In this document: positions 1 to 64,000 of the stretch, piece by piece
How positions within the stretch are numbered: position 1 is the stretch's first letter
How the letters are laid out: each line of letters starts with the position of its first letter
Virus record (IMG/VR): IMGVR_UViG_3300035696_000002
Direction: 5' to 3' (one strand)
Source of the DNA: a virus
Taxonomy: Duplodnaviria > Heunggongvirae > Uroviricota > Caudoviricetes
Length of the DNA: 64,000 bases
Made by a program: the position numbers and the translations under genes
Notes under the pieces: generated by a model
The model's database searches: none
Told to the model about the DNA's origin: nothing
What the model saw: the letters and a program-made list of their open reading frames with translations, nothing else

Positions 1-614
1 GCGGTACCGTCCTTCTTGCGAATACCCCAGCCGCCACGCCAGTAAACCTCAATCGTGTCGTCCCAGCCGGATTCGCGGCGTTCACTCACGCTGGGCCAGC
101 ACTCATACTCCGCACCAGTCGAGTCCTTGTGCTTTTGCTTCGGCAGTTCCTTCAACGGATCGCCGGGCTTCATGCCCGCCCGCTTGAAGAATGCGTCCGC
201 CGCGTAACGGATGTCACCATCGCCATCACGAATCGCTTCCGCCTTCTTTTTGGCCCAACGATAGAAAGCGTCCATCTCAACCTTCATCTCCACGTCACGG
301 GACGCCTGTCGCGTCTTGTTGTCGCTCTCCTCGTAGTCGGGCCGCGAACCGCCAAGCTCGCTGTAATCGACCTTGAAGTCCGGGTCGCCCCAGATCATCT
401 CCGTGATCGACATTGGGCAGATGTTCACCTTGTGTCCCTTCGACGTGTACTTGCCGCCGATGACGGTGCCCTCGGCGTCACGCTCGAAGACCTGCAAGCG
501 GCCATCGTAATACGCTGGGGCCGAGTAAATGCACTCGATGTCGGCATTGTGTACGCACGCTTCGTCTTCAGGGTCTTGCTCCTGAAGAAGACGGATTAAC
601 TCTTTTACCTTCAT
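1..614 (-). CDS. Hypothetical phage protein, running off the left edge (MKVKELIRLLQEQDPEDEACVHN...)
   Basis: Translated by hand. ATG at 614-612 overlaps the upstream gene's TGA (ATGA coupling), SD GGAGG precedes it, and the frame is open to position 1. Absent from the ORF track because it is incomplete. Confidence 0.75.
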   Translation of the reverse strand, partial: MKVKELIRLLQEQDPEDEACVHNADIECIYSAPAYYDGRLQVFERDAEGTVIGGKYTSKGHKVNICPMSITEMIWGDPDFKVDYSELGGSRPDYEESDNKTRQASRDVEMKVEMDAFYRWAKKKAEAIRDGDGDIRYAADAFFKRAGMKPGDPLKELPKQKHKDSTGAEYECWPSVSERRESGWDDTIEVYWRGGWGIRKKDGT

Positions 615-943
615 ACAGTTTCCTCCTTCCACAAACGATAGTTAGATAGAACTTTTCGCTGCTCCTGCGAGAGCGGTACCGTGGCCACGGCGGACAGGCC
701 CATGTTGTCGTCAGGCTCATAGAACACTTGATGGCCGATGTCATTGGTTTGGAGTTTCTGAACGACACGGAAAAGTGCGTTCTTATCGGGCACGCCGATG
801 AGGACTAGATATGGTATTTCGTGGAAATCTTTAGGAAGGCGTCTGGCTACCTCAAAGGTAGCATGGTTGGACTGCACAATTTGCTGGGCCAGACTGATGT
901 CTTGCCGAACAAACACGTAAAAGTAGGGTTGAACCTAGAGCAT
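611..943 (-). CDS. Pth2-like peptidyl-tRNA hydrolase with an in-frame TAG at codon 3 (ORF track starts at GTG 916)
   Basis: Motifs YVFVRQD-x6-VQSNHA, LVLIGV and FYEPD-x3-GLSAVAT match the PTH2/PTRHD1-like family. SD GAGAGG lies 9 nt before ATG 943, which reads ATG CTC TAG GTT CAA CCC TAC TTT TAC GTG in frame. Confidence 0.75.
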
Positions 944-963
944 TGCTTTTTGCCTCTCTCAGT

Positions 964-992
964 ACAATACTGCAAAGTCAACAAATTTGCAA
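964..992 (-). promoter_or_regulatory. Sigma70-like promoter upstream of the Pth2-like gene
   Basis: TTGCAA-N17-TATTGT on the - strand, about 20 nt before the ATG. Confidence 0.55.
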
Positions 993-995
993 TTA

Positions 996-1241
996 TTATT
1001 TTTTGAAAATTCGATCCGGCCACGCATCGAGACCCCGGATCGCGATCTTTTCTTCCAATTCTTGGACTAGGTCGGCAACCTCCCGGTCGGTGCCACAAGC
1101 CTCTTTGACCAGCAGGAGGGCCGCATATTCCATGTTTTGCAGCTTCCGGTGCGAATTCAGATCGGTGACAGTCACGTTGTCAGTCGTATCGTGGATTCTC
1201 GTCAGAACTTCCAGAGCCCGGCGAATTATGTTCTCACCCAT
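996..1241 (-). CDS. Small hypothetical protein (likely start MGENIIRR)
   Basis: Part of ORF 996..1352. The internal ATG overlaps the end of the upstream gene. Confidence 0.55.
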   Translation of the reverse strand: MGENIIRRALEVLTRIHDTTDNVTVTDLNSHRKLQNMEYAALLLVKEACGTDREVADLVQELEEKIAIRGLDAWPDRIFKK

Positions 1242-1440
1242 GACGAACCTGCCAGTCCTCAATGTAGGGAACCAGTTCACACTCGTCCCCGTCAAACTCT
1301 TCCTCAACCAGCGTTTCGATATCGGAATCGAACGTGGCCATGTCAACGGCAACGACCTCAGGCAGATCGAACATGTCGTACCCGTTGTCTGTCGCGTTGT
1401 CTAACGCTTCATCGACCAACGCCTGAATGCCGTCGTCCAT
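1234..1440 (-). CDS. Small acidic hypothetical protein (likely start MDDGIQ)
   Basis: TAATG stop/start coupling at 1440; D/E-rich. Confidence 0.6.
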   Translation of the reverse strand: MDDGIQALVDEALDNATDNGYDMFDLPEVVAVDMATFDSDIETLVEEEFDGDECELVPYIEDWQVRHG

Positions 1441-1658
1441 TACGCCTTCGCCGCCGTTTCCTTTGGAGCAACCGGAACCTTCATCGTCGAGGTGCCCGGC
1501 GTCTTCTTCACCCACTCACGCTTCACCTTGGGTGCTTTGCGTGGCAGGTTGTGCATGTGGTTTGCTGCATAGCAATTCTTGCAGCTAAAATAGACATCGG
1601 CATTGTAATTGCCGTTGGAGCCGTGGCACAAACAACCGCAATTATGATTTCTCGCCAT
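1440..1658 (-). CDS. Small Cys/His-rich basic protein (likely start MARNHNCGCLCH)
   Basis: SD GAGG precedes the ATG; CxCxCH...CxxC...H pattern. Confidence 0.55.
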   Translation of the reverse strand: MARNHNCGCLCHGSNGNYNADVYFSCKNCYAANHMHNLPRKAPKVKREWVKKTPGTSTMKVPVAPKETAAKA

Positions 1659-1974
1659 CTTCGTTCCTCGTAAATTCACCTTTCAATTCTTTGTGGAAAA
1701 TGGTGCCCCACTGTTCCTGAGTGACCCAGCCATCTTCCCAGACTGGAGCATTTCGCCAACTGAGAGTGGATACGTCACCCTCCCAGTATACGCTGCCATC
1801 TTCATTGAGTGCCTTGATATGATCGCCAGTTTTGATCTGGTGCAATCCATCATACGACCAGCTTTCGTGCGGCCACTCTTCGGTCGGAGGTTTGATGAAT
1901 CGTTCGTCCTGAAAAGCGTAGAACGCACCAACACCCTGTTCGCACATCACATGAAAGATACCGCGAAGGGTCAT
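1642..1974 (-). CDS. Hypothetical protein
   Basis: 110-aa ORF coupled by ATGA to the upstream gene. Confidence 0.6.
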   Translation of the reverse strand: MTLRGIFHVMCEQGVGAFYAFQDERFIKPPTEEWPHESWSYDGLHQIKTGDHIKALNEDGSVYWEGDVSTLSWRNAPVWEDGWVTQEQWGTIFHKELKGEFTRNEDGEKS

Positions 1975-2282
1975 CCAAGTCCCCCAGCGATTCTACCACA
2001 GCCTTCGCATGGGTGCGAAATATGATGCAGGCAGCCGGGATGATCGCAGGGTTGACCGACGCGGTACACTTTCACTGGGATGACCTCAGGATAAATCACT
2101 TGCACGATGTCGGCAGGCACGATGTAGGTTCCTGTCATGTTTCGCCCGGTCGGGCATTGATGGGACATTCCCTCATACACAGGCCAGCCGCACTGCCAGC
2201 ACGGCCCAAGGGATTTCGGATTTCCTGTCGTTGAATCCATAATCAAAAAGCTCCAGCCGTGGAGTTCCATTCGTGTCACCAC
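1971..2282 (-). CDS. Small Cys-rich (Zn-ribbon-like) hypothetical protein; start uncertain (2282, 2270 or 2240)
   Basis: CxxCG, HxC and CxHPGCxxHxxHPCxxCG motifs. Confidence 0.55.
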   Translation of the reverse strand: MVTRMELHGWSFLIMDSTTGNPKSLGPCWQCGWPVYEGMSHQCPTGRNMTGTYIVPADIVQVIYPEVIPVKVYRVGQPCDHPGCLHHISHPCEGCGRIAGGLG

Positions 2283-2540
2283 GGCTCAGGGGATTTTCCG
2301 GCACTCTACCTCAACATTATTCCCGAAATCAAGGCGGGTCTATTCCTATTTCGACCCAATCGCACCGCTGTCCCCGCGTTTAGGAACGTCCGGGCAGCGA
2401 GGTCATTTCCTCTTCAGACAGTACTCGCGGTAGCTAAATCCGCTTTCCCTTATGAATCTCTGACACGCCCGGCTAAGTCAAGTCGCCCACGGGATTACTA
2501 TCGGAATCGAGAACGTCTGCTGCCCGTGGCCACTGGAGCC
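2283..2540 (-). ncRNA. Candidate structured RNA or long structured leader
   Basis: Gene-free gap on the - strand closed by GGCTCCAG/CTGAGCC, with internal helices CCACGGG/CCCGTGG, GCGG/CCGC, CGCTG/CAGCG and GGGTC/GACCC. A TATTAT -10-like box lies just upstream. Confidence 0.35.
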
Positions 2541-2544
2541 TGCT

Positions 2545-2994
2545 CTATAATACTTGAAATTCTACTTTCTCACCACCCTCATCGAAGTGCATACTGCCGT
2601 CGCGGTAAACGTCGAGGTTGGCTTTGATGAAGCGGGAGAGTTCTTCGAGTTCGTTGGCAGCCGGGGCTTCGACGATGCCCTCGGCCATGAGGTTGTTGAG
2701 TTCGCTGACTTGAATCTCGCGGTGATCCGGTTCCCAGCAATCGCCGTGATCGGTCTCGGCAGCCTGCCGGGAGATCGTGCCGCTGGCGTCCACGTAGGTG
2801 CCATCGTCGCGGGTGCAATACGCATGGACGAGGTTGGCCCCGTACTCGGTGGGCTCGTCGAATTCATTCCAATCCTGCGGCTGATCCTCAAGCTGGGCGT
2901 CCCACATGATGGTGATCCGGTAGTTGAGCGTGCGACCTAAGGCGAGAGCAAAAATCTGGCAGCGTCCGTGGATGTACTCTTCGATGGGATACAT
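2545..2994 (-). CDS. Putative transglutaminase/papain-like fold protein (likely start MYPIEEY)
   Basis: GRCQIFALAL...VHAYC...YVDASG gives Cys-His-Asp triad order. Confidence 0.5.
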   Translation of the reverse strand: MYPIEEYIHGRCQIFALALGRTLNYRITIMWDAQLEDQPQDWNEFDEPTEYGANLVHAYCTRDDGTYVDASGTISRQAAETDHGDCWEPDHREIQVSELNNLMAEGIVEAPAANELEELSRFIKANLDVYRDGSMHFDEGGEKVEFQVL

Positions 2995-2999
2995 GGGGT

Positions 3000-3101
3000 C
3001 TACTTTCTGAAATAAATGTTGCAGCGGTCGAGGAGGCACCAAACAATGAGCAGGGCCAGAATGCAAGCGTCAAGCACGTCACCGCGTGTCCAAGAACCCA
3101 T
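3000..3101 (-). CDS. 33-aa single-TM peptide MGSWTRGDVLDACILALLIVWCLLDRCNIYFRK
   Basis: SD AGGAG before the ATG, hydrophobic core, stop 5 nt before the next start. Below the ORF-track cutoff. Confidence 0.5.
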   Translation of the reverse strand: MGSWTRGDVLDACILALLIVWCLLDRCNIYFRK

Positions 3102-3126
3102 AAGGTCTCCTACCTATAAAAACGAT

Positions 3127-3150
3127 AAGGGGACTTTTCAGTCCCCTTTT
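3127..3150. terminator. Intrinsic terminator-like hairpin at the 3' end of the tmRNA gene
   Basis: AAGGGGACT-TTTC-AGTCCCCTT perfect inverted repeat. Confidence 0.7.
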
Positions 3151-3444
3151 CTGTTACTAGGCGTTCGTCAAACCCTCGCTGCTTAAACCGCGATTAAGCG
3201 GCAGCAGCCATTGCCAGTGCCTTAGGAGCAGTAGCATTTATTGGTTTTCGTTCCCATTAACGCTGGAACAGTTCCTCGGGTCGGTTGGCTCTATCCTCGC
3301 ATCATTCACCGTCGAAGCCGTGACGCCCCCGTATGGAGGTACCACCAAAATTTTATGGTGGAGGCGGCGGGAGTCGAACCCGCGTCCGCTGACGTGTCTG
3401 GTGCCTTTGCCCGTCTTGCGACGGGTTTTACGACCATGTAAACC
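3150..3444 (-). ncRNA. ssrA: Circularly permuted (two-piece) tmRNA
   Basis: On the - strand: acceptor piece ending GGACGCGGGTTCGACTCCCGCCGCCTCCACCA (CCA ends at 3356); 25-nt spacer (3355-3331); coding piece starting GGGGGCGTCACGGCTTCGAC at 3330; G3.U70 Ala determinant; ATAAAT then resume codon GCT and tag ATAPKALAMAAAA* (3235-3194). Outer ends are approximate. Confidence 0.92.
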
Positions 3445-3450
3445 TACTAC

Positions 3451-3479
3451 ATAATACCCAGAAAGTCGGCTAAAGTCAA
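3451..3479 (-). promoter_or_regulatory. Near-consensus sigma70 promoter of the tmRNA
   Basis: TTGACT-N17-TATTAT immediately before the acceptor piece. Confidence 0.8.
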
Positions 3480-4063
3480 GAAGCCTGACGGTCGCCGACC
3501 TGTTTTACCGGAACCGGGACGAACGACACATACGCTCCGTCGTGGAAGTACCCGTCATATCCCGCTCGATACACAGCGTTTTCTGCCCCGGTAGCCCCAC
3601 CTTCGAGGAATCCGGCCTGCCAGAGACCTTCGGGGTCTGCCGCGATATCATAGTAGGCCGAGGAATCGACATCAGCGGTGTAGTGGTACCGCTGCCCCTG
3701 AATCGCGGGCTCTTTGTAGGTGTCGTCCCCAAAGTGAGTACGGGGCAGGAATCCGGGATCATTCTTGCGGGCTTGTTCCCTGCCGGGCTTCCCAGTGCCC
3801 ATCTTTTCAGGATCGGTTTCAGTCATGCCGCCGATGTTCGACCAGTGATGAAGCGTGATCGGGCCGGAGCCTTGCTTCGACAGGCCTTCTTCTTTTTCCG
3901 CGATGTCCTCTTCAGTCGGTGTCTTGAACTGATCCGGCATTTCCTCTTCGTCTTCCGGGCCGATTTCAGCCGGAGGATTGCCTGCATAACGCAGATTGAT
4001 GAACTCTTCTCGCGTCATCGGGGACTTGTACTTTTTCATTACCGCCAGTAACGGATTTGCCAT
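3476..4063 (-). CDS. Two-domain protein with a C-terminal ADP-ribosyltransferase-like (ART-PolyVal-like) domain
   Basis: TLHHWS...DP..MGTG..GRE..R...RTHF...YTADV...YYD...AGYDGY...VSF resembles ART-fold domains of phage polyvalent proteins. Confidence 0.5.
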   Translation of the reverse strand: MANPLLAVMKKYKSPMTREEFINLRYAGNPPAEIGPEDEEEMPDQFKTPTEEDIAEKEEGLSKQGSGPITLHHWSNIGGMTETDPEKMGTGKPGREQARKNDPGFLPRTHFGDDTYKEPAIQGQRYHYTADVDSSAYYDIAADPEGLWQAGFLEGGATGAENAVYRAGYDGYFHDGAYVSFVPVPVKQVGDRQAS

Positions 4064-7053
4064 TATGCACCCTCAACGTTGAAACTTGTGTCGCCGCCCT
4101 CAGTACCGAGGCGTTCCCACTCCTCGTCAGGCATCCACTGCGGCTTCGCGAATCCACCGCTCTCATTTGCGATCATATCGCGGGCCTGATCGACAGTCAA
4201 TCGACCATCCTGCACGTCTTCCCATATTGTCTTGACGCGATCCTTCAACTCGTTTGTCTTCTTTTCGTCGCCCATCAGCGACTTGATTGCTTCCCAAGTC
4301 ACGGACTGCAACTGACGCGGCTTGACGCCCAGCTTCGCCGCCGCTCTCTGGTAGGCCTCAGCGTACAGCGGGTACGTGCCCTGCAACCCTGTTGCGGAGT
4401 TCTTGGGGGCACCGGGGGTACCAACAAGCGTGCCGCCGAAGTTGTGCGTCGCTTCCAAATCCTTCGCCCCGAACGGACTAAGCATCCCGGCTGCGACCGC
4501 GTGCGTGTCAATAGTCACGTGCCCGGCCTTGGAGTTCGGGTTGATGATGTTGTTGTAGAAGTTGCGAATCTTATGACCATGGCCCATGACCGCGTTGATA
4601 TTTTCGATATCGCCGTTGTCGAGAATCTTGACTGCTTTGGCCAAGTGGTCAAGACCAATCCAACTCCGCATGTCAGGCGATTCACCAGACACCGTCCCAT
4701 CGGGGGCGTAAGCCTCATTGATCGGCGAGTTGTAAGCCTCGTCGTAAAGTCTGATCCACAGTGCCCGCTTGGTTGCCTGCACATCTGGATTTGCGTCAAC
4801 GACCTGACCGAATGTTTTCCCGCGAATGTCACGGAGCATTGCCTTGAAAGCCCGCGACTGTGTCGGCACAGCGGCCAACTCCTTCACCTTGACATCCATC
4901 TCTGGCGTCCATGGTGAGTTCTGGTGATTCTTGTAAATGTCCAACATCCGCTTCGTCAAACCAATATTGTTGTCCCACGGATTCTGCGGTGACAGGGCGG
5001 CGGTGACGCCAGCAACCTGCTCGGGCGTGAAACCGTACTGCTGGGCAAACTGATTCGTCAGGCGGTGAGCCGAGTCGTACCACTTCTTCGTCTTTTCGCG
5101 AAGCTGTTCAGGAACTTGGTTGTACAGCCAGATGAGGTTGTCCCTGACGTGATTGATGAACTTGTTGAGTACCTTGTCGGGGTCTTTCATTTCGGCAGCC
5201 GTGTATTTCACGCCTGAATAGCGGATGACCGTAGCCGCGAGCTTGTCCTTGTAACCGGGTACGGGCTTGCCCTGCTGAGTTTTGCGACGTGGGCGATCCT
5301 TGTCAGCTTGTTCGATAGCAGCCCAGTTCGAATACTGTCCGGGCTTGTTGGACAATTCCGCACCAACAGATTTCGGACGGCGAGTAGCGATTTCCTTAGC
5401 ACTGAAGTCGCCGATCTCTTCCTCTTTCACATCTGCGGGGGCTGGGGCGGCAGGCTGTTTCTTAGTCTGTGGCGGAGCCTCTTCAACCGCAACTTCTTCC
5501 GGCTCTGGGGCAGGCGGGGCGGCAGGCTGTTGTGGTGCTGGAACCGTCGCTTCCTGATCTCGCTCAATCACTGCCGGATCAAAGTCCGTATCACCCTCAT
5601 CATACTTTGATTCATCATACAGATCAGATTCTTCCGGCGTCAGGTCTTTGTGAGCAGGCCCGCGATCCTGTGCTCGTGCGTCGTCATACGCTTCCATCTC
5701 TTCCTGATCGGGCTCTTCATAAACCGCGACGCCGCCTTCTTCAAGATCATCGTCCGAGGTCGCCAGCTTGCCGACGTTGCCCGCACGGAGGAGGGCGACT
5801 TCACGAGCGAGAGCATTCTTCCGCTTGACCGGGTCTTTCCACTCGCCGAGGTATGCGTCGTCATTCAAGTAAGCTTCAGCGGCGTTTGCAGCGATCTCAC
5901 GCAATTCCTTCGGCAACGTATCAGCCCCGTGCGTGGCAAGAAACACAACCACACCCAGAGCGTGCTTAGTGTCGTCGCCGACGTTACCCTGAAACATGCG
6001 TTCAAGTTGAGCGTACAAAGTCGGGAGGTGCCCCGGATCAACAGGTTGATCGAATCCTTTGGACTTCTGCCCGCCCGGATCATTCAGCTTCAGACGGTAC
6101 TCGTCGAGGATGTCATGCACCTGATCGCTGTCGTAGGAACGCTCGCCCCACTGACCCGCTTTCTTCTCCGCATTCATTTTGGAGATGGGCACACGGGATG
6201 TGTCAGGAATGGTTGGATCGACTTGCTTCTGCCAGCCGCCCCACAACCCCTTACCGGAGGCGATCTGCGGAGCAAACTTCTCCGCGATCAGTTGCGTGGC
6301 AACTTCTTTTTCTTCTGCTGTGGGGAAGGAAAAGTAGGAGGCGTTGATGTCGTAATCCGTCGCTACTTCGAAATCTTTTATACCCGCTTCGGCCAAGGCC
6401 ATGGCTACTGCATGTGAGCTTTCGGACGGGACACCGAAAGCTACACTAGGGCGGTGGGAGCCGCCGTACTTTTTTCTGATGCCGACCTTTTCCACGGAAC
6501 CAATTCGATTCAGCGGCACGCTGCCGGGAACAGGCGAGGTACCGGGAGTGACTTCAATCGCCGGATTGTAGGCGTCGTGATTTACGAGGCTCTGCTTCAC
6601 CATCTCGATTGAGAAACCCGGCTCGGTGTAAACGCGGTTGATCCATTTGCCGTTGAGATAAACATCCCATGGTGTGCTGGCGGAGGAGTACTGCCGTGTC
6701 TGCTGTTGAACCTGTGGCTGTTGCGGACGCTGCCCGGTAGGCTGAGCACCCGGTGCCCCCGGCTGCGGCTTCTTGGGCATCATGATGCGGGACTGCCAGC
6801 CTTGATCCTGCTGCTTGGGCGGGCACGTAACGTGGTTCTCGACGCCGCCTTCCCAGTTGACCATCTGCCCCTCGCCAATCGGCTGCCCGCATTTCGAGCA
6901 GGCCGGGTTGCCGTACTGGCTCATGTTGAGCGGTGCCCCGGCTGCCTCTTTGGCCTCCTCGGGGAACTTTTCCTTCGACTCCTGTTGCCAGTTGTCGGTG
7001 GGACGGTTTTGATTGAAATCGAACGCGGTTTTGGGCTTAAAGAGGGGGTTCAT
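4063..7053 (-). CDS. Multidomain (polyvalent-type) protein: small domains, DUF4259-like domain, acidic/Pro linker, C-terminal HhH-glycosylase-like domain
   Basis: Start MNPLF at 7053 has SD GAGG. GQWGERSYDSD...WKDPVKRKNAL is DUF4259-like. WYD...AALSPQNPWDNN...KIRNF...VTIDTHA...LGVKPRQLQSVTW matches a phage family with HhH-GPD-like features. Confidence 0.6.
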   Translation of the reverse strand: MNPLFKPKTAFDFNQNRPTDNWQQESKEKFPEEAKEAAGAPLNMSQYGNPACSKCGQPIGEGQMVNWEGGVENHVTCPPKQQDQGWQSRIMMPKKPQPGAPGAQPTGQRPQQPQVQQQTRQYSSASTPWDVYLNGKWINRVYTEPGFSIEMVKQSLVNHDAYNPAIEVTPGTSPVPGSVPLNRIGSVEKVGIRKKYGGSHRPSVAFGVPSESSHAVAMALAEAGIKDFEVATDYDINASYFSFPTAEEKEVATQLIAEKFAPQIASGKGLWGGWQKQVDPTIPDTSRVPISKMNAEKKAGQWGERSYDSDQVHDILDEYRLKLNDPGGQKSKGFDQPVDPGHLPTLYAQLERMFQGNVGDDTKHALGVVVFLATHGADTLPKELREIAANAAEAYLNDDAYLGEWKDPVKRKNALAREVALLRAGNVGKLATSDDDLEEGGVAVYEEPDQEEMEAYDDARAQDRGPAHKDLTPEESDLYDESKYDEGDTDFDPAVIERDQEATVPAPQQPAAPPAPEPEEVAVEEAPPQTKKQPAAPAPADVKEEEIGDFSAKEIATRRPKSVGAELSNKPGQYSNWAAIEQADKDRPRRKTQQGKPVPGYKDKLAATVIRYSGVKYTAAEMKDPDKVLNKFINHVRDNLIWLYNQVPEQLREKTKKWYDSAHRLTNQFAQQYGFTPEQVAGVTAALSPQNPWDNNIGLTKRMLDIYKNHQNSPWTPEMDVKVKELAAVPTQSRAFKAMLRDIRGKTFGQVVDANPDVQATKRALWIRLYDEAYNSPINEAYAPDGTVSGESPDMRSWIGLDHLAKAVKILDNGDIENINAVMGHGHKIRNFYNNIINPNSKAGHVTIDTHAVAAGMLSPFGAKDLEATHNFGGTLVGTPGAPKNSATGLQGTYPLYAEAYQRAAAKLGVKPRQLQSVTWEAIKSLMGDEKKTNELKDRVKTIWEDVQDGRLTVDQARDMIANESGGFAKPQWMPDEEWERLGTEGGDTSFNVEGA

Positions 7054-7088
7054 TTTGATCCTCAATAAGTAGCTGAAAAGTTGAGGTT

Positions 7089-7700
7089 TTAGGGCTTTGG
7101 GCAATTGCCCGGATTTGAGGAGCCGCCCGTGCCGCCCGCAGGCCCGGCACTGCCGGGGCCGTTGCTACCGGAACCGGGGTTGTTCGTAGAGCTTTGAAAT
7201 CCCTTGTAGTTCGGGCCGTCGCGGATCACCACGGGAGCCCAGTCTTGGAAGATCGGGAACCCAAGGAAGAAATTCCCAGCGAACTCAACCCAGTACCCAC
7301 GGAAAGGTTCAAAGCCAGCACTCAACAGGGTGACCTTACCTTCCGAAATAGGACGATGCGTGATATTGGGCGAGGTCGGCCCGGTCATCTGCAACGGCTG
7401 ATAGGTCGGCGGCGGTGGGAGCGGAAGCTCTCCCCACTTCAGGTTCTTGTTCTTGAACTCATTCATGAACAGCACGAAGGCTGTCTGTGGGTCAAGCTGA
7501 CTGATGTCGTGATTCATCAGGTACAGCGTGTTGCCGAACAACACCGTGGTCTGCACTTTGGCGAGGATTTGCCTCACGGAGAGGATTGCACGCCAGCCAG
7601 AACGCCACGTTGAGCCGTAGGGATTCGGTGGGAGCGGCTGCCCCTTCAGGATGTCCACGGCCAAGATGTTGTTCGATACGTTTGAGGTGGTGTTTCCCAT
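7089..7700 (-). CDS. Hypothetical virion-module protein (likely start MGNTTSN)
   Basis: TAATG coupling at 7700; G/S/N/P-rich C-terminus. Confidence 0.6.
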   Translation of the reverse strand: MGNTTSNVSNNILAVDILKGQPLPPNPYGSTWRSGWRAILSVRQILAKVQTTVLFGNTLYLMNHDISQLDPQTAFVLFMNEFKNKNLKWGELPLPPPPTYQPLQMTGPTSPNITHRPISEGKVTLLSAGFEPFRGYWVEFAGNFFLGFPIFQDWAPVVIRDGPNYKGFQSSTNNPGSGSNGPGSAGPAGGTGGSSNPGNCPKP

Positions 7701-8347
7701 TAGAAACTCAAGACCCACGAGAAAATGATGTTGACACCCGGTGGGAGCAACAACGGCGGTAGAGTCTTGTAGTTGATGAGCACCACTGAGTTAGCCGGGC
7801 CGGGCGGATTTGCAGCCGGATTGAAGTACGGGGCGGTCATCATGTTCGTAACCGGAGACGTACTGATCGTTCCGCCGCCGATGAGGCCCATTTCACGGAT
7901 CGGCTGGGTGATATTGTTTGTAGTCGCGTTTACAGTGATCTGGAACTGAACCATCGTCGAAAGCGTGGCCAGCGGGTTGTTGTTGCTGTCCACAAAGTTG
8001 ACGCGGGAAAGCGGAACACGTAAGAACTCGGCAATCAAAGCCGTCTGAGTCGGAGAGGGATCGGGCTGCGTTTCCGGTGCCCAGCTTGGATCGCCAGCAC
8101 CCAGAGCCAAGCCCCAGATGCCATACTGCGGATCGGCGTACTCCGTTGGAACGGTGACCTGCCCCAAAGTGTAGGGCGGATTCGGGGCGTTCGGGATAAC
8201 GTTCGCCATCAGTCTGGCAAATAACCACTTGCTGACGTTGACGATGACGTTGTGGCCACGAAACAGAACTTCGCCCGTGTCCTCGCGGAAGACATTGATA
8301 TTGGCCTTCGGCTGGTATGTCGTCAAATCTTCGTGAAAGTTCTTCAT
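7700..8347 (-). CDS. Tail-collar/baseplate fibre-attachment-like protein
   Basis: HNVIVN...LALGAG...QTALIAEFLR...IREMGL...IIFSWVLSF pattern, downstream of gpJ/gpI-like genes. Confidence 0.6.
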   Translation of the reverse strand: MKNFHEDLTTYQPKANINVFREDTGEVLFRGHNVIVNVSKWLFARLMANVIPNAPNPPYTLGQVTVPTEYADPQYGIWGLALGAGDPSWAPETQPDPSPTQTALIAEFLRVPLSRVNFVDSNNNPLATLSTMVQFQITVNATTNNITQPIREMGLIGGGTISTSPVTNMMTAPYFNPAANPPGPANSVVLINYKTLPPLLLPPGVNIIFSWVLSF

Positions 8348-8387
8348 GATTCCCCTACTTAATACTGCAAATCGTTGATTTCCAATC

Positions 8388-9356
8388 TTACTCTACGTCC
8401 TCATCGCCCTCACGGAGGTACGTCCAACGCCAGCGATTTCGCGGCACCGGGAAGTTCAAAGCCCGCAGCTTGCGAATTGAGGGACGCGAGGCTGAGGCCG
8501 GGAATACATCCGCCCGGCCATCGGGAAACTTCACCAGCCAGCTTTGTGGGCCTTCGTACAACGCCATATCAACCCCGGCAACTGCGATAGGTTGATAAGT
8601 GAACCCTTCGAGCGAAATCGCCTGTGGGATGCCATTGATCGGTGACGATTTCATCTGCATCTCGTTCGGGAAACTGATCGGCGGAGAAAAATCAATCGCC
8701 CCCTTCTTCTTTTTCGTCGCACGCAGCAAATCGTTCTTGAAATTCGGCCCGACTGAAACGGTGCCAGTCGGTCTGCCCATCTGATCGTAAACGATGATGT
8801 ACAGCGGGCGGGACTGCTGCTTCAAACTGCGAGTGCGATATTGACGAATCACTTTCGCTGCGTCGATTGCATTCGGCTTCGGAGGCTTCACATACGTGAG
8901 TTCAAGATGACGCATTTTCGGAGGACGTTGGATCGCTTTCGCCGTGACAACCCTTTTCTGGGTCTCATTGATGAACGACATCGGCAAGGCAAATGTATTC
9001 TCAAAAATCTGCACGTGATCGTCTTGCCCGATGGGCGTGTTCTTATCTGTGTTGTTTTTCTTCGTCATGCTTTTGAAGCAAGAGAAGATCGTCGCGTACA
9101 TCTGCACGATCACTTCTTCATCATATTCTGCCGCCATCATGAACGAAGAGACCTCATCGCAAAGTGCGTTGACCGCGTCGGCGATCAGTTCGTTCATCGT
9201 TCCCGGCGTGTCCTCGACCAGCGGCATCTTCAAGGAAAACACAGTAAAATTGGGAATTCCGAGGTCTAAAGTGATGTCCACACGGGGGTTTCCATCGCGA
9301 ATCATCGTGACCGCGAGCACTCCAAGTGGGGGCGAGATGTAGGCCGTTTTTGCCAT
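8388..9356 (-). CDS. Hypothetical protein
   Basis: 322-aa ORF in the structural operon. Confidence 0.7.
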   Translation of the reverse strand: MAKTAYISPPLGVLAVTMIRDGNPRVDITLDLGIPNFTVFSLKMPLVEDTPGTMNELIADAVNALCDEVSSFMMAAEYDEEVIVQMYATIFSCFKSMTKKNNTDKNTPIGQDDHVQIFENTFALPMSFINETQKRVVTAKAIQRPPKMRHLELTYVKPPKPNAIDAAKVIRQYRTRSLKQQSRPLYIIVYDQMGRPTGTVSVGPNFKNDLLRATKKKKGAIDFSPPISFPNEMQMKSSPINGIPQAISLEGFTYQPIAVAGVDMALYEGPQSWLVKFPDGRADVFPASASRPSIRKLRALNFPVPRNRWRWTYLREGDEDVE

Positions 9357-9370
9357 CTACTTAGAATCCT

Positions 9371-11956
9371 TTAGGTCAATTCCATTTCCACGTCGGAGTC
9401 GCCGCCGCTGATTTCCCATACCTGATCGAGACGTGGTGCCAACAAACCAGTCGGATGCGTCGAATCCCAGTTCGATACCTCACCCGTCAAACTCGGGGAA
9501 CGCAGTGGTGCGTTATTTGGAAGACCGACTGTCGTTGGAGCTAATGTGATCGCGATCCACTTGGCCGACATCGTGTACGGGTTCTTGCCAATGTTCCGCC
9601 AGATGAGTCCGCCATCGTGCGTGATACCGCCAACAGTGGTGTTCCACACGGGCAGGGAAGCACCGGAGTTCGCAAACTGAATCGGAGTTGCCAACGTCGG
9701 CGACGGGGACACAACCATCTGAGTGTTCCCGTTGTTGTCCACGATGTACTGGCTGCCGAAGAATTGTGTCGTCGGTGCCCAGCTTGCCTGACCGATGAGG
9801 TAGTTGCCGAAGGCGAAGTAATAGCCAGACTGCAATGTCGGTGTGAGGAACGCGGTTGCGGTCGATTCTGACGCCAGTGCGATGGTCTGAGCCAGCGGAA
9901 TCTGGAATGAGCCGGGTGTGGAGGCCGTGCCAGTATCGGCAGCCGGGCCATACGTCGAGAGCGTAGCAAGACCAGTATCAGCCGGATTGGTGTAGTTTAC
10001 TCCTGTAAACGCAGCAGTAAATTGCGTCGGGCTGGCTGTCACCACAATTACGGTCTGGCCATTGAGCGATGGCTCGGCAGTTCCAGTCAACGTCACCGTT
10101 TCGCCGGGCACGAACTGATTCGCACAAACCACGGTCAGCACGTTTGCCAAAATCTGGGTCTGAGTGATCGTCGCGGTCTGGGTGTAGGCAATCGTGAACA
10201 ATGACGGCGTCGCCGTAACAACAGTGTAGTCCGGTGGGCTGTTCAAGAATGTCGCATTCTGCAAGAACGCCAAATGAACCACATCGCCAGTATCAAAATC
10301 GTTGTCAGCAACGATGGTCAAGACACCGCCTGCGATCTGCACAGACGTGATGAGGCGAACATCGGAGATAACATCCTTGATCTTTGCGGTGACGTTGAAC
10401 GCACTACCACCGTTGGTGCAGCCGACAATCGTGATCTGCTCGCCGTCGTGGAGATACGGTACAGCGTCATCAAAGGTGTAGGTCGCATTGACGCCATCCG
10501 CAACGGTACTCGTGATGGTCAGGGTGACAATCGGGAGGTTCTGCCACGCCGTAGGTGTGAGCATTGGATACAGCTTAGCAAGCTGGCTGCCCCACGCTGC
10601 AATCGTTGTAGTCGGATTCGACGGATCAAGCACGGGAGCCTGAATCAACATCGGATCAAACGGCGGGTCTTCAACCTCTTCGATGATGATCGTGAGTTCG
10701 TCGTCAATGCCCGTACCAACGCAATTCGAGTTGAGGTACTGTTTCTGATACAGCAGTTGCAGGCTGGCAGGCAGAGCCGCGTACTGAGCGAGGCTGACCG
10801 TAGCTGCGGGAACAGGGCCAATATTCTTCCAGATGATGGAGCCGCCGCCAGCGAAATCGTCAGTCAGACCGCCGATAGTCGTGTTCCAAAACGAAGTAGC
10901 CGGGCCAAGGTTCTGCCAAGTCACAGCGTTCGGGGCGGTGCCGTCCGTAGTGAAACCACTCAAAGTAACATTCCACACTGGAACCGAGGAGCCGGAGTAG
11001 CCCTTAGTCACAACCTGTTGAATGTTTCCGTTGCTGTCTACGATCTGGAACGTTGCAACACTGTAGATGTGATCCGGCTGCCACTGCGGCAACGGCTGAA
11101 TCGTGCCTGTCCGGCCCGCCTGCACGACGATCTGAGCATTCCCATTGGGGTCTACGATGAAGTTGTTCACCGAGAATGTGATGGGCTTAGAGATCGTCGA
11201 AGCTAACCAGTACAATGGCGGGTTAATCAGCGTGTACGATTGCAGCGAGTAGAACCCCTGCTGCACCGTGTCAAGCTGAGCAAGTTGGGATTGTGTCAGA
11301 TACCGAGGGCTGAGCGAGCAGTCCAAGTCCTCGCCTTCACCGAATACCGTGGTGAATTCCAAACCAACGTGGGCGGGCTTCGCAAGGTCGATGGCGGAGT
11401 AGAGGCTTTGCACGATCTGCTGAAGCTGAGTGACCGAGGTGATGCTGGTAAGCGGGTCTGAGCCGCCGACCGTCACCGAGACGCTGATTGCATTCGCATC
11501 GGACTCGTCATAGATACCGTCTCCGATCAAAGTGTAAAGCTCGATGACCTTAACGTGGAGGCCAGTGTAGGCGAAGATAACCGCCTCGATACCAGCAACG
11601 GTCGATCCTTGTCTGTAGGCAGCGATAAGCTCTACCAACATCGTCTTGAAGTCGATGTCAAACTGAGTCTTGGTGGGGTAGTTTGAACTGACGTACAGCG
11701 GGTCTGCCCAGCGGCGGCGAATATCCGCAGGCGTCAGGAAGCTGGGGTCTTTACCGACGATGTCATACGAGTAGTCGTAGTCCAGCTTTGCCAGTTCAAT
11801 AGCGATAGCCCGCAGGAAGTTGCCCCACGTGCTTTGATCGTTGCGGGTAGTGTAGAAGTTCGCGACACCCTGAAGCAGCGAGTTCAGGCGTGCGTCTTCA
11901 TACTGAAGCAAATCCTCCCGCGATCTAAGGTAAAGAATGTCTGGGTTAATCGCCAT
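9371..11956 (-). CDS. Baseplate wedge protein (P2 gpI-like N-terminus) with CBM-like and beta-barrel repeats
   Basis: LIAAYRQGSTVAGIE...IDLAKPAHV motif, directly after the gpJ-like gene. Confidence 0.7.
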   Translation of the reverse strand: MAINPDILYLRSREDLLQYEDARLNSLLQGVANFYTTRNDQSTWGNFLRAIAIELAKLDYDYSYDIVGKDPSFLTPADIRRRWADPLYVSSNYPTKTQFDIDFKTMLVELIAAYRQGSTVAGIEAVIFAYTGLHVKVIELYTLIGDGIYDESDANAISVSVTVGGSDPLTSITSVTQLQQIVQSLYSAIDLAKPAHVGLEFTTVFGEGEDLDCSLSPRYLTQSQLAQLDTVQQGFYSLQSYTLINPPLYWLASTISKPITFSVNNFIVDPNGNAQIVVQAGRTGTIQPLPQWQPDHIYSVATFQIVDSNGNIQQVVTKGYSGSSVPVWNVTLSGFTTDGTAPNAVTWQNLGPATSFWNTTIGGLTDDFAGGGSIIWKNIGPVPAATVSLAQYAALPASLQLLYQKQYLNSNCVGTGIDDELTIIIEEVEDPPFDPMLIQAPVLDPSNPTTTIAAWGSQLAKLYPMLTPTAWQNLPIVTLTITSTVADGVNATYTFDDAVPYLHDGEQITIVGCTNGGSAFNVTAKIKDVISDVRLITSVQIAGGVLTIVADNDFDTGDVVHLAFLQNATFLNSPPDYTVVTATPSLFTIAYTQTATITQTQILANVLTVVCANQFVPGETVTLTGTAEPSLNGQTVIVVTASPTQFTAAFTGVNYTNPADTGLATLSTYGPAADTGTASTPGSFQIPLAQTIALASESTATAFLTPTLQSGYYFAFGNYLIGQASWAPTTQFFGSQYIVDNNGNTQMVVSPSPTLATPIQFANSGASLPVWNTTVGGITHDGGLIWRNIGKNPYTMSAKWIAITLAPTTVGLPNNAPLRSPSLTGEVSNWDSTHPTGLLAPRLDQVWEISGGDSDVEMELT

Positions 11957-11958
11957 GA

Positions 11959-14900
11959 TTACTGACTCGTAATGTAGTTGATCGTGATCGTCCCCGGTGT
12001 CAAATACTCCGTGGATGACACGGCAATGTCCTTCGCTCCGCCTTCGTTAAACACCTGATAGGTGACGAAGAAGGAAAGTTGTCCCGGATTGGACGCAGTC
12101 GGGAAGTCAGGAATCGGCGGCAGTGTAATCATGACCTTCTGGGCATACGCAAACGTCAATCCCTGCGACGGGCTGATTTCATCGTTCTCGCCGATGATGT
12201 AGAACGAGGGGACGCCGATGCTGTTGGTCAGGAAATCATTCACCGATGTTGCACGGCGGAAAGACTGCCCTTGGTACAGCAGGTTGACAACTGCATCCGG
12301 TTCGCCGCCGCTCGGGATCGTGCTGTCCGGCAACACAGGCAAAACTGTAATGAAGCTCTGAGCCGGGGCCTGCAACCCAGCAAATGCTGGATCGCTGGTG
12401 ACCGGAATCCACGCTGTCTGTGTCGGAATCACAAAACCGATATCATAGGAGCCATCCGACTTCGCACACTTCGTCAACGGCAGGGTGATGCTTTGAACGC
12501 CAGTAACCGCCTGAACCTGACGGATCAGAGCAGACTGATAGAGCGTACCCTGAGCATTGTCCAACACAATACTGATGACAGTGCGAATGATCGGGTCTAC
12601 TGTTGCCGCATCGGCGTTGGGCATGAGCGTAACGGTCATCGTAATATCAACTGGGTTCGCAACCATGTTCTTGACGAGAACATTTGCCGCCGCGTGCTTG
12701 GTCTGGGCAATCTGGTTGGCGAGCACTTCAACGAAGGTGGGGTACTGAGTTGACAGCGTAAAGGTCTCAGTGATGAAGTAGGAGACCGTCACCGTTCCAC
12801 CATCAGGAATGCTGCCTGTCAAGATGCGAGTAATCTGGGCCTGCCCGGAAACCGGATCAACGCTAAGAGAGAAGTCGATCCCTTCTCGTTTCACAACGTT
12901 CGTGACGCCGTTAAAGTAGGTGACTTTGATGTAGCGTGATGCGAGTGGAATGGCTGCACCCACGAGCCCGGTTGAGCCGACAACATCAAGCCCGCCGTCT
13001 GGGCCATAGAGACCGTCCCAGCCATCAAGAGTCAACGTCGTATTGCCATAGCTCAGCGGCAGCCATGTGTTTCGAACAAAGCCCGTGTTATCGAGTGTTG
13101 TGGGCAGCGTGCCGTTTAGCACCTGCGTCTCGCCGGAGATGAACTCAAGCCGCTCATACAGGACAAATTTATTGTAGGCAACAACGACCTGTTGGTTGTT
13201 CTGGATGGCACTTCCTGTCGCCAAACCTGACTGAACAATTGAAGCAATTCCGGTGTCCGCCGTGGGGCCGTAAGAACCAGTGTAGGTGTAATTTGCGGTG
13301 AACGAAGTTGGCGTAGCACTCTGGACGTTCAACTGTACGCCATTCAAGAAGGCCGCGTTCGTAAGGCCTGAGAAGATGATGGCCGTGCCCGGCGTCAAAT
13401 TGTTAGCCACGCTGGTGACCGTCAGAATGTTGCCCGCGATAGCGACCGTCTGGATGTCAGACCCGTAATTCGGATTGACGTACACGCCAGTAAATTGCGA
13501 TCCATTGTTCGAGGCGACAGTGATGGTCTGTGTGTTCAAGAACAGAGCTTGACTCATGCCCGACAACACAATCGGAGCATTAACACCAAAGTCGCTCGTG
13601 GCGGTGATGTAAGCGACGTTGTTCACGATAGCGACCGCCGATAGTGGCACCGACTTCGTCAGGAGGTTCAGCCCGTAGGTATGGTATGGCCCAGTCGCGG
13701 CGATAGAGTAGTCCACACCGAATTCATACAGGGTGAAAAGATCGGTACTACGAACGGACAAAATATTCTGCGGGTTACCATTCAGGTCAATCGGGACATC
13801 CATCGCCGTGTCGATCTCAGCCGGGTTGGCACTCAAAGCGGTGATCGTAGCGGTAGTCGGCTGACTGACGATGTTGACCTGTACAGTATCCCCGGCCTGA
13901 TTGGAGCCGCCTTCCAGCAGGAAGTCCGATGTATGGATCAATTCGATGGCACTGGACGGGACTGCACCAGTCTCATTCGCTTCTCCGGTCACTGAGTAAA
14001 CCTGCAACACAGGCTGCAAGCTGGGGACGTTCGTCAGCGGGGAAGCATAGCGAGCGTACAAGGCAAAGCTGTACGTGTTCGATTGAGCACCTTGGAGGGA
14101 TGCGATAGCCTGCAAGTTTGTGGCGGGGACATTATTGATGAGCAACGGCACCTGTGCCTGCGTAATCGCAGACCCCACATACTGATAGGCCAGATCATTC
14201 TGGTTGACGATGATGTAGCCGTTGACATTGTCGAACTGGGCTCGCTGCAACCCGAGATAGAAACTGTTAGACGCACGCGAAACGATAAGCTCAACAGCAT
14301 CGTAAAGCGGGAACTGCAAAGCATTGAAATTCGTGATCTGGAACTTAAGCTGGCTGCTGTTCGGGAGGGTCAGGGGCAGATACGTGGCAACTTGCCCGTA
14401 GGTTCCAGTGTTGTCGTACTCAAAAGCGACAAGCTGATTCTGCTGCGAGAAGCTGATTCCCTGCACGTAAATATCCACACAGCCGTAAACGTGCTTCTGC
14501 CGCACATCATCCCAGTCACGCAACATTTCAAGATCGCCAGCCGCAACTACTGAAGCACTGACGACGCCGGGCGTGCCGAGGGCCGTAACCAGATATCCAT
14601 GGCGGGTTCCCGTGTCCACACCTGTTACGAGGCGGGCCTGAATCATAGCGGCGTAAGAAGCGTTGGATTGCTGGTCGGTACCATACTGGGCCGCTGTCAG
14701 GTTCGTCACGTTCATCCCCGATGGAACGTTGCTGACAACCTGTAAAATCGTGCCTGCACCAACGTTCGTGATCGAGCCTGTGGAATTGCACTGAGCCGGG
14801 ACGCTAACCGCCCAATATCCCGTGGTCGAATCGTAGAACGAATTCAAGTTGTTGATGCTGATCGTGCCCTGACCCAACGTCGTGAAGTTGAGGGAAGGGG

Positions 14901-16770
14901 TGTTTTGGTCGGCAATCGTCGCCACGACGGCTCCCTGCGGAATCGTAATGCTCGCTTGCGGCTGCTGATACGTGTAGAACGTCAGCACAACCGAAGACGG
15001 CGTCGCGGCCCCACGAGTCAACCCGGCCTGTTCGCCGAGGATGTTGAACTGTTCGTCGATGAGGCTCTGGGTATCGGCGGCACTCAAGCCATACGCACGG
15101 GCGATCTGTTGCTTGTACGGTGATTGCTGGAATGGATCGGAAACACCTGTCCCGGTCGTATCGTCGATCTGGCTGATGGCAGAAATAGATTGCGACACGC
15201 GAGCAAACCATTCGCGGACAGACATGTTCGACATTTCGATGGATGGCGGATCAACAACCACATCCCGCACTTCAGAACGCGGCGATAGATCGAGTGTGGG
15301 CCGCTGCCGCATAATCTGCCCGATCATACGCCCAGCGATATCTTCCTTTTTCTGCAAGGCAAGGAAATCTGTGGGGCTGACGACCTTCAAATTTACAAAA
15401 CCGCAAGTAAGCGGGCCGTTCTGGATGGATTCGTAAACCGCGTTGGTGCCGGGGTCTTGAATGACTGTCGAGAACATCGCGTAGAACTCATCGGCGTTAA
15501 CGGCTGTGAGCGGAATATCGACTGTGCTGTAGCTGACGTTCTCCACCGTCTGGGTGTTCGTCACAATAGTGGTCGAGACCACACTGGAAGCGACACCAGT
15601 ATCCGCAGTAGCGGGATACGTCCCCGAGTACACGAAGCTCGCAACAAATTGTGTGCTTGTCGCTGAACTGATAGTGACCGTTTGTCCGTTTAGGAACGTT
15701 GCATTCGTCAGTCCGGCGAGGGTGACAACGGTGCCCTGCGAGAAAGTGCTGTTCGCAGTGATTGTCAGAATATTGTTTGATACCGCAACCTGAGTGATTA
15801 AAGCCGTGGGTACGGTATTCGTCGTGGTGGTGTTTTCCGCAATGACCACGGTTGAGGTGCTGCTGACATCACCGATCAAACCACCATACTGGGTGAACGG
15901 AGGGTTGATGCCAGCCGGGTCAGTTGAGATCATGACGCGGACACCGACGAATCCGTTAAAATTTGGGGTTACCCATTGCAGCAAGCAATCGGTCTGATTC
16001 TTGAAGGCCTGAAGTCCTGTCGGGGGGCCGATGATCGTTGCAAGGCCGCTGGCGAAAAACAACAAGTTGAACTGAATCGTGGGTGTGATTGCTGAGACGC
16101 CCAGATTGGCCCAGACAACAGAACCATCCGCTGTGGTAGCGGAAGCCTTCCCTGTGTCTGAGGTCGCCGGATAATCGTTGTGCAGGAACCCGGCTGTAAA
16201 TTGTGTGCCCGAAGCAGAGACAACGACCAAGGCCTGATTGTTCAGGAATGCCGCATTCGTCAGCCCAGTCAGAAGAACTGTCTGGCCAATCGAGAAGGTG
16301 TTGTTCGCGATAATCGTTACAACGTTGCTGGTAAGCGAAACATTTGTGATAACCGCAGGGGCGACAGCCGGGAATGCTGGCTGATTTGGCCCAGTGCCCG
16401 ACTCGCCCGCCGTGATGACGCTCTCAACATAGCCGTTGTTGTCGATAAACGTGTAGCCGACAGCAAACTGCGTCAGCGGCGTCCATCGTCCGGCTGGGTT
16501 GTAGTTTCGGCCCACAATCGAGACTGAGGTCTCCTGCACCGTGGGAACCACAGCAATGCTGGTCGAATACTGATTTTCGCCACTAACAACCGTAGGCGTC
16601 GTGAGAACGGTCAAAGCACCATAGGCCGAGATTTCAATGCGAGCCGTGTTCTCGTCAGCATTCAGAATGATCGGGAGTACGGTGGAGTCGATAGACAAGG
16701 TTCCACTGCCCACGGCGAGAACCGGGGTGACCAGTTGTAGCGGCGTCAATGTCACTTGCGGCGTAGGCAT
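11959..16770 (-). CDS. Large baseplate J-like wedge protein with inserted repeats
   Basis: GLTRGAATPS...IPQGAVVAT...TGSITNVGAGTI...GTDQQSN...GCVDIYV are Baseplate_J hallmarks. Confidence 0.8.
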   Translation of the reverse strand: MPTPQVTLTPLQLVTPVLAVGSGTLSIDSTVLPIILNADENTARIEISAYGALTVLTTPTVVSGENQYSTSIAVVPTVQETSVSIVGRNYNPAGRWTPLTQFAVGYTFIDNNGYVESVITAGESGTGPNQPAFPAVAPAVITNVSLTSNVVTIIANNTFSIGQTVLLTGLTNAAFLNNQALVVVSASGTQFTAGFLHNDYPATSDTGKASATTADGSVVWANLGVSAITPTIQFNLLFFASGLATIIGPPTGLQAFKNQTDCLLQWVTPNFNGFVGVRVMISTDPAGINPPFTQYGGLIGDVSSTSTVVIAENTTTTNTVPTALITQVAVSNNILTITANSTFSQGTVVTLAGLTNATFLNGQTVTISSATSTQFVASFVYSGTYPATADTGVASSVVSTTIVTNTQTVENVSYSTVDIPLTAVNADEFYAMFSTVIQDPGTNAVYESIQNGPLTCGFVNLKVVSPTDFLALQKKEDIAGRMIGQIMRQRPTLDLSPRSEVRDVVVDPPSIEMSNMSVREWFARVSQSISAISQIDDTTGTGVSDPFQQSPYKQQIARAYGLSAADTQSLIDEQFNILGEQAGLTRGAATPSSVVLTFYTYQQPQASITIPQGAVVATIADQNTPSLNFTTLGQGTISINNLNSFYDSTTGYWAVSVPAQCNSTGSITNVGAGTILQVVSNVPSGMNVTNLTAAQYGTDQQSNASYAAMIQARLVTGVDTGTRHGYLVTALGTPGVVSASVVAAGDLEMLRDWDDVRQKHVYGCVDIYVQGISFSQQNQLVAFEYDNTGTYGQVATYLPLTLPNSSQLKFQITNFNALQFPLYDAVELIVSRASNSFYLGLQRAQFDNVNGYIIVNQNDLAYQYVGSAITQAQVPLLINNVPATNLQAIASLQGAQSNTYSFALYARYASPLTNVPSLQPVLQVYSVTGEANETGAVPSSAIELIHTSDFLLEGGSNQAGDTVQVNIVSQPTTATITALSANPAEIDTAMDVPIDLNGNPQNILSVRSTDLFTLYEFGVDYSIAATGPYHTYGLNLLTKSVPLSAVAIVNNVAYITATSDFGVNAPIVLSGMSQALFLNTQTITVASNNGSQFTGVYVNPNYGSDIQTVAIAGNILTVTSVANNLTPGTAIIFSGLTNAAFLNGVQLNVQSATPTSFTANYTYTGSYGPTADTGIASIVQSGLATGSAIQNNQQVVVAYNKFVLYERLEFISGETQVLNGTLPTTLDNTGFVRNTWLPLSYGNTTLTLDGWDGLYGPDGGLDVVGSTGLVGAAIPLASRYIKVTYFNGVTNVVKREGIDFSLSVDPVSGQAQITRILTGSIPDGGTVTVSYFITETFTLSTQYPTFVEVLANQIAQTKHAAANVLVKNMVANPVDITMTVTLMPNADAATVDPIIRTVISIVLDNAQGTLYQSALIRQVQAVTGVQSITLPLTKCAKSDGSYDIGFVIPTQTAWIPVTSDPAFAGLQAPAQSFITVLPVLPDSTIPSGGEPDAVVNLLYQGQSFRRATSVNDFLTNSIGVPSFYIIGENDEISPSQGLTFAYAQKVMITLPPIPDFPTASNPGQLSFFVTYQVFNEGGAKDIAVSSTEYLTPGTITINYITSQ

Positions 16771-17567
16771 TATTGGTTCATCCTCAACGTGAGGTTAAGC
16801 GGGGCGGTCTGATTGGAGTAGTTGGAAACACTCACCGACAAGTTCACAGTCGTCGGATCGGTTGGGTCAACATTGGCTACCACGCTAATCACGTCCTTTA
16901 GAATTTCATTCGGTTCAAGAGTCTGCACAGTCTGTTGTGCCTGCTGAACCTGCATCATCTGCGTCAAGGCATCTATCACCTGAGACTCGATGTCGCTCCC
17001 TGTAATGGAAATACCGAGTTTTCGGCCAACATAATTTTTGATGAGGCAGATGAATGTCGGGTAGAATGGGCACGTCGAAGTCAGAATCCACTTGAAGCTT
17101 TTCTGTACCAGCTTCGTCGTTCCCGTAACGTGCAGCAAACTACCGGAATTTGCCTGCTTAAAATCATTCAACACACCCAGCGTGCTGCACTTCAGGCAAT
17201 ACCCCTGAAGCGTGATGTACGAAACCTCGATCAAAGGCAGTACGATACGCACAGGTTTGTTGAACACGATCTTGTAAAACTGGCCTGTGTTGTCCGTAGC
17301 AGCATCGGCCCGTAGCGGGTCGAGAACGAATGACCAACCATACGTCGGGTCGTTCTGCTGTACCTGCTCGTCGCTGATCCACATCTGCACGTTGCTTTGC
17401 CCGTTGATCGGGGCACGCATATTCAACACCGGATTCGAGGCGTAATGCAGCGTGCGGAAATTGGTGCTGTCAACGATGTACCGCTCAAAGCTCTGCTGAT
17501 GGTCGCACGCACCGATAGGAGCATTCGTGAACGGGTCATTCGTTAGTACGTTCCAGTCGTAGCTCAT
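16770..17567 (-). CDS. Baseplate wedge protein with gp25/gpW-like C-terminal domain
   Basis: VTGTTKLVQ...ILT...FYPTF and DPTDPTTVNLSVSV; lies immediately before the gpJ-like gene. Confidence 0.6.
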   Translation of the reverse strand: MSYDWNVLTNDPFTNAPIGACDHQQSFERYIVDSTNFRTLHYASNPVLNMRAPINGQSNVQMWISDEQVQQNDPTYGWSFVLDPLRADAATDNTGQFYKIVFNKPVRIVLPLIEVSYITLQGYCLKCSTLGVLNDFKQANSGSLLHVTGTTKLVQKSFKWILTSTCPFYPTFICLIKNYVGRKLGISITGSDIESQVIDALTQMMQVQQAQQTVQTLEPNEILKDVISVVANVDPTDPTTVNLSVSVSNYSNQTAPLNLTLRMNQ

Positions 17568-18235
17568 TACGTCTCGGTCGGCTCCTTAAGATTGATTGGC
17601 CCGCCCGGCGTTGTACGTGCAAACTGTTCATACTCATACTGTGTCGGGACATCCAATTGGTGGACACGGAACCGGGGCTGCGTCGTTCCGGTTGGGTACA
17701 CATCCGATTGATCCATCACTAAAGCGGCTTGGTATTCTGGACTGCTGAAATAGCCGTTGATCTTTGTGATGAGTGCGGCGATGGAGTTGTCCGGGTGATT
17801 GAGAGCGTAGTAGGCTTTTTGAGCCTTATCCTCATTCTTTTCAATCAGATTGCGAAGCTGATTCATGTGGAAAACGCTTTCATCCTGACGATTAAGCTGT
17901 TCCCGCATGTAGCCCTTGATTTTTCCCATGGCGACCATAGGGAGGTGGTCATCACGCCACGCATACCCGAGGTGCCCCTGCGGGCCGGGCTTCCACGCCT
18001 GCTTTTGAAGTGTCGGGGCCAGCTTATCATCGTTGATGTTGGCGTAGTAATTCTCAAGGACGCCAGCCGTCTTACGAAGCTGCTGGGCTCTGATCTGGTA
18101 GTGAAGCTGGATCGCAGGAAAGTTTTTGGTGCGAGCGTTTACCCACGCATTGAACGCTTGCTGCTGAGTCGTGCAGAAATGTCCAAGGAAGTTGAACGGA
18201 GGCCCTGTATAGCCGTATTTGAACCCATTACCCAC
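17567..18235 (-). CDS. Hypothetical helical structural protein
   Basis: 222-aa ORF with TAATG coupling. Confidence 0.65.
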   Translation of the reverse strand: MGNGFKYGYTGPPFNFLGHFCTTQQQAFNAWVNARTKNFPAIQLHYQIRAQQLRKTAGVLENYYANINDDKLAPTLQKQAWKPGPQGHLGYAWRDDHLPMVAMGKIKGYMREQLNRQDESVFHMNQLRNLIEKNEDKAQKAYYALNHPDNSIAALITKINGYFSSPEYQAALVMDQSDVYPTGTTQPRFRVHQLDVPTQYEYEQFARTTPGGPINLKEPTET

Positions 18236-18247
18236 ACATTCTCCCTC

Positions 18248-21208
18248 TTATGCTACCGTCGTAACGTTGTGCACAACCAGACCATTCGCGAGCGTGTAGC
18301 TGTGCTCCGTGTCGAGTGCGGTACCGTCATCATCTGGATCGCAAGTGATGTGCAGATTATGAATCGTGCCCTTGTAGTGAACAACCGGGAATCTATCCAA
18401 ATCCTGCATAGGCTTCCATGCCCCGTTGTCCTTCACGTGATGAGTTGTGGTAGAAAGTTCTCCATCACCCATATCGAGCATCAGTCCGTCCCACTTGAGG
18501 CTTGTGACGTACTCGACAACGCCCCATGTACCGCGTGCAGTTGGCACCAAATCACCGGGCTTAACGTCGATGATCGCGAGATCGCCGCGTTGAGTTTTGA
18601 CCTTGGTGTTCGGGCTGAAGCAGACCGCAGCCTTGTTGTGTGCGATGTCGCCGTTCCAAAGAATGTAGTGCTTGTCTTCCGGGTTAGCCGACAACACGTG
18701 AGCGTTGTAGACCGTGCCCTCGAACCACACACGATTCGCTGTCGGATATTTCTCTTCGGCAGTAAGCCATTCGGTGCCGACCTTCATCTCGTGATCGAGC
18801 GTGACGAGCTTACCGGGGGCAATTTCCAACATCCAGCCTTTGTAGTTTTCGTGGACAAGGAGTTGTGCCCAGTGAGTGCCTGTCTCGTTCACAAGCTCAA
18901 ACTTTTCGGGCAGCGAAGCGAGTTCCACATCCCCGTAAGGTGTCTGAATTGCGACATTACCTGTGAAGCACGTGATAATAATCACTGGAGCGGAGTATAG
19001 TGTCGTGCTGAACCAAGGATCAGGAACGGTGTGCAATCCGCTTGCCTGATCGGTGACACTGAATCCGAGGTAGAAGCTCGCATCACCGTCAACAACGGCT
19101 ACCGAACCCGTGAACGTCTTGAAATAGACGGTCTTCCCGGAGATGGTTCCGGTACTGCTGTTTGTCAACGTACCTGCCCCAAGCGATGTAGTAGTTGAGC
19201 CTACCTTCTTTTGGAAGGTGAGAACAACGTTGTCATTCGTGGTGGTATAAATTTGTGCCGTAATCGCAGTTGAACCCGCAGGCAGAGACGGCCCGGCTGG
19301 AGTCGTGGAGAAAGCGTACTCGACTGGATTCGTGAAACTGGTTCCGGTCAAAACGATGGTGCCCGGAATCGGCGTGGTGCCGGGGTACGGGTTTCCAGTA
19401 GTGAAGGTGTTGCCGCTCAAATAAGTCAGTGTGCCAGAGAACGACACGGACGCCGTAGAATTGACGTTCGTAGAAGACACAGGGGCGGTTACGTTCACGT
19501 TGTAGCCAGTGATGAAGCCGCTGGATACAATCGGCGTCACGGAGGTGACTGAGATACCACCCGTGAAAGTGAACGTCGGGTTAATCGAGTTGTTGACACC
19601 GTACTGGCTCGCCCCCTGCTGCTGCGGGGAGATCGGCTTGGCCAGAGTTGCGACGAATGTCTTTGCTCCGCCGTCAGCCGCGAGGCCAGTCAGTGGCGAA
19701 ATGCTGGTGATTACAGGCTTGACCATGTAATCGACGTTAATCTGGTAGAGCACACCACCAGTGCCACTCGACGGAGTGAATAGATCGAATGTGGCAGGGT
19801 TTGATCCAGCCGCAGGGCTGTACCACGCAATGTCATCTTGCTGAATGCTCAGAAGAGTGGAGGCCGTCCCGGAGACGAATGCCCCACCATTATAGGCAAG
19901 GTTGAAGGCCGAACCTACAGCGGTCACAGCAAACAAACCGTTCCATGCGTTGTTATCAACACCAGAAACGCTGATGACCTTGCTCGTGGCGGCTGCGGTC
20001 AAATTCACTGCACCACCGGGGAATGCTGGCAGAGAGTATGTGTTCAACGTTGGACTGTTGTAGACATTGAGATTTCCCGCTGTTCCCTCATACACCGGAA
20101 TGTACGACTGCGTGGCGTAGTGGATGTTCTGCACCGTGACAGTCATCGTGTAGCTGGTGCCCTGCAACGACACAACACCGCCAGTCGGGGTCAACAGCAG
20201 GTTGCCGCTTCCCGGACTGCTAACAGGAGGAACACTCACAATTGAAACTGGGAAGAAGGTCGGCGTTCCAGCAACGTTATCGCCTTCATTGTTGTACTGA
20301 GTCTGCTGCCCGGCGAGGTATGTAAGCTGGAAATAACCGTTGTTGTCGCCGCTGAACTGCACCGGATTACGCTGGTTGTAAACGATCTCGATTGGGTACT
20401 TGCCCGCGACCGGGAAGTTGATGTACGAACCACGAGTGCCGCCGTACAAGCCGGGGTCTTCGTTGTTCGCACCCATCAGCACGCTGCTGGTCGGAGTCTG
20501 GGCATTCCAGAAAGCAGTGTTCGGCCCAGTACCCGGAAATGGGTTGGCTCCTCCGTTTACGATCTGGTTGGTTGAAAGCAGGGTCGCTCCGCCGCCGATC
20601 CAGAAGGCACACTGGCTGACGTTTGCGAAAACCATGTAGACGGTATAAGTGCCCGGCGTCTTGACGACGAGTTGGCCCGTCATATCGAGGATGAATGGGT
20701 TGCCTGTGCTACCTGATCCCGACCCCGGAATCGGGAGGCTGCTCGCATACTGGCCAGTTGCAGTCTGTTCAACGAAAACAGCAGGAATCAATTTGTAACC
20801 GCCGCCCGGCCCAATGTTGGTCGGCTGACTGTTGAATCCGTTGATCGGCGTGTTCTGATCGACTTGGTTGATGACGCAGGAATTCGCCGTCAGTGTGCCT
20901 TGTAAGCCCCCACCGAACCCGGCCCAGCCCGGAACCTGCCCGGAGTTGCCGTAGACGGACACAGCCAACGGGCCGATGGCAATCGCACCATTGACCTGCT
21001 GCCACGCCAGTTCGGCGTTATTCGAGGTGAGATTCGAACCAGCGATGGTCGCCGACGCCTGATAGGTGTCCGTACCCGCGTTGGTGCCCGTGAACGCAAC
21101 CGTGCCTGTGCCGCTGCCGTTCGTTGGGCTTACGTTGATCTGGATAGTCTTGGTCGCCCCTGCGTTGGCTCCCGACTTATCCGTTATTGTAATCGTCTCA
21201 ATTGGCAT
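18248..21208 (-). CDS. Ig-like/PA14-like virion protein with two C-terminal tandem Hint (BIL-like) domains
   Basis: N-terminal Big_1-like and PA14-like (GQLVVKTPGTYT...GKYPIEIVY) segments. Hint1 CFTGNVAI...VTLDH...VYN...IAHN (18970-18635), linker KAAV, Hint2 CFSPNTKV...TTTHH...IHNL...LANGLVVHN (18622-18266). Confidence 0.8.
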   Translation of the reverse strand: MPIETITITDKSGANAGATKTIQINVSPTNGSGTGTVAFTGTNAGTDTYQASATIAGSNLTSNNAELAWQQVNGAIAIGPLAVSVYGNSGQVPGWAGFGGGLQGTLTANSCVINQVDQNTPINGFNSQPTNIGPGGGYKLIPAVFVEQTATGQYASSLPIPGSGSGSTGNPFILDMTGQLVVKTPGTYTVYMVFANVSQCAFWIGGGATLLSTNQIVNGGANPFPGTGPNTAFWNAQTPTSSVLMGANNEDPGLYGGTRGSYINFPVAGKYPIEIVYNQRNPVQFSGDNNGYFQLTYLAGQQTQYNNEGDNVAGTPTFFPVSIVSVPPVSSPGSGNLLLTPTGGVVSLQGTSYTMTVTVQNIHYATQSYIPVYEGTAGNLNVYNSPTLNTYSLPAFPGGAVNLTAAATSKVISVSGVDNNAWNGLFAVTAVGSAFNLAYNGGAFVSGTASTLLSIQQDDIAWYSPAAGSNPATFDLFTPSSGTGGVLYQINVDYMVKPVITSISPLTGLAADGGAKTFVATLAKPISPQQQGASQYGVNNSINPTFTFTGGISVTSVTPIVSSGFITGYNVNVTAPVSSTNVNSTASVSFSGTLTYLSGNTFTTGNPYPGTTPIPGTIVLTGTSFTNPVEYAFSTTPAGPSLPAGSTAITAQIYTTTNDNVVLTFQKKVGSTTTSLGAGTLTNSSTGTISGKTVYFKTFTGSVAVVDGDASFYLGFSVTDQASGLHTVPDPWFSTTLYSAPVIIITCFTGNVAIQTPYGDVELASLPEKFELVNETGTHWAQLLVHENYKGWMLEIAPGKLVTLDHEMKVGTEWLTAEEKYPTANRVWFEGTVYNAHVLSANPEDKHYILWNGDIAHNKAAVCFSPNTKVKTQRGDLAIIDVKPGDLVPTARGTWGVVEYVTSLKWDGLMLDMGDGELSTTTHHVKDNGAWKPMQDLDRFPVVHYKGTIHNLHITCDPDDDGTALDTEHSYTLANGLVVHNVTTVA

Positions 21209-21217
21209 CTTTAGTCC

Positions 21218-24200
21218 TTACTGACCCGGAATCAATTGTGTTGGAATCGGGTTAGTGGCCGCTAGGCGAATAGCGGTATCGCTATAGACCCTCCACTTGA
21301 AGGAACCCGTAACGTTTACACCCGAATCCGTTACCGAAAGGGATAGGGTGTTGTCTCCAATGACTCCTGAGGAGAAACTACCGTTCAATTCAATCAAACA
21401 TGTGCCAGTACCCGTATCCAAACCACCGGACGGGATTGACGCCGTAATGCCTGACGTTCCAACCGAAAGGGTGATCTGGCTCGGGTTGGTGGAAACAACC
21501 CCCGTGGCGACGACGAAGAATGAGTCGTTTGGACGCGGCGTGATCGAACTCACGCTGCCCTGTGCCACGAAGCCGATGTATCCATAGTTCGTGCTGTCCA
21601 CGTAATCCGGCCCGGCCTGAAGCGTAAGCCCGGCGATGACCTGCAAGTTCAAGCTCTTGTCCACGTGAGCACCGATGTTGTCAGTGACACGGAAGATGAT
21701 CGGCTTATTGAAGCCAGTCAGACTCGTAGTACCTGTGATCGCACCCGTCGATGGATTCAATGCAAGGCCCGTGGGCAGGTTGTTTGCCGAGGACGGGGAG
21801 ATCGACCATGTGTACGGAGTCGTACCACCAGTTGCAGCCAGCGTAAGCGAGTACGGACGGCCCGAGGTTGCGTTCGGCAATGTAGCCGTCGTAATAGTCA
21901 ACGACGAGGACTGAATCTGGAATTGCAAAGTTGCTGATGCAGTATCCGCAGGTGACAGAGCATCCGCGACGTGCACGGTAAGCTGTCCGGTGTACGCGGC
22001 TGGCGGGTTCGCGGCCAGCAACAGACCTGAACTGGAGATTGAAATTGTGGCCAAATCTCCTGCGGGCAGTGCCGGATTGAAATCGCCTGCGACGACGTTC
22101 GACCACACGAACGGCTGCACCAGTGCAGGCTGACCGTTGCTGGTTGCCGTAAGCTGTGTCGAAGTTGAAGCCCCGATAATCGCGGGCGGTAGCGTCGTTG
22201 TCGTCACCTTCAGACTGCTCGTGGTTGTCAACAGCAGAATAGCCTGAGCAGAGTTTCCGTTCTTGTCCACCGCAATGACCTTCACCGCGAGAGGATTGCT
22301 TGGCGGAATCTGTCCGGTGTATACGCCAGAGATGGTTGCAGTCTGACCATTGTTTGTTGCAGTCGCCTGAAGCACCAAGCCTGCCGGAAGCGGGTTTGGT
22401 GAGTCTGACGTAACCTGCCACGACACTGGCGTAGTGTACGGGCCAGACAACGACAAGGTACCAAGATACGAAGCACCACGATCAATCGGGCCGACGCCAC
22501 TGGTGACGATGAGCATGCCTGTAGCAGACCCGGTCTGTAGGGTGTACGTCTGTGTTGCAGTGTGTACCCCGGAATCGTGCACAGTGACTTGCAATGGCGT
22601 GGTGAATCCAGTCACGCTGGTCACACCTGAGAACACGCCCGTCGAACCGTCGAAAGCGATGCCCGACAACCCAGCAATCGGGAAAGTCGGCACGGTCGTC
22701 CACGTATAGGGCGGTGTTCCACCAATCGCCGTCATGGCGAACGTGTAGCTCTGCCCCGGAACAATCGTCGGGATAGCCTGTGTCGTAATCGTCAACGTAT
22801 CATTGACGGCAACAGTCAGAACGGCCTGCGTCGAAGCTCCACGAACATCCGTGAGGATGAATGTGTCGTTTTCCGTGGTCGTATCCGGTGCAGTCGTTGT
22901 GCCGGAGATCAGGCCACTGGAACTCAGAGTCAGTCCGGGGAACGTTGGGTTCAGACCGCCCGGCCACTGTGGCGAAGACCAAGTGTACGGCTGAATGCCG
23001 CCTGTGCCTTGTAGCAAGAACGAGTAGGGAACCCCCGTGATGAGTGTAGGAATCTGCGTGGTTACGATGCTCAACGGGCTCACGTAGTCCACAAAGAGAC
23101 GGTGATACAAGTACGAATGGTGCCCGTTTGTGTCGGGAACGTTGAACCACAGATCGAAGTACCCAGCCTCAGTCGGGGTGCCAACGATGTCGATACCCAG
23201 ACCCGAGATGTCCACCTGAAGTGTCAAGCCCTGTGGCAGGCTGCCGTACAGGAGCGTGGGCGGAGCCAGCGGCACTGTGGCCGAGGACACCAAGGCATTC
23301 GTTCCGTTGATCGGGGCACCAATCTGCGGAGCAGGCGTGATGTTGTTGATGTTGTCGATCAACAGGTAGTCGTTGCTGACTGTCGTCCAGTTGATTGTGA
23401 CTGTGCCGTGAACCGTGCCAGTTGAATCAATATACTGAATGGTGCTCTGGGGAACTCCGGTGCCGACAAGCGTGCCGTAGATCAAGCCAGTGTTGGAGTC
23501 CAGTGAGAGACCGGGCGGCAAGGACGAGCCCGGAGCCACGATGACACTGTAGGCCGTGTTCTTCGCAATGTTTGGCGAGTTGAAATATGGCTTCTGGGGA
23601 TTCAACCCAACGAAATCGCCGACCACATACGGACGAGTGTAGGTGTTGACGATTCCAAGATCGCCGGGGACTGCCTGATCGTCGTGGCACACGAAGGTGT
23701 ACTCGCGGGAGACCTGTCCCACGTTGACGCTGCCCTGCTGGAGAACGAGCGGGATGCGGAACTGTGAGTTGCGGAACGTCGAACTCAGGGCTGGCGGATT
23801 CCCCGGAGGCCCAGCAACTTCGACGATTTGGTTGACGTTATCGACCGAAACCGTTAGACCGTTCGGTAGCACAACAGGCTGCTGCGGTGCCAGAGTCAAA
23901 CCGTTGAAATTTCCAACGACTGGGAAAATGATCGAAGTCGTATCGTTGTAGTCCCAGTAGTGATCGAAGAAAGCCTCTTCGATTCGGATGCTGCTTACGG
24001 TCGGCTGCACCTGATAACTGAACTGCTGGTTCACCGTTGTACTGTTTGAGTCGCTGGCAGTCAGAGTGAACGTGTGAGTCCCGGTCTGAAGATCGTTCGG
24101 GTCTACCATGACCTCGACCTGACCATCCACCAGCTTCACAGCCTGTGTGGCAGGAACCTGAATCACGAGAACCTTGGATACCGAATTGTTCAAAGCATCG

Positions 24201-24697
24201 GTCGCCTTGACACCAATTGTCCACGAACCGACTACCGGGATGGAGAAGTTCAATGTGCTTCCGCCAGTACCCGTGAGCGAGGCTTGTGTAACGCCCGGCA
24301 TCGTCGTCGCACTCTGAATGATCGTCCACGTAATCGGGGTCACACCGCCGCTGGAAAGCAACGGCATGGAAACCGCGAGCGGGAACGCTGCGGGCTCGTA
24401 GTTCTGACTGGTGTTCAGGATGTTGAAGATGCCCGGATCGACCACAACAACATTGATGATGCTGTCGTCGATATTCGATGCAGTGTCAATAAGCTGGAAA
24501 TGCACCGTGTAAGTGCCCGGAGAGACCCCAGCCGCATTCAAAGTGAACTGTAACGGGCCATTCTGCGTGACCGTGCCGCCAGCAGGGATGAACGTCGTGT
24601 TGTACGGCGGGTCAGGCGGAGACACTACGACGGCATGGTATGGGGCTGTTCCACCCACTCCGGTCAGCGTAATCGTCGTTTGTGTAAGAGGCGGCAT
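21218..24697 (-). CDS. Putative Ig (He_PIG) repeat protein
   Basis: Multiple LTITT-x-LP...GGxxPYTW...LPxGLxL...TGxIxGT repeats. Confidence 0.8.
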   Translation of the reverse strand: MPPLTQTTITLTGVGGTAPYHAVVVSPPDPPYNTTFIPAGGTVTQNGPLQFTLNAAGVSPGTYTVHFQLIDTASNIDDSIINVVVVDPGIFNILNTSQNYEPAAFPLAVSMPLLSSGGVTPITWTIIQSATTMPGVTQASLTGTGGSTLNFSIPVVGSWTIGVKATDALNNSVSKVLVIQVPATQAVKLVDGQVEVMVDPNDLQTGTHTFTLTASDSNSTTVNQQFSYQVQPTVSSIRIEEAFFDHYWDYNDTTSIIFPVVGNFNGLTLAPQQPVVLPNGLTVSVDNVNQIVEVAGPPGNPPALSSTFRNSQFRIPLVLQQGSVNVGQVSREYTFVCHDDQAVPGDLGIVNTYTRPYVVGDFVGLNPQKPYFNSPNIAKNTAYSVIVAPGSSLPPGLSLDSNTGLIYGTLVGTGVPQSTIQYIDSTGTVHGTVTINWTTVSNDYLLIDNINNITPAPQIGAPINGTNALVSSATVPLAPPTLLYGSLPQGLTLQVDISGLGIDIVGTPTEAGYFDLWFNVPDTNGHHSYLYHRLFVDYVSPLSIVTTQIPTLITGVPYSFLLQGTGGIQPYTWSSPQWPGGLNPTFPGLTLSSSGLISGTTTAPDTTTENDTFILTDVRGASTQAVLTVAVNDTLTITTQAIPTIVPGQSYTFAMTAIGGTPPYTWTTVPTFPIAGLSGIAFDGSTGVFSGVTSVTGFTTPLQVTVHDSGVHTATQTYTLQTGSATGMLIVTSGVGPIDRGASYLGTLSLSGPYTTPVSWQVTSDSPNPLPAGLVLQATATNNGQTATISGVYTGQIPPSNPLAVKVIAVDKNGNSAQAILLLTTTSSLKVTTTTLPPAIIGASTSTQLTATSNGQPALVQPFVWSNVVAGDFNPALPAGDLATISISSSGLLLAANPPAAYTGQLTVHVADALSPADTASATLQFQIQSSSLTITTATLPNATSGRPYSLTLAATGGTTPYTWSISPSSANNLPTGLALNPSTGAITGTTSLTGFNKPIIFRVTDNIGAHVDKSLNLQVIAGLTLQAGPDYVDSTNYGYIGFVAQGSVSSITPRPNDSFFVVATGVVSTNPSQITLSVGTSGITASIPSGGLDTGTGTCLIELNGSFSSGVIGDNTLSLSVTDSGVNVTGSFKWRVYSDTAIRLAATNPIPTQLIPGQ

Positions 24698-24712
24698 CTA
24701 TTTATTCAGTCC

Positions 24713-27700
24713 TTAGCTGATTATCACTGAAACGTTTGCGGTTCCAGAGCTTGTGATTCCATTGTTGTCGATCACCTGATACGTCACGGCGATCACATAC
24801 GTACCCGCAGTCGGGTTGGCCAGTGTCGGCACCACAAACGGGCCAGCCGAGTTCAGGTGTCCATCCACGTCAAATACCGTAGCCGGAGACCCGGAGTTGA
24901 AAGCAATGACACGCTGCGACGGCAGGATTTGCACGTTCTGTCCCACACCGCTGCTCAACAAACCAGCGGGCAGCGTGATGTTCGTCACGTTGTACGTCAC
25001 TGGCAAGTGGGCAAGCTGCACCGTCACACCATTCGTCGGCATCACCAAGGAATAAACTCCCGGTGTAGTGATAACCGGAGCCGGGAACGTCTGGTTGTTG
25101 TACAGAACTGTGATGTACGTTTCCTGACGGATCGTGATCGTCAAAGTACCTGACGCACTCGCCATCTGCGGCGAACCCTCAGTGTCAGAAACCGTAACGG
25201 CGATCTGAGCACTCACCGTCGTACCCGGCGTAAATGCGTTCACCGAAATCTGAATCTGAGCCGAAGCCGTGTTGTTGTTGATGACCGTGAACCGTGCGTC
25301 GCTAGTGGACACGTTGTACACATACGAGCCGTTACCGCCTGAGACTGTGATTGGCAGCGGGAACGTACCCGTCGTAGCGTACTCGCTGACAGTCTGCGAA
25401 ACCGTAGTCCCAATCGCATTCAGCGTGGCATACACGTCGTTGATCGTGAGCGAGTCAAGGATCGGCCCGATGTTCGTGTACTGCAACGTGATGGAATCGG
25501 TTCCAGACACGGTCGGGATGTAGTCGTAATCCATGATGAAACCGCTCGGCGTGACTGAACGAATTCCCGTTGAAGTCTGACCACCGATGAGCAAGCCCGG
25601 TGCACCAATCTGATTGCCCACAACCGTGTTGAACAGCGTCGGCAGATTTGGACTCGTCGGCTGATATCCGGTGTACTGCACGGATAACAACACATTGTTG
25701 TTGATGACACGATACTGCGTGCCAACAATAGCAGTGCCCGGCGAGTGTGGCGGAGCATTCGGGGCGATGATCTGAGCCGTCTGAGCGTTGATCGTCAGCG
25801 GGAACGACTGTGTCGCCGTTGTGCCGAAGGACACCGAGGTAGCCGTGATGTTTACCGTAAACACACCCGCCGCTGTCGGAGTTCCTTGCAGGTACACACG
25901 AGTACCCGGAGCCGTGGAGAGTGTGACGCCAGCAGGCAACCCTGTCGCCGTCCAATTCGCTACGAGATCGGAATCCACGTAGTACGTCTGGGCCGGGATC
26001 GGGTTGTTCGCGAACAACGATGCAGGCATCGTGTTGTCGAGAATGTGGATCGGTTGTGTAGTAGACTGACCGATTTGAACCGGAATAGTGACCGGGGCGG
26101 AAGTGGTGCTGCCGCTGTCGGTCGCCGTAACGATGACATTATAGGAGCCTGTGATCGTTGTCGCAGATGCGAAAGCTGGTTGACCATTAACCGTGGTCAA
26201 TACCACACCCGGCAGCGTAGACCCGCTCAAAATGTTGAAGGTGTACACTCGCGTACCACCCTCGGCGATCAGCGGGAAGGCCCATGAATAGGTTCCAGCC
26301 GAGTTGGCCACAACTGTGTTCAAGTCGATATGGATGCCCTCGATTGAGGTGATGACAACCACAGGCGTTGTGCCGGAAGCTGGCGGTTCCATGACGACGA
26401 TACTCTGACGGGAGACGGCCTTCACCAGCGTCGCAGTCGGGCTGGTGATGTTTGCGAATTCTGTTTCAAAACTGTACCCACCGTCGATGGATGCAACACC
26501 AGTCGGCGATCCCGTGAGCAACACAACAGCGTCAGCCCCGGTTCCGGCAATCGTGTTACCAGAAACCGCACTCATACCGGGCGGTAGATCACCGAGGTAC
26601 GGGGCGAGAATCGGGCCAAATGGGCACTCAAAGGTGACATCCGGGCCGGGCAAGCTTACACCGCTCAACACAGGCGTCGGCGTCGGCAGTGTGTTCTTGT
26701 ACAGCACAACTGCGTAATATGTGTTCGCTCCGCCCGGACTGTAGGCGTTATTACGTGCCGCATTCGGGAAACCGGACGGCAATGGGGAGATAAGCCATGT
26801 GGCTGGGTTGCTCGGCGTCACGGCATTGATCGTGCTCGGAAGCACAATGAATGGGACGGACGCGGCAGGCGGAGCCTGCTGCTGGACAGCGATGCTCAGA
26901 GTCTTTGACGTGCTGTGCCCAGCGGAGTCGATACACTTGACCACCGCAGTGAACGGGTTGGCTGGATCAGAATCAGCCGCAGGCGTGCCAACCAGTAGGT
27001 CACCGTAAACGATGGCCCCCGGCAATGTGCTCGTTGCAGTCGGGTCGATGAAGAACTTGTAACCAGTCCCAACAGGCAGGCCAGCATTCGAAGGCACACC
27101 GCCACTGGCGGTCAAGGAAACTGAAATAGACTGTGGATACGGGTCAGGGAAGATTTCCTGATCCGGCGTCAGGATCGTCAATGTCGGCGGGACGATACCA
27201 GCGACAACTTCAATCTGTACCGGATTGACAACCGCCAAGCCACTACCCACCACAGCAGGTGGAGTTTCAGTAAAGCCCAGCAACGTGTACGGAGACTGAC
27301 CACCGAAAATCGGAATCGTCAGTTTGAATTGGTTGTCCGCGAAGATTGACGGTTGGTTCACTGCTGGAGAGAAACTGAGAGTAGCTGCCGACAATGTGAT
27401 CGTGTACGTCTGGGTGTTGATGGCACCGATAGCGTCCTGCACCTGAACCGTCGCCGTGAATTTCTTGGTGAAGTCCGTGGTGGAATTGTAGGTCACCGGG
27501 TAACCGGAGAGCAGGCCAGTGTTCGGATTGATGCTGATGCCAAGCGGGAAAGCCCCAGCGGCGATGCTCCACGTGTACGGAGCAAGACCACCAGTGTTTG
27601 ACATCTGGAACTGGTATTGTGTGCCGACCTGAGCGTTCGGTGGTGCACCCGCACCGGAAACCGGAGTCGTAATCAACAGATCAGTCTGCACGACAACAGA

Positions 27701-30700
27701 AATCGTTGTCTCATCAACGTAGAACGGCACGCTGCTATCCTGCACGGCAAAGTTGACCGAGAACACACCCAACGAAAGCGGCGTGCCAGTCAAAGCACCG
27801 CTGGTGCTGAGATGAACGCCAGCCGGAAGATCGTTGCTGCTCCACAGATACGGCGTGTTGCCGCCTTGAGCCTGCAACTGGAACTCAGGCATCGGCTTGC
27901 CGACGATCAGAGCCGGGAAGTTTTGGGTGCTGGTCGTGATCGAGACCGGAACCGAGGAGGACAGCGGGTTCGGCATCAGGGTGTAAGGATCAATCAGTTC
28001 CTTAGCCTGCGGGCGACCCTTCAACGGGAACACGTCCAAAGCCATCGTGCCCAACAGGGACGAAGCGTTGGAGAACCGTGAAGTCGCAATCAATTCCTTG
28101 ATTTCGTTCGTCTGCATATCGCGGACGAGTGTGCGGGCGATCATTTCATACGGCTGCGGAACTGCCAATCCGGTTGTGGCATTGACAATCTCGAACAACT
28201 GCTGACCGCCGATACCCAGTGTGCCAGTCAAGGCCCCCTGTGCGGCTGCCTGTGGGTTGTACTGCTGGTTTACCACAAAGACAGGGACAACGAGCGTGCG
28301 ACGCAATTTGACAGGCGGAGTGGCCGTGCTGAAGTCGTTTTCGACTTGCACCGTGATGTTCTGCGGGCCGGGCGTGTTGAACACCTTGCCGACAACAGCG
28401 GAGCTTAACGGCAGTGCCCCTGTGTTGGTGTTGTCTGGCCAGAACACCTGCCACGTGTCAGCACCGGAGTAGTTCGAACTCAAGGTTAAGGTCAAAGGCT
28501 GACCCAACTCAAGCGATGTGGCACTCAGCGTGACTGAGGTCGCAGTCAATGCAGTCGGGAACTGATGAGGATTATCCCAGTAGGGGCTGTCCAACGCGAG
28601 AGCGTGATTGTTGGAGATCGCCTGCATGTTGAGCAGGAAATTTCCAGCCGTAAGCGTCTCAGTGAAGATGCGGGCCGATACCGTTTCCCCAGCATTCAGC
28701 GGTGACGATGGCTTGAAAATGGTCTGAGCGACGTTCGGTGGGGCAGGCAACAGGGTTGTCTGAATGTTCCACCCGGCGTAAATGTTGTACGCTCCGCCGA
28801 ACTGGGCGGGCTGCCAGTTTACTGTCAGGTCGTTGTTCTGGTCGATGATGCCAATCGTCGGGGCAGGTAGCAGTTGAGCACCCTGTGCGACAGAGCTTGA
28901 CAGAACGATGATCGGAATGCCATAAGCGGTACCGTAGAAGCTGGTGCCGTAGATGTCGTAGACGCAAGTACCGTTTTGGTTGATGACAATCGAGCCCGTA
29001 CCCGCAACAGATGGGAATGATGTCGGTGTCGGCTGCTGAGCCAAGGTAAGCGTGAAGTGCGGATCGGTATTGCCGCCGCCAGAATAGCTCCACAGGACGT
29101 TAAACGGAGTGTTGTTCGGGATGAGTGAAGCACTCGAACTCACACTCGTAATCTGAAGCGGGACAGCAACAGTAGTGACGGTCAGTGTGATGTTTGCACT
29201 GTAGCTGCGGGCAAACCCTGATGCCGAAGCGTCGATGGCGAACGTGTACGAACCGGGCTGAAGTGCGTTGCCGACAAGAGCAAAATTGCCGCCCGTGTTC
29301 TGAATGAACAGACCATCCGGGGCACCTACCAATTCATACGTCACATTTGCGACTGGCTGATGGTAGTTCACCGAATTTGGATTGTTGTTGATCGCAACCA
29401 GTGAAATCGGCGTAATTACAGAACCAGTGTTTGAAGCAATCGAGACCGGAGGCAGATGAGCGGGTACTCCATCCGTCGTGATGAGGAGCGGCGAAGAGCC
29501 GTTCGACTCGATCAAAACTTCTGCAAAACCTGTACGGGTTGCCCCGTTGTTGGCGGCAATCTGCAAAACCCACTTCTCACCGATTGCGGCTCCGGGCGGA
29601 ATAGTGATGTGCACCGTTGTCGTCGGCGAGCCAGTGTTGATCGTCACAGGTGCGGGGTTAGGGATGGCAGGCTCCAAACCAGAAGCAGGAACCACCGTGA
29701 AGATCAGGTTGATATTTTCAGCCGGGTTGAATGCCGGAGATGTCGTAGATTCCTGTGAGACAACGATTGGAATCACATCACCGATGTACCCCTGCACAAA
29801 GTCGGGCAGCCCGCCCACAATCGTGGAAGACGTGGCGACCTTGATGGCGTTCGAGCCTAACCAGCTTGCACCCGCGTTCGAGACGTTGAACGGCCCAATC
29901 GTGGTAACCGCGAGGTTGTTTGCCAGTGCATCCTGAATCGTCAGGGTGACTGTAGCACTGACGTTCAAGCTGTTGATGCTGTAGTAAGCGAAATCATTGC
30001 CCGCCCCACCGCCAGAAGACAGGGTCAATCCAGCAGAAGGTGTCCACGCAAACTGGAAGGGCAGATGCACGGGAGCGTTGTTCTTTTGAAGCAAGCCCTG
30101 AAGGACATCAACTGCGTTGTGTGCGTCGAACTTCAGCGTACCAGCTACGGTGTCATAGAACACACCGAGGCCGTAATCCAGTGTCCCCTGTTTTGCCGTG
30201 AGGGACTGGAGCGTAAACGGTTGCACGAATGCACGATTCGGTTGATCGTAAAAAGCTCCCGGCTGATAAGCTGCGACCGTGAGCGTGACCTGTTCCGGGC
30301 TGGTCGTATACAACTTCAGACCGCCAGCAAGATCACGAGTCGGAGTAAATCTCGGGTCAGCAACACGCAGGATTAGCTGATTTTCGTTCGAGGTGACCCA
30401 GTTCAGGCCGGGGAATGAGCCCAGACCACCACTCGGGAGGACAAAGTTAACGTCCGGTACCGGGGTTTGTCCGGCTAGACCGACGCCCTGAATGACAATG
30501 TCCTGTACCGTATCATCGTAGGACGGTACGGTTAGCGTTGCACCGCTGACAACCGGGTTCGAGGCGTTTGCTTGAATCGAGAGCGGAGGTTTGACTTCCA
30601 GCAGGAAGGGGAAGTTCAGTGTCGTGACGCCATCAGTAACAGTGATCCAGAACTCGTAAGGATTCGGGTTCGGAACCGCAGCGGCAAATGCAATCGTTGT

Positions 30701-30931
30701 GATCGTGTTCGTCGGGTCTTGCGACATGGTGACGAACGCCGGGGCGTTTGTCATAGTCCACGCGAGCGAGCCAGCAGCACCACTGGCCGTCAAGGTTCCC
30801 AATGTGCCAGCCAACAAGGAAGCCACACGCACGGCCAACCCCGTCGTGTTAGACGGAACCGGAGGTGCAGGTGCCAGAGGAAGCACCAAGTTGACCTGAT
30901 GTGTGAAATTCGCTGATAGCGACAGTGCCAT
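24713..30931 (-). CDS. Very large Ig (He_PIG/PKD-like) repeat protein, 2072 aa
   Basis: Repeated GGxxPYxW/LPAGVxL/GTP motifs; T/S/V/P-rich beta composition. Confidence 0.8.
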   Translation of the reverse strand: MALSLSANFTHQVNLVLPLAPAPPVPSNTTGLAVRVASLLAGTLGTLTASGAAGSLAWTMTNAPAFVTMSQDPTNTITTIAFAAAVPNPNPYEFWITVTDGVTTLNFPFLLEVKPPLSIQANASNPVVSGATLTVPSYDDTVQDIVIQGVGLAGQTPVPDVNFVLPSGGLGSFPGLNWVTSNENQLILRVADPRFTPTRDLAGGLKLYTTSPEQVTLTVAAYQPGAFYDQPNRAFVQPFTLQSLTAKQGTLDYGLGVFYDTVAGTLKFDAHNAVDVLQGLLQKNNAPVHLPFQFAWTPSAGLTLSSGGGAGNDFAYYSINSLNVSATVTLTIQDALANNLAVTTIGPFNVSNAGASWLGSNAIKVATSSTIVGGLPDFVQGYIGDVIPIVVSQESTTSPAFNPAENINLIFTVVPASGLEPAIPNPAPVTINTGSPTTTVHITIPPGAAIGEKWVLQIAANNGATRTGFAEVLIESNGSSPLLITTDGVPAHLPPVSIASNTGSVITPISLVAINNNPNSVNYHQPVANVTYELVGAPDGLFIQNTGGNFALVGNALQPGSYTFAIDASASGFARSYSANITLTVTTVAVPLQITSVSSSASLIPNNTPFNVLWSYSGGGNTDPHFTLTLAQQPTPTSFPSVAGTGSIVINQNGTCVYDIYGTSFYGTAYGIPIIVLSSSVAQGAQLLPAPTIGIIDQNNDLTVNWQPAQFGGAYNIYAGWNIQTTLLPAPPNVAQTIFKPSSPLNAGETVSARIFTETLTAGNFLLNMQAISNNHALALDSPYWDNPHQFPTALTATSVTLSATSLELGQPLTLTLSSNYSGADTWQVFWPDNTNTGALPLSSAVVGKVFNTPGPQNITVQVENDFSTATPPVKLRRTLVVPVFVVNQQYNPQAAAQGALTGTLGIGGQQLFEIVNATTGLAVPQPYEMIARTLVRDMQTNEIKELIATSRFSNASSLLGTMALDVFPLKGRPQAKELIDPYTLMPNPLSSSVPVSITTSTQNFPALIVGKPMPEFQLQAQGGNTPYLWSSNDLPAGVHLSTSGALTGTPLSLGVFSVNFAVQDSSVPFYVDETTISVVVQTDLLITTPVSGAGAPPNAQVGTQYQFQMSNTGGLAPYTWSIAAGAFPLGISINPNTGLLSGYPVTYNSTTDFTKKFTATVQVQDAIGAINTQTYTITLSAATLSFSPAVNQPSIFADNQFKLTIPIFGGQSPYTLLGFTETPPAVVGSGLAVVNPVQIEVVAGIVPPTLTILTPDQEIFPDPYPQSISVSLTASGGVPSNAGLPVGTGYKFFIDPTATSTLPGAIVYGDLLVGTPAADSDPANPFTAVVKCIDSAGHSTSKTLSIAVQQQAPPAASVPFIVLPSTINAVTPSNPATWLISPLPSGFPNAARNNAYSPGGANTYYAVVLYKNTLPTPTPVLSGVSLPGPDVTFECPFGPILAPYLGDLPPGMSAVSGNTIAGTGADAVVLLTGSPTGVASIDGGYSFETEFANITSPTATLVKAVSRQSIVVMEPPASGTTPVVVITSIEGIHIDLNTVVANSAGTYSWAFPLIAEGGTRVYTFNILSGSTLPGVVLTTVNGQPAFASATTITGSYNVIVTATDSGSTTSAPVTIPVQIGQSTTQPIHILDNTMPASLFANNPIPAQTYYVDSDLVANWTATGLPAGVTLSTAPGTRVYLQGTPTAAGVFTVNITATSVSFGTTATQSFPLTINAQTAQIIAPNAPPHSPGTAIVGTQYRVINNNVLLSVQYTGYQPTSPNLPTLFNTVVGNQIGAPGLLIGGQTSTGIRSVTPSGFIMDYDYIPTVSGTDSITLQYTNIGPILDSLTINDVYATLNAIGTTVSQTVSEYATTGTFPLPITVSGGNGSYVYNVSTSDARFTVINNNTASAQIQISVNAFTPGTTVSAQIAVTVSDTEGSPQMASASGTLTITIRQETYITVLYNNQTFPAPVITTPGVYSLVMPTNGVTVQLAHLPVTYNVTNITLPAGLLSSGVGQNVQILPSQRVIAFNSGSPATVFDVDGHLNSAGPFVVPTLANPTAGTYVIAVTYQVIDNNGITSSGTANVSVIIS

Positions 30932-30942
30932 TTTCTAGTCCC

Positions 30943-33900
30943 TTACGATAACTGCGTCACAATGCTTGAGGATACGTCAGCCTGAACACCATTTGTCCCG
31001 AGGGTTCCGAGGAACGGTGAAACACTGACAGTTCGTGCCAATACCGAGTTTGCTTGCAAAACGCATGACCCGGCAGTTTGAAAGTCCGCTGTAACAACAA
31101 TACTGGAATTAAGCTCTGCTTCTGCAATCACCATGGTTCCAGTGATGTTGATTTCCTGTGTCGTTGTCGGTGCGTGAGTCTGTAAGTTGATGGCAGACTG
31201 ACGCTCAGCGACAAAGAACGGCCCCGGTGCAGCCCCAGCCGGGCTCACTGCCAAAATGACGCCTGAGGCAGTAATCTCAGACTGAACTCCGACGTGGCCG
31301 ACGCCGCCCGTTGGCAGCGTGATCTGACCGCCATCCAGCACCACACCACAACCTTGCTGATAGGCTCCGGCCTGCACGTTGTTTATCCAGTTACAATTCA
31401 CATACTCGATATCAGAGTTGATACCCATGATCGTCGGGCTCGTGAAGCCTTGGAAGTTGATGTTGTTGAAAATCACACGGGTCGTGTCGCAGAAAAACGC
31501 CACGGTCGGCCCGTCGCCGAACCCGGCGAATCCAGTTGCGTCGATGAGAACATTGCCTGTAGTGCCGGGGGCCGTAGTAATAACCAAACGGCCTTCGTCC
31601 TGAATGACGCGGGACGCATTGCCGAGGCAGTAAACCTTGGACGTGACGATCTGTCCGTCGCCGAGGGCAACCGTATCAAGGTTGTTCTGCAACAGGTTCA
31701 AATTGAAACTCAGTCCAGTGTTGATAAGCTGAATGCTGCACGGGTGCCGGAGCACAGGCGGCAACAAGGCAAGAGCCGCTGGAATATTCTTCAGGGCCTC
31801 TGCTGGACTCAAACCACTCTGATCGTCATTACCGTTCTGATTGTCCACGTACAGGATGATCGGAGCGATTGTCGATTGCAAATTCTGCCCCAGCACAGTA
31901 CGCGGCGTCGGTGGGGCGATGGCGAAACCAATGTGCGGGATAGCCGTCGCGAAACCACGCTGGCCTGTGGTCAAGAACTGGACGATCTTACGGATGTCAC
32001 GGTTCACAGGCTGGATGAAATCGTTCGTGTGCATCGGTGCAAGGAAAACTGTTTCAACGTCGTTCTGCCGCATTGCGACATAGTTGCTGTCGAAGAATGT
32101 AGCCAACGCTTCGTTGTTCAACCCGGCGTCATTCCAAGCAAGCTGGGCGGGTAACTGTGTGATAATCGGAAGTTCGCGGTTATACGGATACACATCCGAA
32201 AGACCGATGACCGGGGCCGCACCCGTGCCGTTCGTCGTGAGGAGGACATTGTCTTCCCAGTGGATAATCTCGTAATCACGATTCAACACGCCTTCACCCT
32301 GATAAGGCACATACTCGATTTCAACCGTCATGGTCGAAGCCGAAGCAAATGCCGGGAGGATCGAGCCGACAAAGAAGAAAGGCTGAGCATTTGTTCCTGT
32401 GAGAGTGACGGTGCCGGGCACAACGACCGTGATGATACCGTTTGCGAAGCTCAGGCTGTTGACTTGAACGGCAGTCAGGTTTCCCGACACCGGATCAAGA
32501 ACCCAGATAAGCCTGTTCAAGTCGTCGCCTGCTACACCTTTGATGGTGCATCCACCATTCAATTGCGTGAGATCAGGCTGCTGGGCTGCAAGCACGACGT
32601 TAGTGACGTTGTTCACCGCATCGAAACCGATTGAGACTACCGAGACCCGTGAGTCCATGGGGAGCGTCGAGTTCGCTGTGTAGTTGCCGAACAACACCGT
32701 CTCCTCAATCGTAGTGATACCTTTGACCGGGGCGTTGTAAGCGAACTGGCACGTGTTCTGGGCCATCATGGAAAGAATCATCGTGGATGATGGCGGCACG
32801 ATACCCTGTATTGACAAAATGAAGTTGCCCAGCGGAGCAGAGACCGTGGGTTGGGTGATGGCTCGCCCAGTAATGGGGTAGAAAGCATTCGTGACAGAAT
32901 CCCACGCACGCACGCCATACAAACCATTCAGATTTCCGCTGATCCCATTTCGCGGGATAATGAATGTGGTAGTAGTGTTTCCACCGACAGTTTGCTGCAC
33001 ACCCTGAGAACCCGGAATCTGTAACCAAATTCTGGTGCCGAGGATGGTGTCGGAGTACTCGGGACTAATGGCCCACTCTGCGTTGACACCAACACCCGCA
33101 GTGACCAAAGCCGAGTTGGATGGGGGCAGAGCAACCTGCGAAGCCTGCACATCGTATTCGGAGATGCCGAACGCGGCAACCTGCAACCCAGAGGTGCTGT
33201 CGAACACGATTCCGCCATCAACAGCGAACGGAACATGGTGAAGATCAATACCGGAACCAGCCGGATATTGAACACCGAAGGTCACGTAGATCGGGTTCGG
33301 GCCGGGATCGAAAGCAGTGTTGACCAAGTTCGCCGAGATCGTCACAGACACAGCCTTGGTGCCAAGACCGTTGATTGAGACCTGTCCTTGAAGTAGGGCA
33401 GCCGGAGCCTTTGTCCCATTGATCTGGTTTGAAACCAGTGCCGTAACGTTGAGTGCACTAATGACAGCGGTCGAAGAGTTCGGCAGTGAAATCGTGAACT
33501 GGTCGCCCTGTACCCAGTTGCCCGGTGCACCGACCGATTTCTGACTGGTCGTCACCGCGATGGTCGAGAAGAAGACCCGCTGATCGGAACTGAAACCGTT
33601 GGCGTAACCATCCCAACTTCCAACCGTGTTTGTGTTTGGAATCGGAGTGGTAGACATCGACACGTTGTAGGCCAACGTTGAACCAAGAGCCTCGGGTTTG
33701 TTACCCGGCGACTCGCCACGGCCAATAGCCTGACGACTGTTGCCCATAACGATGTCGGCAAAACTTTCACGCATGATCCGGTCGTAATCCCAACCATCCA
33801 GCTTTACAGTCAGACGGGTGTCAACTACATCATCAGGGAAAACTTGGTCGGCCAGCTTGGAGTCGAAACGACCGGAGACGCCGGAAGACAACAGGCCATT

Positions 33901-34878
33901 GATTCCACCGTTGACTCCGACTGGGAAGCTGGAGCTTGCACAACCAAACAGGTTGTTTACGATGTCAAAGTTTCCGGTGTTGCGTTGGAAAACAACAGCG
34001 ATTGGCATCGCGTAGCTGTAACCGTCCATGGTGCCGAGGCTGTTGTTCACATTGCCGTCGCCCGCACGCCACAGACCTGTGTCACCAGTGATTGCTCCCA
34101 TGTTTGTGAACTGATAGGTTGTGACACCGAACAGCGGCGACACGCCGGGCGAAGTGCTCGGCAAACCAGCCTGAGCGTAAACGGCCTGAGTGACCAACGT
34201 ACCGGGATCAAGCCCGAAGCGGTACTGCGTAAAATTGTACGAAGGAGCGATGCTCTGCACGTTCAGACGCCACTGAATCTGAGCACGCTCGGTGGTGAAC
34301 AATCCCTGATATGGGTCAATGGAATCGTCGGGCAAAAGTTCTGCATTGGGGACGTTGTTCGGATTGTTTCCGTTCGGCGAGGTGCTGGGGTTGACGCCGC
34401 CATACGGATAGAAATACCGCAGGTTCGTGATCGGGTCTTGGAAGTAGCCCTGCCCGGTGATCGGATTCAGAAGTTGATACCAGAGTTCCAAGAAAACAAC
34501 GTAGATGTAGCAGTCGGGAGCATTCAGGCCAACCGTCCAGAATTGCGGCTGCGGGAGAACCACATTGTTCAACGTCACATCCGTGGAGTTGGTTCCAGCG
34601 ACAGTGACGACTTCTCCGTTGAAGAGCACATCAAATGCTGGGATGGTGAAACTGTTGCTGATGGAGGTGTTGAACTGCATCGGCATGTAAGTCAGGCAGC
34701 CCGAGGTGCATTGGGTGTCGTTGACAAGCCGTGTACGCTTTAAGTCCTGATTATCCTGAATCAGGTTGATGTCGGCGTCGGTAAGCTGGTGGTCGTGGAG
34801 GCCGACAATGGTGACGATGCTTTTATTTGTCGGATCGAGCGTTCGAGAAACTGCTACAGGATATGTCTTCTGACCCAT
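30943..34878 (-). CDS. Baseplate-anchored fibre/spike protein with a C-terminal beta-helix
   Basis: N-terminal SRTLDP...LTDADINLIQD anchor motif; LYVDNQNGNDDQSGLS...ALKNI opens a pectin-lyase-like beta-helix. Confidence 0.65.
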   Translation of the reverse strand: MGQKTYPVAVSRTLDPTNKSIVTIVGLHDHQLTDADINLIQDNQDLKRTRLVNDTQCTSGCLTYMPMQFNTSISNSFTIPAFDVLFNGEVVTVAGTNSTDVTLNNVVLPQPQFWTVGLNAPDCYIYVVFLELWYQLLNPITGQGYFQDPITNLRYFYPYGGVNPSTSPNGNNPNNVPNAELLPDDSIDPYQGLFTTERAQIQWRLNVQSIAPSYNFTQYRFGLDPGTLVTQAVYAQAGLPSTSPGVSPLFGVTTYQFTNMGAITGDTGLWRAGDGNVNNSLGTMDGYSYAMPIAVVFQRNTGNFDIVNNLFGCASSSFPVGVNGGINGLLSSGVSGRFDSKLADQVFPDDVVDTRLTVKLDGWDYDRIMRESFADIVMGNSRQAIGRGESPGNKPEALGSTLAYNVSMSTTPIPNTNTVGSWDGYANGFSSDQRVFFSTIAVTTSQKSVGAPGNWVQGDQFTISLPNSSTAVISALNVTALVSNQINGTKAPAALLQGQVSINGLGTKAVSVTISANLVNTAFDPGPNPIYVTFGVQYPAGSGIDLHHVPFAVDGGIVFDSTSGLQVAAFGISEYDVQASQVALPPSNSALVTAGVGVNAEWAISPEYSDTILGTRIWLQIPGSQGVQQTVGGNTTTTFIIPRNGISGNLNGLYGVRAWDSVTNAFYPITGRAITQPTVSAPLGNFILSIQGIVPPSSTMILSMMAQNTCQFAYNAPVKGITTIEETVLFGNYTANSTLPMDSRVSVVSIGFDAVNNVTNVVLAAQQPDLTQLNGGCTIKGVAGDDLNRLIWVLDPVSGNLTAVQVNSLSFANGIITVVVPGTVTLTGTNAQPFFFVGSILPAFASASTMTVEIEYVPYQGEGVLNRDYEIIHWEDNVLLTTNGTGAAPVIGLSDVYPYNRELPIITQLPAQLAWNDAGLNNEALATFFDSNYVAMRQNDVETVFLAPMHTNDFIQPVNRDIRKIVQFLTTGQRGFATAIPHIGFAIAPPTPRTVLGQNLQSTIAPIILYVDNQNGNDDQSGLSPAEALKNIPAALALLPPVLRHPCSIQLINTGLSFNLNLLQNNLDTVALGDGQIVTSKVYCLGNASRVIQDEGRLVITTAPGTTGNVLIDATGFAGFGDGPTVAFFCDTTRVIFNNINFQGFTSPTIMGINSDIEYVNCNWINNVQAGAYQQGCGVVLDGGQITLPTGGVGHVGVQSEITASGVILAVSPAGAAPGPFFVAERQSAINLQTHAPTTTQEINITGTMVIAEAELNSSIVVTADFQTAGSCVLQANSVLARTVSVSPFLGTLGTNGVQADVSSSIVTQLS

Positions 34879-34880
34879 CG

Positions 34881-35279
34881 TTATGCCTCACAACCGCAAC
34901 TTGTAACTTTGCCGCTCGTAAGCAGCCCACCCCGAACCGGGATGACTTTTCCACAATCGCACTTGCACGTCCACACAGAGTGGGAAGAGGTGCCTGATTT
35001 TACCGACCCGGCCCGCAAAACCACCCACAAACGCCCAAACCTCTTGTTCACGAGGCTGAATCGCTTTTCCATTTTCGACTTCTTGAAGCGATTCGTTGCA
35101 CAGCCACAACTTCTAACTCTGCCGGACAGAAGGGCGTCCTCGCGGATCGGCTTCTCGGTGCCGCAAATGCAGTGCACCGTCCAAGTCTGGCGGCGACGGG
35201 TGCCTTGGGGCTCTCCGTTGCCTTTGACAACCAAAAGCCCAAAACTCATGCCAATCAAGCTATCGGGTGCAGTTCTCAT
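34881..35279 (-). CDS. Tandem Zn-binding repeats of the HNH/AP2 homing-endonuclease N-terminal type, with no nuclease domain
   Basis: Two copies of L-x-x-x-x-FG-x-L-x-V...W-x-x-x-C-x-CG...L-x-SG-x-V-x-SCGC. Confidence 0.75.
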   Translation of the reverse strand: MRTAPDSLIGMSFGLLVVKGNGEPQGTRRRQTWTVHCICGTEKPIREDALLSGRVRSCGCATNRFKKSKMEKRFSLVNKRFGRLWVVLRAGSVKSGTSSHSVWTCKCDCGKVIPVRGGLLTSGKVTSCGCEA

Positions 35280-35354
35280 CTACCCTGAGAACGATAGTTG
35301 GGAAACTTCAAATCGGCGAATTTTTAGCCTATTCCTCCCCTTTACAGGGGAACC

Positions 35355-36098
35355 ATGGCCTACGATTACATCGACCAAGACATTCTTGCTTCGGCCCTAA
35401 TCCTGCCGAAGAACAACGATTCCTTCTATAACCCTGCCAGTTCAGCACATACGGGCTTTGGCTACGACGGGCAACTCTACAATGCCGGAGCCATCGTCAC
35501 ACCCCCGTCGATCACACAAGTCGCTGTGGCAGCCGGGCTTGCAACCTACACAGCACTGAATTCCTTCACGGCGGGACAGTACGTGAACATTCAAGGCCTA
35601 GCCCATACTGCTTTGAACATCTCCGGGCCGATCACCTTCGCGAATGCCACGACCTTCCAGCTTGCTACCACGGCGGCGACACTCGCCCCCGTTGCCGACA
35701 GCGGCGTAGCGACGCCTGTAGCTTCGTGGTACTCCGAGTACATCAACGGCGGCGATGCTTACCGCGACGACGCCGCGACATTCCCGTTGGCCGGGCTGAT
35801 TTTGCTGTCACCCGTCTCTCTTGTAATACTGAATGAAACGACCGGAGCGTTGAATCTCTGGATGCAATTTTTGCTGGCTGACTCCTTCGCCTTGGCAAAC
35901 AACTTCAACGGCTCGAATCAGGGCTTCTATCCTCAGGCTCTCAACTACGCGGACGGCGTGATCTCGGTGACGTACACCCCCGACCCCGGCAACCAGCCGC
36001 CGCATCCGGTGCCGCTTCCGACCGACCCGGCTCAATCCCACATGGTGGTGACAATGGATTTCGTGCAAGACAAAGTCTACTTAGACGTTGCTTTATAG
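35355..36098 (+). CDS. Probable virion protein carrying one copy of the baseplate beta-barrel repeat
   Basis: SITQVAVAAGLATYTALNSFTAGQYVNIQG...ADSGVAT matches repeats in the gpJ- and gpI-like proteins. Confidence 0.7.
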   Translation: MAYDYIDQDILASALILPKNNDSFYNPASSAHTGFGYDGQLYNAGAIVTPPSITQVAVAAGLATYTALNSFTAGQYVNIQGLAHTALNISGPITFANATTFQLATTAATLAPVADSGVATPVASWYSEYINGGDAYRDDAATFPLAGLILLSPVSLVILNETTGALNLWMQFLLADSFALANNFNGSNQGFYPQALNYADGVISVTYTPDPGNQPPHPVPLPTDPAQSHMVVTMDFVQDKVYLDVAL

Positions 36099-36107
36099 GA
36101 GTGATTT

Positions 36108-36893
36108 ATGCTGGATGACAAGAGTTTGCTTGAGTTGTGTTTGAAAGTTTCTGGTGGGTTTGAATCTGGAGGCGGAGCCAGCTATACTTCGCTGACGGGA
36201 AATTTCGACGGCCAAGGTCTGTCCGCTGGCGTGCTGCAATGGAACGCCGGACAAGGAACGCTACAGGCCCTCGTCACCGCTATCGGCAACGCCATGGGGT
36301 GGGATAAGGCAAAGACTTTCTTCTCGTCCGACATCCAGCAGTTCTCCACACTCAAGGGACAAGCAGCGATTCAGTGGTGCCTCGATCACTACATCGAGAA
36401 CGGCACCACAAACATTGATCCCGGTGCAAAGGCGAAGTGGGTAACCTTCCTGAGTCAGCCGGAGTCAATCGCGGCACAGGTGCAGATTGCATCGAACGGC
36501 GTGCTGGGGCATGCGAAGCGTGAGGTCGCGGCCTACTGCCCGGACTACGCTGACCGCAACCGCCCGTATGCGTTCTTTTTCGATCTCGTCACGCAGGAGG
36601 GCGGGATGACAGTTGGGCATCAAACCGTTCCCCCGGTGCCATCGGGCACGACGCCAGACGTTTCAGATGCGTTGAATTTCGCGGAGACAAACAATCCCCG
36701 GTGTGCGGTGATCTGGCAGCAGAACATCAATGGGGATAATCTGGCACAGCTTCTCTTGCATTACGCCTACTCGCGTGCCATGCTGGCCAATCCGACGTAT
36801 GCGTGGGACACGTGTTCACGCCGGGGCACTATCGCGTGCCGGGGCGGGGTTGTGCACGCGGCCACGATCAACTTCACTTCGACTCTCGATTAA
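36108..36893 (+). CDS. Lysozyme-like peptidoglycan hydrolase (endolysin candidate)
   Basis: GFES...Y...GNFDGQGLSAGVLQWN resembles a lysozyme-superfamily catalytic Glu plus beta-hairpin. Confidence 0.6.
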   Translation: MLDDKSLLELCLKVSGGFESGGGASYTSLTGNFDGQGLSAGVLQWNAGQGTLQALVTAIGNAMGWDKAKTFFSSDIQQFSTLKGQAAIQWCLDHYIENGTTNIDPGAKAKWVTFLSQPESIAAQVQIASNGVLGHAKREVAAYCPDYADRNRPYAFFFDLVTQEGGMTVGHQTVPPVPSGTTPDVSDALNFAETNNPRCAVIWQQNINGDNLAQLLLHYAYSRAMLANPTYAWDTCSRRGTIACRGGVVHAATINFTSTLD

Positions 36894-37162
36894 GCGTCGC
36901 GGTATTCCGCAGAGTGCTTGTAAGCATCCGGGATATTGTGCGGCTCTGGCAATTCTGTCGGAGTTTGCCCGGCCTTGTCGTCGGCGACTGCCGCCTGAGC
37001 CTTCTTGAGTTGATTGGGGTCAATGTGAACGGCCTTGGTGACCGAGTCCCATAGCTGGAACACGGCCATCCCTTCGGTCGGATCAACACCCATCCCTGAG
37101 TGCCGCTTGAGAACGTGAAGCAGGTATTCGTGTAGCTCGTCTGTCAACTGAATGATCTTCAT
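36890..37162 (-). CDS. Small hypothetical protein (likely start MKIIQL)
   Basis: TATTAT sits 6 nt before the ATG, so the mRNA may be leaderless. Confidence 0.5.
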   Translation of the reverse strand: MKIIQLTDELHEYLLHVLKRHSGMGVDPTEGMAVFQLWDSVTKAVHIDPNQLKKAQAAVADDKAGQTPTELPEPHNIPDAYKHSAEYRDA

Positions 37163-37175
37163 ACCCACATAATAC

Positions 37176-37721
37176 CTAGTTCTTAGGCAAAAGATCACCA
37201 TCAAACTGCAAAATTGTCAGGTCAGCCTGAACACCCAAATCCTGAATGGAAGGCGGTACTGGCTCCTCCACCTGCGGGAGCAAGTACGTCCCCAACGTGG
37301 TATTGGGCGTCACGCCGAGTTCTTTGGTTACGATCTTGACCCATGGACGCCAGTTCCCGGCGTACCGTTTCGCAACCTGTGCGAAGGTCATGTCGGCATT
37401 GAAATGTTTCGACCGCCCGTCAACCATCTTGGCGATCTGATCTTTCAGGGCAGCCCAACCTGCGGCGTCGGACTTGAACACGACGTGACCGCCCTTGCCG
37501 ATGGACTTCTGGCCGGGCAGCTTCGCGGCGGCGGGGATGGTCTTTAAGTCGCCGGGGTTATGGTACCGCGTCGGGATGACGCCACGGACGCCGAAGCCCT
37601 CAGCATCAGCGATAGCGGACGCCAGCGAGTTAACACGCTCCGGGGCCGGGGCGGACTGGGCAAACGCACCAGCCGTCAGGACGAGAATGAGTAAAGCTAC
37701 AGCAAAATTGATTGTTTTCAT
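37176..37721 (-). CDS. Secreted lysozyme-like protein (NNPGN-type family) with signal peptide
   Basis: MKTINFAVALLILVLTAGAFA signal; IADAEG...RYHNPGDLK...VF-x-S...GWAAL...RYA motifs. Confidence 0.6.
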   Translation of the reverse strand: MKTINFAVALLILVLTAGAFAQSAPAPERVNSLASAIADAEGFGVRGVIPTRYHNPGDLKTIPAAAKLPGQKSIGKGGHVVFKSDAAGWAALKDQIAKMVDGRSKHFNADMTFAQVAKRYAGNWRPWVKIVTKELGVTPNTTLGTYLLPQVEEPVPPSIQDLGVQADLTILQFDGDLLPKN

Positions 37722-37976
37722 AGCGAGTTCGTTTCGTACAACCAACCGATCTGCTCGTAAAAACTCCTCGTTCTAAGCCTCCCCCTATATTCTACCGGGT
37801 TTCAAGGCAAATTGGCCACTCATAAAACACTGAGGGCACAGGAGTTAGCTGTGCCCGTTTGTTCTAAAAGATCGAAAGGGAACTCCAGCAGGCTTTGACA
37901 CCTTCCGGGTTCCCTCTCACTTTATACTTGATATTGGGAAAACTTGCAAGGAAAAACAGCAAGTCTATTGTTTTGT

Positions 37977-40943
37977 TTACGGTAGCGTGGTTGGAACGTG
38001 CGGTTCAAAGACGAAAGAGTCGGCTGAAATCGCCCGGCCAACCACCACGACCCAGTTCACGCCGGACGTGATGAGCGTGGCATAATCCTGCGTCAAGGCC
38101 CCGCCCAGCCCGGCATAGATCAGACCGCCGACCGTGAAGCTGGCTCCAAGAATCTGGAACACGCCGCCGAAGGTGGTGCCAACCTCTAACGGCTGCCCGG
38201 TCTCGCCCGCCGCCAAGGCGATGCCGTCCACTATCGGGGTAGCGGCTGGCGGAATGGCTGGCGGATGAACCGGGATCGGGATCGTCGGATCGACCGGGAT
38301 CAGGTCGCCATTCGCGTTGAAGTAAACCGCAGTCCCTATCGGGAAGTTGGCCCCGGCAACGAACGCCTTGGCTGCGGTATTGGCGTTAGTCGGAACCTGT
38401 AAGCTGGCACTGGGGGAGTCGAACTGCACCATGCTGAACTGGCTGCCCGTCAAAATGGTCTGGGGCGTTGCTAGATCGTCCGTGGCTGAGACGGTGAACA
38501 CATCGCCAACGTTAACCCCGTTCAGCGTGGTAAAGAACGGTAGCGTGATTGGCCCAGCCGTACTCGGATCGGTCGAAATGGTGAAAACTGAGTTTCCGTT
38601 CTGGTAAATCGTCACTGTGCGGGTGCCAACGTCACCCGGCCCCCAGAGTAGCTGGCCGGAAATTGTGTACGCCCCGGCAGCCTGAATGGTGAACGTGTTC
38701 GGACTTGTGACATTGTTCGTGACATCAAAATCAATTTTGTCGAACGAGATGGTGTTACCCTGATTGCCGGGCAGCACCGAAGTTGTATCGACAGAGGACT
38801 CGACCTGAAACCCAAGCTGCTGGGCTTGAGCAAGGGCCGTCTGGGCCTGCGAGATGGATGATTGGATCGCGGCTTGGGCCTGATCGCGAAACTGCAAGAT
38901 GCCCTGATAGCTCAGGTTCGTGCGGAGCATCGCGATCTGCACTGGAATCGGCTGAGCCTGAATATCGGGCCGTGACAAGAATGCTGTCGGATTGAAAGTG
39001 TTGCCCGTCCAGCCGCTCGTCGTATCGTCCGGTGCCGTGTTGTTTTGGAATGCCACGGCAGGGGTGACTGGAATTGGTAGCAACGGCGTGCCCGGCGTCC
39101 ACTGACGATTACGAGTCGCGGCGTCAACCGTGATCGTGTTGTAGTCGAGCGGATTCCCCAGTGGGTCTACCGCTGAATCTAATGAGCCAACATAAGTGAC
39201 CACGAACTGCACAAGGTATGGGTCTTGCACAAGCAGAGCTTGCAGGTTGGCATTGAAGTCACGCCAGAACTGACTGAAACGATCCACCTGAGTGGCAGTG
39301 CCGAACTGGTCGAAGGTGAAACGGTTCTGAGCCCGTGGGGACTGATACGTCGTTGCCAGATTGATGTTTGCTGTTGCAATGGCGATTACCTGATTCAAGA
39401 CGGCCTGAATTGCATTTGGGTACGTGCATAAAACTGGAAACTCCGCAACGCCCTCACCAAGCTGGACGGTGGTTGTCTGTGACGGATTGATCGCCGTAGG
39501 TTTGTAATCCGTGTCCGTCCCGGTGAAGCTCGACAGATACGTGTTGTCTGCATACGCATCCCATGTCGCGTTGCGGGTGTACCCAAGGAGGCCAGCCTCC
39601 ACATACGAAAGCTTCCACAGGATGTTGCCTTGTGCAAGCGGCGTGGCTGCGGTCAGTGTGTCGATCAACGGAATGTCGGTGGGCGTGTTCTGAAGACCGG
39701 GGCCGTCAAGATAGTTGTTCCACGGCACGGCGTTGTCTGCAAATGAAGTCAGCGTGGGCTGGATGTACTGCGTGTACGCTCCCTCCAGATTGTTGATCCA
39801 GTTTCCACCACGAGACATACGTGTGAGGCCCAAGTAAAACACCCACGCCGAGGTGATGTACGGATCGAAATTTGAAGCCACAACCGCACCCAGATTGATA
39901 TTGTGCACCAGAGCCGCACGCAAGTTCGACTGCCGGACGGTGAGGTTCGGGTTAGCGTAATCCGCATCAGTCGGCTCAATAGTGTTGTCCCGCAGGGCCG
40001 GAACGATTGAGACGATATTGGCTGCATACGTTGCGGCAGGCATCTGATAATCCGAGATGATCGTGTTCGGATCAGGTACGGCACCAAGCATTGACGAGTT
40101 TGGATTGAACGGTGTTTGTGTACCACCAGTTGACGAATTGGCCGGAAGATAAACTGGCGTGGCCGTCGTGCTCTGCATCTGGCTGATGAACGTCGGGTCA
40201 GTGTAATCCTGATTCGCTGGCGGCACAGTCCCACCCAGCGGCGGGACAAACGATGTCGTGCCGAGGGTGTTTCCACTGTACTGAGTCACCATGGTGGGTT
40301 GATTGGTAAAGATGTTGCCGTAACCCGGAAGCTGCGGAATGCACTGGCTGAACGAGAAATTTGTATTGAATGTGAGGTTCGGCTTCAGGGCCGCGAACGC
40401 CGCCAAGGGCGAAAAGTTGAACCCGTTCCAGTGAAAAATAGAATCCGGGATCAAATTTGGAATCGACGGCAAACTCGGTAGACCCCAGTTACAAATGTTG
40501 TTCATCAGGAGGGCGATGGACTGTAGGTTCGCGTTCACCATCGCCAACAGGTTGGTCTCCATTGACTGAAGTTGACCAATATTTGACTGAACTGCTGAGA
40601 TGATTCCTGTGATCTCCGATTGAAATTGCTGAACCTCCTGCAAGAACTTGATGCCATCAGCAATGTACAGGAAGACACGGACACGATGCTTGTTCTGTCC
40701 GTCTGCGGCGAGGATCGCCGAGTCGATCTTCTGTTGAATCTTTTCCTGCAAGTCTTTCTTGCGTTTCAACAGGGATGCATTTGCATCGCCAATGCTGCTT
40801 TCAAGGAAGCGGCCATCTTCCATGGCCTTCTGATAGTACTGCTGGACGGTCGGGTCGTCGGCGAACTGGTGCCGCTGCACCGCACCGAGGGCTCGGATCG
40901 GCCAAATTTGAGCGTTCTGTAAATCTGACGGTAGGCTTCCCAT
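37977..40943 (-). CDS. Virion structural protein with C1q-like and C-terminal cement/DUF2190-like domains
   Basis: ISFDKIDFD...FTIQAAGAYTISG is C1q-like; AGANFPIGTAVY...GIALAAG...GGLIY...GALT is cement-like. Confidence 0.6.
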   Translation of the reverse strand: MGSLPSDLQNAQIWPIRALGAVQRHQFADDPTVQQYYQKAMEDGRFLESSIGDANASLLKRKKDLQEKIQQKIDSAILAADGQNKHRVRVFLYIADGIKFLQEVQQFQSEITGIISAVQSNIGQLQSMETNLLAMVNANLQSIALLMNNICNWGLPSLPSIPNLIPDSIFHWNGFNFSPLAAFAALKPNLTFNTNFSFSQCIPQLPGYGNIFTNQPTMVTQYSGNTLGTTSFVPPLGGTVPPANQDYTDPTFISQMQSTTATPVYLPANSSTGGTQTPFNPNSSMLGAVPDPNTIISDYQMPAATYAANIVSIVPALRDNTIEPTDADYANPNLTVRQSNLRAALVHNINLGAVVASNFDPYITSAWVFYLGLTRMSRGGNWINNLEGAYTQYIQPTLTSFADNAVPWNNYLDGPGLQNTPTDIPLIDTLTAATPLAQGNILWKLSYVEAGLLGYTRNATWDAYADNTYLSSFTGTDTDYKPTAINPSQTTTVQLGEGVAEFPVLCTYPNAIQAVLNQVIAIATANINLATTYQSPRAQNRFTFDQFGTATQVDRFSQFWRDFNANLQALLVQDPYLVQFVVTYVGSLDSAVDPLGNPLDYNTITVDAATRNRQWTPGTPLLPIPVTPAVAFQNNTAPDDTTSGWTGNTFNPTAFLSRPDIQAQPIPVQIAMLRTNLSYQGILQFRDQAQAAIQSSISQAQTALAQAQQLGFQVESSVDTTSVLPGNQGNTISFDKIDFDVTNNVTSPNTFTIQAAGAYTISGQLLWGPGDVGTRTVTIYQNGNSVFTISTDPSTAGPITLPFFTTLNGVNVGDVFTVSATDDLATPQTILTGSQFSMVQFDSPSASLQVPTNANTAAKAFVAGANFPIGTAVYFNANGDLIPVDPTIPIPVHPPAIPPAATPIVDGIALAAGETGQPLEVGTTFGGVFQILGASFTVGGLIYAGLGGALTQDYATLITSGVNWVVVVGRAISADSFVFEPHVPTTLP

Positions 40944-43351
40944 TAGCTATTCTCGTCCGTACCCGCTGTGTTCTGGGTACCTTGGTTGTTCAAAATGTCT
41001 GGGGCTTCCACAGTATGGCGTGTCAAAGACGCATCAATGGATTTCTGTTGCGTGAAGACGCGGTCGGTCTTGGACACATGCCGCCACGAGGTGCACTCTG
41101 TGATCCAGTCACCTGTCGTGTTGTAGTGCAGGTTTCCTTTGTGCGAGATGTCGATGTCCCCTTCAAGCTCAATACGCAGGGCCTTACCCTGATTGTTGGC
41201 CTTGATGACGATTTCCACACCGCCGTCGAAGGTCGCGGTGAGTGAGCGGCCCTGTTTATCAGAGCCGATAGTTGCGACTAGCCCGCCCGCAGTGTCCAAT
41301 AAAATCGACTGCCCAGAAATCGGATTGCCGCCAACGCGAACAAGGATGTCACGAACCGCGTGGAGATCAAGCGAAAGCCCATGCTGATCCATAGGTGAAT
41401 TCGTCAGGTTTGAATCGCCGGGCACCGGAGTTCCGCTCCATGCCGCCGCGTTAAATGGGGCAAGACCAAGTTGTGGTAGGCCCGCCTGCGTCAGGTCATG
41501 GACGTTGCCAGATGATCCTGACAAGGCGTATTTTGAGTCCCCGGCACCATAGTTCGGGCGTCCGGGCGAGTGGGAGTCAATTCGACTTGCATCACCAACC
41601 GCATACGGTGTCACACCGGGGCCGTCTTTATAACCGTTCACCAAGTGACGACGGAGGGCCGCAGGATTACGAGCACCGAGACGGAGCACTGCTGCACCGT
41701 CAAACGCTGCGGTGAGCGAAACACTCTCTGCTCCCGTCTTGTTGTAGCCTTGCATGTTCACGCCGGAGTCGCCGGGCTTCAATTTAACGCCTGATGCCGT
41801 CCAGTACTGCAACTGGCGAGCTTGCGGAGCATCACTCTTACTTCGCAACTGAGTCAGGACGGTACGCCGGGCATTCGGCAATGCGGTGTCGTCGGCACCG
41901 AGGCGGATGACTGCTTGACCGAGGGCCTGAAGATCAATCGCGTCTTCCTCATCTCTGTTCTTACCGACCACCATCTTCATCGAACCCACAAGGTGGGCTT
42001 CAACGGAACGGCCCGCACCGTGGGGATACTCATAAGGCGTCGTGCCATTGTTGAGTGGGATATTTTCTTTCGGTAATGTGGCACCGATTTCAAACGTCAG
42101 CAAGCCTTCCTTGGTGATATCGAATCGCGTCGTGTTCTGATCGAATGGGAACCGCGTTGCACAAGCGGAGGCCGCAAGACGGGCTTCAACGTGATCCGGC
42201 GAATCCACAACGGGCAGGTAGCCCGAGGAAATGTCCGCACCGAAACGGCCCTGACTCACGTTTGTAGTCGCGGAAATCGACAGTGTTGGCTTCAATACGT
42301 AGCCATACGTCATCGTGTCAAAACGGTTGTATCCAACCAGCGTGCCTGCTACAGCTTCCTTGATGAATGCACGGCGTTGCGGCGTCGGGCCTTCATTCAA
42401 CGTCGGGCCAACGGCAGTCTTCCCAGAGTTGATCGGGTTATCCCAGCCCTGATTGACGACCATGAATGTTTCGGAATCATAAGCCGTCTGTCCGCTTGGG
42501 GCTGTGACAGTCGTGCGTGCCCATGGATCGGCTATCGTACCGAGGATCGTGTCGAATAGGGTGGTCTGGATAATCTCGGCAGGCATCGGGTAGTCGAGCG
42601 AGTATTCCTGCACGAAGTCCGTGTGTTCCGCAAACGGAATGACATCTGGTTTCCCGGAGACGTAGCGATCCTGAAGTTGGGCACCGGGCTGAAGGTAGAC
42701 GATGTACTCCGAACTTCCGTCAGGCAGAATTGCTGGCGTCAGGTTTGAAGCATTAGGCCGATTGATCGGCCCGGAGAACGATAGCCCAGCGTCAGTGTAG
42801 CCGACCCGGCGTCCAGTGATCTGGGTGCGTGTCCGACGTTCAGCGTCAACACGGTCACGGCTGAAATCAGCAGTGAGGGTATCCCAGCCAGTGTCCAGCT
42901 TTTCGCTGAACCCACCAGTCATGATCGTGGCTCGCTGTGCTGGGTAGGCCTTACGATAACCGCCACGGATGCGGTCGCTCCAGCCTTGAATTTCGTTGTT
43001 CTCAATCGGACGGATAGCAATGCTGTCTTGTCCGGTGATCGTGTCCATGAGCGTGTAAGACAAAATCACCACAGAGGTAGAGCCTCGCTCGTACCAGAGG
43101 TGAGCACACACGCAGTGCGTACCCTGCTCAGGCATGGTGACATCACTGCTTTCATACGAGGAGTAGTGGGCAGGGAACGCAAGAACGTCCATGTAGATGG
43201 ACTGGTCGCGTGTGTCCTCAAGAGTGAGAACTTTTCGCTCGTAATCTACCGTGACAACTTTGGCCAGAAAGATTTGGAACTGCTGTTCCGTTCGATTCCG
43301 GTCAAACTTGCCGGGGCGATACAACCCCGAATTATCCTTGATGATTCCCAT
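40943..43351 (-). CDS. Baseplate central spike (gp5/gpV-like)
   Basis: N-terminal OB-fold (AKVVTVDYE...MPEQG) and C-terminal beta-helix periodicity; follows the hub gene. Confidence 0.65.
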   Translation of the reverse strand: MGIIKDNSGLYRPGKFDRNRTEQQFQIFLAKVVTVDYERKVLTLEDTRDQSIYMDVLAFPAHYSSYESSDVTMPEQGTHCVCAHLWYERGSTSVVILSYTLMDTITGQDSIAIRPIENNEIQGWSDRIRGGYRKAYPAQRATIMTGGFSEKLDTGWDTLTADFSRDRVDAERRTRTQITGRRVGYTDAGLSFSGPINRPNASNLTPAILPDGSSEYIVYLQPGAQLQDRYVSGKPDVIPFAEHTDFVQEYSLDYPMPAEIIQTTLFDTILGTIADPWARTTVTAPSGQTAYDSETFMVVNQGWDNPINSGKTAVGPTLNEGPTPQRRAFIKEAVAGTLVGYNRFDTMTYGYVLKPTLSISATTNVSQGRFGADISSGYLPVVDSPDHVEARLAASACATRFPFDQNTTRFDITKEGLLTFEIGATLPKENIPLNNGTTPYEYPHGAGRSVEAHLVGSMKMVVGKNRDEEDAIDLQALGQAVIRLGADDTALPNARRTVLTQLRSKSDAPQARQLQYWTASGVKLKPGDSGVNMQGYNKTGAESVSLTAAFDGAAVLRLGARNPAALRRHLVNGYKDGPGVTPYAVGDASRIDSHSPGRPNYGAGDSKYALSGSSGNVHDLTQAGLPQLGLAPFNAAAWSGTPVPGDSNLTNSPMDQHGLSLDLHAVRDILVRVGGNPISGQSILLDTAGGLVATIGSDKQGRSLTATFDGGVEIVIKANNQGKALRIELEGDIDISHKGNLHYNTTGDWITECTSWRHVSKTDRVFTQQKSIDASLTRHTVEAPDILNNQGTQNTAGTDENS

Positions 43352-43356
43352 TTACT

Positions 43357-46122
43357 TTAGGTCGCTGGCCCCTGATATTGGTCAAGCTCCGTCGAATCTT
43401 GCGTCGGCGTGCTACTGACTGTTGGGGCATTCTGTACAGTTACAGTGTTCAAGCCCTGCACTGAAGGCACAGTCGGAACTGGTGTGATCGCGGCGGCGAA
43501 GGCCTCCTTGACCGCATTCGTCGGGGCAACCTGCCCACTAACTAATACGTCAATCATGTTCACTTCGGTAACTTGAGAATTCGTAAGTTCCGAGGAGATG
43601 ATGCGGTTCTGGGTATCTGGCTGAGCCGTATTGAGAAGCTGGGAATCATTCGACTGCCCCGCGTTGTACTGCAACACGATGACCGTGTCGTTGATCGCGG
43701 CGTTCTGAACGTCGGATAACGCAGTAATAAGCTGATTCGCCGACTGGGCCGTGGCTGTTGGCGTTCCCAGACCCGCGAAGACGAGGGCTTCCTGATTGTT
43801 CACAATCGTGAGATCGGGCGGCGGGGCCGGATTCCCGTTTAGATCGGTGGTTGCCGTGATGTAACCGTCGCTGGTGAATTCCAGCAAAGCTGTCCGAAGG
43901 TTTTGCCAACGACCCCATGGCAGCACGCCGACAAGCTCATAACCCTTGTCATCCGTGTACGGAATGGTCTTTCGAGTGTCGTTGATGTACGACTGGTCAA
44001 CAAGGCGTGGCTTGCTGTTGTTCGGGTAGGTTCCCGACTTCCCGAAGGTCTGAGCCGTGTCGTTCTGGGCCTGCCAGCTAGATGAGGTTGTGTCCTGCTG
44101 CGTTCGGAAATCGCAAGCACGGGTGCTCTCACTCCAAGTCTTGATGATGAGTTGATGGTCGGTAGCGACGAGGCTCTGCCCGCTCTGCGGTGAAGTGTTC
44201 ATCGAGTTCGGCGTCGCCGGGAGCGGGGTGGTAGCCACACCCATCGGGTTCGCGGGATCGTCCACATCCGGCTGCGAATTACCCGTCTGCCCATACTGCA
44301 CCTGATTGCCTTGTGTCAACGTCTGGTACCAATCTTGGAAGTAGCCGTAGTTTGTTCCCGGAGACTGGTTCGGGTTCGGGCCGTTTTGCGGAGCCCCTTT
44401 GACATACTTGTAGACAAGATTCGGGGCACTCGTATACGCCGTGTATTTGGTGCCGTCCGCCGTTGTCTGCTCAGTCGGTAGGAGTACGCGACGACGCAGG
44501 CCCACAAGCGTGAGACTCATCGTGGCCGTCGAACCAACCTGATAGTTCAACTGAATCGACTTGATGTAGCCGTACATGTCCTTGTGCGGAATGAAACACG
44601 GGAAGCCGACCTTAAGCTCAGGCCGCATTGGGATCGTGACCGTGTATGTGCGGTATGCGAGATTCGCTCGCGATAATTCAGTCACAGCGTAAGCCCACAG
44701 CGTGAACATGTCGCCGTTCCGCACCCACGGCAGGGTAATGGCGGGCTCTTCGCGGAGGCCAAACTGCTTCAACTTTTGCACGTCGATGTAGTCAACAACA
44801 GCCATCACATCGTTCTGCTGCACACCCGGAAATCCGGGGTTGAAAATGCCGTTGCAAGTGATACGGGTCTTTCTGATCGCCGCCTGATCCTCCGTCTCCT
44901 GCTCAGTCAAAATCTCAGACAGGTTGATGATGAATGGGTTTGTCTGCGGATTGATCGCCGTCAGCGGGTTGACGATGGAATAGTAGTTCGATCCCACCTG
45001 TTGCTGATTGCTCGTCGTTGGCCCAGCCTTCGTGTCACGAGGCCCAAGCTCTGTAACGTCGAGGTTATAGAGCGGCGGCTTGATGATAATCAGGCCGTCA
45101 ACGTCCTGATACGCTTCGAAGTTAATCAAGCCAACATAGTGCCGCAGGATTTCCATGCGGGACATGATTTTGTTGTTCAAATTTGTGATCGGACTGACGA
45201 TGTTGTCCGGCAAATACTGCCGAATTTTCTGGTAGTAGATGTGCTTCTGTGCCGTGACTTCGTTGTACACGGAGTGGTACGTCTGAGCATCAGGCAACTC
45301 ATCCTTGTGCATGACGCCCTTTACCTCAGACTTCTTGAACAGTTTGGTGAACTGGGCCTGATCCTTGAACTGGACGCCGTAAAGGTGGACATCGTTGGCG
45401 AGATTCGCGAGGATTGACTCCCACTTGGAGATGTACCCCTTCTCCACTGACTGACCGAACAACCCAGCCGAGACCTTGCCTTGGTTGATTGAGTTGATGT
45501 CAAACCCAGAAGCCCCTTGGAACCCCAGCAAGAAGACACCCGCGATGATCTGATACGGATCGAGACCGTGGAAAATGCTCTGGTATTCCTGAGCATGGAC
45601 TTCTTTCGTGCCGTTGTGGATGTTGGCCGGGGCAAGGTTGATCTGCATCAACTCAAGGAAGTGCAGCGAACCATAGCAATGCAACTGGAGTTCAAGAATC
45701 TTACCGTTGTCGGCGTAGGAAATACCCGACACAAGCCCCTTGAAGACCCGGCGATAAACAGTGTCGCCGGAATTCGACATGTAGTAGCCCTTGGCAAAAA
45801 CCTGCACTTGCATCATGCTCTGGATGAGGTTGTTGCCGCCCGGCATGACGAATAGGTGCTTCAGGAAGTTCGGCACTTCGAGGCCAATGCTGGCACTGGG
45901 GATCAAACTTTCCGTATCGTAGCTGCAATTGAACGACGTGACGTAATCGTTAAAATTGACGATGGTGAAATCGTTCCCAGAATTCGGATCGTCGATAAAG
46001 TAGTTGATGAGGTACGGGAAGCCTTCCAGATACACGATGAGATCGGGGGCTGTCTTAACAATCTCGCGTTCTTGAACAGTCTGCGAGACGAACCGGATTT
46101 GATTGTTGTTCGGGTTAGTCAT
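43357..46122 (-). CDS. Baseplate hub (gp27/gpD-like)
   Basis: VFKGLV...FEAYQDVDGLIIIKPP...FGLR...RPELKVGFP pattern and synteny. Confidence 0.7.
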   Translation of the reverse strand: MTNPNNNQIRFVSQTVQEREIVKTAPDLIVYLEGFPYLINYFIDDPNSGNDFTIVNFNDYVTSFNCSYDTESLIPSASIGLEVPNFLKHLFVMPGGNNLIQSMMQVQVFAKGYYMSNSGDTVYRRVFKGLVSGISYADNGKILELQLHCYGSLHFLELMQINLAPANIHNGTKEVHAQEYQSIFHGLDPYQIIAGVFLLGFQGASGFDINSINQGKVSAGLFGQSVEKGYISKWESILANLANDVHLYGVQFKDQAQFTKLFKKSEVKGVMHKDELPDAQTYHSVYNEVTAQKHIYYQKIRQYLPDNIVSPITNLNNKIMSRMEILRHYVGLINFEAYQDVDGLIIIKPPLYNLDVTELGPRDTKAGPTTSNQQQVGSNYYSIVNPLTAINPQTNPFIINLSEILTEQETEDQAAIRKTRITCNGIFNPGFPGVQQNDVMAVVDYIDVQKLKQFGLREEPAITLPWVRNGDMFTLWAYAVTELSRANLAYRTYTVTIPMRPELKVGFPCFIPHKDMYGYIKSIQLNYQVGSTATMSLTLVGLRRRVLLPTEQTTADGTKYTAYTSAPNLVYKYVKGAPQNGPNPNQSPGTNYGYFQDWYQTLTQGNQVQYGQTGNSQPDVDDPANPMGVATTPLPATPNSMNTSPQSGQSLVATDHQLIIKTWSESTRACDFRTQQDTTSSSWQAQNDTAQTFGKSGTYPNNSKPRLVDQSYINDTRKTIPYTDDKGYELVGVLPWGRWQNLRTALLEFTSDGYITATTDLNGNPAPPPDLTIVNNQEALVFAGLGTPTATAQSANQLITALSDVQNAAINDTVIVLQYNAGQSNDSQLLNTAQPDTQNRIISSELTNSQVTEVNMIDVLVSGQVAPTNAVKEAFAAAITPVPTVPSVQGLNTVTVQNAPTVSSTPTQDSTELDQYQGPAT

Positions 46123-47256
46123 TTACTTCACCCCATTCCAGAAATTGGTGTACTGCGGCAGCCCCGGATAGAGTAAATTCAGCGTTGGGGATGAGTCCAA
46201 CGAGCACGGATCGGTGTCCGGCAGCAATTGATCCTGAGCGGCAACCGTAGTAGCCGGAGCCACGACCGGAGAATTCTGCACTGGCGGAGGAGTCGGCTGG
46301 GTAGGCACGCCAATCTGCGGCTGACTCGCGGTTGTAGGTGTCTGCGTAGTTGCCGTCGAAGACTGTGCCGAGGATGCCCACGCCGTGTACGAATGGCCGC
46401 GTTGTGTATCGTTGTGAATCGTGTCTGGATAGGGCGATCCCGAACGGAAGCGTTCCTTCCAAGCAATGAAAGTCAACTGGAAGTTGGCGATCCACGGCTC
46501 TTCCGCACTCTGACTAACCGTCAAGCTTTCGAACATCCCAAACCACCAGAAGTTGCCAACGATCAATTCCACGTCCTGATGCATCTTGATGCGGCGGCGA
46601 GTGAAGTCTGCGGCCAGCGGGCCTTCGCCGAGGGCTTCTCCCTCAAACCAGTAGCCATTGTTTTCAAACACCATCTGAAGTTGAAGCAGGTTGCGGTAGG
46701 ACTCAGTGAAGGGCATGTAGGTGTCCGTGATACCGAATGACCAGTACTGTCCAGCCGTCTTTCCTGTCAGGTTGATTTGAATGACATCTTCACCCCATAC
46801 ACCGATCTGCCAGCCCGCACGAGTCATCGACTGTGCGTCGAGGGTAGTACGGTTGACCTCGACCTGTGCCGGGTTGATGAGGAAGCGGTAGACAGCCGGG
46901 GCTGTGGCGTCTGGCTTACCATTTGCGTCCACACCACGATTTGGGATGCGGATGATAACGTAATCAACAAAGGGCTCAAGGGCGAGGGCCTTATAAAAGT
47001 CGTTCTGTTGCACCAACTGCTGACGGCCTGCTCCACCTTGCGTGCCATAACCCGGCACCTGATCGGCAGGAACTTGTCCGCCGCCCGGTGTCTTGACTTG
47101 GTCAATGCTCTCGAATGTACTATTCAGATCATTCGGATCGACCGGGCAGGGGATGACCCTCTTCTCACCACGGATGGGAAGTTGCGTCGGCGTAAGTTCA
47201 GGAGAAGTGTTTGGCCGGACATCACTGATGTTATTTACATTGCTGTCGTTAGCCAT
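46123..47256 (-). CDS. Tail tube initiator/baseplate protein
   Basis: FLINP...TRAGW...WGE...INLTG...GMFESLTVSQSAEEPW...FQLTF tube-fold pattern. Confidence 0.6.
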   Translation of the reverse strand: MANDSNVNNISDVRPNTSPELTPTQLPIRGEKRVIPCPVDPNDLNSTFESIDQVKTPGGGQVPADQVPGYGTQGGAGRQQLVQQNDFYKALALEPFVDYVIIRIPNRGVDANGKPDATAPAVYRFLINPAQVEVNRTTLDAQSMTRAGWQIGVWGEDVIQINLTGKTAGQYWSFGITDTYMPFTESYRNLLQLQMVFENNGYWFEGEALGEGPLAADFTRRRIKMHQDVELIVGNFWWFGMFESLTVSQSAEEPWIANFQLTFIAWKERFRSGSPYPDTIHNDTQRGHSYTAWASSAQSSTATTQTPTTASQPQIGVPTQPTPPPVQNSPVVAPATTVAAQDQLLPDTDPCSLDSSPTLNLLYPGLPQYTNFWNGVK

Positions 47257-48776
47257 TATGCGTTCGCCTCCTCATCAGTGATTTGTTGTGCTTGCCCAGA
47301 TGTTAGTACGCCGCTGTTATTGCCGCCCGCTCCCGCCTTAGGGTTGAACAGTTGTGTGTACGTGCGTTCAACTTGGAACGAGAACGAGAACTTCCATTGG
47401 AATGGGTTCTCTGCGTCTAGTGTCCAGTTGAGCGACTTGAAATACCCCTGATACGAGTTGTTCCTGTACCGCATCACGATACCGCCGCGAGAGTAGACAT
47501 CGTTGTTGCGGGCGTTTTGCTGGAAAGTGCTGGTGCCTGTTCGCGGCGACCACCCGGTTGGCGTGGATTGCGTTTGCCCATTGAGGTACCCATTCGATGA
47601 CGGATTGTAAAACCACACGTTGCCGTTCATCTTGAACATAGACAGGAATTCAACGAAAGCATCCTGTGCTGCCACGCGGAAAGCCGTAGACGGGTCAATG
47701 TTGCTCCCACCAAACCCCTGCGTCTGCTTTGCAAGGATAGTGTTGAACATGGTCTCGTTGTTCACGAAACTCGGAAACACCTGCCCCTGTGTGCCTGTTG
47801 AATAAGCAAACCCGCTCGTCACAAGCTGCTTGATGTCGTCCGTTACATTGGCTACGCTGAAAAAATCCGTCAGGCCAAACCTGTTCAGGAAAACTCCGGT
47901 AGACCCGCTACCTGAAATGAGATCAGGTTCCATCCCCCAAAGGGTGATGTGAACCCCCGTGCGTGAGGGTGTGTGACTCCAGACATGCTTGCTCGCGATC
48001 TCGAAGTCGGTCATGGAGGTGTTCAATTCCAGAACGATTGGCTGATTCGTGTCTGGGTTTGTTAGCGGCTGTCCGGTCTGCTGACTCAGGAAAATCTGGA
48101 AAGTCACAGGCTGAACGTTTCTACGCACACGCGGGTTGCCCGTCAGGAGGCCAGAACCCGGATCGTACCACGGCGTAGGATTCAAACCCGTGTCGATCTG
48201 CAATTGCTCATACAGCGAGGACTGGAATCCCGCAGACTGCTGTGTATCCACAACCGTTCCTTGCGGCGGCGTGTAGTTTCCCGCCGTCAACTTAAACGAG
48301 GACGCGGCAGCCGACGTACCTGCGTCAAACAGGGACGCACTCTTCAGCGTGGCCTGTTGCGAAACATACGGGCAGCCAGCTTTTGCTGCCAGCGAGGTCA
48401 CGTTATAGACAAAATTCTGGATAAGCGGGAGCGGTGGGACACCATCATAGAACTCAACCGTATCCGCATCCGCATAGTAGGCAGCAATAGCGAGGGCGTA
48501 GTTCCCGCCGAAATTCTCAAGTTGTGTGTGCAGGTAAGCCGCCCCAGCCAAAATGTTTTGGGACTGCTGGGTCACATCAAAGCCCAGAGCGAGCCCAACC
48601 TCTGGCGTAACGGACATCACCCCAACCGCCCCCGTGCTGGAAACATAATCCTGTGCTCCACCGGAACCCACGGCGGCAATCGCCTCCATCACGCGAGCGT
48701 CTACGCCGTACTGAAGGGCGGCACTTTGAATCGCGTCCACCACTGTCGGCGTCAATTGAATCGAAGTCGCTGGCAT
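47256..48776 (-). CDS. Degenerate SLT (lytic transglycosylase) domain fused to a tube-initiator-like domain
   Basis: AALQYGVD...GAVGVM...NILAGAAYL...ALAIAAY; C-terminal YQGYFKSLNWTLDAENPFQWKFSFSF. Confidence 0.7.
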   Translation of the reverse strand: MPATSIQLTPTVVDAIQSAALQYGVDARVMEAIAAVGSGGAQDYVSSTGAVGVMSVTPEVGLALGFDVTQQSQNILAGAAYLHTQLENFGGNYALAIAAYYADADTVEFYDGVPPLPLIQNFVYNVTSLAAKAGCPYVSQQATLKSASLFDAGTSAAASSFKLTAGNYTPPQGTVVDTQQSAGFQSSLYEQLQIDTGLNPTPWYDPGSGLLTGNPRVRRNVQPVTFQIFLSQQTGQPLTNPDTNQPIVLELNTSMTDFEIASKHVWSHTPSRTGVHITLWGMEPDLISGSGSTGVFLNRFGLTDFFSVANVTDDIKQLVTSGFAYSTGTQGQVFPSFVNNETMFNTILAKQTQGFGGSNIDPSTAFRVAAQDAFVEFLSMFKMNGNVWFYNPSSNGYLNGQTQSTPTGWSPRTGTSTFQQNARNNDVYSRGGIVMRYRNNSYQGYFKSLNWTLDAENPFQWKFSFSFQVERTYTQLFNPKAGAGGNNSGVLTSGQAQQITDEEANA

Positions 48777-51700
48777 TAGCGTTTAACTCCTGAGAGTCCG
48801 GGCGGGTTACCTGAGCCCGGCTGCGGCGGCGTTGGCCCGGCCCCGCCAGTCGTAGCGGAGTCATCCGTCGATCTGAAACTGCTGGGATCAATCGGAGAGA
48901 TGTGGGAAATGTCCGCACTGTACTGATTGATCGTGATCTGATACATCTTCTGGCCATACATGCCCGTAACAGGCTTCGCCGTGATCTGACCCGTACCCTG
49001 AAGTTTGTTGAGAGCATCCACGAGGTCTTGATTGCCCGCAAGGTCTTGGTTCTTGAACGTCAGGGTGTTGATGCCACTGCCCATGGCTCCGGGCATCGCA
49101 GAGACGGCCTTGTAAACATCCATGGAGCTAACCATGTTGCCGCCCTTGGTGACTTCAGCAATGGCTTGCTTCCGGTCGTTGGCTTTTTTGTCTTCCGTAT
49201 CGACGTACTTGGAGTACAGCTTATTAAGCTGATCCTTCATGTCAGACGTGAGGGTCGAGGATGAAAGCTCACCGAGGCCGTCATTAACATCGGACAATTC
49301 TTGATGGGCCGCTGAAAGCTGTTTCTTCTGATCTTCACTGAGATCACCAATCTTTTCGAGTTGGTCGATCTGCCCCTGCAACGCAGCTTTCTGATCTTCC
49401 AAAGCGACAGACAGATTTTCCAATCCCTTGCCTTTGTCTTTCGCTGCAAGGTCTTTCAACATTTCTGAGGCTGGCTTGGCTTCACCAATCTTTTTGAAGA
49501 TGCCGCCAGTGTAATCAACGAGGCGATTCATCCACGTCGAGAATGCGTTTGCAACCATGTCGGCTGAGGTCTGAGTCAGGCGGGCAACCTTAGCCGCTTG
49601 ATCGCGAGCGGCGTTCTTTTGTGCTTGTGTGGCTTTTGTATCAGCAGCCATCTGGTTGACCAACAAATCGTTCATCTGGTCGGAGGCCGCTAAGCTCAAC
49701 ACGGAGTTGCCGAGGTTCTTTTCGTTGTCCTTCAGGAATTTCTTCAGGTAGACACCGTAGTTGGAGATGCCCTTAACCTGAATCGGAACACCCTGCTTGT
49801 GCAGTCCTTCGACGATGAGCTTTGCCTGATCTTCCGGCAGGGCACCCTCTTGGGCCGACTTCAAGAAACCACGAGCACCGCCCATCAAGGCGTCGCGTTG
49901 CTTCTGGGCATAGGCTTCTGGGGTTTCACCGAACACTTTAGCGACGCCGGACAAGGTACCGAGAGCATTATCCGAGAGGGCCTTCCCCTGCAAGAACTGC
50001 TTCATATCCATCCCGGATGTTGAAGCGGCCTGCTGCAATGCAGTTCGAGCTACGATGGTCGAAGCGACCGGGCTCTTGCCGTACAATTCCTGATAGAACG
50101 CACCACCGACACCGCCGCCTGCACCAGCACGGAGGCCCTGCAACTGCGTCATCATCTGTGTCAGCTTCTCAAGGTGCCCAGTCCACAACTTCTTTTGCTC
50201 ATCAGGAAGCTCCGACGCGGCCATCGTCATACTTTGGATAGCCTCGGTCATCTTCCCAGCATCACCACTTTCAAACGCACCACGAACCGAAGCAACGTCA
50301 ATATTCAACGGGGGCAGCCCGCCCTTTTCCGTTGGGATACTCATCTGGCCGAGGACTTCAGCCGCGTTTGCCGCGAGTTGTTTCTGGAATGTGCCGGAGG
50401 CCTTCTTAAACTCGGGCTGGGCCTTGTCGATGATGTAAGCTTCAGGTGCGATATCACGTTTCGTGCTGGCACCAGTGAGGGTGTCCAAGTACTCTTGCAG
50501 GTCGTCAGCCGTATCAACACCCGTCTTCCCCAGAACCATCAAAACATTTGTGACCTGTTCGATGGACTTGTTCATGCGGGTAAAGTGTTCCAACACACCG
50601 TCAAGGAGGGAGATGTATTTCGTGTAGCTAAGGCCCGCTGCCTTGGCCCCCTTCTGAACTCCAAGGAAGAAATCGTCCGTCTGGTCAAGAGCAACCTGAT
50701 ATTTTGTCAGGAGCTTCATAATCTGCTCAACTGACTGCACATCGCTCATGCCAAGAAGACGGCCAGTCGTCGCGGCAGTACGCTGAATCATACCGAAAGA
50801 GCCGGGAGCAAACTGATTGCCCGCCAATTTCTGGGCGTTCTCGCCGCCGACTTCAGGCAATGCGTACCCTGATTCGCCAACGGCCTGAGCCATTTTCATG
50901 TTTCGCTCAAAGCTCAAACCTAACTGGGTGTACCCGAGACCACCGGGCGTCAGAGCCGCACGGGCATTAGCGAAACCCTCAGCACCGGGGGCGTAGCCAA
51001 AGAGGCCAGCATTACCTAGACTCTCTTCCATTTTTTGCCGCTGTTGAGCGAGAGCATCCCACGCCTTAACCGCATACTCAGCGGCCTTTTTCAACGCGAT
51101 AATGTAGGGGGCGGCTTCCATGGCAGCATCGGCAACGCCGCTGAGCCCGCTTTCGACGGCACCCATCACGCCTGTAGTCTCACCGCCAGCCAAAGCTTCA
51201 TACGCCTTCGTCGCACCCTCAACGTCGGCTCCCTCAGGCAAAAGCCCGGCCTTGGCCATTTCACCTTGCTTGAAAATCTGGGCTTTCTTACCCGTCAGCC
51301 CCATCTCTTTTGCCACAGCTTCGATGCTATCCGAAGTTACTTCTTTTCCTCTGAGGCCTAGTTTTGTGATCGCAGCGGACTTCTGTCCCTTAAACTCTGC
51401 ACCACGCTGTCTCTGTGTGTCTTCGATGGCAGTCTTAACATCGGCAGATCGTTTCTGGAGGTCTTGAATTTCTTTGAGGAATTTGGGGTTGACACCCATA
51501 GCACTCAGGGTTTTGCTGATCCCATCCAACTCACGGGAGAAGCCCTTCAACTCCAGCTTCTTTGCCACGTCAACAAGCTTACCCATACCAATCGCACTGC
51601 GTTGAATCGAGCGGCCATACTTCTCCTGCTCATCCGCAGTGTACTTCGTTTCTTTGGCCAACTCAGCCTGTTCCTCTTTCAGTCGAGCAACTTCTTGAGT

Positions 51701-52102
51701 GAGTGCGGCTTGCTGTCTGTGAGTAAGCTTACCTGTTGCGAGGAGTTCTTCCGAGGACGCAATGATTTCTTGGTAGGCCTGCTGCATACCAGCCAAACCA
51801 GACTTCGCCCCCATTGCTGCTTTTGTCACATTTTTCGTGTGAGTAGCAAGGGCCTTGATGCTCTCTTCTGCCTTCTCCGCTGTATCAAGAAGCGTTCGAA
51901 ACTCAAAACGCGAGCCACGGACTTTGCCCGCGAGGTCATTAGCCTCACGGACAGTCTGTGCCATGTTGTCCTTGATAGCCTCGGTCGCTTCCGCCATTCG
52001 CCGGATATTTTCGGCGAGAGTTGGATCGAACGGAGGCCCGCCCCCACCGGGAGGTGTTCCGGGTGGTGCCCCACCACCGGGCGGCATTGGAGGTGTTGCC
52101 AT
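48776..52102 (-). CDS. Tape measure protein
   Basis: 1108-aa A/G/K/Q-rich helical protein between chaperone-like and baseplate genes. Confidence 0.75.
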   Translation of the reverse strand: MATPPMPPGGGAPPGTPPGGGGPPFDPTLAENIRRMAEATEAIKDNMAQTVREANDLAGKVRGSRFEFRTLLDTAEKAEESIKALATHTKNVTKAAMGAKSGLAGMQQAYQEIIASSEELLATGKLTHRQQAALTQEVARLKEEQAELAKETKYTADEQEKYGRSIQRSAIGMGKLVDVAKKLELKGFSRELDGISKTLSAMGVNPKFLKEIQDLQKRSADVKTAIEDTQRQRGAEFKGQKSAAITKLGLRGKEVTSDSIEAVAKEMGLTGKKAQIFKQGEMAKAGLLPEGADVEGATKAYEALAGGETTGVMGAVESGLSGVADAAMEAAPYIIALKKAAEYAVKAWDALAQQRQKMEESLGNAGLFGYAPGAEGFANARAALTPGGLGYTQLGLSFERNMKMAQAVGESGYALPEVGGENAQKLAGNQFAPGSFGMIQRTAATTGRLLGMSDVQSVEQIMKLLTKYQVALDQTDDFFLGVQKGAKAAGLSYTKYISLLDGVLEHFTRMNKSIEQVTNVLMVLGKTGVDTADDLQEYLDTLTGASTKRDIAPEAYIIDKAQPEFKKASGTFQKQLAANAAEVLGQMSIPTEKGGLPPLNIDVASVRGAFESGDAGKMTEAIQSMTMAASELPDEQKKLWTGHLEKLTQMMTQLQGLRAGAGGGVGGAFYQELYGKSPVASTIVARTALQQAASTSGMDMKQFLQGKALSDNALGTLSGVAKVFGETPEAYAQKQRDALMGGARGFLKSAQEGALPEDQAKLIVEGLHKQGVPIQVKGISNYGVYLKKFLKDNEKNLGNSVLSLAASDQMNDLLVNQMAADTKATQAQKNAARDQAAKVARLTQTSADMVANAFSTWMNRLVDYTGGIFKKIGEAKPASEMLKDLAAKDKGKGLENLSVALEDQKAALQGQIDQLEKIGDLSEDQKKQLSAAHQELSDVNDGLGELSSSTLTSDMKDQLNKLYSKYVDTEDKKANDRKQAIAEVTKGGNMVSSMDVYKAVSAMPGAMGSGINTLTFKNQDLAGNQDLVDALNKLQGTGQITAKPVTGMYGQKMYQITINQYSADISHISPIDPSSFRSTDDSATTGGAGPTPPQPGSGNPPGLSGVKR

Positions 52103-52106
52103 TTAG

Positions 52107-52736
52107 TTAGCTTACCCTTCCTTCGACAGGCGGTATGGCCTGTGCGTCGAATATCTGTTCGGTCTCATCGACAATCGCTTTTTGCTGAGTAGTCTCGACG
52201 TACTTCATCGCCTGCTCAAACAACCGACGTTCAACTTCCGTCATGATGGCCGAGTCCGGGAACTCTTCCTTCAACCGATCCTCGATCTTCTGCGAGTGCA
52301 CCATGAGGACACGCCACAAAACCTCTGTGACTTCCTCACCCCACGTCAGCATCAGATTGCGGAGGACAACCTGCACGTCCTTCAGCACACCCTTGTCTGT
52401 CGGGTCGGGCACGAGCCGTTGCTGCGTAGTCAACCCACGGAGGCTCTTGCCGCCGATCCATGAAATGGATCGGGAAAGAATTTCAATCTTCACCCGCTTA
52501 ATCCACAGGTAGCCCTTATACTCCTCGGCTGCCATCAAAGCGTCCATCTCGTCGGCTGTCGGGATGTTGGCGATTCGGACGTTGACCGTGTATCCCTTGG
52601 ACTTCAGCGAGAGGATGTCTTCCACCTCTTCAACTCCGAAGCCGCGTAGCCCGGCAATCACCTCTTCAAGCGACTGCGGGGTTTCTTGCACTTGAGAAGC
52701 AAGCTCGTCTTTCGCCTGCTGTACCTTCTCTTCCAT
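52107..52736 (-). CDS. Putative tail assembly chaperone
   Basis: Immediately upstream of the tape measure gene; SD AGGAG. Confidence 0.55.
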   Translation of the reverse strand: MEEKVQQAKDELASQVQETPQSLEEVIAGLRGFGVEEVEDILSLKSKGYTVNVRIANIPTADEMDALMAAEEYKGYLWIKRVKIEILSRSISWIGGKSLRGLTTQQRLVPDPTDKGVLKDVQVVLRNLMLTWGEEVTEVLWRVLMVHSQKIEDRLKEEFPDSAIMTEVERRLFEQAMKYVETTQQKAIVDETEQIFDAQAIPPVEGRVS

Positions 52737-52848
52737 AAAACACTCCTAAATGCTGCTCTTTCTATGAGTTACTTACAACAGCCCGAAGGCCGTTTAATTT
52801 GGGTGCCCCTACAAACTTGGTCTACAGCCAAGGAAGCGGAAATCACTG

Positions 52849-53922
52849 TTATTGATACCGCTTAAGGCGATCCAAAATACTGGGTTGAACTTCCCGTTCT
52901 TCGCGGGTCGGCTGAGGTTTGGCTTTCGGCTGATTGCCCTGCTTGATGGCTTTCTGCCGCTCTTTGACCTCGGCGTCTGTGAGGATTTCCATCCGCTGGG
53001 TGATGCCCGGCCCGCCACGCTCGCGATGGATAGCCTCCAGTTTCTTTTTCTGGGTGTCAGCTTCAGCTTCCATCTGCTTCTGCCAAGCCGCCATCAAACG
53101 TTCGTGTTTATCGTTGGCGAGCATGCCTTTCATTTCACGCAACAGGTCAGCCTCAGAGTCCCCAGCGTGAGCCCATCCATCCGTGACATCAACCTCTGGG
53201 GCGATACGAACAACCTTCTCCCATGGCTCAAGCGAATCCGTTTCCAATTGCCGGGCGACATTCATCAACTCATTGTGAACAGGATCAGCACTTTTGCCTG
53301 CCGTTGGTCGCACCACAAACAAGGCGTTGAAATTGTCGTCGAGACGGCGTTTCGCATCGTCGCGATAGTGACACAAGCTCGCCCACGCACGGGCGTGATC
53401 TGGCGGCAGGACGATGGTGATCGTCTTCTCATCCGGCAGCGTCACGATCCGATTTTCATAGGAGGACAAGCCCTCTCCCCGGCTATGCCACATATTTTCC
53501 GAGGATTGGGTTGTGACATAAGCCGCGAGGTATGGGTAGAGTGAGGCGTCATAATCAGACATCTGCTTCACAACTTCGGCCAGACTGCGAAGCTCAATCG
53601 ACGACAGTGCCTCGATCTCTGGTTTGGAAAACGTCGTTGCAATGTTCAGGATTGTCGCGATGAAATCGTTGGGGTCTTTCACCCAGCGTTTGAACATCTT
53701 CCGCTCGTGGGCATGCACTCCACGCACCCAACCGACCCGCTTGTTGTCAACCATGAGCGGGCGAATGCGGGCTCCCACCTCGATAAGCTCCTCACAGTTC
53801 TCGCTGATCTTGTCCTTGATTTCCTCAACATACTCAAGCGGAGCCATTTTAAGCTCGCCTGCGTTGATCTTCCGCATCAAGTCCTTACCGGAGGGGGCGA
53901 TTATGGTTCGATTAGCGGCCAC
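52849..53922 (-). CDS. Hypothetical protein, possibly tail chaperone-like
   Basis: 357-aa ORF; synteny only. Confidence 0.55.
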   Translation of the reverse strand: MAANRTIIAPSGKDLMRKINAGELKMAPLEYVEEIKDKISENCEELIEVGARIRPLMVDNKRVGWVRGVHAHERKMFKRWVKDPNDFIATILNIATTFSKPEIEALSSIELRSLAEVVKQMSDYDASLYPYLAAYVTTQSSENMWHSRGEGLSSYENRIVTLPDEKTITIVLPPDHARAWASLCHYRDDAKRRLDDNFNALFVVRPTAGKSADPVHNELMNVARQLETDSLEPWEKVVRIAPEVDVTDGWAHAGDSEADLLREMKGMLANDKHERLMAAWQKQMEAEADTQKKKLEAIHRERGGPGITQRMEILTDAEVKERQKAIKQGNQPKAKPQPTREEREVQPSILDRLKRYQ

Positions 53923-54514
53923 GGGGTTTGCCCTTCTTCTCCATCTCCTGAACTTCTTCCTCGGTCAGGATGCGTGTTCGCTCGCGAATCTCCCCTTTCG
54001 GGGCTTCAGTTGTTGGGGCCTCGGGCTTCGACAACTCGATTGGTAAATCCGGCGACGGTGCCGTACCGCCGCGAAGCTTGGAGCCTTCGAGGATTCTACG
54101 ATCCAACTCTCGGGCCTCTCGCACCTCTTGGGCACCGAATTTGTTAATCATCTCCCGCTCAAGACGGTCACCGATCTCATCCCGCTGGGCCTCAGCTTCA
54201 TCCAGCGTCTTGCGGAATTTATTCGGTTCCGGGGCTTGATACAAACCAACAGTGTGAAAAATGCGGGGGGTTGGGGATTGTCCCTTGAAAATCAACAGGA
54301 TTCTCTCTATGATCGTGGATGGAATGGCTTCCATGACACGGTACCCATCGTCGCAGTTTTTGATCGGCAGGCCGGACACTTCGACCAGAGAGGCTGCCAG
54401 AATCGTTCGCAGACGATCTCTGTTCTTTTCGAATTTGATGGTAAATTCCTCACGCCACGTAAGCGGTTTGAAACGAAAGGAATAGTGGGCCAGTTTGATG
54501 TCGATAGTGTCCAT
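53912..54514 (-). CDS. Hypothetical protein, possibly tail chaperone-like (likely start MDTIDIK)
   Basis: FRFKPLTWREE resembles chaperone-type motifs. Confidence 0.5.
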   Translation of the reverse strand: MDTIDIKLAHYSFRFKPLTWREEFTIKFEKNRDRLRTILAASLVEVSGLPIKNCDDGYRVMEAIPSTIIERILLIFKGQSPTPRIFHTVGLYQAPEPNKFRKTLDEAEAQRDEIGDRLEREMINKFGAQEVREARELDRRILEGSKLRGGTAPSPDLPIELSKPEAPTTEAPKGEIRERTRILTEEEVQEMEKKGKPRGR

Positions 54515-54681
54515 GCAATTTAGGGCGGAAAAATCCAGATGAGCGAAATCGCCGCCGACACTCTTCAATACGGCAAAATTGCAGTATTAAACAATCACGC
54601 GACCCGGACTCAATGAGTTTGGGGATGAGGGCGGGCACGTCCCACCCGCCTTCATCAAAAATTTAGGGACGATGGGATTAC

Positions 54682-56298
54682 ATGGTTAAGCCGCTGGACG
54701 TTCTCGTCTACCGCTGCCTTCATGAGGACTTGCGGGACGTAATTGGAAAGTATGAGGCCCCGTTACGGTGGGCCATCAAACAAGCTACCCGAGAGCCAGC
54801 CCGGCTCATTGATCCCAAAGGTGATGCTGGTGTACCATCCGAGATGCCTTCCTACAAGGCTCTGGATGCGATTCTCGAATACTACGGTCGCCTGAAAAAG
54901 CTCCCCAACCCAGACTCTCTCGACGCATTCTTCGATGTCGCTGATATGGAACTGCGTGACAAGAGAAAAGAAATCATGGCGACCGTGCAAGCGTTGGAGA
55001 CTACCGTCACCGCTGAGCATATCAAAAAGCGTGGTGAGCCTGAGATTCTGTGTGAGAAAGTTTCAGACACCGCCCAAGAGCAGTTCTATTACTACATCGC
55101 AGCCGAGACTGACAAAATCATCACCGCTGGACGCGGTATGCGGCAAGCAGACCGGGACGCCGGGGCCAAGGGCGGCAAAGAGGATGCCAAGAAGTTTATC
55201 CTCGAAATGATTTCCGACGATTACGCCGGGAACGTTGTCGAGAAAATCTCCGGTGTCTGGCAGGACAACGCGGAGAAAACTATTACCCGGCTGGAGAACC
55301 AACTACACGGCCAAAAGACTCAAATCCTTCTCGGCTTCCCCACCATCGACGAAGCCTTAGTCATGCAGAAGGGTGAAATCCTCACCATCGCAGGCTACAC
55401 GGGTGACGGTAAAACCATGTTGCTGATGTCGATCATCTACAACATGCTGAAAAATGGGGAACGTGTTCTCCTGAATAGCCTTGAATTTGACGCTGAAACA
55501 GTGTGGGATCACATGGCCTTTCTATACGCCGGGGAGTTTGGTGTCTCCGCGATGCTGGGCACACCGCTCGACTGGAAACGGCACAACGAGACGGCCAATC
55601 CCCCTGTCATTACCGTGTCACCGGAACAAGAAGCGAATATGAAAGCACTAATCCGGCGATACAAAACGTATGATGGGGTGCCGGGGGCTCTCGATGTCTG
55701 TTCGGAACGTGACTTCGAAAAGTTTAAGATGTACTACGAGATTGGTGATGTGAAGCACAACTACACCGTTGTCGTGATTGATTTTGTGGACTTCCTGAAC
55801 ACCCCGGATGCACGCGGCCCAGCCGACCAGATGCACGCCATGGATTTACAGACGAAACGGGTTATCGCTTGGGCCAAGGACAAGAAAAAATTCCTGTTCG
55901 TCACCCCGGCTCAAATCAAGAAAAGCTCCTACGACAAGGTCACAGCCGATTATGAGAAAAGTACGACGAACGGGTTTTATGAGCGTACCTGTCTGAGTTA
56001 CGCCAAGGCCCTGACGGAGCTTGGGGACTGGATGATCTCAGTCTTTTCCCCGGTAGGAATGCGTAAGGAAGGGAAGACCCGCGTCCAATGCCTGAAACAC
56101 CGTGGCGGACAATTTGACCCTTTCGAGGCACAGGTGGATGGCTACGCCGGGTACGTCACTGATCCCTTTGCCCTGACAAAGAAAGACAGATCGAGTATTG
56201 AAGAGGGTAGGACTTCGCGGCAGCCCGTGTTGGCATCAAGTAGCAGTATCGAAGACCTGCTTTGTGCCAACCCTCAAGAACCGGGGTTCTACTTATAA
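54682..56298 (+). CDS. DnaB-like (SF4) replicative helicase
   Basis: LGFPTIDE, Walker A AGYTGDGKT, SLE, Walker B VVIDFV, PAQ, and KHRGG arginine finger. Confidence 0.85.
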   Translation: MVKPLDVLVYRCLHEDLRDVIGKYEAPLRWAIKQATREPARLIDPKGDAGVPSEMPSYKALDAILEYYGRLKKLPNPDSLDAFFDVADMELRDKRKEIMATVQALETTVTAEHIKKRGEPEILCEKVSDTAQEQFYYYIAAETDKIITAGRGMRQADRDAGAKGGKEDAKKFILEMISDDYAGNVVEKISGVWQDNAEKTITRLENQLHGQKTQILLGFPTIDEALVMQKGEILTIAGYTGDGKTMLLMSIIYNMLKNGERVLLNSLEFDAETVWDHMAFLYAGEFGVSAMLGTPLDWKRHNETANPPVITVSPEQEANMKALIRRYKTYDGVPGALDVCSERDFEKFKMYYEIGDVKHNYTVVVIDFVDFLNTPDARGPADQMHAMDLQTKRVIAWAKDKKKFLFVTPAQIKKSSYDKVTADYEKSTTNGFYERTCLSYAKALTELGDWMISVFSPVGMRKEGKTRVQCLKHRGGQFDPFEAQVDGYAGYVTDPFALTKKDRSSIEEGRTSRQPVLASSSSIEDLLCANPQEPGFYL

Positions 56299-56301
56299 GC
56301 C

Positions 56302-57396
56302 ATGGCTGACTACAACAAAACTAACGGGAACGGTGAAGGGGCTGGGTACATCTGGTTCAAGTTTTACTTCAACGACTGGCGTACCGACCCCTGCGTCCTA
56401 CAGATGTCCGGTACTGAGACTGGCGTCTACATCGACTTGCTCGCCCTTCAGGCCGACACCGATTATCTCCCGGAAGATTTTGAGGACATTGCCCGGTTGC
56501 TTGGGGGCAAATACGACCGCCGAACTGTGCGTAAATTCCTCGAACGGTATGCTGATGTCTCTGGAAATTACGGGAAATCTCTGGAAACTTCTGGAAAGTT
56601 ACGGAACTTCTCTGGACTTTTCCCGAGACTTCCCGAAGACTTCGGGAAACGTGCTAACGCCAAGCTATTAGAATTGCAAGTAAAATCGGGAAAAATCGCA
56701 TCCCCTAAAAACACAGAAGAGAATAGAGGAGAAGAGAAGAGAGGAGAACAGAATTATTCAGTCGGTGGGTCGGTTCCAAGCCAAGTTACTGACGCTGAAG
56801 TGGTTGTGGAAGAACCATCAGACTCACCTTCGGTGGAGGAATCTAAGCCTTGGAAGGCCCGGCCCCCTCGGCCAAAAAACCCCGCTTCGGGGGTTGGAAC
56901 ATTCGTCCCAGACCTCACTCAGAAACCCTCCGGTGCTCCACCAAACCCCGAGGTTGAGGTTCTGTGCAAGAAGGTTGCTTCCCTCCTCGGGAAGAGTGTT
57001 CACCCATCGTGGGCGGTTCATGCCGAACGGCTCCTGAGTAAGACCCCGTTGGATGAAGCTATCGCCATCGCTCAGTGGGCTTTGGCTGAGACTCCAAACC
57101 CATTCTGGCGTGAGCACACTTTCAACATGAAGAATTTGGCTGACCACATCGCGACCGGGGATATCGTAGAGCAACGGAATAGCTGGCTGAAGAAACAAGA
57201 CGTGAACAAGCGGCTTACCCCTGTCGGCGAGGATCGGAGCCAATCCGAGTATCGGGACACCACGAAGTACTCATCCAAGGCGTGCTGTGATTGCCATGAA
57301 GAGTTCAGTTATGAGTGGTTCCAGACAGGAAACGTTCGATGTGAGGCATGCCTTGAAAAGGCCAAGGCTGAATTAGCAGCAGAGGAGACAGTATGA
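56302..57396 (+). CDS. Replication initiator (DUF1376/YdaU-like N-terminal wHTH)
   Basis: WFKFYFNDW...MS..ETGVYIDLL...LP.D...IARL; located between helicase and loader. Confidence 0.75.
   Translation: MADYNKTNGNGEGAGYIWFKFYFNDWRTDPCVLQMSGTETGVYIDLLALQADTDYLPEDFEDIARLLGGKYDRRTVRKFLERYADVSGNYGKSLETSGKLRNFSGLFPRLPEDFGKRANAKLLELQVKSGKIASPKNTEENRGEEKRGEQNYSVGGSVPSQVTDAEVVVEEPSDSPSVEESKPWKARPPRPKNPASGVGTFVPDLTQKPSGAPPNPEVEVLCKKVASLLGKSVHPSWAVHAERLLSKTPLDEAIAIAQWALAETPNPFWREHTFNMKNLADHIATGDIVEQRNSWLKKQDVNKRLTPVGEDRSQSEYRDTTKYSSKACCDCHEEFSYEWFQTGNVRCEACLEKAKAELAAEETV
56559..56755 (+). repeat. Iteron-like repeats plus a purine tract inside the initiator gene (putative origin)
   Basis: C[T/G]GGAAA at 56561, 56571, 56581, 56591 and 56643; inverted TTCCCG at about 56620 and 56630; then an A/G-only tract at about 56715-56750. 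Confidence 0.6.
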
Positions 57397-58253
57397 AGTA
57401 CCACTACGAACGCCGCGATCTAATGTTCTCCGGTTGGTCGGATGAGCAATACGCCTACTTCGACGAACGGGCACAGGCCTTGGTCACGCGATGTGCGGTC
57501 TGTCACGGGGAAGGGTTGGTTGACATCTACGTCCCACTCCTCGACAAAACCAGCAAGGGGCCGTGCAAGCTCTGCTCACGAAATATTGAATGCCTCAAGT
57601 GGGTCACCCACTATTTCTTCCCGAACGTTGGGCGGAATTATCGTCAGTTCCGGCTGCCGATGCGAGCCTACACAGGCAGCACCGTGCCGATCCCGGTACA
57701 GAAAACAGTGTTCAAAATGGCTGACGAAGCTGCCTCGTCTGGTAAAGGTATTTTCCTGCTTGGCCCATCCGGCACCGGGAAGACGGCCCTGTTGAGTGCC
57801 CACTACCTCCATGATCTGGTCACCATCATTGAGTCCTACGTGGATCACCACAAGACAGGACTCTCATCGCTGCCCATCTTCAAACTCACAGCCAAGAAAG
57901 CCATTGACGAGAACATTGATTTCAAGCGGAACGAGCCCCAATACAACGCCGATGGTGAGATCGTGCGGAAGGGTGCCGCCGTGCCAACCGTTTCAGCGGA
58001 CAAGATCAAAGACCTGTCGAATCAGGGGCACACGGTGATCTGGTACCTCGACGAACTCGACAAAACAAAAATCTCTGAGACAGGATTCAGCTACCTTTTC
58101 GACGCAGTGCGTGAGCTTGAAGAGCAACGCGGGCGGCTCTCCTGCGGCACGAATGAGACGTGGGAAGTGTTGCAGGCCCGCTTCGGTGATGAGTTCATGA
58201 ACCGCATCAGACGAATGACGGTTGTGATCGACCTCTTCAAAATGCTGAAGTAA
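57393..58253 (+). CDS. DnaC/IstB-like AAA+ helicase loader
   Basis: CxxC...CxxC, GPSGTGKT, YLDELDK, TN...RFG...RIRRM. Confidence 0.8.
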   Translation: MKYHYERRDLMFSGWSDEQYAYFDERAQALVTRCAVCHGEGLVDIYVPLLDKTSKGPCKLCSRNIECLKWVTHYFFPNVGRNYRQFRLPMRAYTGSTVPIPVQKTVFKMADEAASSGKGIFLLGPSGTGKTALLSAHYLHDLVTIIESYVDHHKTGLSSLPIFKLTAKKAIDENIDFKRNEPQYNADGEIVRKGAAVPTVSADKIKDLSNQGHTVIWYLDELDKTKISETGFSYLFDAVRELEEQRGRLSCGTNETWEVLQARFGDEFMNRIRRMTVVIDLFKMLK

Positions 58254-58463
58254 TCGAAAATTGCAGGCCCACTGCGAAAAAACAAACACCGTGTTTTTTC
58301 GTCACCGAGAGAATCCCCAAGAAATAAGAAAAATCTTCAAGGTCGATTGTGAATTGTTTGTGAAAAAGTTTCCCTTCTGCGTATTACATAGTTGTCGGTA
58401 GAAGAATCGAAACCGCTTGAAAGCACTCCTGTAAGGATTCAAGAGAGAAGGATCGTACACACC

Positions 58464-60371
58464 ATGGCAGAATTGTCGCCATACCAGAGTTATATCCATA
58501 AATCGCGGTACGCCCGCTGGATGCCAGATCAACAACGAAGAGAAAATTGGGACGAAACCGTCCACCGCTACATCAACTTCTTTTCCCCTAGAATCCCTAA
58601 AGCCGACCGAGACGCCACTGTAAGCGAGATCGAACAAGCCATCCTCAACATGGACATTATGCCCTCGATGCGGGCGATGATGACCGCAGGCCCCGCACTG
58701 GAGAAAGACAACTGTGCCGGGTACAATTGTTCCTACATCGCAGTCGATGACCCGCGTGCATTCGATGAAGCCATGTACATTTCGATGTGCGGCACCGGAG
58801 TAGGCTTCTCCGTCGAACGGCAGTTCGTAAACAAGATGCCTTACGTTGCGGAGAATTTCTACGACACCGAGACCGTCATCAAGGTGCGTGACTCAAAGAT
58901 AGGCTGGGCCTCAGCCTTCAGGCAACTCGTGAGCCTTTTATACGGGGGCCTCGTGCCGAAATGGGATACAAGTTCCATTCGTCCGGCAGGAGCAATCCTT
59001 AAGACCATGGGCGGACGAGCGTCCGGCCCTGAACCCCTCGAACGCCTCTTCAAGTTTACCGTTGAACTCTTCAAAAAAGCCGCAGGACGCAAACTCAATT
59101 CAATCGAATGCCATGACCTGATGTGTATGATCGCCGACATCGTTGTGGTCGGCGGCGTGCGTCGCTCTGCTATGCTTTCCCTTTCAAATTTATCTGACGA
59201 ACGCATGAGGAATGCCAAGAACGGGCAGTGGTGGATCGACTATGACTACCGCCGCTTGGCGAACAACTCCGTCGCTTACACCGAAAAACCAGACGTTGAG
59301 ATTTTCATGAAGGAGTTCCTAACCCTCATTGAGTCGAAGTCTGGTGAACGTGGGCTGTTCAATCGTGAGGGAGCCCGCAAGCACATCAACAAAATCGGAC
59401 GCCGCCTTACGAAGATTGGCGACGACTATATTGAGTTCGGCACCAACCCGTGCGGAGAAATCCTTCTCCGGCCTAAAGGGTTTTGCAACCTTTCAGAGGT
59501 TGTGATCCGCCCGTGGGACACCAAAGAAACGATCAAGGAAAAAATCCGGCTGGCCACTATTGTCGGCTGCTTGCAGGCCACACTTACGGATTTCCGCTAC
59601 CTCCGCAAAGAGTGGCAGAAAAACGCCGAGGAAGAGCGGCTGCTGGGTGTGAGCCTCACCGGGATCATGGATCATCCGTTGATGTTCACCAATGGCCCGG
59701 AGCTTGCCGCCCTGCTTGATGAGTTGCGTTTGCATTCCATCGCGGTTGCAACAGAATGGGCCGAGAAGCTGGGTATTAACGTACCAACGGCGATTACTTG
59801 TGTGAAACCATCCGGCACCGTCAGCCAGTTGGTGAACTGTGCTCCCGGCATCCACACTCGTTGGAGCCGCTATTACGTCAGGGCTGTGCGTGAAGACCGG
59901 AAGAGCCCGGTCAGTGCATTCCTGAAAATGACCGGAGTACCGAATGAGCCTGAAGCAGCAAAGCCTAACGACGTGGATGTCTTCTACTGGCCGCTGGAAT
60001 CGCCCACTACAAGCCGCTGTCGCAACGACCTCAACGCTATCGAGCAGCTTGAGCTTTACCTCACATACAAACTGCATTGGACGGAGCATAATCCCTCATG
60101 CACGATCTACATCAAACAGCATGAGTGGTTGGATGTCTGTGCATGGGTCTACAAACACTTCGACATCATTGGCGGAGTTTCGTTCCTCCCACACTCAGAT
60201 CACGTTTACAAGCAGGCCCCATACACCGATTGCACAGAAGCGGAATACCTCAAGCACCAAGAAAAGGTTCCGGTCGTGGATTGGACAACTCTGCCACAGT
60301 TTGAAGTCGAGGACATGACTACTTCGACGCGAGAACTCGCGTGCTCTGCTGGCGTGTGTGAGTTAGTGTAA
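58464..60371 (+). CDS. nrdJ: Class II (adenosylcobalamin-dependent) ribonucleotide reductase
   Basis: SRYARW, YNCS, GTGVG, VVGGVRRSA, TNPCGEI, CNLSEV, TCVKPSGT and C-terminal CSAGVC. ATG 58464 has an SD, and no beta subunit is adjacent. Confidence 0.92.
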   Translation: MAELSPYQSYIHKSRYARWMPDQQRRENWDETVHRYINFFSPRIPKADRDATVSEIEQAILNMDIMPSMRAMMTAGPALEKDNCAGYNCSYIAVDDPRAFDEAMYISMCGTGVGFSVERQFVNKMPYVAENFYDTETVIKVRDSKIGWASAFRQLVSLLYGGLVPKWDTSSIRPAGAILKTMGGRASGPEPLERLFKFTVELFKKAAGRKLNSIECHDLMCMIADIVVVGGVRRSAMLSLSNLSDERMRNAKNGQWWIDYDYRRLANNSVAYTEKPDVEIFMKEFLTLIESKSGERGLFNREGARKHINKIGRRLTKIGDDYIEFGTNPCGEILLRPKGFCNLSEVVIRPWDTKETIKEKIRLATIVGCLQATLTDFRYLRKEWQKNAEEERLLGVSLTGIMDHPLMFTNGPELAALLDELRLHSIAVATEWAEKLGINVPTAITCVKPSGTVSQLVNCAPGIHTRWSRYYVRAVREDRKSPVSAFLKMTGVPNEPEAAKPNDVDVFYWPLESPTTSRCRNDLNAIEQLELYLTYKLHWTEHNPSCTIYIKQHEWLDVCAWVYKHFDIIGGVSFLPHSDHVYKQAPYTDCTEAEYLKHQEKVPVVDWTTLPQFEVEDMTTSTRELACSAGVCELV

Positions 60372-60581
60372 GGGGAGATCGGTCTCGTCTACTTCTTCCG
60401 ATTCGATGTCTTCGTCCGCAAGACGAAATACCACGTAGTCCTTTGAGATATTGCGGCCCACCACGGGTACGCCTTCATACATCTCAAATTCTGCACGGCT
60501 GATGACGGCCTCCCCACCGAGTCGGTCGAGAAGGCAAGCAAGGATTTGCAGAAGAGTGTCTACGCTCTGGGGATCGTCCAC
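60363..60581 (-). CDS. Small acidic hypothetical protein
   Basis: GTG start with SD GAGGAG. Confidence 0.6.
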   Translation of the reverse strand: MDDPQSVDTLLQILACLLDRLGGEAVISRAEFEMYEGVPVVGRNISKDYVVFRLADEDIESEEVDETDLPLH

Positions 60582-60618
60582 GAGAAATCCTCCTCATGAA
60601 CGTAATGGGAATTCCGTT

Positions 60619-60879
60619 TTATTCGAAATCTTCGTCGTCAGGATCGTTGTCGAGGGGCCAGTTCTCGTCTGGGTGAAAGTGCTCACCAAAAATCGCCCGG
60701 AGAAGTCGTTCCTCCGGGCTCAGATTTTCCATTAGACTGGGGTAAAAGAAACGTTCCATGTAGCAGCACACGATGACGAGTTCTCCATCGACTTTAATTT
60801 CCCGGAGATTGTCTGACATGTGGCAGTCGCCGCAGCACTCAACGTTTGTGTAGGCGAAGTCGTCGCAATTTTTCATCAC
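60619..60879 (-). CDS. Small Cys-rich hypothetical protein
   Basis: C...CCxxCH...CC pattern. Confidence 0.55.
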   Translation of the reverse strand: MMKNCDDFAYTNVECCGDCHMSDNLREIKVDGELVIVCCYMERFFYPSLMENLSPEERLLRAIFGEHFHPDENWPLDNDPDDEDFE

Positions 60880-60899
60880 AAACGAACTGGGTAGTTCGT

Positions 60900-61172
60900 T
60901 TAGACGATCAGACCGGACTTGCCCTCGGGCGGCTTAGGAACTTCGCCCGGCTGGGCGATGACGATGGACGGAACTTCAACTTCAACTTCCTCGATCATCT
61001 TGGCCGTCAGGAGGCGGAACTTGTTGCCGTCCTTTTTGACCATGCCCATGTTGGCGTATTGCAGGAACATGTCGCGAACAGCTTGGGCGACCTGCTCAGG
61101 TGGGACGGGCAATTCCTGTGTTTCGATCTTGCCGTCAACTCTCTTCAGAACGAACGTCAGCTTGTTTTCCAT
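60900..61172 (-). CDS. Small hypothetical protein (likely start MENKL)
   Basis: SD GAGG precedes ATG 61172. Confidence 0.6.
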   Translation of the reverse strand: MENKLTFVLKRVDGKIETQELPVPPEQVAQAVRDMFLQYANMGMVKKDGNKFRLLTAKMIEEVEVEVPSIVIAQPGEVPKPPEGKSGLIV

Positions 61173-61264
61173 AGAAACCTCTGTATTCAATACGGCGAAG
61201 GCCGGGAAAATCGTAACTAGACAAAACGCCCCTGAAACCCGTATACTGTAGGGACGAGGTATCC

Positions 61265-62044
61265 ATGGAGCCAGTAACGCCCTACGCAGTCGGCACTAAG
61301 GTCGTCAACAAGATCACCGGGGTCAAGGGAAAAATTGAATCCTTCGATCCTGTGAAGCTCACCTACGAGGTCGTATACGCCAACAAAGTCGGTCTCCGCC
61401 GCAACCAGCCGCACGCCACAATCGAGCCAATCAAGTCCACAAAGAAAATCCGCCTCGCCTCTTACAACGGTTTCATCGGGAAAGTTTTCCCTTACCTGCA
61501 ATATGAGGGCAACGAAGCCCTCTTCGGTCGCCGCAACTCCCTGTCGTGGGAGAACCACGATTGCGTCCGGGAACTGGCGTGGCTCGTGGGTTGGGTTACC
61601 CTCCGTGGCTTCATGGTGATCTGGACTACCGAACAGCACAAACCCCGCGTGATTGCAGACGCCGCGAGGCAGAACGTGAATCTGGACGGCGTCATGTTCG
61701 TTGGCGAGAAATCTGACTCGACTGCGTATCACTGCAAATTCATGAACCCCGGCTACGCCAAGCTGGATGTCATTCTCGGAAAGTTTTTTGATCCATGGGG
61801 CGGCGGTGGTTCCGGTCTCGAAATCAACAGCCGCAACTTCTACGACATCCTTGCCGATATCGGGCACCCACTACGCGAAGGCGTGATGCCGACTGAGGAT
61901 GACCTGAGGGCGATCCGGTCGCGGGTGGTCTCGGCTTTGGAACAGCAAGCCGGGCTGGCGGTCACCGAAGTGATCCGGTACTACGACAAGGGCGTCGCCG
62001 GGATTCTGCCGGAGGATGCAGTCGGAGTGCCAGAAGAAGAGTAA
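61265..62044 (+). CDS. Hypothetical protein, possibly with an SH3-like N-terminus
   Basis: SD GAGGT and an upstream TATACT box; 259 aa. Confidence 0.7.
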   Translation: MEPVTPYAVGTKVVNKITGVKGKIESFDPVKLTYEVVYANKVGLRRNQPHATIEPIKSTKKIRLASYNGFIGKVFPYLQYEGNEALFGRRNSLSWENHDCVRELAWLVGWVTLRGFMVIWTTEQHKPRVIADAARQNVNLDGVMFVGEKSDSTAYHCKFMNPGYAKLDVILGKFFDPWGGGGSGLEINSRNFYDILADIGHPLREGVMPTEDDLRAIRSRVVSALEQQAGLAVTEVIRYYDKGVAGILPEDAVGVPEEE

Positions 62045-62271
62045 CCCCAAGGGCCGCAACGATTTCCAATCACTGGCCAAAACCCGTTTGGAATCGGTAT
62101 ACTCTAAGTGTTGAGCGTTGCTAACCTTGATCCGCTCGACAGGCTACGGCCTCTAAAACAACATCAACCATCAACCTTTGCTGGCTTACCTGCGAGTCAG
62201 GTAAGTTTAGGCGGTGTAAACCGTACATCAAAACGGGACGAAGCCGCCACTTCATCCCCCATGGAGGAAGC

Positions 62272-62478
62272 ATGACGCTGACACTGGCAAAGGCACGCGA
62301 ACTGAATTTGGATTGCTACTTTTACGGCAGCGAGACACAGCGGACGGAGCATTTGACAACCTTCGCTGAGGTCACTGGCCGGGAGACTTTCGAGTTCGAA
62401 GAGTTCGTCCACGGATTCAGGCTCATCGTCGGAGCAGTTACACCGAGGCCCCGGCCCGTAGTCACCGTGGTTGAATAG
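62272..62478 (+). CDS. Small hypothetical protein within the ncRNA region
   Basis: Strong SD GGAGG 4 nt before the ATG. Confidence 0.5.
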   Translation: MTLTLAKARELNLDCYFYGSETQRTEHLTTFAEVTGRETFEFEEFVHGFRLIVGAVTPRPRPVVTVVE

Positions 62479-62955
62479 TGCTGTTGTACCGTCTGTGCTC
62501 GTGCATTCTGTCTGTGCGTCGGCATCCACATAAATCCGAGCGTCGTGGAACGACAGGCATGGGGCTTCTAAACCGCTGCACCGGGACGCTGGTGCGGGGT
62601 GCACTGAGCACGGACGAGACAGCAGCAATGATTGCTTAGCGGCTTGCTGGAGAGCGGGTTCGTATGTGAGCAGGGTAGGCCACTCTCCACTACACGCGGA
62701 CAAGGCGTGAGCATACGTGCTCCAGCCGCCCGCTAAACAATCAAAGTTTTGTCAGTAGACTCGGCTGCTATAAACGCCATGACCCCAACCGAGGCACGGA
62801 TGGTCACACAAGTGGGCTGTCACTCCGCAAGAGGGTGATGCGTGCCAGAGTTCGGACGGGGAAACAGGTAAAGGGGCGGACTGACCGAGACGTGCCCGTC
62901 CCTGAGGATTCTATGCAAGGAGTGGTAGGGACTCGTTGCAGTGTTGTTGCGATGA

Positions 62956-63086
62956 GCCCCCGTCGTCTAGTGGTTAGGACGCCATGGGCTACAAACGTTG
63001 CTCTGGTTCTAGGCCGGGGCACAGGAATTCTAGGCATCCTGAGTTTGTGGTAAGTGGATACGCGAGTTCGAATCTCGCCGGGGGCA
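62956..63086 (+). tRNA. tRNA-like RNA (Glu/Gln-type frame) with an expanded, branched anticodon arm; CCA not encoded
   Basis: Acceptor GCCCCCG/CGGGGGC+A, D arm GTCT-AGTGGTTA-GGAC, stem CCAT/GTGG, variable loop ATAC, T arm GCGAG-TTCGAAT-CTCGC, and a ~68-nt insert. Confidence 0.75.
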
Positions 63087-63510
63087 ACATACCACGAGGG
63101 AACGAGGCGTTTGAAACCACGCCTACCTTGCGAACAAGCGTGGCCGACTATCCGGGTCGGGGATTGAAAAAGTTCGTCGTCCCGTAGGGACGATGTCCAG
63201 TGAATGTCCCTCCCGGTGGAGAGCGGCTATCAAGGCGTAGCAGAAGCAGAAACGTAAATGGGTCGCGACCATTGAAACTGGCGACGCAGCTACGCTGAGA
63301 GTTTAGCAACACGGTCGGCGGGGATGCACGACACGTCTAATACAGCGTGCCCCAAAGTTTGGTCGAACGGTCGGAGGGGATCGTGCCGGATTGAGCAATT
63401 CCGCCCCAAAGCTTGGTGGGCTATTTTCACCGTGCCGCCAGCAACACGCTGGATTTGCCGTGAACCTCCCATGACGGGACATAGCCCACCAAACAATTTT
63501 CAGTTCGCTG

Positions 63511-63540
63511 TTGACAAAAGTCTGAGAACTACAGTATTCT
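63511..63540 (+). promoter_or_regulatory. Sigma70-like promoter driving the downstream non-coding segment
   Basis: TTGACA-N18-TATTCT. Confidence 0.6.
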
Positions 63541-64000
63541 CTTAATGTAAGCCTGCGATTGACCGCTGCTTGCCCTTAGTGGAGAAACAGCCCAGAGGGC
63601 GAAAGGGTGTGAATAGCCCCGAGCATGTCCCGCAGCCCCCGCTTCCGGTTGAATATTCACTGACGCCGGAAGTCGCGATTGTAGGGGGACAACAATTTTA
63701 GGCCGGGAAAGCAGTATCGGCCAACAAGCGTGATCGGCTATGCCAGCCCTTCCTTCTAAACCTTGACTGCTTATCAAATCTAGGTCTGGCGATTTCTGAT
63801 CCAAAAGCCACGGGGAGTGACGGCACTGGAGTAATGGTGCGGATTCGTGGTTGCAAGCAGCCGAAGGGGCTTCTCATGTAGAGCCTCTGAGATGGGGACG
63901 TTCTGGACTTGCAAGCGGCGTCGCGTAGCAACTGAAACGCGACAGACGAGGCCCCCGGCTCATTCCCTGATTAAGAATGGGGTAGAGTCTCGAAAGAGAA

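Follow-up and report, generated by a model that had tools for sequence, protein, structure and literature searches.

The analysed window is a stretch of 64,000 nucleotides from an uncultured 463-kb phage. An open frame on its minus strand, at positions 18248–21208, has a stop-free translation of 986 residues and encodes P0001, a tail-module precursor with two C-terminal Hint domains. An AGGA ribosome-binding site lies 6 nt upstream of the ATG, and the gene is closely packed with those on either side. Upstream, on the same strand, lies the gene of a He_PIG Ig-domain protein of 1159 residues (21218–24697; PF05345, E = 1.2e-15). Downstream, also on the minus strand, are the genes of a conserved tail-module protein of 265 residues (16770–17567), which is syntenic in related loci, and of a Baseplate_J-like protein of 1603 residues (11959–16770; PF04865, E = 1.5e-12) that marks the module as baseplate or tail. 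At locus L005 the corresponding position is taken by a protein 49% identical to the 265-residue one (E = 3e-87). Two open reading frames downstream of P0001 gave no match in Pfam or PHROGs. The neighbourhood context was taken from related loci L004–L008 and L012; related loci were found with A6, a smaller alignment of the H2 subtype of Hint described below.

P0001 consists of an adhesin-like body, or N-extein (residues 1–745, 18974–21208), and two stacked Hint cassettes that make up the last 241 residues, all encoded on the minus strand. The body ends in VIIIT. Hint1 (residues 746–857, 18638–18973) is a domain of 112 residues and of the H1 subtype, which starts at Cys746 in the motif CFTGNV, has TLDH as block B, and ends in AHN at Asn857. 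The linker KAAV (residues 858–861, 18626–18637) begins with Lys858, the family-conserved lysine after H1-type Hints. Hint2 (residues 862–981, 18266–18625) is of the H2 subtype and has 120 residues, with Cys862 in CFSPNT, a T..H block B, a DTEHSYTLANG motif, and a terminal VHN at Asn981. Behind it there is the C-terminal tail VTTVA (residues 982–986, 18251–18265) and then the stop codon at 18248–18250. The translation bears out an earlier note on this DNA, in which two tandem C-terminal Hints with a KAAV linker and a VTTVA tail had been claimed, both keeping Cys1 and the terminal His-Asn and having Lys and Val as +1 residues. The length given there for Hint1 was correct, but Hint2 had been counted as 119 residues. 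The end of the feature had been placed at 18970; the Cys1 codon of Hint1 is 18971–18973, so the feature starts one codon past that position.

In the body, residues ~180–300 form a weak PA14/GLEYA-like region, with a Pfam PA14 match at E = 0.091 and GLEYA matches in three P0001 orthologs at E about 1e-3. These weak signals, and a position next to Ig-domain and Baseplate_J proteins, agree with the PA14-like carrier body that had been proposed. A score of 0.79 for Atlas features is a lead only. A conserved shaft at residues ~365–640 is common to P0001 and the "minor tail protein" gp244 of Tunturiibacter phage Tunturi_5, which is 34% identical over residues 369–598 and has no Hint. Full-length homologs (P0002–P0013) are 34–47% identical to P0001. 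A Pfam scan of P0001 at E ≤ 1 listed only Hint_2 and PA14, and thus no endonuclease or toxin domain, as the earlier note had stated; PHROGs and NCBIfam searches with P0001 gave no match. P0001 is best explained as a precursor form of a host-recognition (minor tail) protein that is associated with the baseplate.

The tandem C-terminus was modelled with AF2 from a 14-row tandem alignment, giving a pLDDT of 89.7, as opposed to only 35 with single-sequence input. The MAFFT alignments A2 and A3, in which singles and tandems are mixed, put all singles on one domain and were left out of the fold modelling. Both domains model as Hint folds, one of the two points on which the earlier note had let its reading stand or fall. 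Each superposes on intein, BIL, Vint, or Hedgehog structures with Z scores of 11–13 and an rmsd of 2.0–2.8 over 107–115 residues. For Hint1 (model residues 4–119), the Z score is 13.0 for the NpuDnaE intein and 12.5 for BUBL1 BIL2; for Hint2 (model residues 119–240), it is 12.8 for the BIL structure 2lwy (rmsd 2.0, 109 residues), 12.6 for Vint (8r2c), and 11.3 for Hedgehog (1at0). Foldseek on the model gave BIL2 (6y75) as the top match, with a probability of 1.00 and E = 1.1e-4.

Sequence profiles agree with the fold. Pfam Hint_2 matches residues 862–902 with E = 2.7e-5 in full-length P0001, and reaches 29.7 bits against a cut-off of 28.4 when the C-terminal 245 residues are scanned alone. Among 56 family members, Vint matches 19 and Hint_2 matches 14. 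PT-HINT is not among the Pfam matches. A profile of the family against the PDB finds 2lwy as its best match, weakly (E = 0.028); a PDB sequence search with the single sequence gave nothing useful. PT-HINT (PF07591, E ≤ 1) and Intein_splicing have zero matches across the whole genome. Hint1 and Hint2 are homologous to each other, with 26% identity in BLASTP (E = 4e-12) and a profile-profile probability of 99.9 (E = 2e-36). Cys1, the block-B T..H, and the terminal His-Asn are invariant or nearly so in alignments of 56–60 members (A2, A4, and A5), and all are retained in both Hints of P0001.

These Hints belong to a large family of swappable caps, found at the C-terminus of phage proteins for host recognition. 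A query with the C-terminal 245 residues found 294 representatives of metagenomic clusters (50% identity) at E ≤ 1e-3, 35 of them at E ≤ 1e-30, far more than chance would give. In nearly all carriers the Hint is at the extreme C-terminus, usually behind a poly-Gly linker. For most of the 154 members examined, the tail behind the His-Asn has 3–7 residues, and poly-Gly usually precedes Cys1. The carriers belong to the tail-tip or adhesin class and include gpJ-like, PA14, lectin, and CBM proteins; the domains found in them are Phage-tail_3 (7 members), Laminin_G_3 (7), PA14 (4), GLEYA (4), and CBM_5_12 (4), as well as Rcc01698_C and GpJ FNIII. In a Terriglobales prophage (L007), for example, a gpJ-like protein with an H2 cap is flanked by hub and NlpC/P60 genes and by an integrase. 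The cassette is absent from the cultured phages in a collection of 50,697 records. In the literature searched, we found no paper that deals with Hint domains at the C-terminus of phage tail proteins and no earlier description of the family.

A survey of Hint copy number in homologs, as the earlier note had suggested, shows that the counts vary among orthologs. Two copies of the H1 or H2 type are present in 14 of the 154 members examined, about one in ten, and P0044 has an H1 and H3 pair. The tandem had been called very unusual; it is indeed a minority state, but with these examples it is recurrent and not a singular design. Orthologs of P0001 carry H1, H1+H1, H1+H2, H1+H3, or H3 alone; the one at L005, for instance, has a single H1 behind poly-Gly and the tail NKIGP. 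H3 is a putative Hint subtype, assigned by ESM-Atlas structure matches, and hhalign finds no link between H3 and H1. Hint1 of P0001 is closest to Hint1 of P0015 (76% identity), and Hint2 is closest to the only Hint that P0019 carries (64%); between themselves the two P0001 domains share only 26%. Internal duplication was therefore rejected as the origin of the P0001 pair. For tandem copies in general, the nearest relative is usually the single Hint of a different protein, which indicates that tandems arise by the stacking of cassettes. In P0001 a second cassette of the H2 type would have been added behind an existing one of the H1 type. In one clade the second Hint lacks the terminal His-Asn, an observation that fits redundancy or decay as well as a two-step design.

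The residues behind the Hints differ with the subtype. A lysine is found within positions +1 to +3 in 64 of 73 H1 tails, where 6.8% would be expected (binomial p = 1e-64), and in all tandem linkers; the H1 and H2 tails differ in this respect (Fisher test, p = 2e-22). H2-type tails have 3–7 residues, with a Thr at +3 in 21 of 63. The +1 residue is Ser, Thr, or Cys in only 4 of 73 tails of the H1 type and in 8 of 63 of the H2 type. In a comparison with the acceptor of BUBL-type domains, P0001 has the lysine downstream of Hint1 (+1 to +3) and none after Hint2. Because VTTVA has no lysine, the idea of a lysine acceptor cannot hold for both steps. On sequence grounds, the conserved lysine behind H1-type Hints points to a putative intramolecular acceptor rather than an outside target.

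Both Hints show the type A BIL signature that had been recognized before: Cys1, TxxH, a His-Asn at the end, and a +1 residue that is no nucleophile. Neither comes with an endonuclease or toxin domain. Type A BIL domains are likewise endonuclease-free, have ~110–140 residues and no Cys, Ser, or Thr at +1, and are borne by variable surface-exposed proteins (Amitai 2003, Dassa 2004, and, for the Clostridium thermocellum BIL of PDB 2LWY, Aranko 2013, all as cited in PMC7664689). In contrast to P0001, where the carrier is a phage tail protein, the C-extein has 4–5 residues, and two domains are stacked, the BIL domains described are internal to secreted or toxin-type proteins of bacteria, which have a genuine C-terminal domain. 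Sequence similarity between the two is weak, and PT-HINT of Pfam gives no match. A canonical class 1 intein was rejected for P0001, given the +1 residues Lys and Val and C-exteins of 4 and 5 residues.

The best Foldseek match, BIL2 of Tetrahymena thermophila BUBL1 (6Y75/6TMM), superposes on both P0001 Hints with Z scores of 12.2–12.5. It splices onto the epsilon-amine of a lysine to give an isopeptide, without ATP (PMC8616854). H1 Hints of the P0001 type are followed by a nearly invariant lysine. BIL2 is eukaryotic, has ubiquitin-like flanks, and has its acceptor lysine in a folded domain, whereas the candidate acceptor lysine of the P0001 family is in a tail or linker of 3–7 residues; no ubiquitin-like fold was detected, and the Pfam scan of P0001 gave no ubiquitin-family match. 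Hedgehog (Hog) and Vint proteins resemble P0001 in that a C-terminal Hint fold frees an N-terminal functional domain by a thioester route. Hedgehog, however, lacks the terminal His-Asn and carries a sterol-recognition region, whereas the P0001 Hints keep the His-Asn and have only KAAV or VTTVA behind them. PT-HINT domains of polymorphic toxins act as releasing peptidases where a swappable C-terminal cassette joins its filamentous carrier; such carriers include tail-fibre-like stalks (PMC3482391). They free a downstream toxin domain, whereas the P0001 Hints precede only 4–5 residues or another Hint.

The closest functional analogy to the Hint caps is provided by the Peptidase_S74 chaperones of tail spikes and fibres. 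These intramolecular chaperones are self-cleaving modules that form the very C-terminus of receptor-binding proteins in phages and are removed after folding (PMC7824862). Their fold is unrelated and uses a Ser-Lys dyad, in contrast to the Cys thioester and Asn cyclisation expected of the P0001 Hints, and P0001 has no S74 match in Pfam at E ≤ 1.

The Hint folds, the type A BIL signature, and the tail-module carrier together make autoprocessing of the P0001 Hints a reasonable inference. We consider it probable that they are two active BIL-A-like maturation caps that remove themselves from a tail-protein precursor, possibly with re-ligation. The motifs, homology, fold, family-wide C-terminal position, lysine conservation, cassette swapping, and tail context are observed here, whereas processing and the nature of the resolving nucleophile are inferred. 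After folding or assembly, Cys746 and Cys862 would each undergo an N-S acyl shift, assisted by the histidine of TxxH, that turns the peptide bond in front of the Cys into a thioester, and Asn857 and Asn981 would cyclise, cutting the chain after the His-Asn. Classical transesterification is unavailable without a Cys, Ser, or Thr at +1. The thioester might be resolved by water or a thiol, leaving a mature protein of ~745 residues that ends in VIIIT. Alternatively, it might be resolved by the amine of the short downstream peptide, first that of Lys858 and then the amino terminus of VTTVA, leaving a protein capped by a few residues. By either route both Hints would leave the virion protein, and we propose that the self-removal of each cassette is what makes the tandem tolerable or useful.

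The amine route is the one shown for type A BIL domains and Tetrahymena BIL2 (PMC7664689; PMC8616854). For BIL domains without a +1 nucleophile, cleavage is the main outcome, and ligation without a side-chain nucleophile is feasible (PMC7664689). Judged from the conserved lysine, re-joining through this residue or another amine is possible in P0001. Several points weigh against self-removing caps. The cassette is missing from the cultured phages, Hint2 has no lysine behind it, and the second Hint of one clade has lost its His-Asn, as described above. If Hint1 only cleaved, Hint2 would have no effect, and its intact catalytic residues would be left unexplained. In addition, the residues before Cys1 in P0001 are Thr745 and Val861 instead of the Gly usual in the family; both are beta-branched, and a beta-branched residue at this position may slow the first intein step.

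The stacked cassettes could also act as an ATP-independent ligation relay in the virion, although we hold this to be rather unlikely. Hint1 would pass the C-terminus of the body to Lys858 as an isopeptide or amide, and Hint2 would then convert the new C-terminus to a second thioester, leading to a short peptide cap, a subunit cross-link, or a covalent bond to another partner. If true, this would be post-translational chemistry without a viral description in the literature searched.

Among the alternatives to self-removing caps, the cassettes could be neutral or selfish passengers derived from inteins. Recombination would have carried them to the 3' ends of tail genes, which evolve fast, and they would be kept only because they excise themselves; the tandem would be a by-product of turnover that does nothing for the phage. 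Cassette type and copy number do vary among close orthologs, tandem copies are of separate origin, second copies are degenerate in one clade, and the poly-Gly coding repeats could serve as recombination sites. The catalytic residues, too, would persist while a cap left uncleaved does harm. Nevertheless, a cassette at the extreme C-terminus could be removed harmlessly by one stop codon, unlike an intein in a conserved site, and there is no homing endonuclease. The family is also large and old, with its 294 clusters and its three subtypes, not all of which can still be aligned with one another, and is confined to one functional class of proteins. Moreover, the tail motif tracks the Hint subtype (x-K after H1 and x-x-T after H2), which suggests selection on the reaction product. 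A passenger origin of this kind has a small share of the probability.

It is less likely still that, along the lines of the earlier note, the Hint thioesters are not simply hydrolysed or re-joined within one chain but prime the adhesin's C-terminus for a covalent bond to another virion protein (e.g. as a trimer cross-link), a small molecule, or an amine or hydroxyl of the host surface. The carriers are adhesin-like, and most members have poly-Gly before Cys1; a flexible Gly-rich linker that ends in a thioester has the geometry of ubiquitin-like conjugation. Two thioester generators in series would permit a hand-off. The closest solved structures include BIL2, which joins its N-extein to the lysines of other proteins, and models exist in the attachment of Hedgehog to cholesterol and the ubiquitin transfer of BUBL. 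However, for an outside nucleophile the strict terminal His-Asn and the lysine-bearing tail of 3–7 residues would be superfluous, and Hedgehog has neither. Behind both Hints there is no extension resembling a sterol-recognition region or another acceptor-binding domain. No gene for a partner enzyme is adjacent, the only GNAT match of the genome being ~58 kb away within an ORF of 1070 residues, and a thioester that lasts from assembly to host contact is chemically unlikely. It is very improbable that the Hints stay at the tail-protein tip for good as modules for structure or binding, with no catalytic role. Hint folds are beta-rich and could in principle bind, but all catalytic positions are kept across hundreds of diverged members, poly-Gly separates the domain from its carriers, and subtypes are interchangeable on the same carrier.

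The known aids to the maturation of phage receptor-binding proteins are separate chaperones and S74 self-cleaving domains. If the reading of the Hints as self-removing caps is true, they would represent a second, intein-derived system of virion maturation, present in hundreds of uncultured phage lineages, in which Hint domains have been recruited to the benefit of the virus and are not selfish elements. Should the conserved lysine be the acceptor, the cassettes would in addition be compact (~115 residues), natural, ATP-free ligation or capping modules for protein engineering. The free swapping of cassette subtypes and their stacking illustrate the way in which tail genes evolve at their 3' ends.

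The gene for the tail-module protein P0001 is an ORF of 986 codons on the minus strand (18248–21208) with two Hint domains at its 3' end. It has a plausible ribosome-binding site, and the gaps to the neighbouring genes are 9–12 nt. The last 241 residues of the protein run Cys746...TLDH...AHN857, KAAV, Cys862...T..H...VHN981, VTTVA, stop. The earlier note described this tandem end correctly overall, except that Hint2 is 120 residues long instead of 119 and that Hint1 has its Cys1 codon at 18971–18973, outside the bounds it gave for the feature. Hint1 and Hint2 are homologs of each other (26% identity, E 4e-12), their subfamily profiles align with a probability of 99.9 (E 2e-36), and no further Hint-type domain was detectable genome-wide. 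A 423-codon open frame at 17729–19000 on the plus strand of the window, from a mechanical listing, runs antisense to both Hint domains and is most likely no gene.

When full-length P0001 was scanned, Pfam Hint_2 matched Hint2 weakly (E 2.7e-5); when the C-terminus was scanned alone, the match reached 29.7 bits, which exceeds the curated cut-off. Among 56 short family members, Pfam found Vint in 19 and Hint_2 in 14. The best match of the family profile to PDB sequences was a bacterial intein-like (BIL) domain from C. thermocellum (2lwy), followed by inteins. An AlphaFold model of the C-terminus was calculated from a 14-row alignment of tandem proteins (pLDDT 89.7), and its top Foldseek matches all belong to the Hint superfamily (BIL2 6y75, gp41-1, NpuDnaE, Vint). 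VIA-align matched model residues 4–119 to the NpuDnaE intein (Z 13.0) and residues 119–240 to 2lwy (Z 12.8), Vint (12.6) and Hedgehog (11.3). As modelled, each half of the C-terminus shows a complete Hint fold, so the earlier assignment of both domains to Hint, which hinged on such a prediction, stands.

Using the 245-aa C-terminus of P0001 as a query, 294 cluster representatives were retrieved at E<=1e-3, and the best 150 of these were examined together with the full-length homologs of P0001. Their layout is uniform: usually a poly-Gly linker, then C-F-[ST]-x-x-[VT] ... G-x-x-[AV]-H-N, a tail of 3–7 residues and the stop codon. The carriers of this cap are 113 to 2106 aa long and unrelated in their N-terminal parts, where Pfam searches on 60 carriers gave Phage-tail_3 (gpJ-like), GpJ FNIII, Rcc01698_C, Laminin_G_3, PA14, GLEYA, CBM_5_12, CBM_4_9 and TIG. 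One member has the JGI product name "Putative phage tail protein/Hint domain". The cassette is absent from all 50,697 cultured-phage genome records, in which the weak matches are ordinary inteins in DNA polymerases. A search of 185,579 species genomes with the motif of H2, the subtype of Hint2, returned a single match. This is a gpJ-like protein of a Terriglobales MAG (L007:2107–6381, contig DATGGT010000051.1) that ends in an H2 Hint and the tail MPQGTS. It is preceded by hub and NlpC/P60 tail genes and followed by an integrase, and it therefore lies in a small prophage. The match suggests Acidobacteriota as hosts. The tail module of this prophage is GTA-like (BR0599/Gp84 hub, NlpC/P60, and a protein with Phage-tail_3 and Rcc01698_C), with the integrase directly downstream.

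Orthologs of P0001 occur in five arrangements: a single H1 (the subtype of Hint1), H1+H1, H1+H2 as in P0001, H1+H3 and a single H3. The third module, H3 (CP[AS]x[ED]M ... YIYTHN, about 155 aa after poly-Gly), has a tail of 4–7 residues that always ends in VK. It takes the place of H1 in orthologs P0003, P0006, P0008, P0009, P0012 and P0013, and it is the second domain of P0044, an additional tandem with an H1+H3 pair. By profile comparison H3 was not alignable with H1, but matches to PT-HINT, Hedgehog and inteins were obtained with its ESM-Atlas model (TM 0.73–0.78). Two H1/H2-type copies are present in 14 of the 154 members examined, on several unrelated carriers, and the first copy of a tandem is H1 without exception. 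In most tandems each copy is closest to a lone Hint of another protein, so tandems were built time and again when a cassette was placed behind one already there; local duplication is only sometimes the origin (P0035, P0041). In P0001, Hint1 shares 76% identity with Hint1 of P0015, a tandem protein with another kind of second Hint, and Hint2 shares 64% identity with the single Hint of P0019. In one tandem clade (P0057, P0062, P0064, P0066, P0073, P0092 and P0105; alignment A4) the second Hint has Cys1 and T..H, ends ...NGxEA-xDMEG... without the terminal His-Asn, and may be a cleavage-only or decaying copy.

Lysine at +1 to +3 after the terminal His-Asn is found in 64 of 73 H1 terminal tails (44 of them at +2) and in every tandem linker, at +1 in P0001 (K858). 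With lysine accounting for just 2.3% of the residues in these proteins, 6.8% of tails would be expected to have it there (binomial p about 1e-64), and the H2 tails have such a lysine in 5 of 63 cases (H1 vs H2, Fisher p 2e-22); both p-values are overstated because the members are cluster representatives and not independent events, but the difference between H1 and H2 is plain. H2 tails prefer Thr at +3 (21/63), or Lys or Cys as the last residue. Internal H1-type Hints, followed by 85–1509 residues, occur in P0046, P0075, P0079, P0083, P0125, P0140, P0157 and P0097; most again have lysine at +1 to +3, and their arrangement may be polyprotein-like or that of a true BIL. The Hint/BIL fold and chemistry are already known; a search of one literature library found no paper on a large C-terminal Hint-cap family of phage tail proteins, and nothing on interchangeable cap subtypes, the lysine tail or stacked Hint pairs.

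The window is a portion of a 463,033-bp IMG/VR virus record that CheckV rates as complete. A He_PIG Ig-domain protein is encoded upstream of the P0001 gene; downstream, two small ORFs separate the P0001 gene from that for a Baseplate_J-like protein of 1603 aa. Related viral contigs repeat this gene order, and so does the cultured Tunturiibacter phage Tunturi_5; its homolog gp244 carries the annotation "minor tail protein" and adjoins baseplate proteins. The similarity of gp244 is limited to residues about 369–598 of P0001, and it has no Hint. In this 309-kb Acidobacteria phage, gp244 (418 aa) shares only the shaft region and has a different, non-Hint C-terminal domain; the gp244–gp241 module runs large repeat proteins, minor tail protein, small ORF, baseplate protein, baseplate wedge. 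The N-terminal body of P0001 gave only weak PA14/GLEYA signals: its description as an adhesin-like tail protein is reasonable, and PA14 is just a lead. Also in the tail region, a 1013-aa protein (4063–7104, minus strand) has three DUF7178/phrog_3842 repeats of unknown function. A 506-aa protein (47256–48776, minus strand) with an N-terminal SLT lytic transglycosylase domain is probably a tail-associated cell-wall hydrolase. The sole Acetyltransf_1 (GNAT) match in the genome (G000:C1:199884–200057) falls within an ORF of 1070 aa, outside the window and about 58 kb away from the Hint gene.

Both Hint1 and Hint2 have every residue that the N-S acyl shift and Asn cyclisation require, and the +1 nucleophile for transesterification is missing after each. 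Type-A BIL domains likewise lack this nucleophile; they mainly perform N- and C-terminal cleavage, and ligation through an amine is possible (PMC7664689). From these residues we infer that Hint1 and Hint2 would be maturation caps that remove themselves. A functional analogue with different chemistry would be the S74 intramolecular chaperone of tail spikes (PMC7824862). Transfer of P0001 by the Hint thioester to an external target, as the earlier note proposed, is possible but not favoured, because it leaves the His-Asn-x-Lys grammar unexplained and because neither an acceptor-binding region nor an adjacent partner gene is present at P0001. The reading of the cassettes as purely selfish is weakened, because a C-terminal passenger is very easily lost through one stop codon, the family is confined to host-recognition proteins, and the tail motif is conserved together with the Hint subtype.

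As self-removing caps, the two domains would leave a mature P0001 that either has Thr745 as its last residue or has been joined again to KAAV and VTTVA via Lys858 or alpha-amines. Splicing onto a lysine epsilon-amine is described for Tetrahymena BIL2 (PMC8616854). That His-Asn and the lysine are conserved suggests that the C-terminal junction matters, and it favours a maturation in which the junction would be re-ligated rather than simply hydrolysed.

Follow-up and report, generated by a model that had tools for sequence, protein, structure and literature searches.

A phage gene for a tRNA-derived RNA with a forked, strand-specific insert in place of the anticodon loop

Chimeric RNAs built on tRNA scaffolds in E. 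coli are recognised by tRNA-processing enzymes and are protected from nucleases (PMC3753655). In these scaffolds of Ponchon and Dardel the acceptor, D and T arms are kept and a structured insert prolongs the anticodon stem (PMC3753655), which is also the plan of the 131-nt gene described here; the scaffolds were designed in the laboratory, whereas the phage gene is natural, its body is that of a bacterial tRNA-Glu and its insert is forked. A second point of comparison is provided by the 'enigmatic' introns in tRNA genes of Lak megaphages (Devoto et al. 2019, PMC6784885), where the anticodon arm of a huge-phage tRNA is likewise interrupted by tens of bases, too few to self-splice. In the Lak cases tRNA type and anticodon can be assigned after removal of the insert, whereas in the present gene no excision restores the anticodon arm and the phage has separate normal tRNA-Glu genes. 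The YrlA RNA that acts with Ro60 (RF02553) is another case to compare: it does not decode, imitates the acceptor, D and T arms of a tRNA and bears a second functional module. YrlA ends on the anticodon side, has a loop-closed acceptor and works with Ro60, whereas the RNA here ends at its acceptor; Rfam gives no YrlA match in window positions 62000-64000. Finally, the tRNA-Lys of phage T5 reportedly counters the tRNA-cleaving defence PARIS, a conflict with host tRNA nucleases in which an altered anticodon region matters and in which the same decoy logic would apply. The T5 tRNA remains a decoder and takes the place of the host tRNA that has been cleaved, whereas the 131-nt RNA almost certainly cannot read codons.

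The gene lies in the window analysed here, a stretch of 64,000 nt corresponding to positions 239749-303748 of a single virus record of 463,033 bp (55% G+C). It occupies window positions 62956-63086 on the + strand (genome 302704-302834), with a ribonucleotide reductase gene 2.6 kb upstream and an array of tRNAs reading GNN codons that starts about 1.5 kb downstream. Its parts, in window coordinates, are as follows.

62956..62962 (+): 5' strand of the acceptor stem, GCCCCCG, forming 7/7 pairs with 63079-63085 and identical to that of Chloroflexota tRNA-Glu(UUC)
62965..62980 (+): D arm of Glu type, GTCT-AGTGGTT-AGGAC, with G18 G19 and A21 (Rfam tRNA alignment)
62982..62987 (+): anticodon-stem remnant CCAT, which pairs with GTGG at 63054-63057, followed by GG, which faces AA at 63052-63053
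62988..62996 (+): 5' strand of a 9-bp extension helix, GCTACAAAC, pairing with 63043-63051 and including 2 G.U pairs
62999..63021 (+): hairpin 1, TGCTCTGG-[TTCTAGG]-CCGGGGCA, an 8-bp stem with the loop TTCTAGG at 63007-63013
63022..63041 (+): hairpin 2, CAGGA-ATTCTAGGCA-TCCTG, a 5-bp stem with the 10-nt loop ATTCTAGGCA and its heptamer at 63028-63034
63043..63057 (+): GTTTGTGGT, the 3' strand of the extension helix, followed by AA and by the anticodon-stem strand GTGG (from fold and sequence)
63058..63061 (+): 4-nt variable loop ATAC, the short Glu-type form (Rfam alignment), where Chloroflexota tRNA-Glu has AGATC
63062..63078 (+): T arm, GCGAG-TTCGAAT-CTCGC, with one compensated pair change relative to Chloroflexota tRNA-Glu
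63079..63086 (+): 3' strand of the acceptor stem, CGGGGGC, and discriminator A, followed by ACA and not CCA

The initial annotation had drawn the three arms, the anticodon stem, the extension helix and both hairpins at just these positions, and each of them is there. The Rfam tRNA model RF00005 matches 62956-63086 end to end with 44.8 bits (E 8e-8), against a cut-off for this model of 29 bits, and the acceptor, D and T arms of the tRNA fold are present together with the elbow bases G18 G19 and TTCGAAT. The anticodon arm takes up 70 nt where the model expects 11, and the insert amounts to 68 nt. ARAGORN, which had been proposed as a check, misses the gene in its default form; with introns allowed it makes the implausible call of a tRNA-Leu(GAG), forcing U37 and a variable region of 11 nt onto a body of Glu type. 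Folding bears out the forked anticodon arm. The minimum-energy fold (-60.7 kcal/mol, z -4.08, with 0/200 shuffles as stable) runs in order through the acceptor, the D arm, CCAU/GUGG, a GG/AA internal loop, the 9-bp helix, a three-way junction and two hairpins, and this structure makes up 20% of the ensemble. Folded alone the insert reaches z -3.5, and the reverse strand of the gene gives only -40.2 kcal/mol with z -1.5. This asymmetry between the strands arises because of five G.U pairs and therefore points to structure at the level of RNA and not to a DNA palindrome. In the same fold the GG on the 5' side stands opposite AA as a tandem G.A step below the extension helix, and hairpin 1 is lengthened by two U.G pairs to leave a loop of 3 nt. 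The heptamer TTCTAGG is thus correctly located in hairpin 1, and the canonical 7-nt loop first assigned to it is only one possible reading. The insert has no paralogues inside the phage genome and no Rfam family match, introns included, at E up to 10, and as a single sequence it does not allow a covariance model. These data support the proposal of a tRNA-derived RNA gene, with a structured insert specific to one strand standing where the anticodon loop would be.

A pattern made of the acceptor, D arm and T loop, with an anticodon arm of normal length allowed, was run on about 186,000 bacterial species and matched 47 genomes, 46 of them Chloroflexota; all 47 matches are ordinary tRNA-Glu(UUC) genes. 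Outside the insert the body is identical to Chloroflexota tRNA-Glu(UUC) at 56/61 positions (92%). Its identity to genes of the phage itself is 82% for the closest paralogue, tRNA-Gln(CUG), 75% for tRNA-Glu(CUC) and 48% for tRNA-Glu(UUC), and the suggested Glu/Gln type can be narrowed to Glu. The D arm at 62965-62980 has the U11-A24 and U13-G22 pairs typical of tRNA-Glu, an augmented D helix that the body combines with G1-C72 and the 4-nt variable loop of a Chloroflexota-type tRNA-Glu. Relative to Chloroflexota tRNA-Glu, one pair of the T stem is changed on both sides (a double compensatory change), C30 has become U with its pairing to G40 kept as U.G, and the 31-39 pair has become G.A, which adjoins a second G.A and creates the tandem step described above. 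The tertiary-contact bases seen in the sequence, U8, A14, G18 G19, A21 and the T loop UUCGAAU, are all kept. Judged by its sequence, the body reproduces a tRNA-Glu(UUC) of Chloroflexota type intact; 'Chloroflexota-type' describes the sequence and makes no claim on the host.

An intact body does not make this RNA a decoding tRNA, and it is almost certainly unable to read codons. It departs from the combination of a 5-bp stem, a 7-nt loop, U33, a purine at 37 and the standard elbow distance; the loop at the conventional anticodon site reads GGCUACA, with CTA at positions 34-36 (62989-62991) preceded by G33, as had been noted. The bases U34 U35 C36 A37 take part in charging by E. coli GluRS, and this anticodon of a GluRS substrate is not present in the 131-nt gene. 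We enumerated every single excision between position 26 and the T stem, and none gives at least 4 stem pairs together with U33, a purine at 37 and a variable loop of 4-5 nt. The sole solutions with 5 bp need a 14-nt variable region and present the loop AUCCUGA, and a Glu anticodon loop (UUUC or UCUC) occurs nowhere in the insert. The phage tRNA set comprises 68 genes and a permuted tmRNA by ARAGORN, or 70 tRNA matches by Infernal, and includes a normal tRNA-Glu(CUC) at genome 307997 and a normal tRNA-Glu(UUC) at genome 306456-306533, the latter found by Infernal and absent from the ARAGORN list. With both Glu decoders encoded elsewhere, the 131-nt copy is not needed for translation. The idea that it is the missing tRNA-Glu(UUC) of the phage was rejected on finding the gene at 306456-306533.

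What the insert presents at its far end is a pair of loops with a sequence that is scarce in the rest of the genome. TTCTAGG occurs 3 times on this strand of the 463 kb against 23 expected, and 2/3 of these copies are inside the 131-nt gene, as are both of the copies of TTCTAGGC in the 463-kb genome. CTAG is depleted nine-fold genome-wide, with 200 seen and 1767 expected. A repeated 8-mer arises in 2% of insert shuffles, and three CTAG within 131 nt have a Poisson chance of 3e-5 for any one such stretch, which over the whole genome comes to about 0.1. The twin-loop repeat is more than chance. UCUAGG is quasi-palindromic and the two loops can pair mutually over 6 bp (computed at -4.6 kcal/mol), so that the presence of two identical loops can be explained by structure, with no need for anticodons. 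UCUAG is also present in the D arm, so that duplication of a D-arm segment is a possible origin of the twin loops. The sequence antisense to the loops, CCTAGAA, is found three times on the + strand, once inside the ribonucleotide reductase ORF, and none of the three copies was seen beside a start codon. Among other short words, GCGC, expected 2688 times, is absent from the 463 kb, and counts of TATA and TTAA are low as well; the absence of GCGC and the depletion of CTAG look like strong restriction-site avoidance.

The best explanation that we can offer, to which we give about an even chance of being right, is an RNA that does not decode but is carried on a tRNA scaffold, perhaps as a decoy. 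The 131-nt RNA is probably a tRNA look-alike. Its body would serve as a scaffold handled by tRNA enzymes: RNase P would cut the 5' end, the 3' end would be trimmed and receive CCA from a CCA-adding enzyme of the phage or the host, and the L shape would keep the RNA stable. A CCA-adding enzyme gene is present in the phage. The rigid arm (4 bp, the tandem G.A step, 9 bp), predicted to end in the three-way junction with its two hairpins, would display the loops UUCUAGG(C) as a working surface and not as anticodons, with the loops either pairing mutually over 6 bp or offering two identical sites to a dimeric partner. The job of such an RNA may be to occupy a factor that handles bacterial tRNA-Glu, for example a tRNA-directed nuclease or another tRNA-Glu-binding enzyme, while being itself unusable in translation. 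To occupy a factor of this kind would be the likeliest purpose of the 131-nt RNA, and a decoy would seem its most natural use because laboratory scaffolds of this plan are processed and protected and because phage tRNAs act in conflicts over tRNA-cutting defences.

Other tRNA-shaped genes of this phage and its relatives have non-decoding structures of a simpler kind. Three CCA-ended genes of the phage, at genome 90309-90376, 239197-239272 (-) and 239593-239667 (-), have the anticodon loop replaced by a 4-nt (GAAA, CUCG) or 6-nt loop and are non-decoding, and in the GNN array of a relative L044:8965 joins a Glu-type body to an AUCC tetraloop in place of the anticodon loop. These genes resemble the 131-nt gene in that a tRNA body carries a non-decoding structure where the anticodon loop should be; the loop-replaced genes have phage-type bodies and CCA, whereas the 131-nt gene combines a forked domain of 68 nt with a body of Chloroflexota type and encodes no CCA. 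L047:19450 is a Glu-type piece with a GCAG tetraloop arm whose acceptor strands are unpaired, and L018:17485 is a chimera of a Glu-type 5' half and 3' half in the GNN array of another relative, again with unpaired acceptor strands. Such genes show that both non-decoding mimics, which count for the scaffold reading, and junk tRNA pieces exist in the phage clade. The tRNA complement has further irregularities. At genome 94410-94491 (+) Infernal finds a tRNA match missed by ARAGORN in which a CUUCUAA stem-loop (UCU, Arg) comes directly after the acceptor strand, with an unusual stretch of 23 nt ahead of the T arm; it looks like a rearranged tRNA-Arg(UCU). Class I tRNAs for Asn, Gln, Arg-CCU and Thr-UGU and two for Pro, 86-93 nt long (genome 89428, 89864, 93461, 235270, 346044 and 346158), have extra variable-region hairpins, which in the four drawn (Asn, Gln, Arg and Thr) end in small loops such as GAAA or UUAA.

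Several observations speak against the scaffold reading. The gene is a singleton: five DNA patterns in IMG/VR and one in JGI metagenomes returned no close homologue and no gene with the same insert, and blastn against cultured phages gave T-arm matches only. A search with the ribonucleotide reductase gene brought up 11 related phage contigs that share the GNN tRNA array; the stretch that separates the array from the reductase gene is not conserved among them. The sole analogue downstream of ribonucleotide reductase in these 11 relatives is L015:15003-15127, at the upstream edge of the array in a 455-kb phage contig, where a Gln-like tRNA body (U1-A72, encoded CCA) holds a 56-nt insert. This insert is an unbranched rod with the distal loop AUCGCUC and a fold that is not exceptional (z -1.8). 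The analogue, from the closest large relative, shares the design, which counts for the scaffold reading, but neither the body type nor the insert sequence, and may be of independent origin. According to the initial annotation, unconserved loop sequences together with an RNA that is neither expressed nor processed would mark a decayed pseudo-tRNA; the first half of this is seen in the unrelated insert of the one analogue. A complete 332-kb relative has no tRNA gene of such design.

The immediate surroundings of the gene count against the scaffold reading as well. CCA is encoded in 65/68 phage tRNA genes and is often followed by an A/U-rich spacer, and the 131-nt gene has its discriminator A followed by ACA and no such spacer. 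A scan found no sigma-70-type promoter or terminator adjoining the gene on the + strand; a terminator on the minus strand lies at 63193-63177. Searches of the phage for genes of RtcB, the splicing endonuclease EndA (PF01974), TROVE/Ro60 and GluRS gave no match. The persistence of chimeric tRNA fragments in L018 and L047 also tells against a functional scaffold, as it means that junk tRNA pieces do survive in the clade. For the neighbouring 259-aa protein no relatives were found. Inside the GNN array a 239-aa ORF (L086:4511-5230, genome 304511-305230) matches the class II aminoacyl-tRNA synthetase core PF00587 only weakly (28.5 bits, just below the cut-off) and is too short to hold an anticodon-binding domain. 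Two non-coding blocks in the vicinity are shared with relatives and are without Rfam match: a structured one of about 158 nt at window 63542-63699, 81% identical to L018:15013-15170, and one of 80 nt at genome 303808-303887, 60 nt past the window end, 96% identical to L010:6340-6419, whose flanking genes are only about 70% identical to those of L010. A candidate expanded tRNA-like RNA 197 nt past the window end is unrecognised by the tRNA model.

The main rival to the scaffold reading is a decaying relic, in which a captured bacterial tRNA-Glu gene had its anticodon loop destroyed by insertion or internal duplication and would yield a product, if any, that is inert. The isolation of the gene fits such a history, as do the absence of the Chloroflexota-type body from the five relatives examined, the lack of conservation of the genes of this region, the missing CCA, spacer and adjoining promoter, the tRNA chimeras in the arrays of relatives and the UCUAG of the D arm from which the twin loops could have been duplicated. 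Decay, however, would not be expected to leave a flawless body with 7/7 acceptor pairs, all tertiary bases in place and a stem change that is compensated, nor an insert whose perfect helix prolongs the anticodon stem and whose fold, on the + strand only, is far stabler than that of shuffles. The retention of three CTAG within 131 nt of a CTAG-purged genome, at the low Poisson chance given above, also argues against a relic. We consider the relic unlikely, though a serious contender.

A second alternative is a pre-tRNA with a protein-spliced mini-intron of the Lak kind, which nucleases of the host or phage would cut and a phage RNA ligase would reseal. Splicing by the RNA itself is not at issue, since at 68 nt the insert is too short for a group I intron, whose catalytic core takes about 200 nt or more, and it has no Rfam intron match, in agreement with what had been concluded at the outset. 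The 15-step helix with hairpin 1 is about the length that RNase III needs, and two or three RNA ligase genes of Rnl2 type are encoded by the phage, both of which points count for this proposal. Short inserts in phage tRNA genes have also been published (PMC6784885). They recur in unrelated phage and metagenome contigs, where our pattern scans found many tRNA bodies whose anticodon arm holds an insert of 40-75 nt; the Rfam tRNA model recognises most of those tested, with scores of about 29-53 bits, and none of the inserts shares sequence with the present one. Two neighbouring tRNA genes in L051:401-657 (-), and likewise in L074, differ in their bodies yet share one and the same structured insert of 50 nt where the anticodon arm begins, as if the insert were mobile. 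Against a mini-intron, the excision survey yields no usable arm, the only 5-bp solutions requiring a 14-nt variable region, and no Glu loop. The fold has a 2x2 G.A internal loop and lacks the 3-nt bulges of a bulge-helix-bulge, and EndA and RtcB are missing from the phage. Both Glu decoders are already encoded, and no intron-less allele is seen among the relatives. An intron of this type is improbable.

The scans for inserts turned up two further groups of genes. A low-GC family (L004, L005, L007, L008, L009, L052, L065, L070) has tRNA genes of 110-127 nt, up to three per contig, with the insert motif AAAA-hairpin-UUACAGCAA, also written AAAA-hairpin-(U)UACAGCAA, and in L004 and L065 weak YrlA-like matches lie close to these genes. 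A family of 65-70% GC in IMG/VR (L089, L090, L092, L093, L095, L098, L099, L101, L102, L104, L105) has Glu-type bodies in which an intact 5-bp anticodon stem encloses about 75 nt, including a T-arm-like hairpin GGGG-TTCGAGT-CCCC; this family has no match in cultured phages.

Two remaining proposals give the CUA of the loops a direct role. CUAG contains both UAG and CUA, and because of this the twin loops could imitate a codon and an anticodon simultaneously, forming a sponge for the CUA anticodons of the three suppressor tRNAs of the phage or a trap for a host nuclease directed at anticodon loops. We hold this to be very improbable; if true, a non-decoding RNA in the shape of a host tRNA would time or protect stop-codon read-through. 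The three tRNA(CUA) genes have normal anticodon loops and lie at genome 238747-239065 (-), just before the window start. In this genome TAG is the stop of 91/449 long ORFs (about 20%), and internal fusions number 11 for TAG, 19 for TAA and 10 for TGA. Recoding of TAG was rejected, as the standard code already gives an ORF coverage of 87% and TAG read-through is not in excess. The initial proposal of an amber-reading element, as a processed suppressor or as a ligand of the ribosome or a release factor presenting CUA twice, can draw on a loop 1 writable as U32-U33-CUA-G37-G38 on a stem, on the CUA at the conventional 34-36 and on the investment of the phage in amber reading through its three tRNA(CUA) genes, but it is scarcely credible and is not supported as a suppressor, because the loops sit on 8-bp and 5-bp hairpins past a 15-step coaxial helix and a junction, about 25 bp beyond the normal anticodon position, so that two separate excisions would be needed and no single one rescues it, because they have G37 G38 where the real suppressors of the phage have A37 A38 and the conventional site has G33, because TAG is an ordinary stop not read as sense, with internal TAG no commoner than TAA or TGA, because the L015 analogue lacks the heptamer, and because CUAG is a palindrome, so that CUA is present in any self-pairing CUAG loop.

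An important consequence of these comparisons concerns the roles given to tRNA genes in phages. Such genes are usually seen as helpers in codon usage or as spares against tRNA-cutting defences, and the 131-nt gene would represent a third design, in which a bacterial tRNA body is kept, its anticodon is discarded and a compact two-loop domain is carried instead, as in RNA engineering. Even if only a relic, the gene marks gene flow from Chloroflexota-type bacteria into the phage. Together with the tetraloop 'tRNAs' of the clade, it suggests that huge phages maintain a repertoire of non-decoding tRNA mimics. If a partner is found, be it a nuclease, a synthetase or another tRNA-binding protein, the non-decoding RNA on its tRNA scaffold would be a new RNA counter-measure and a natural, transplantable RNA scaffold.
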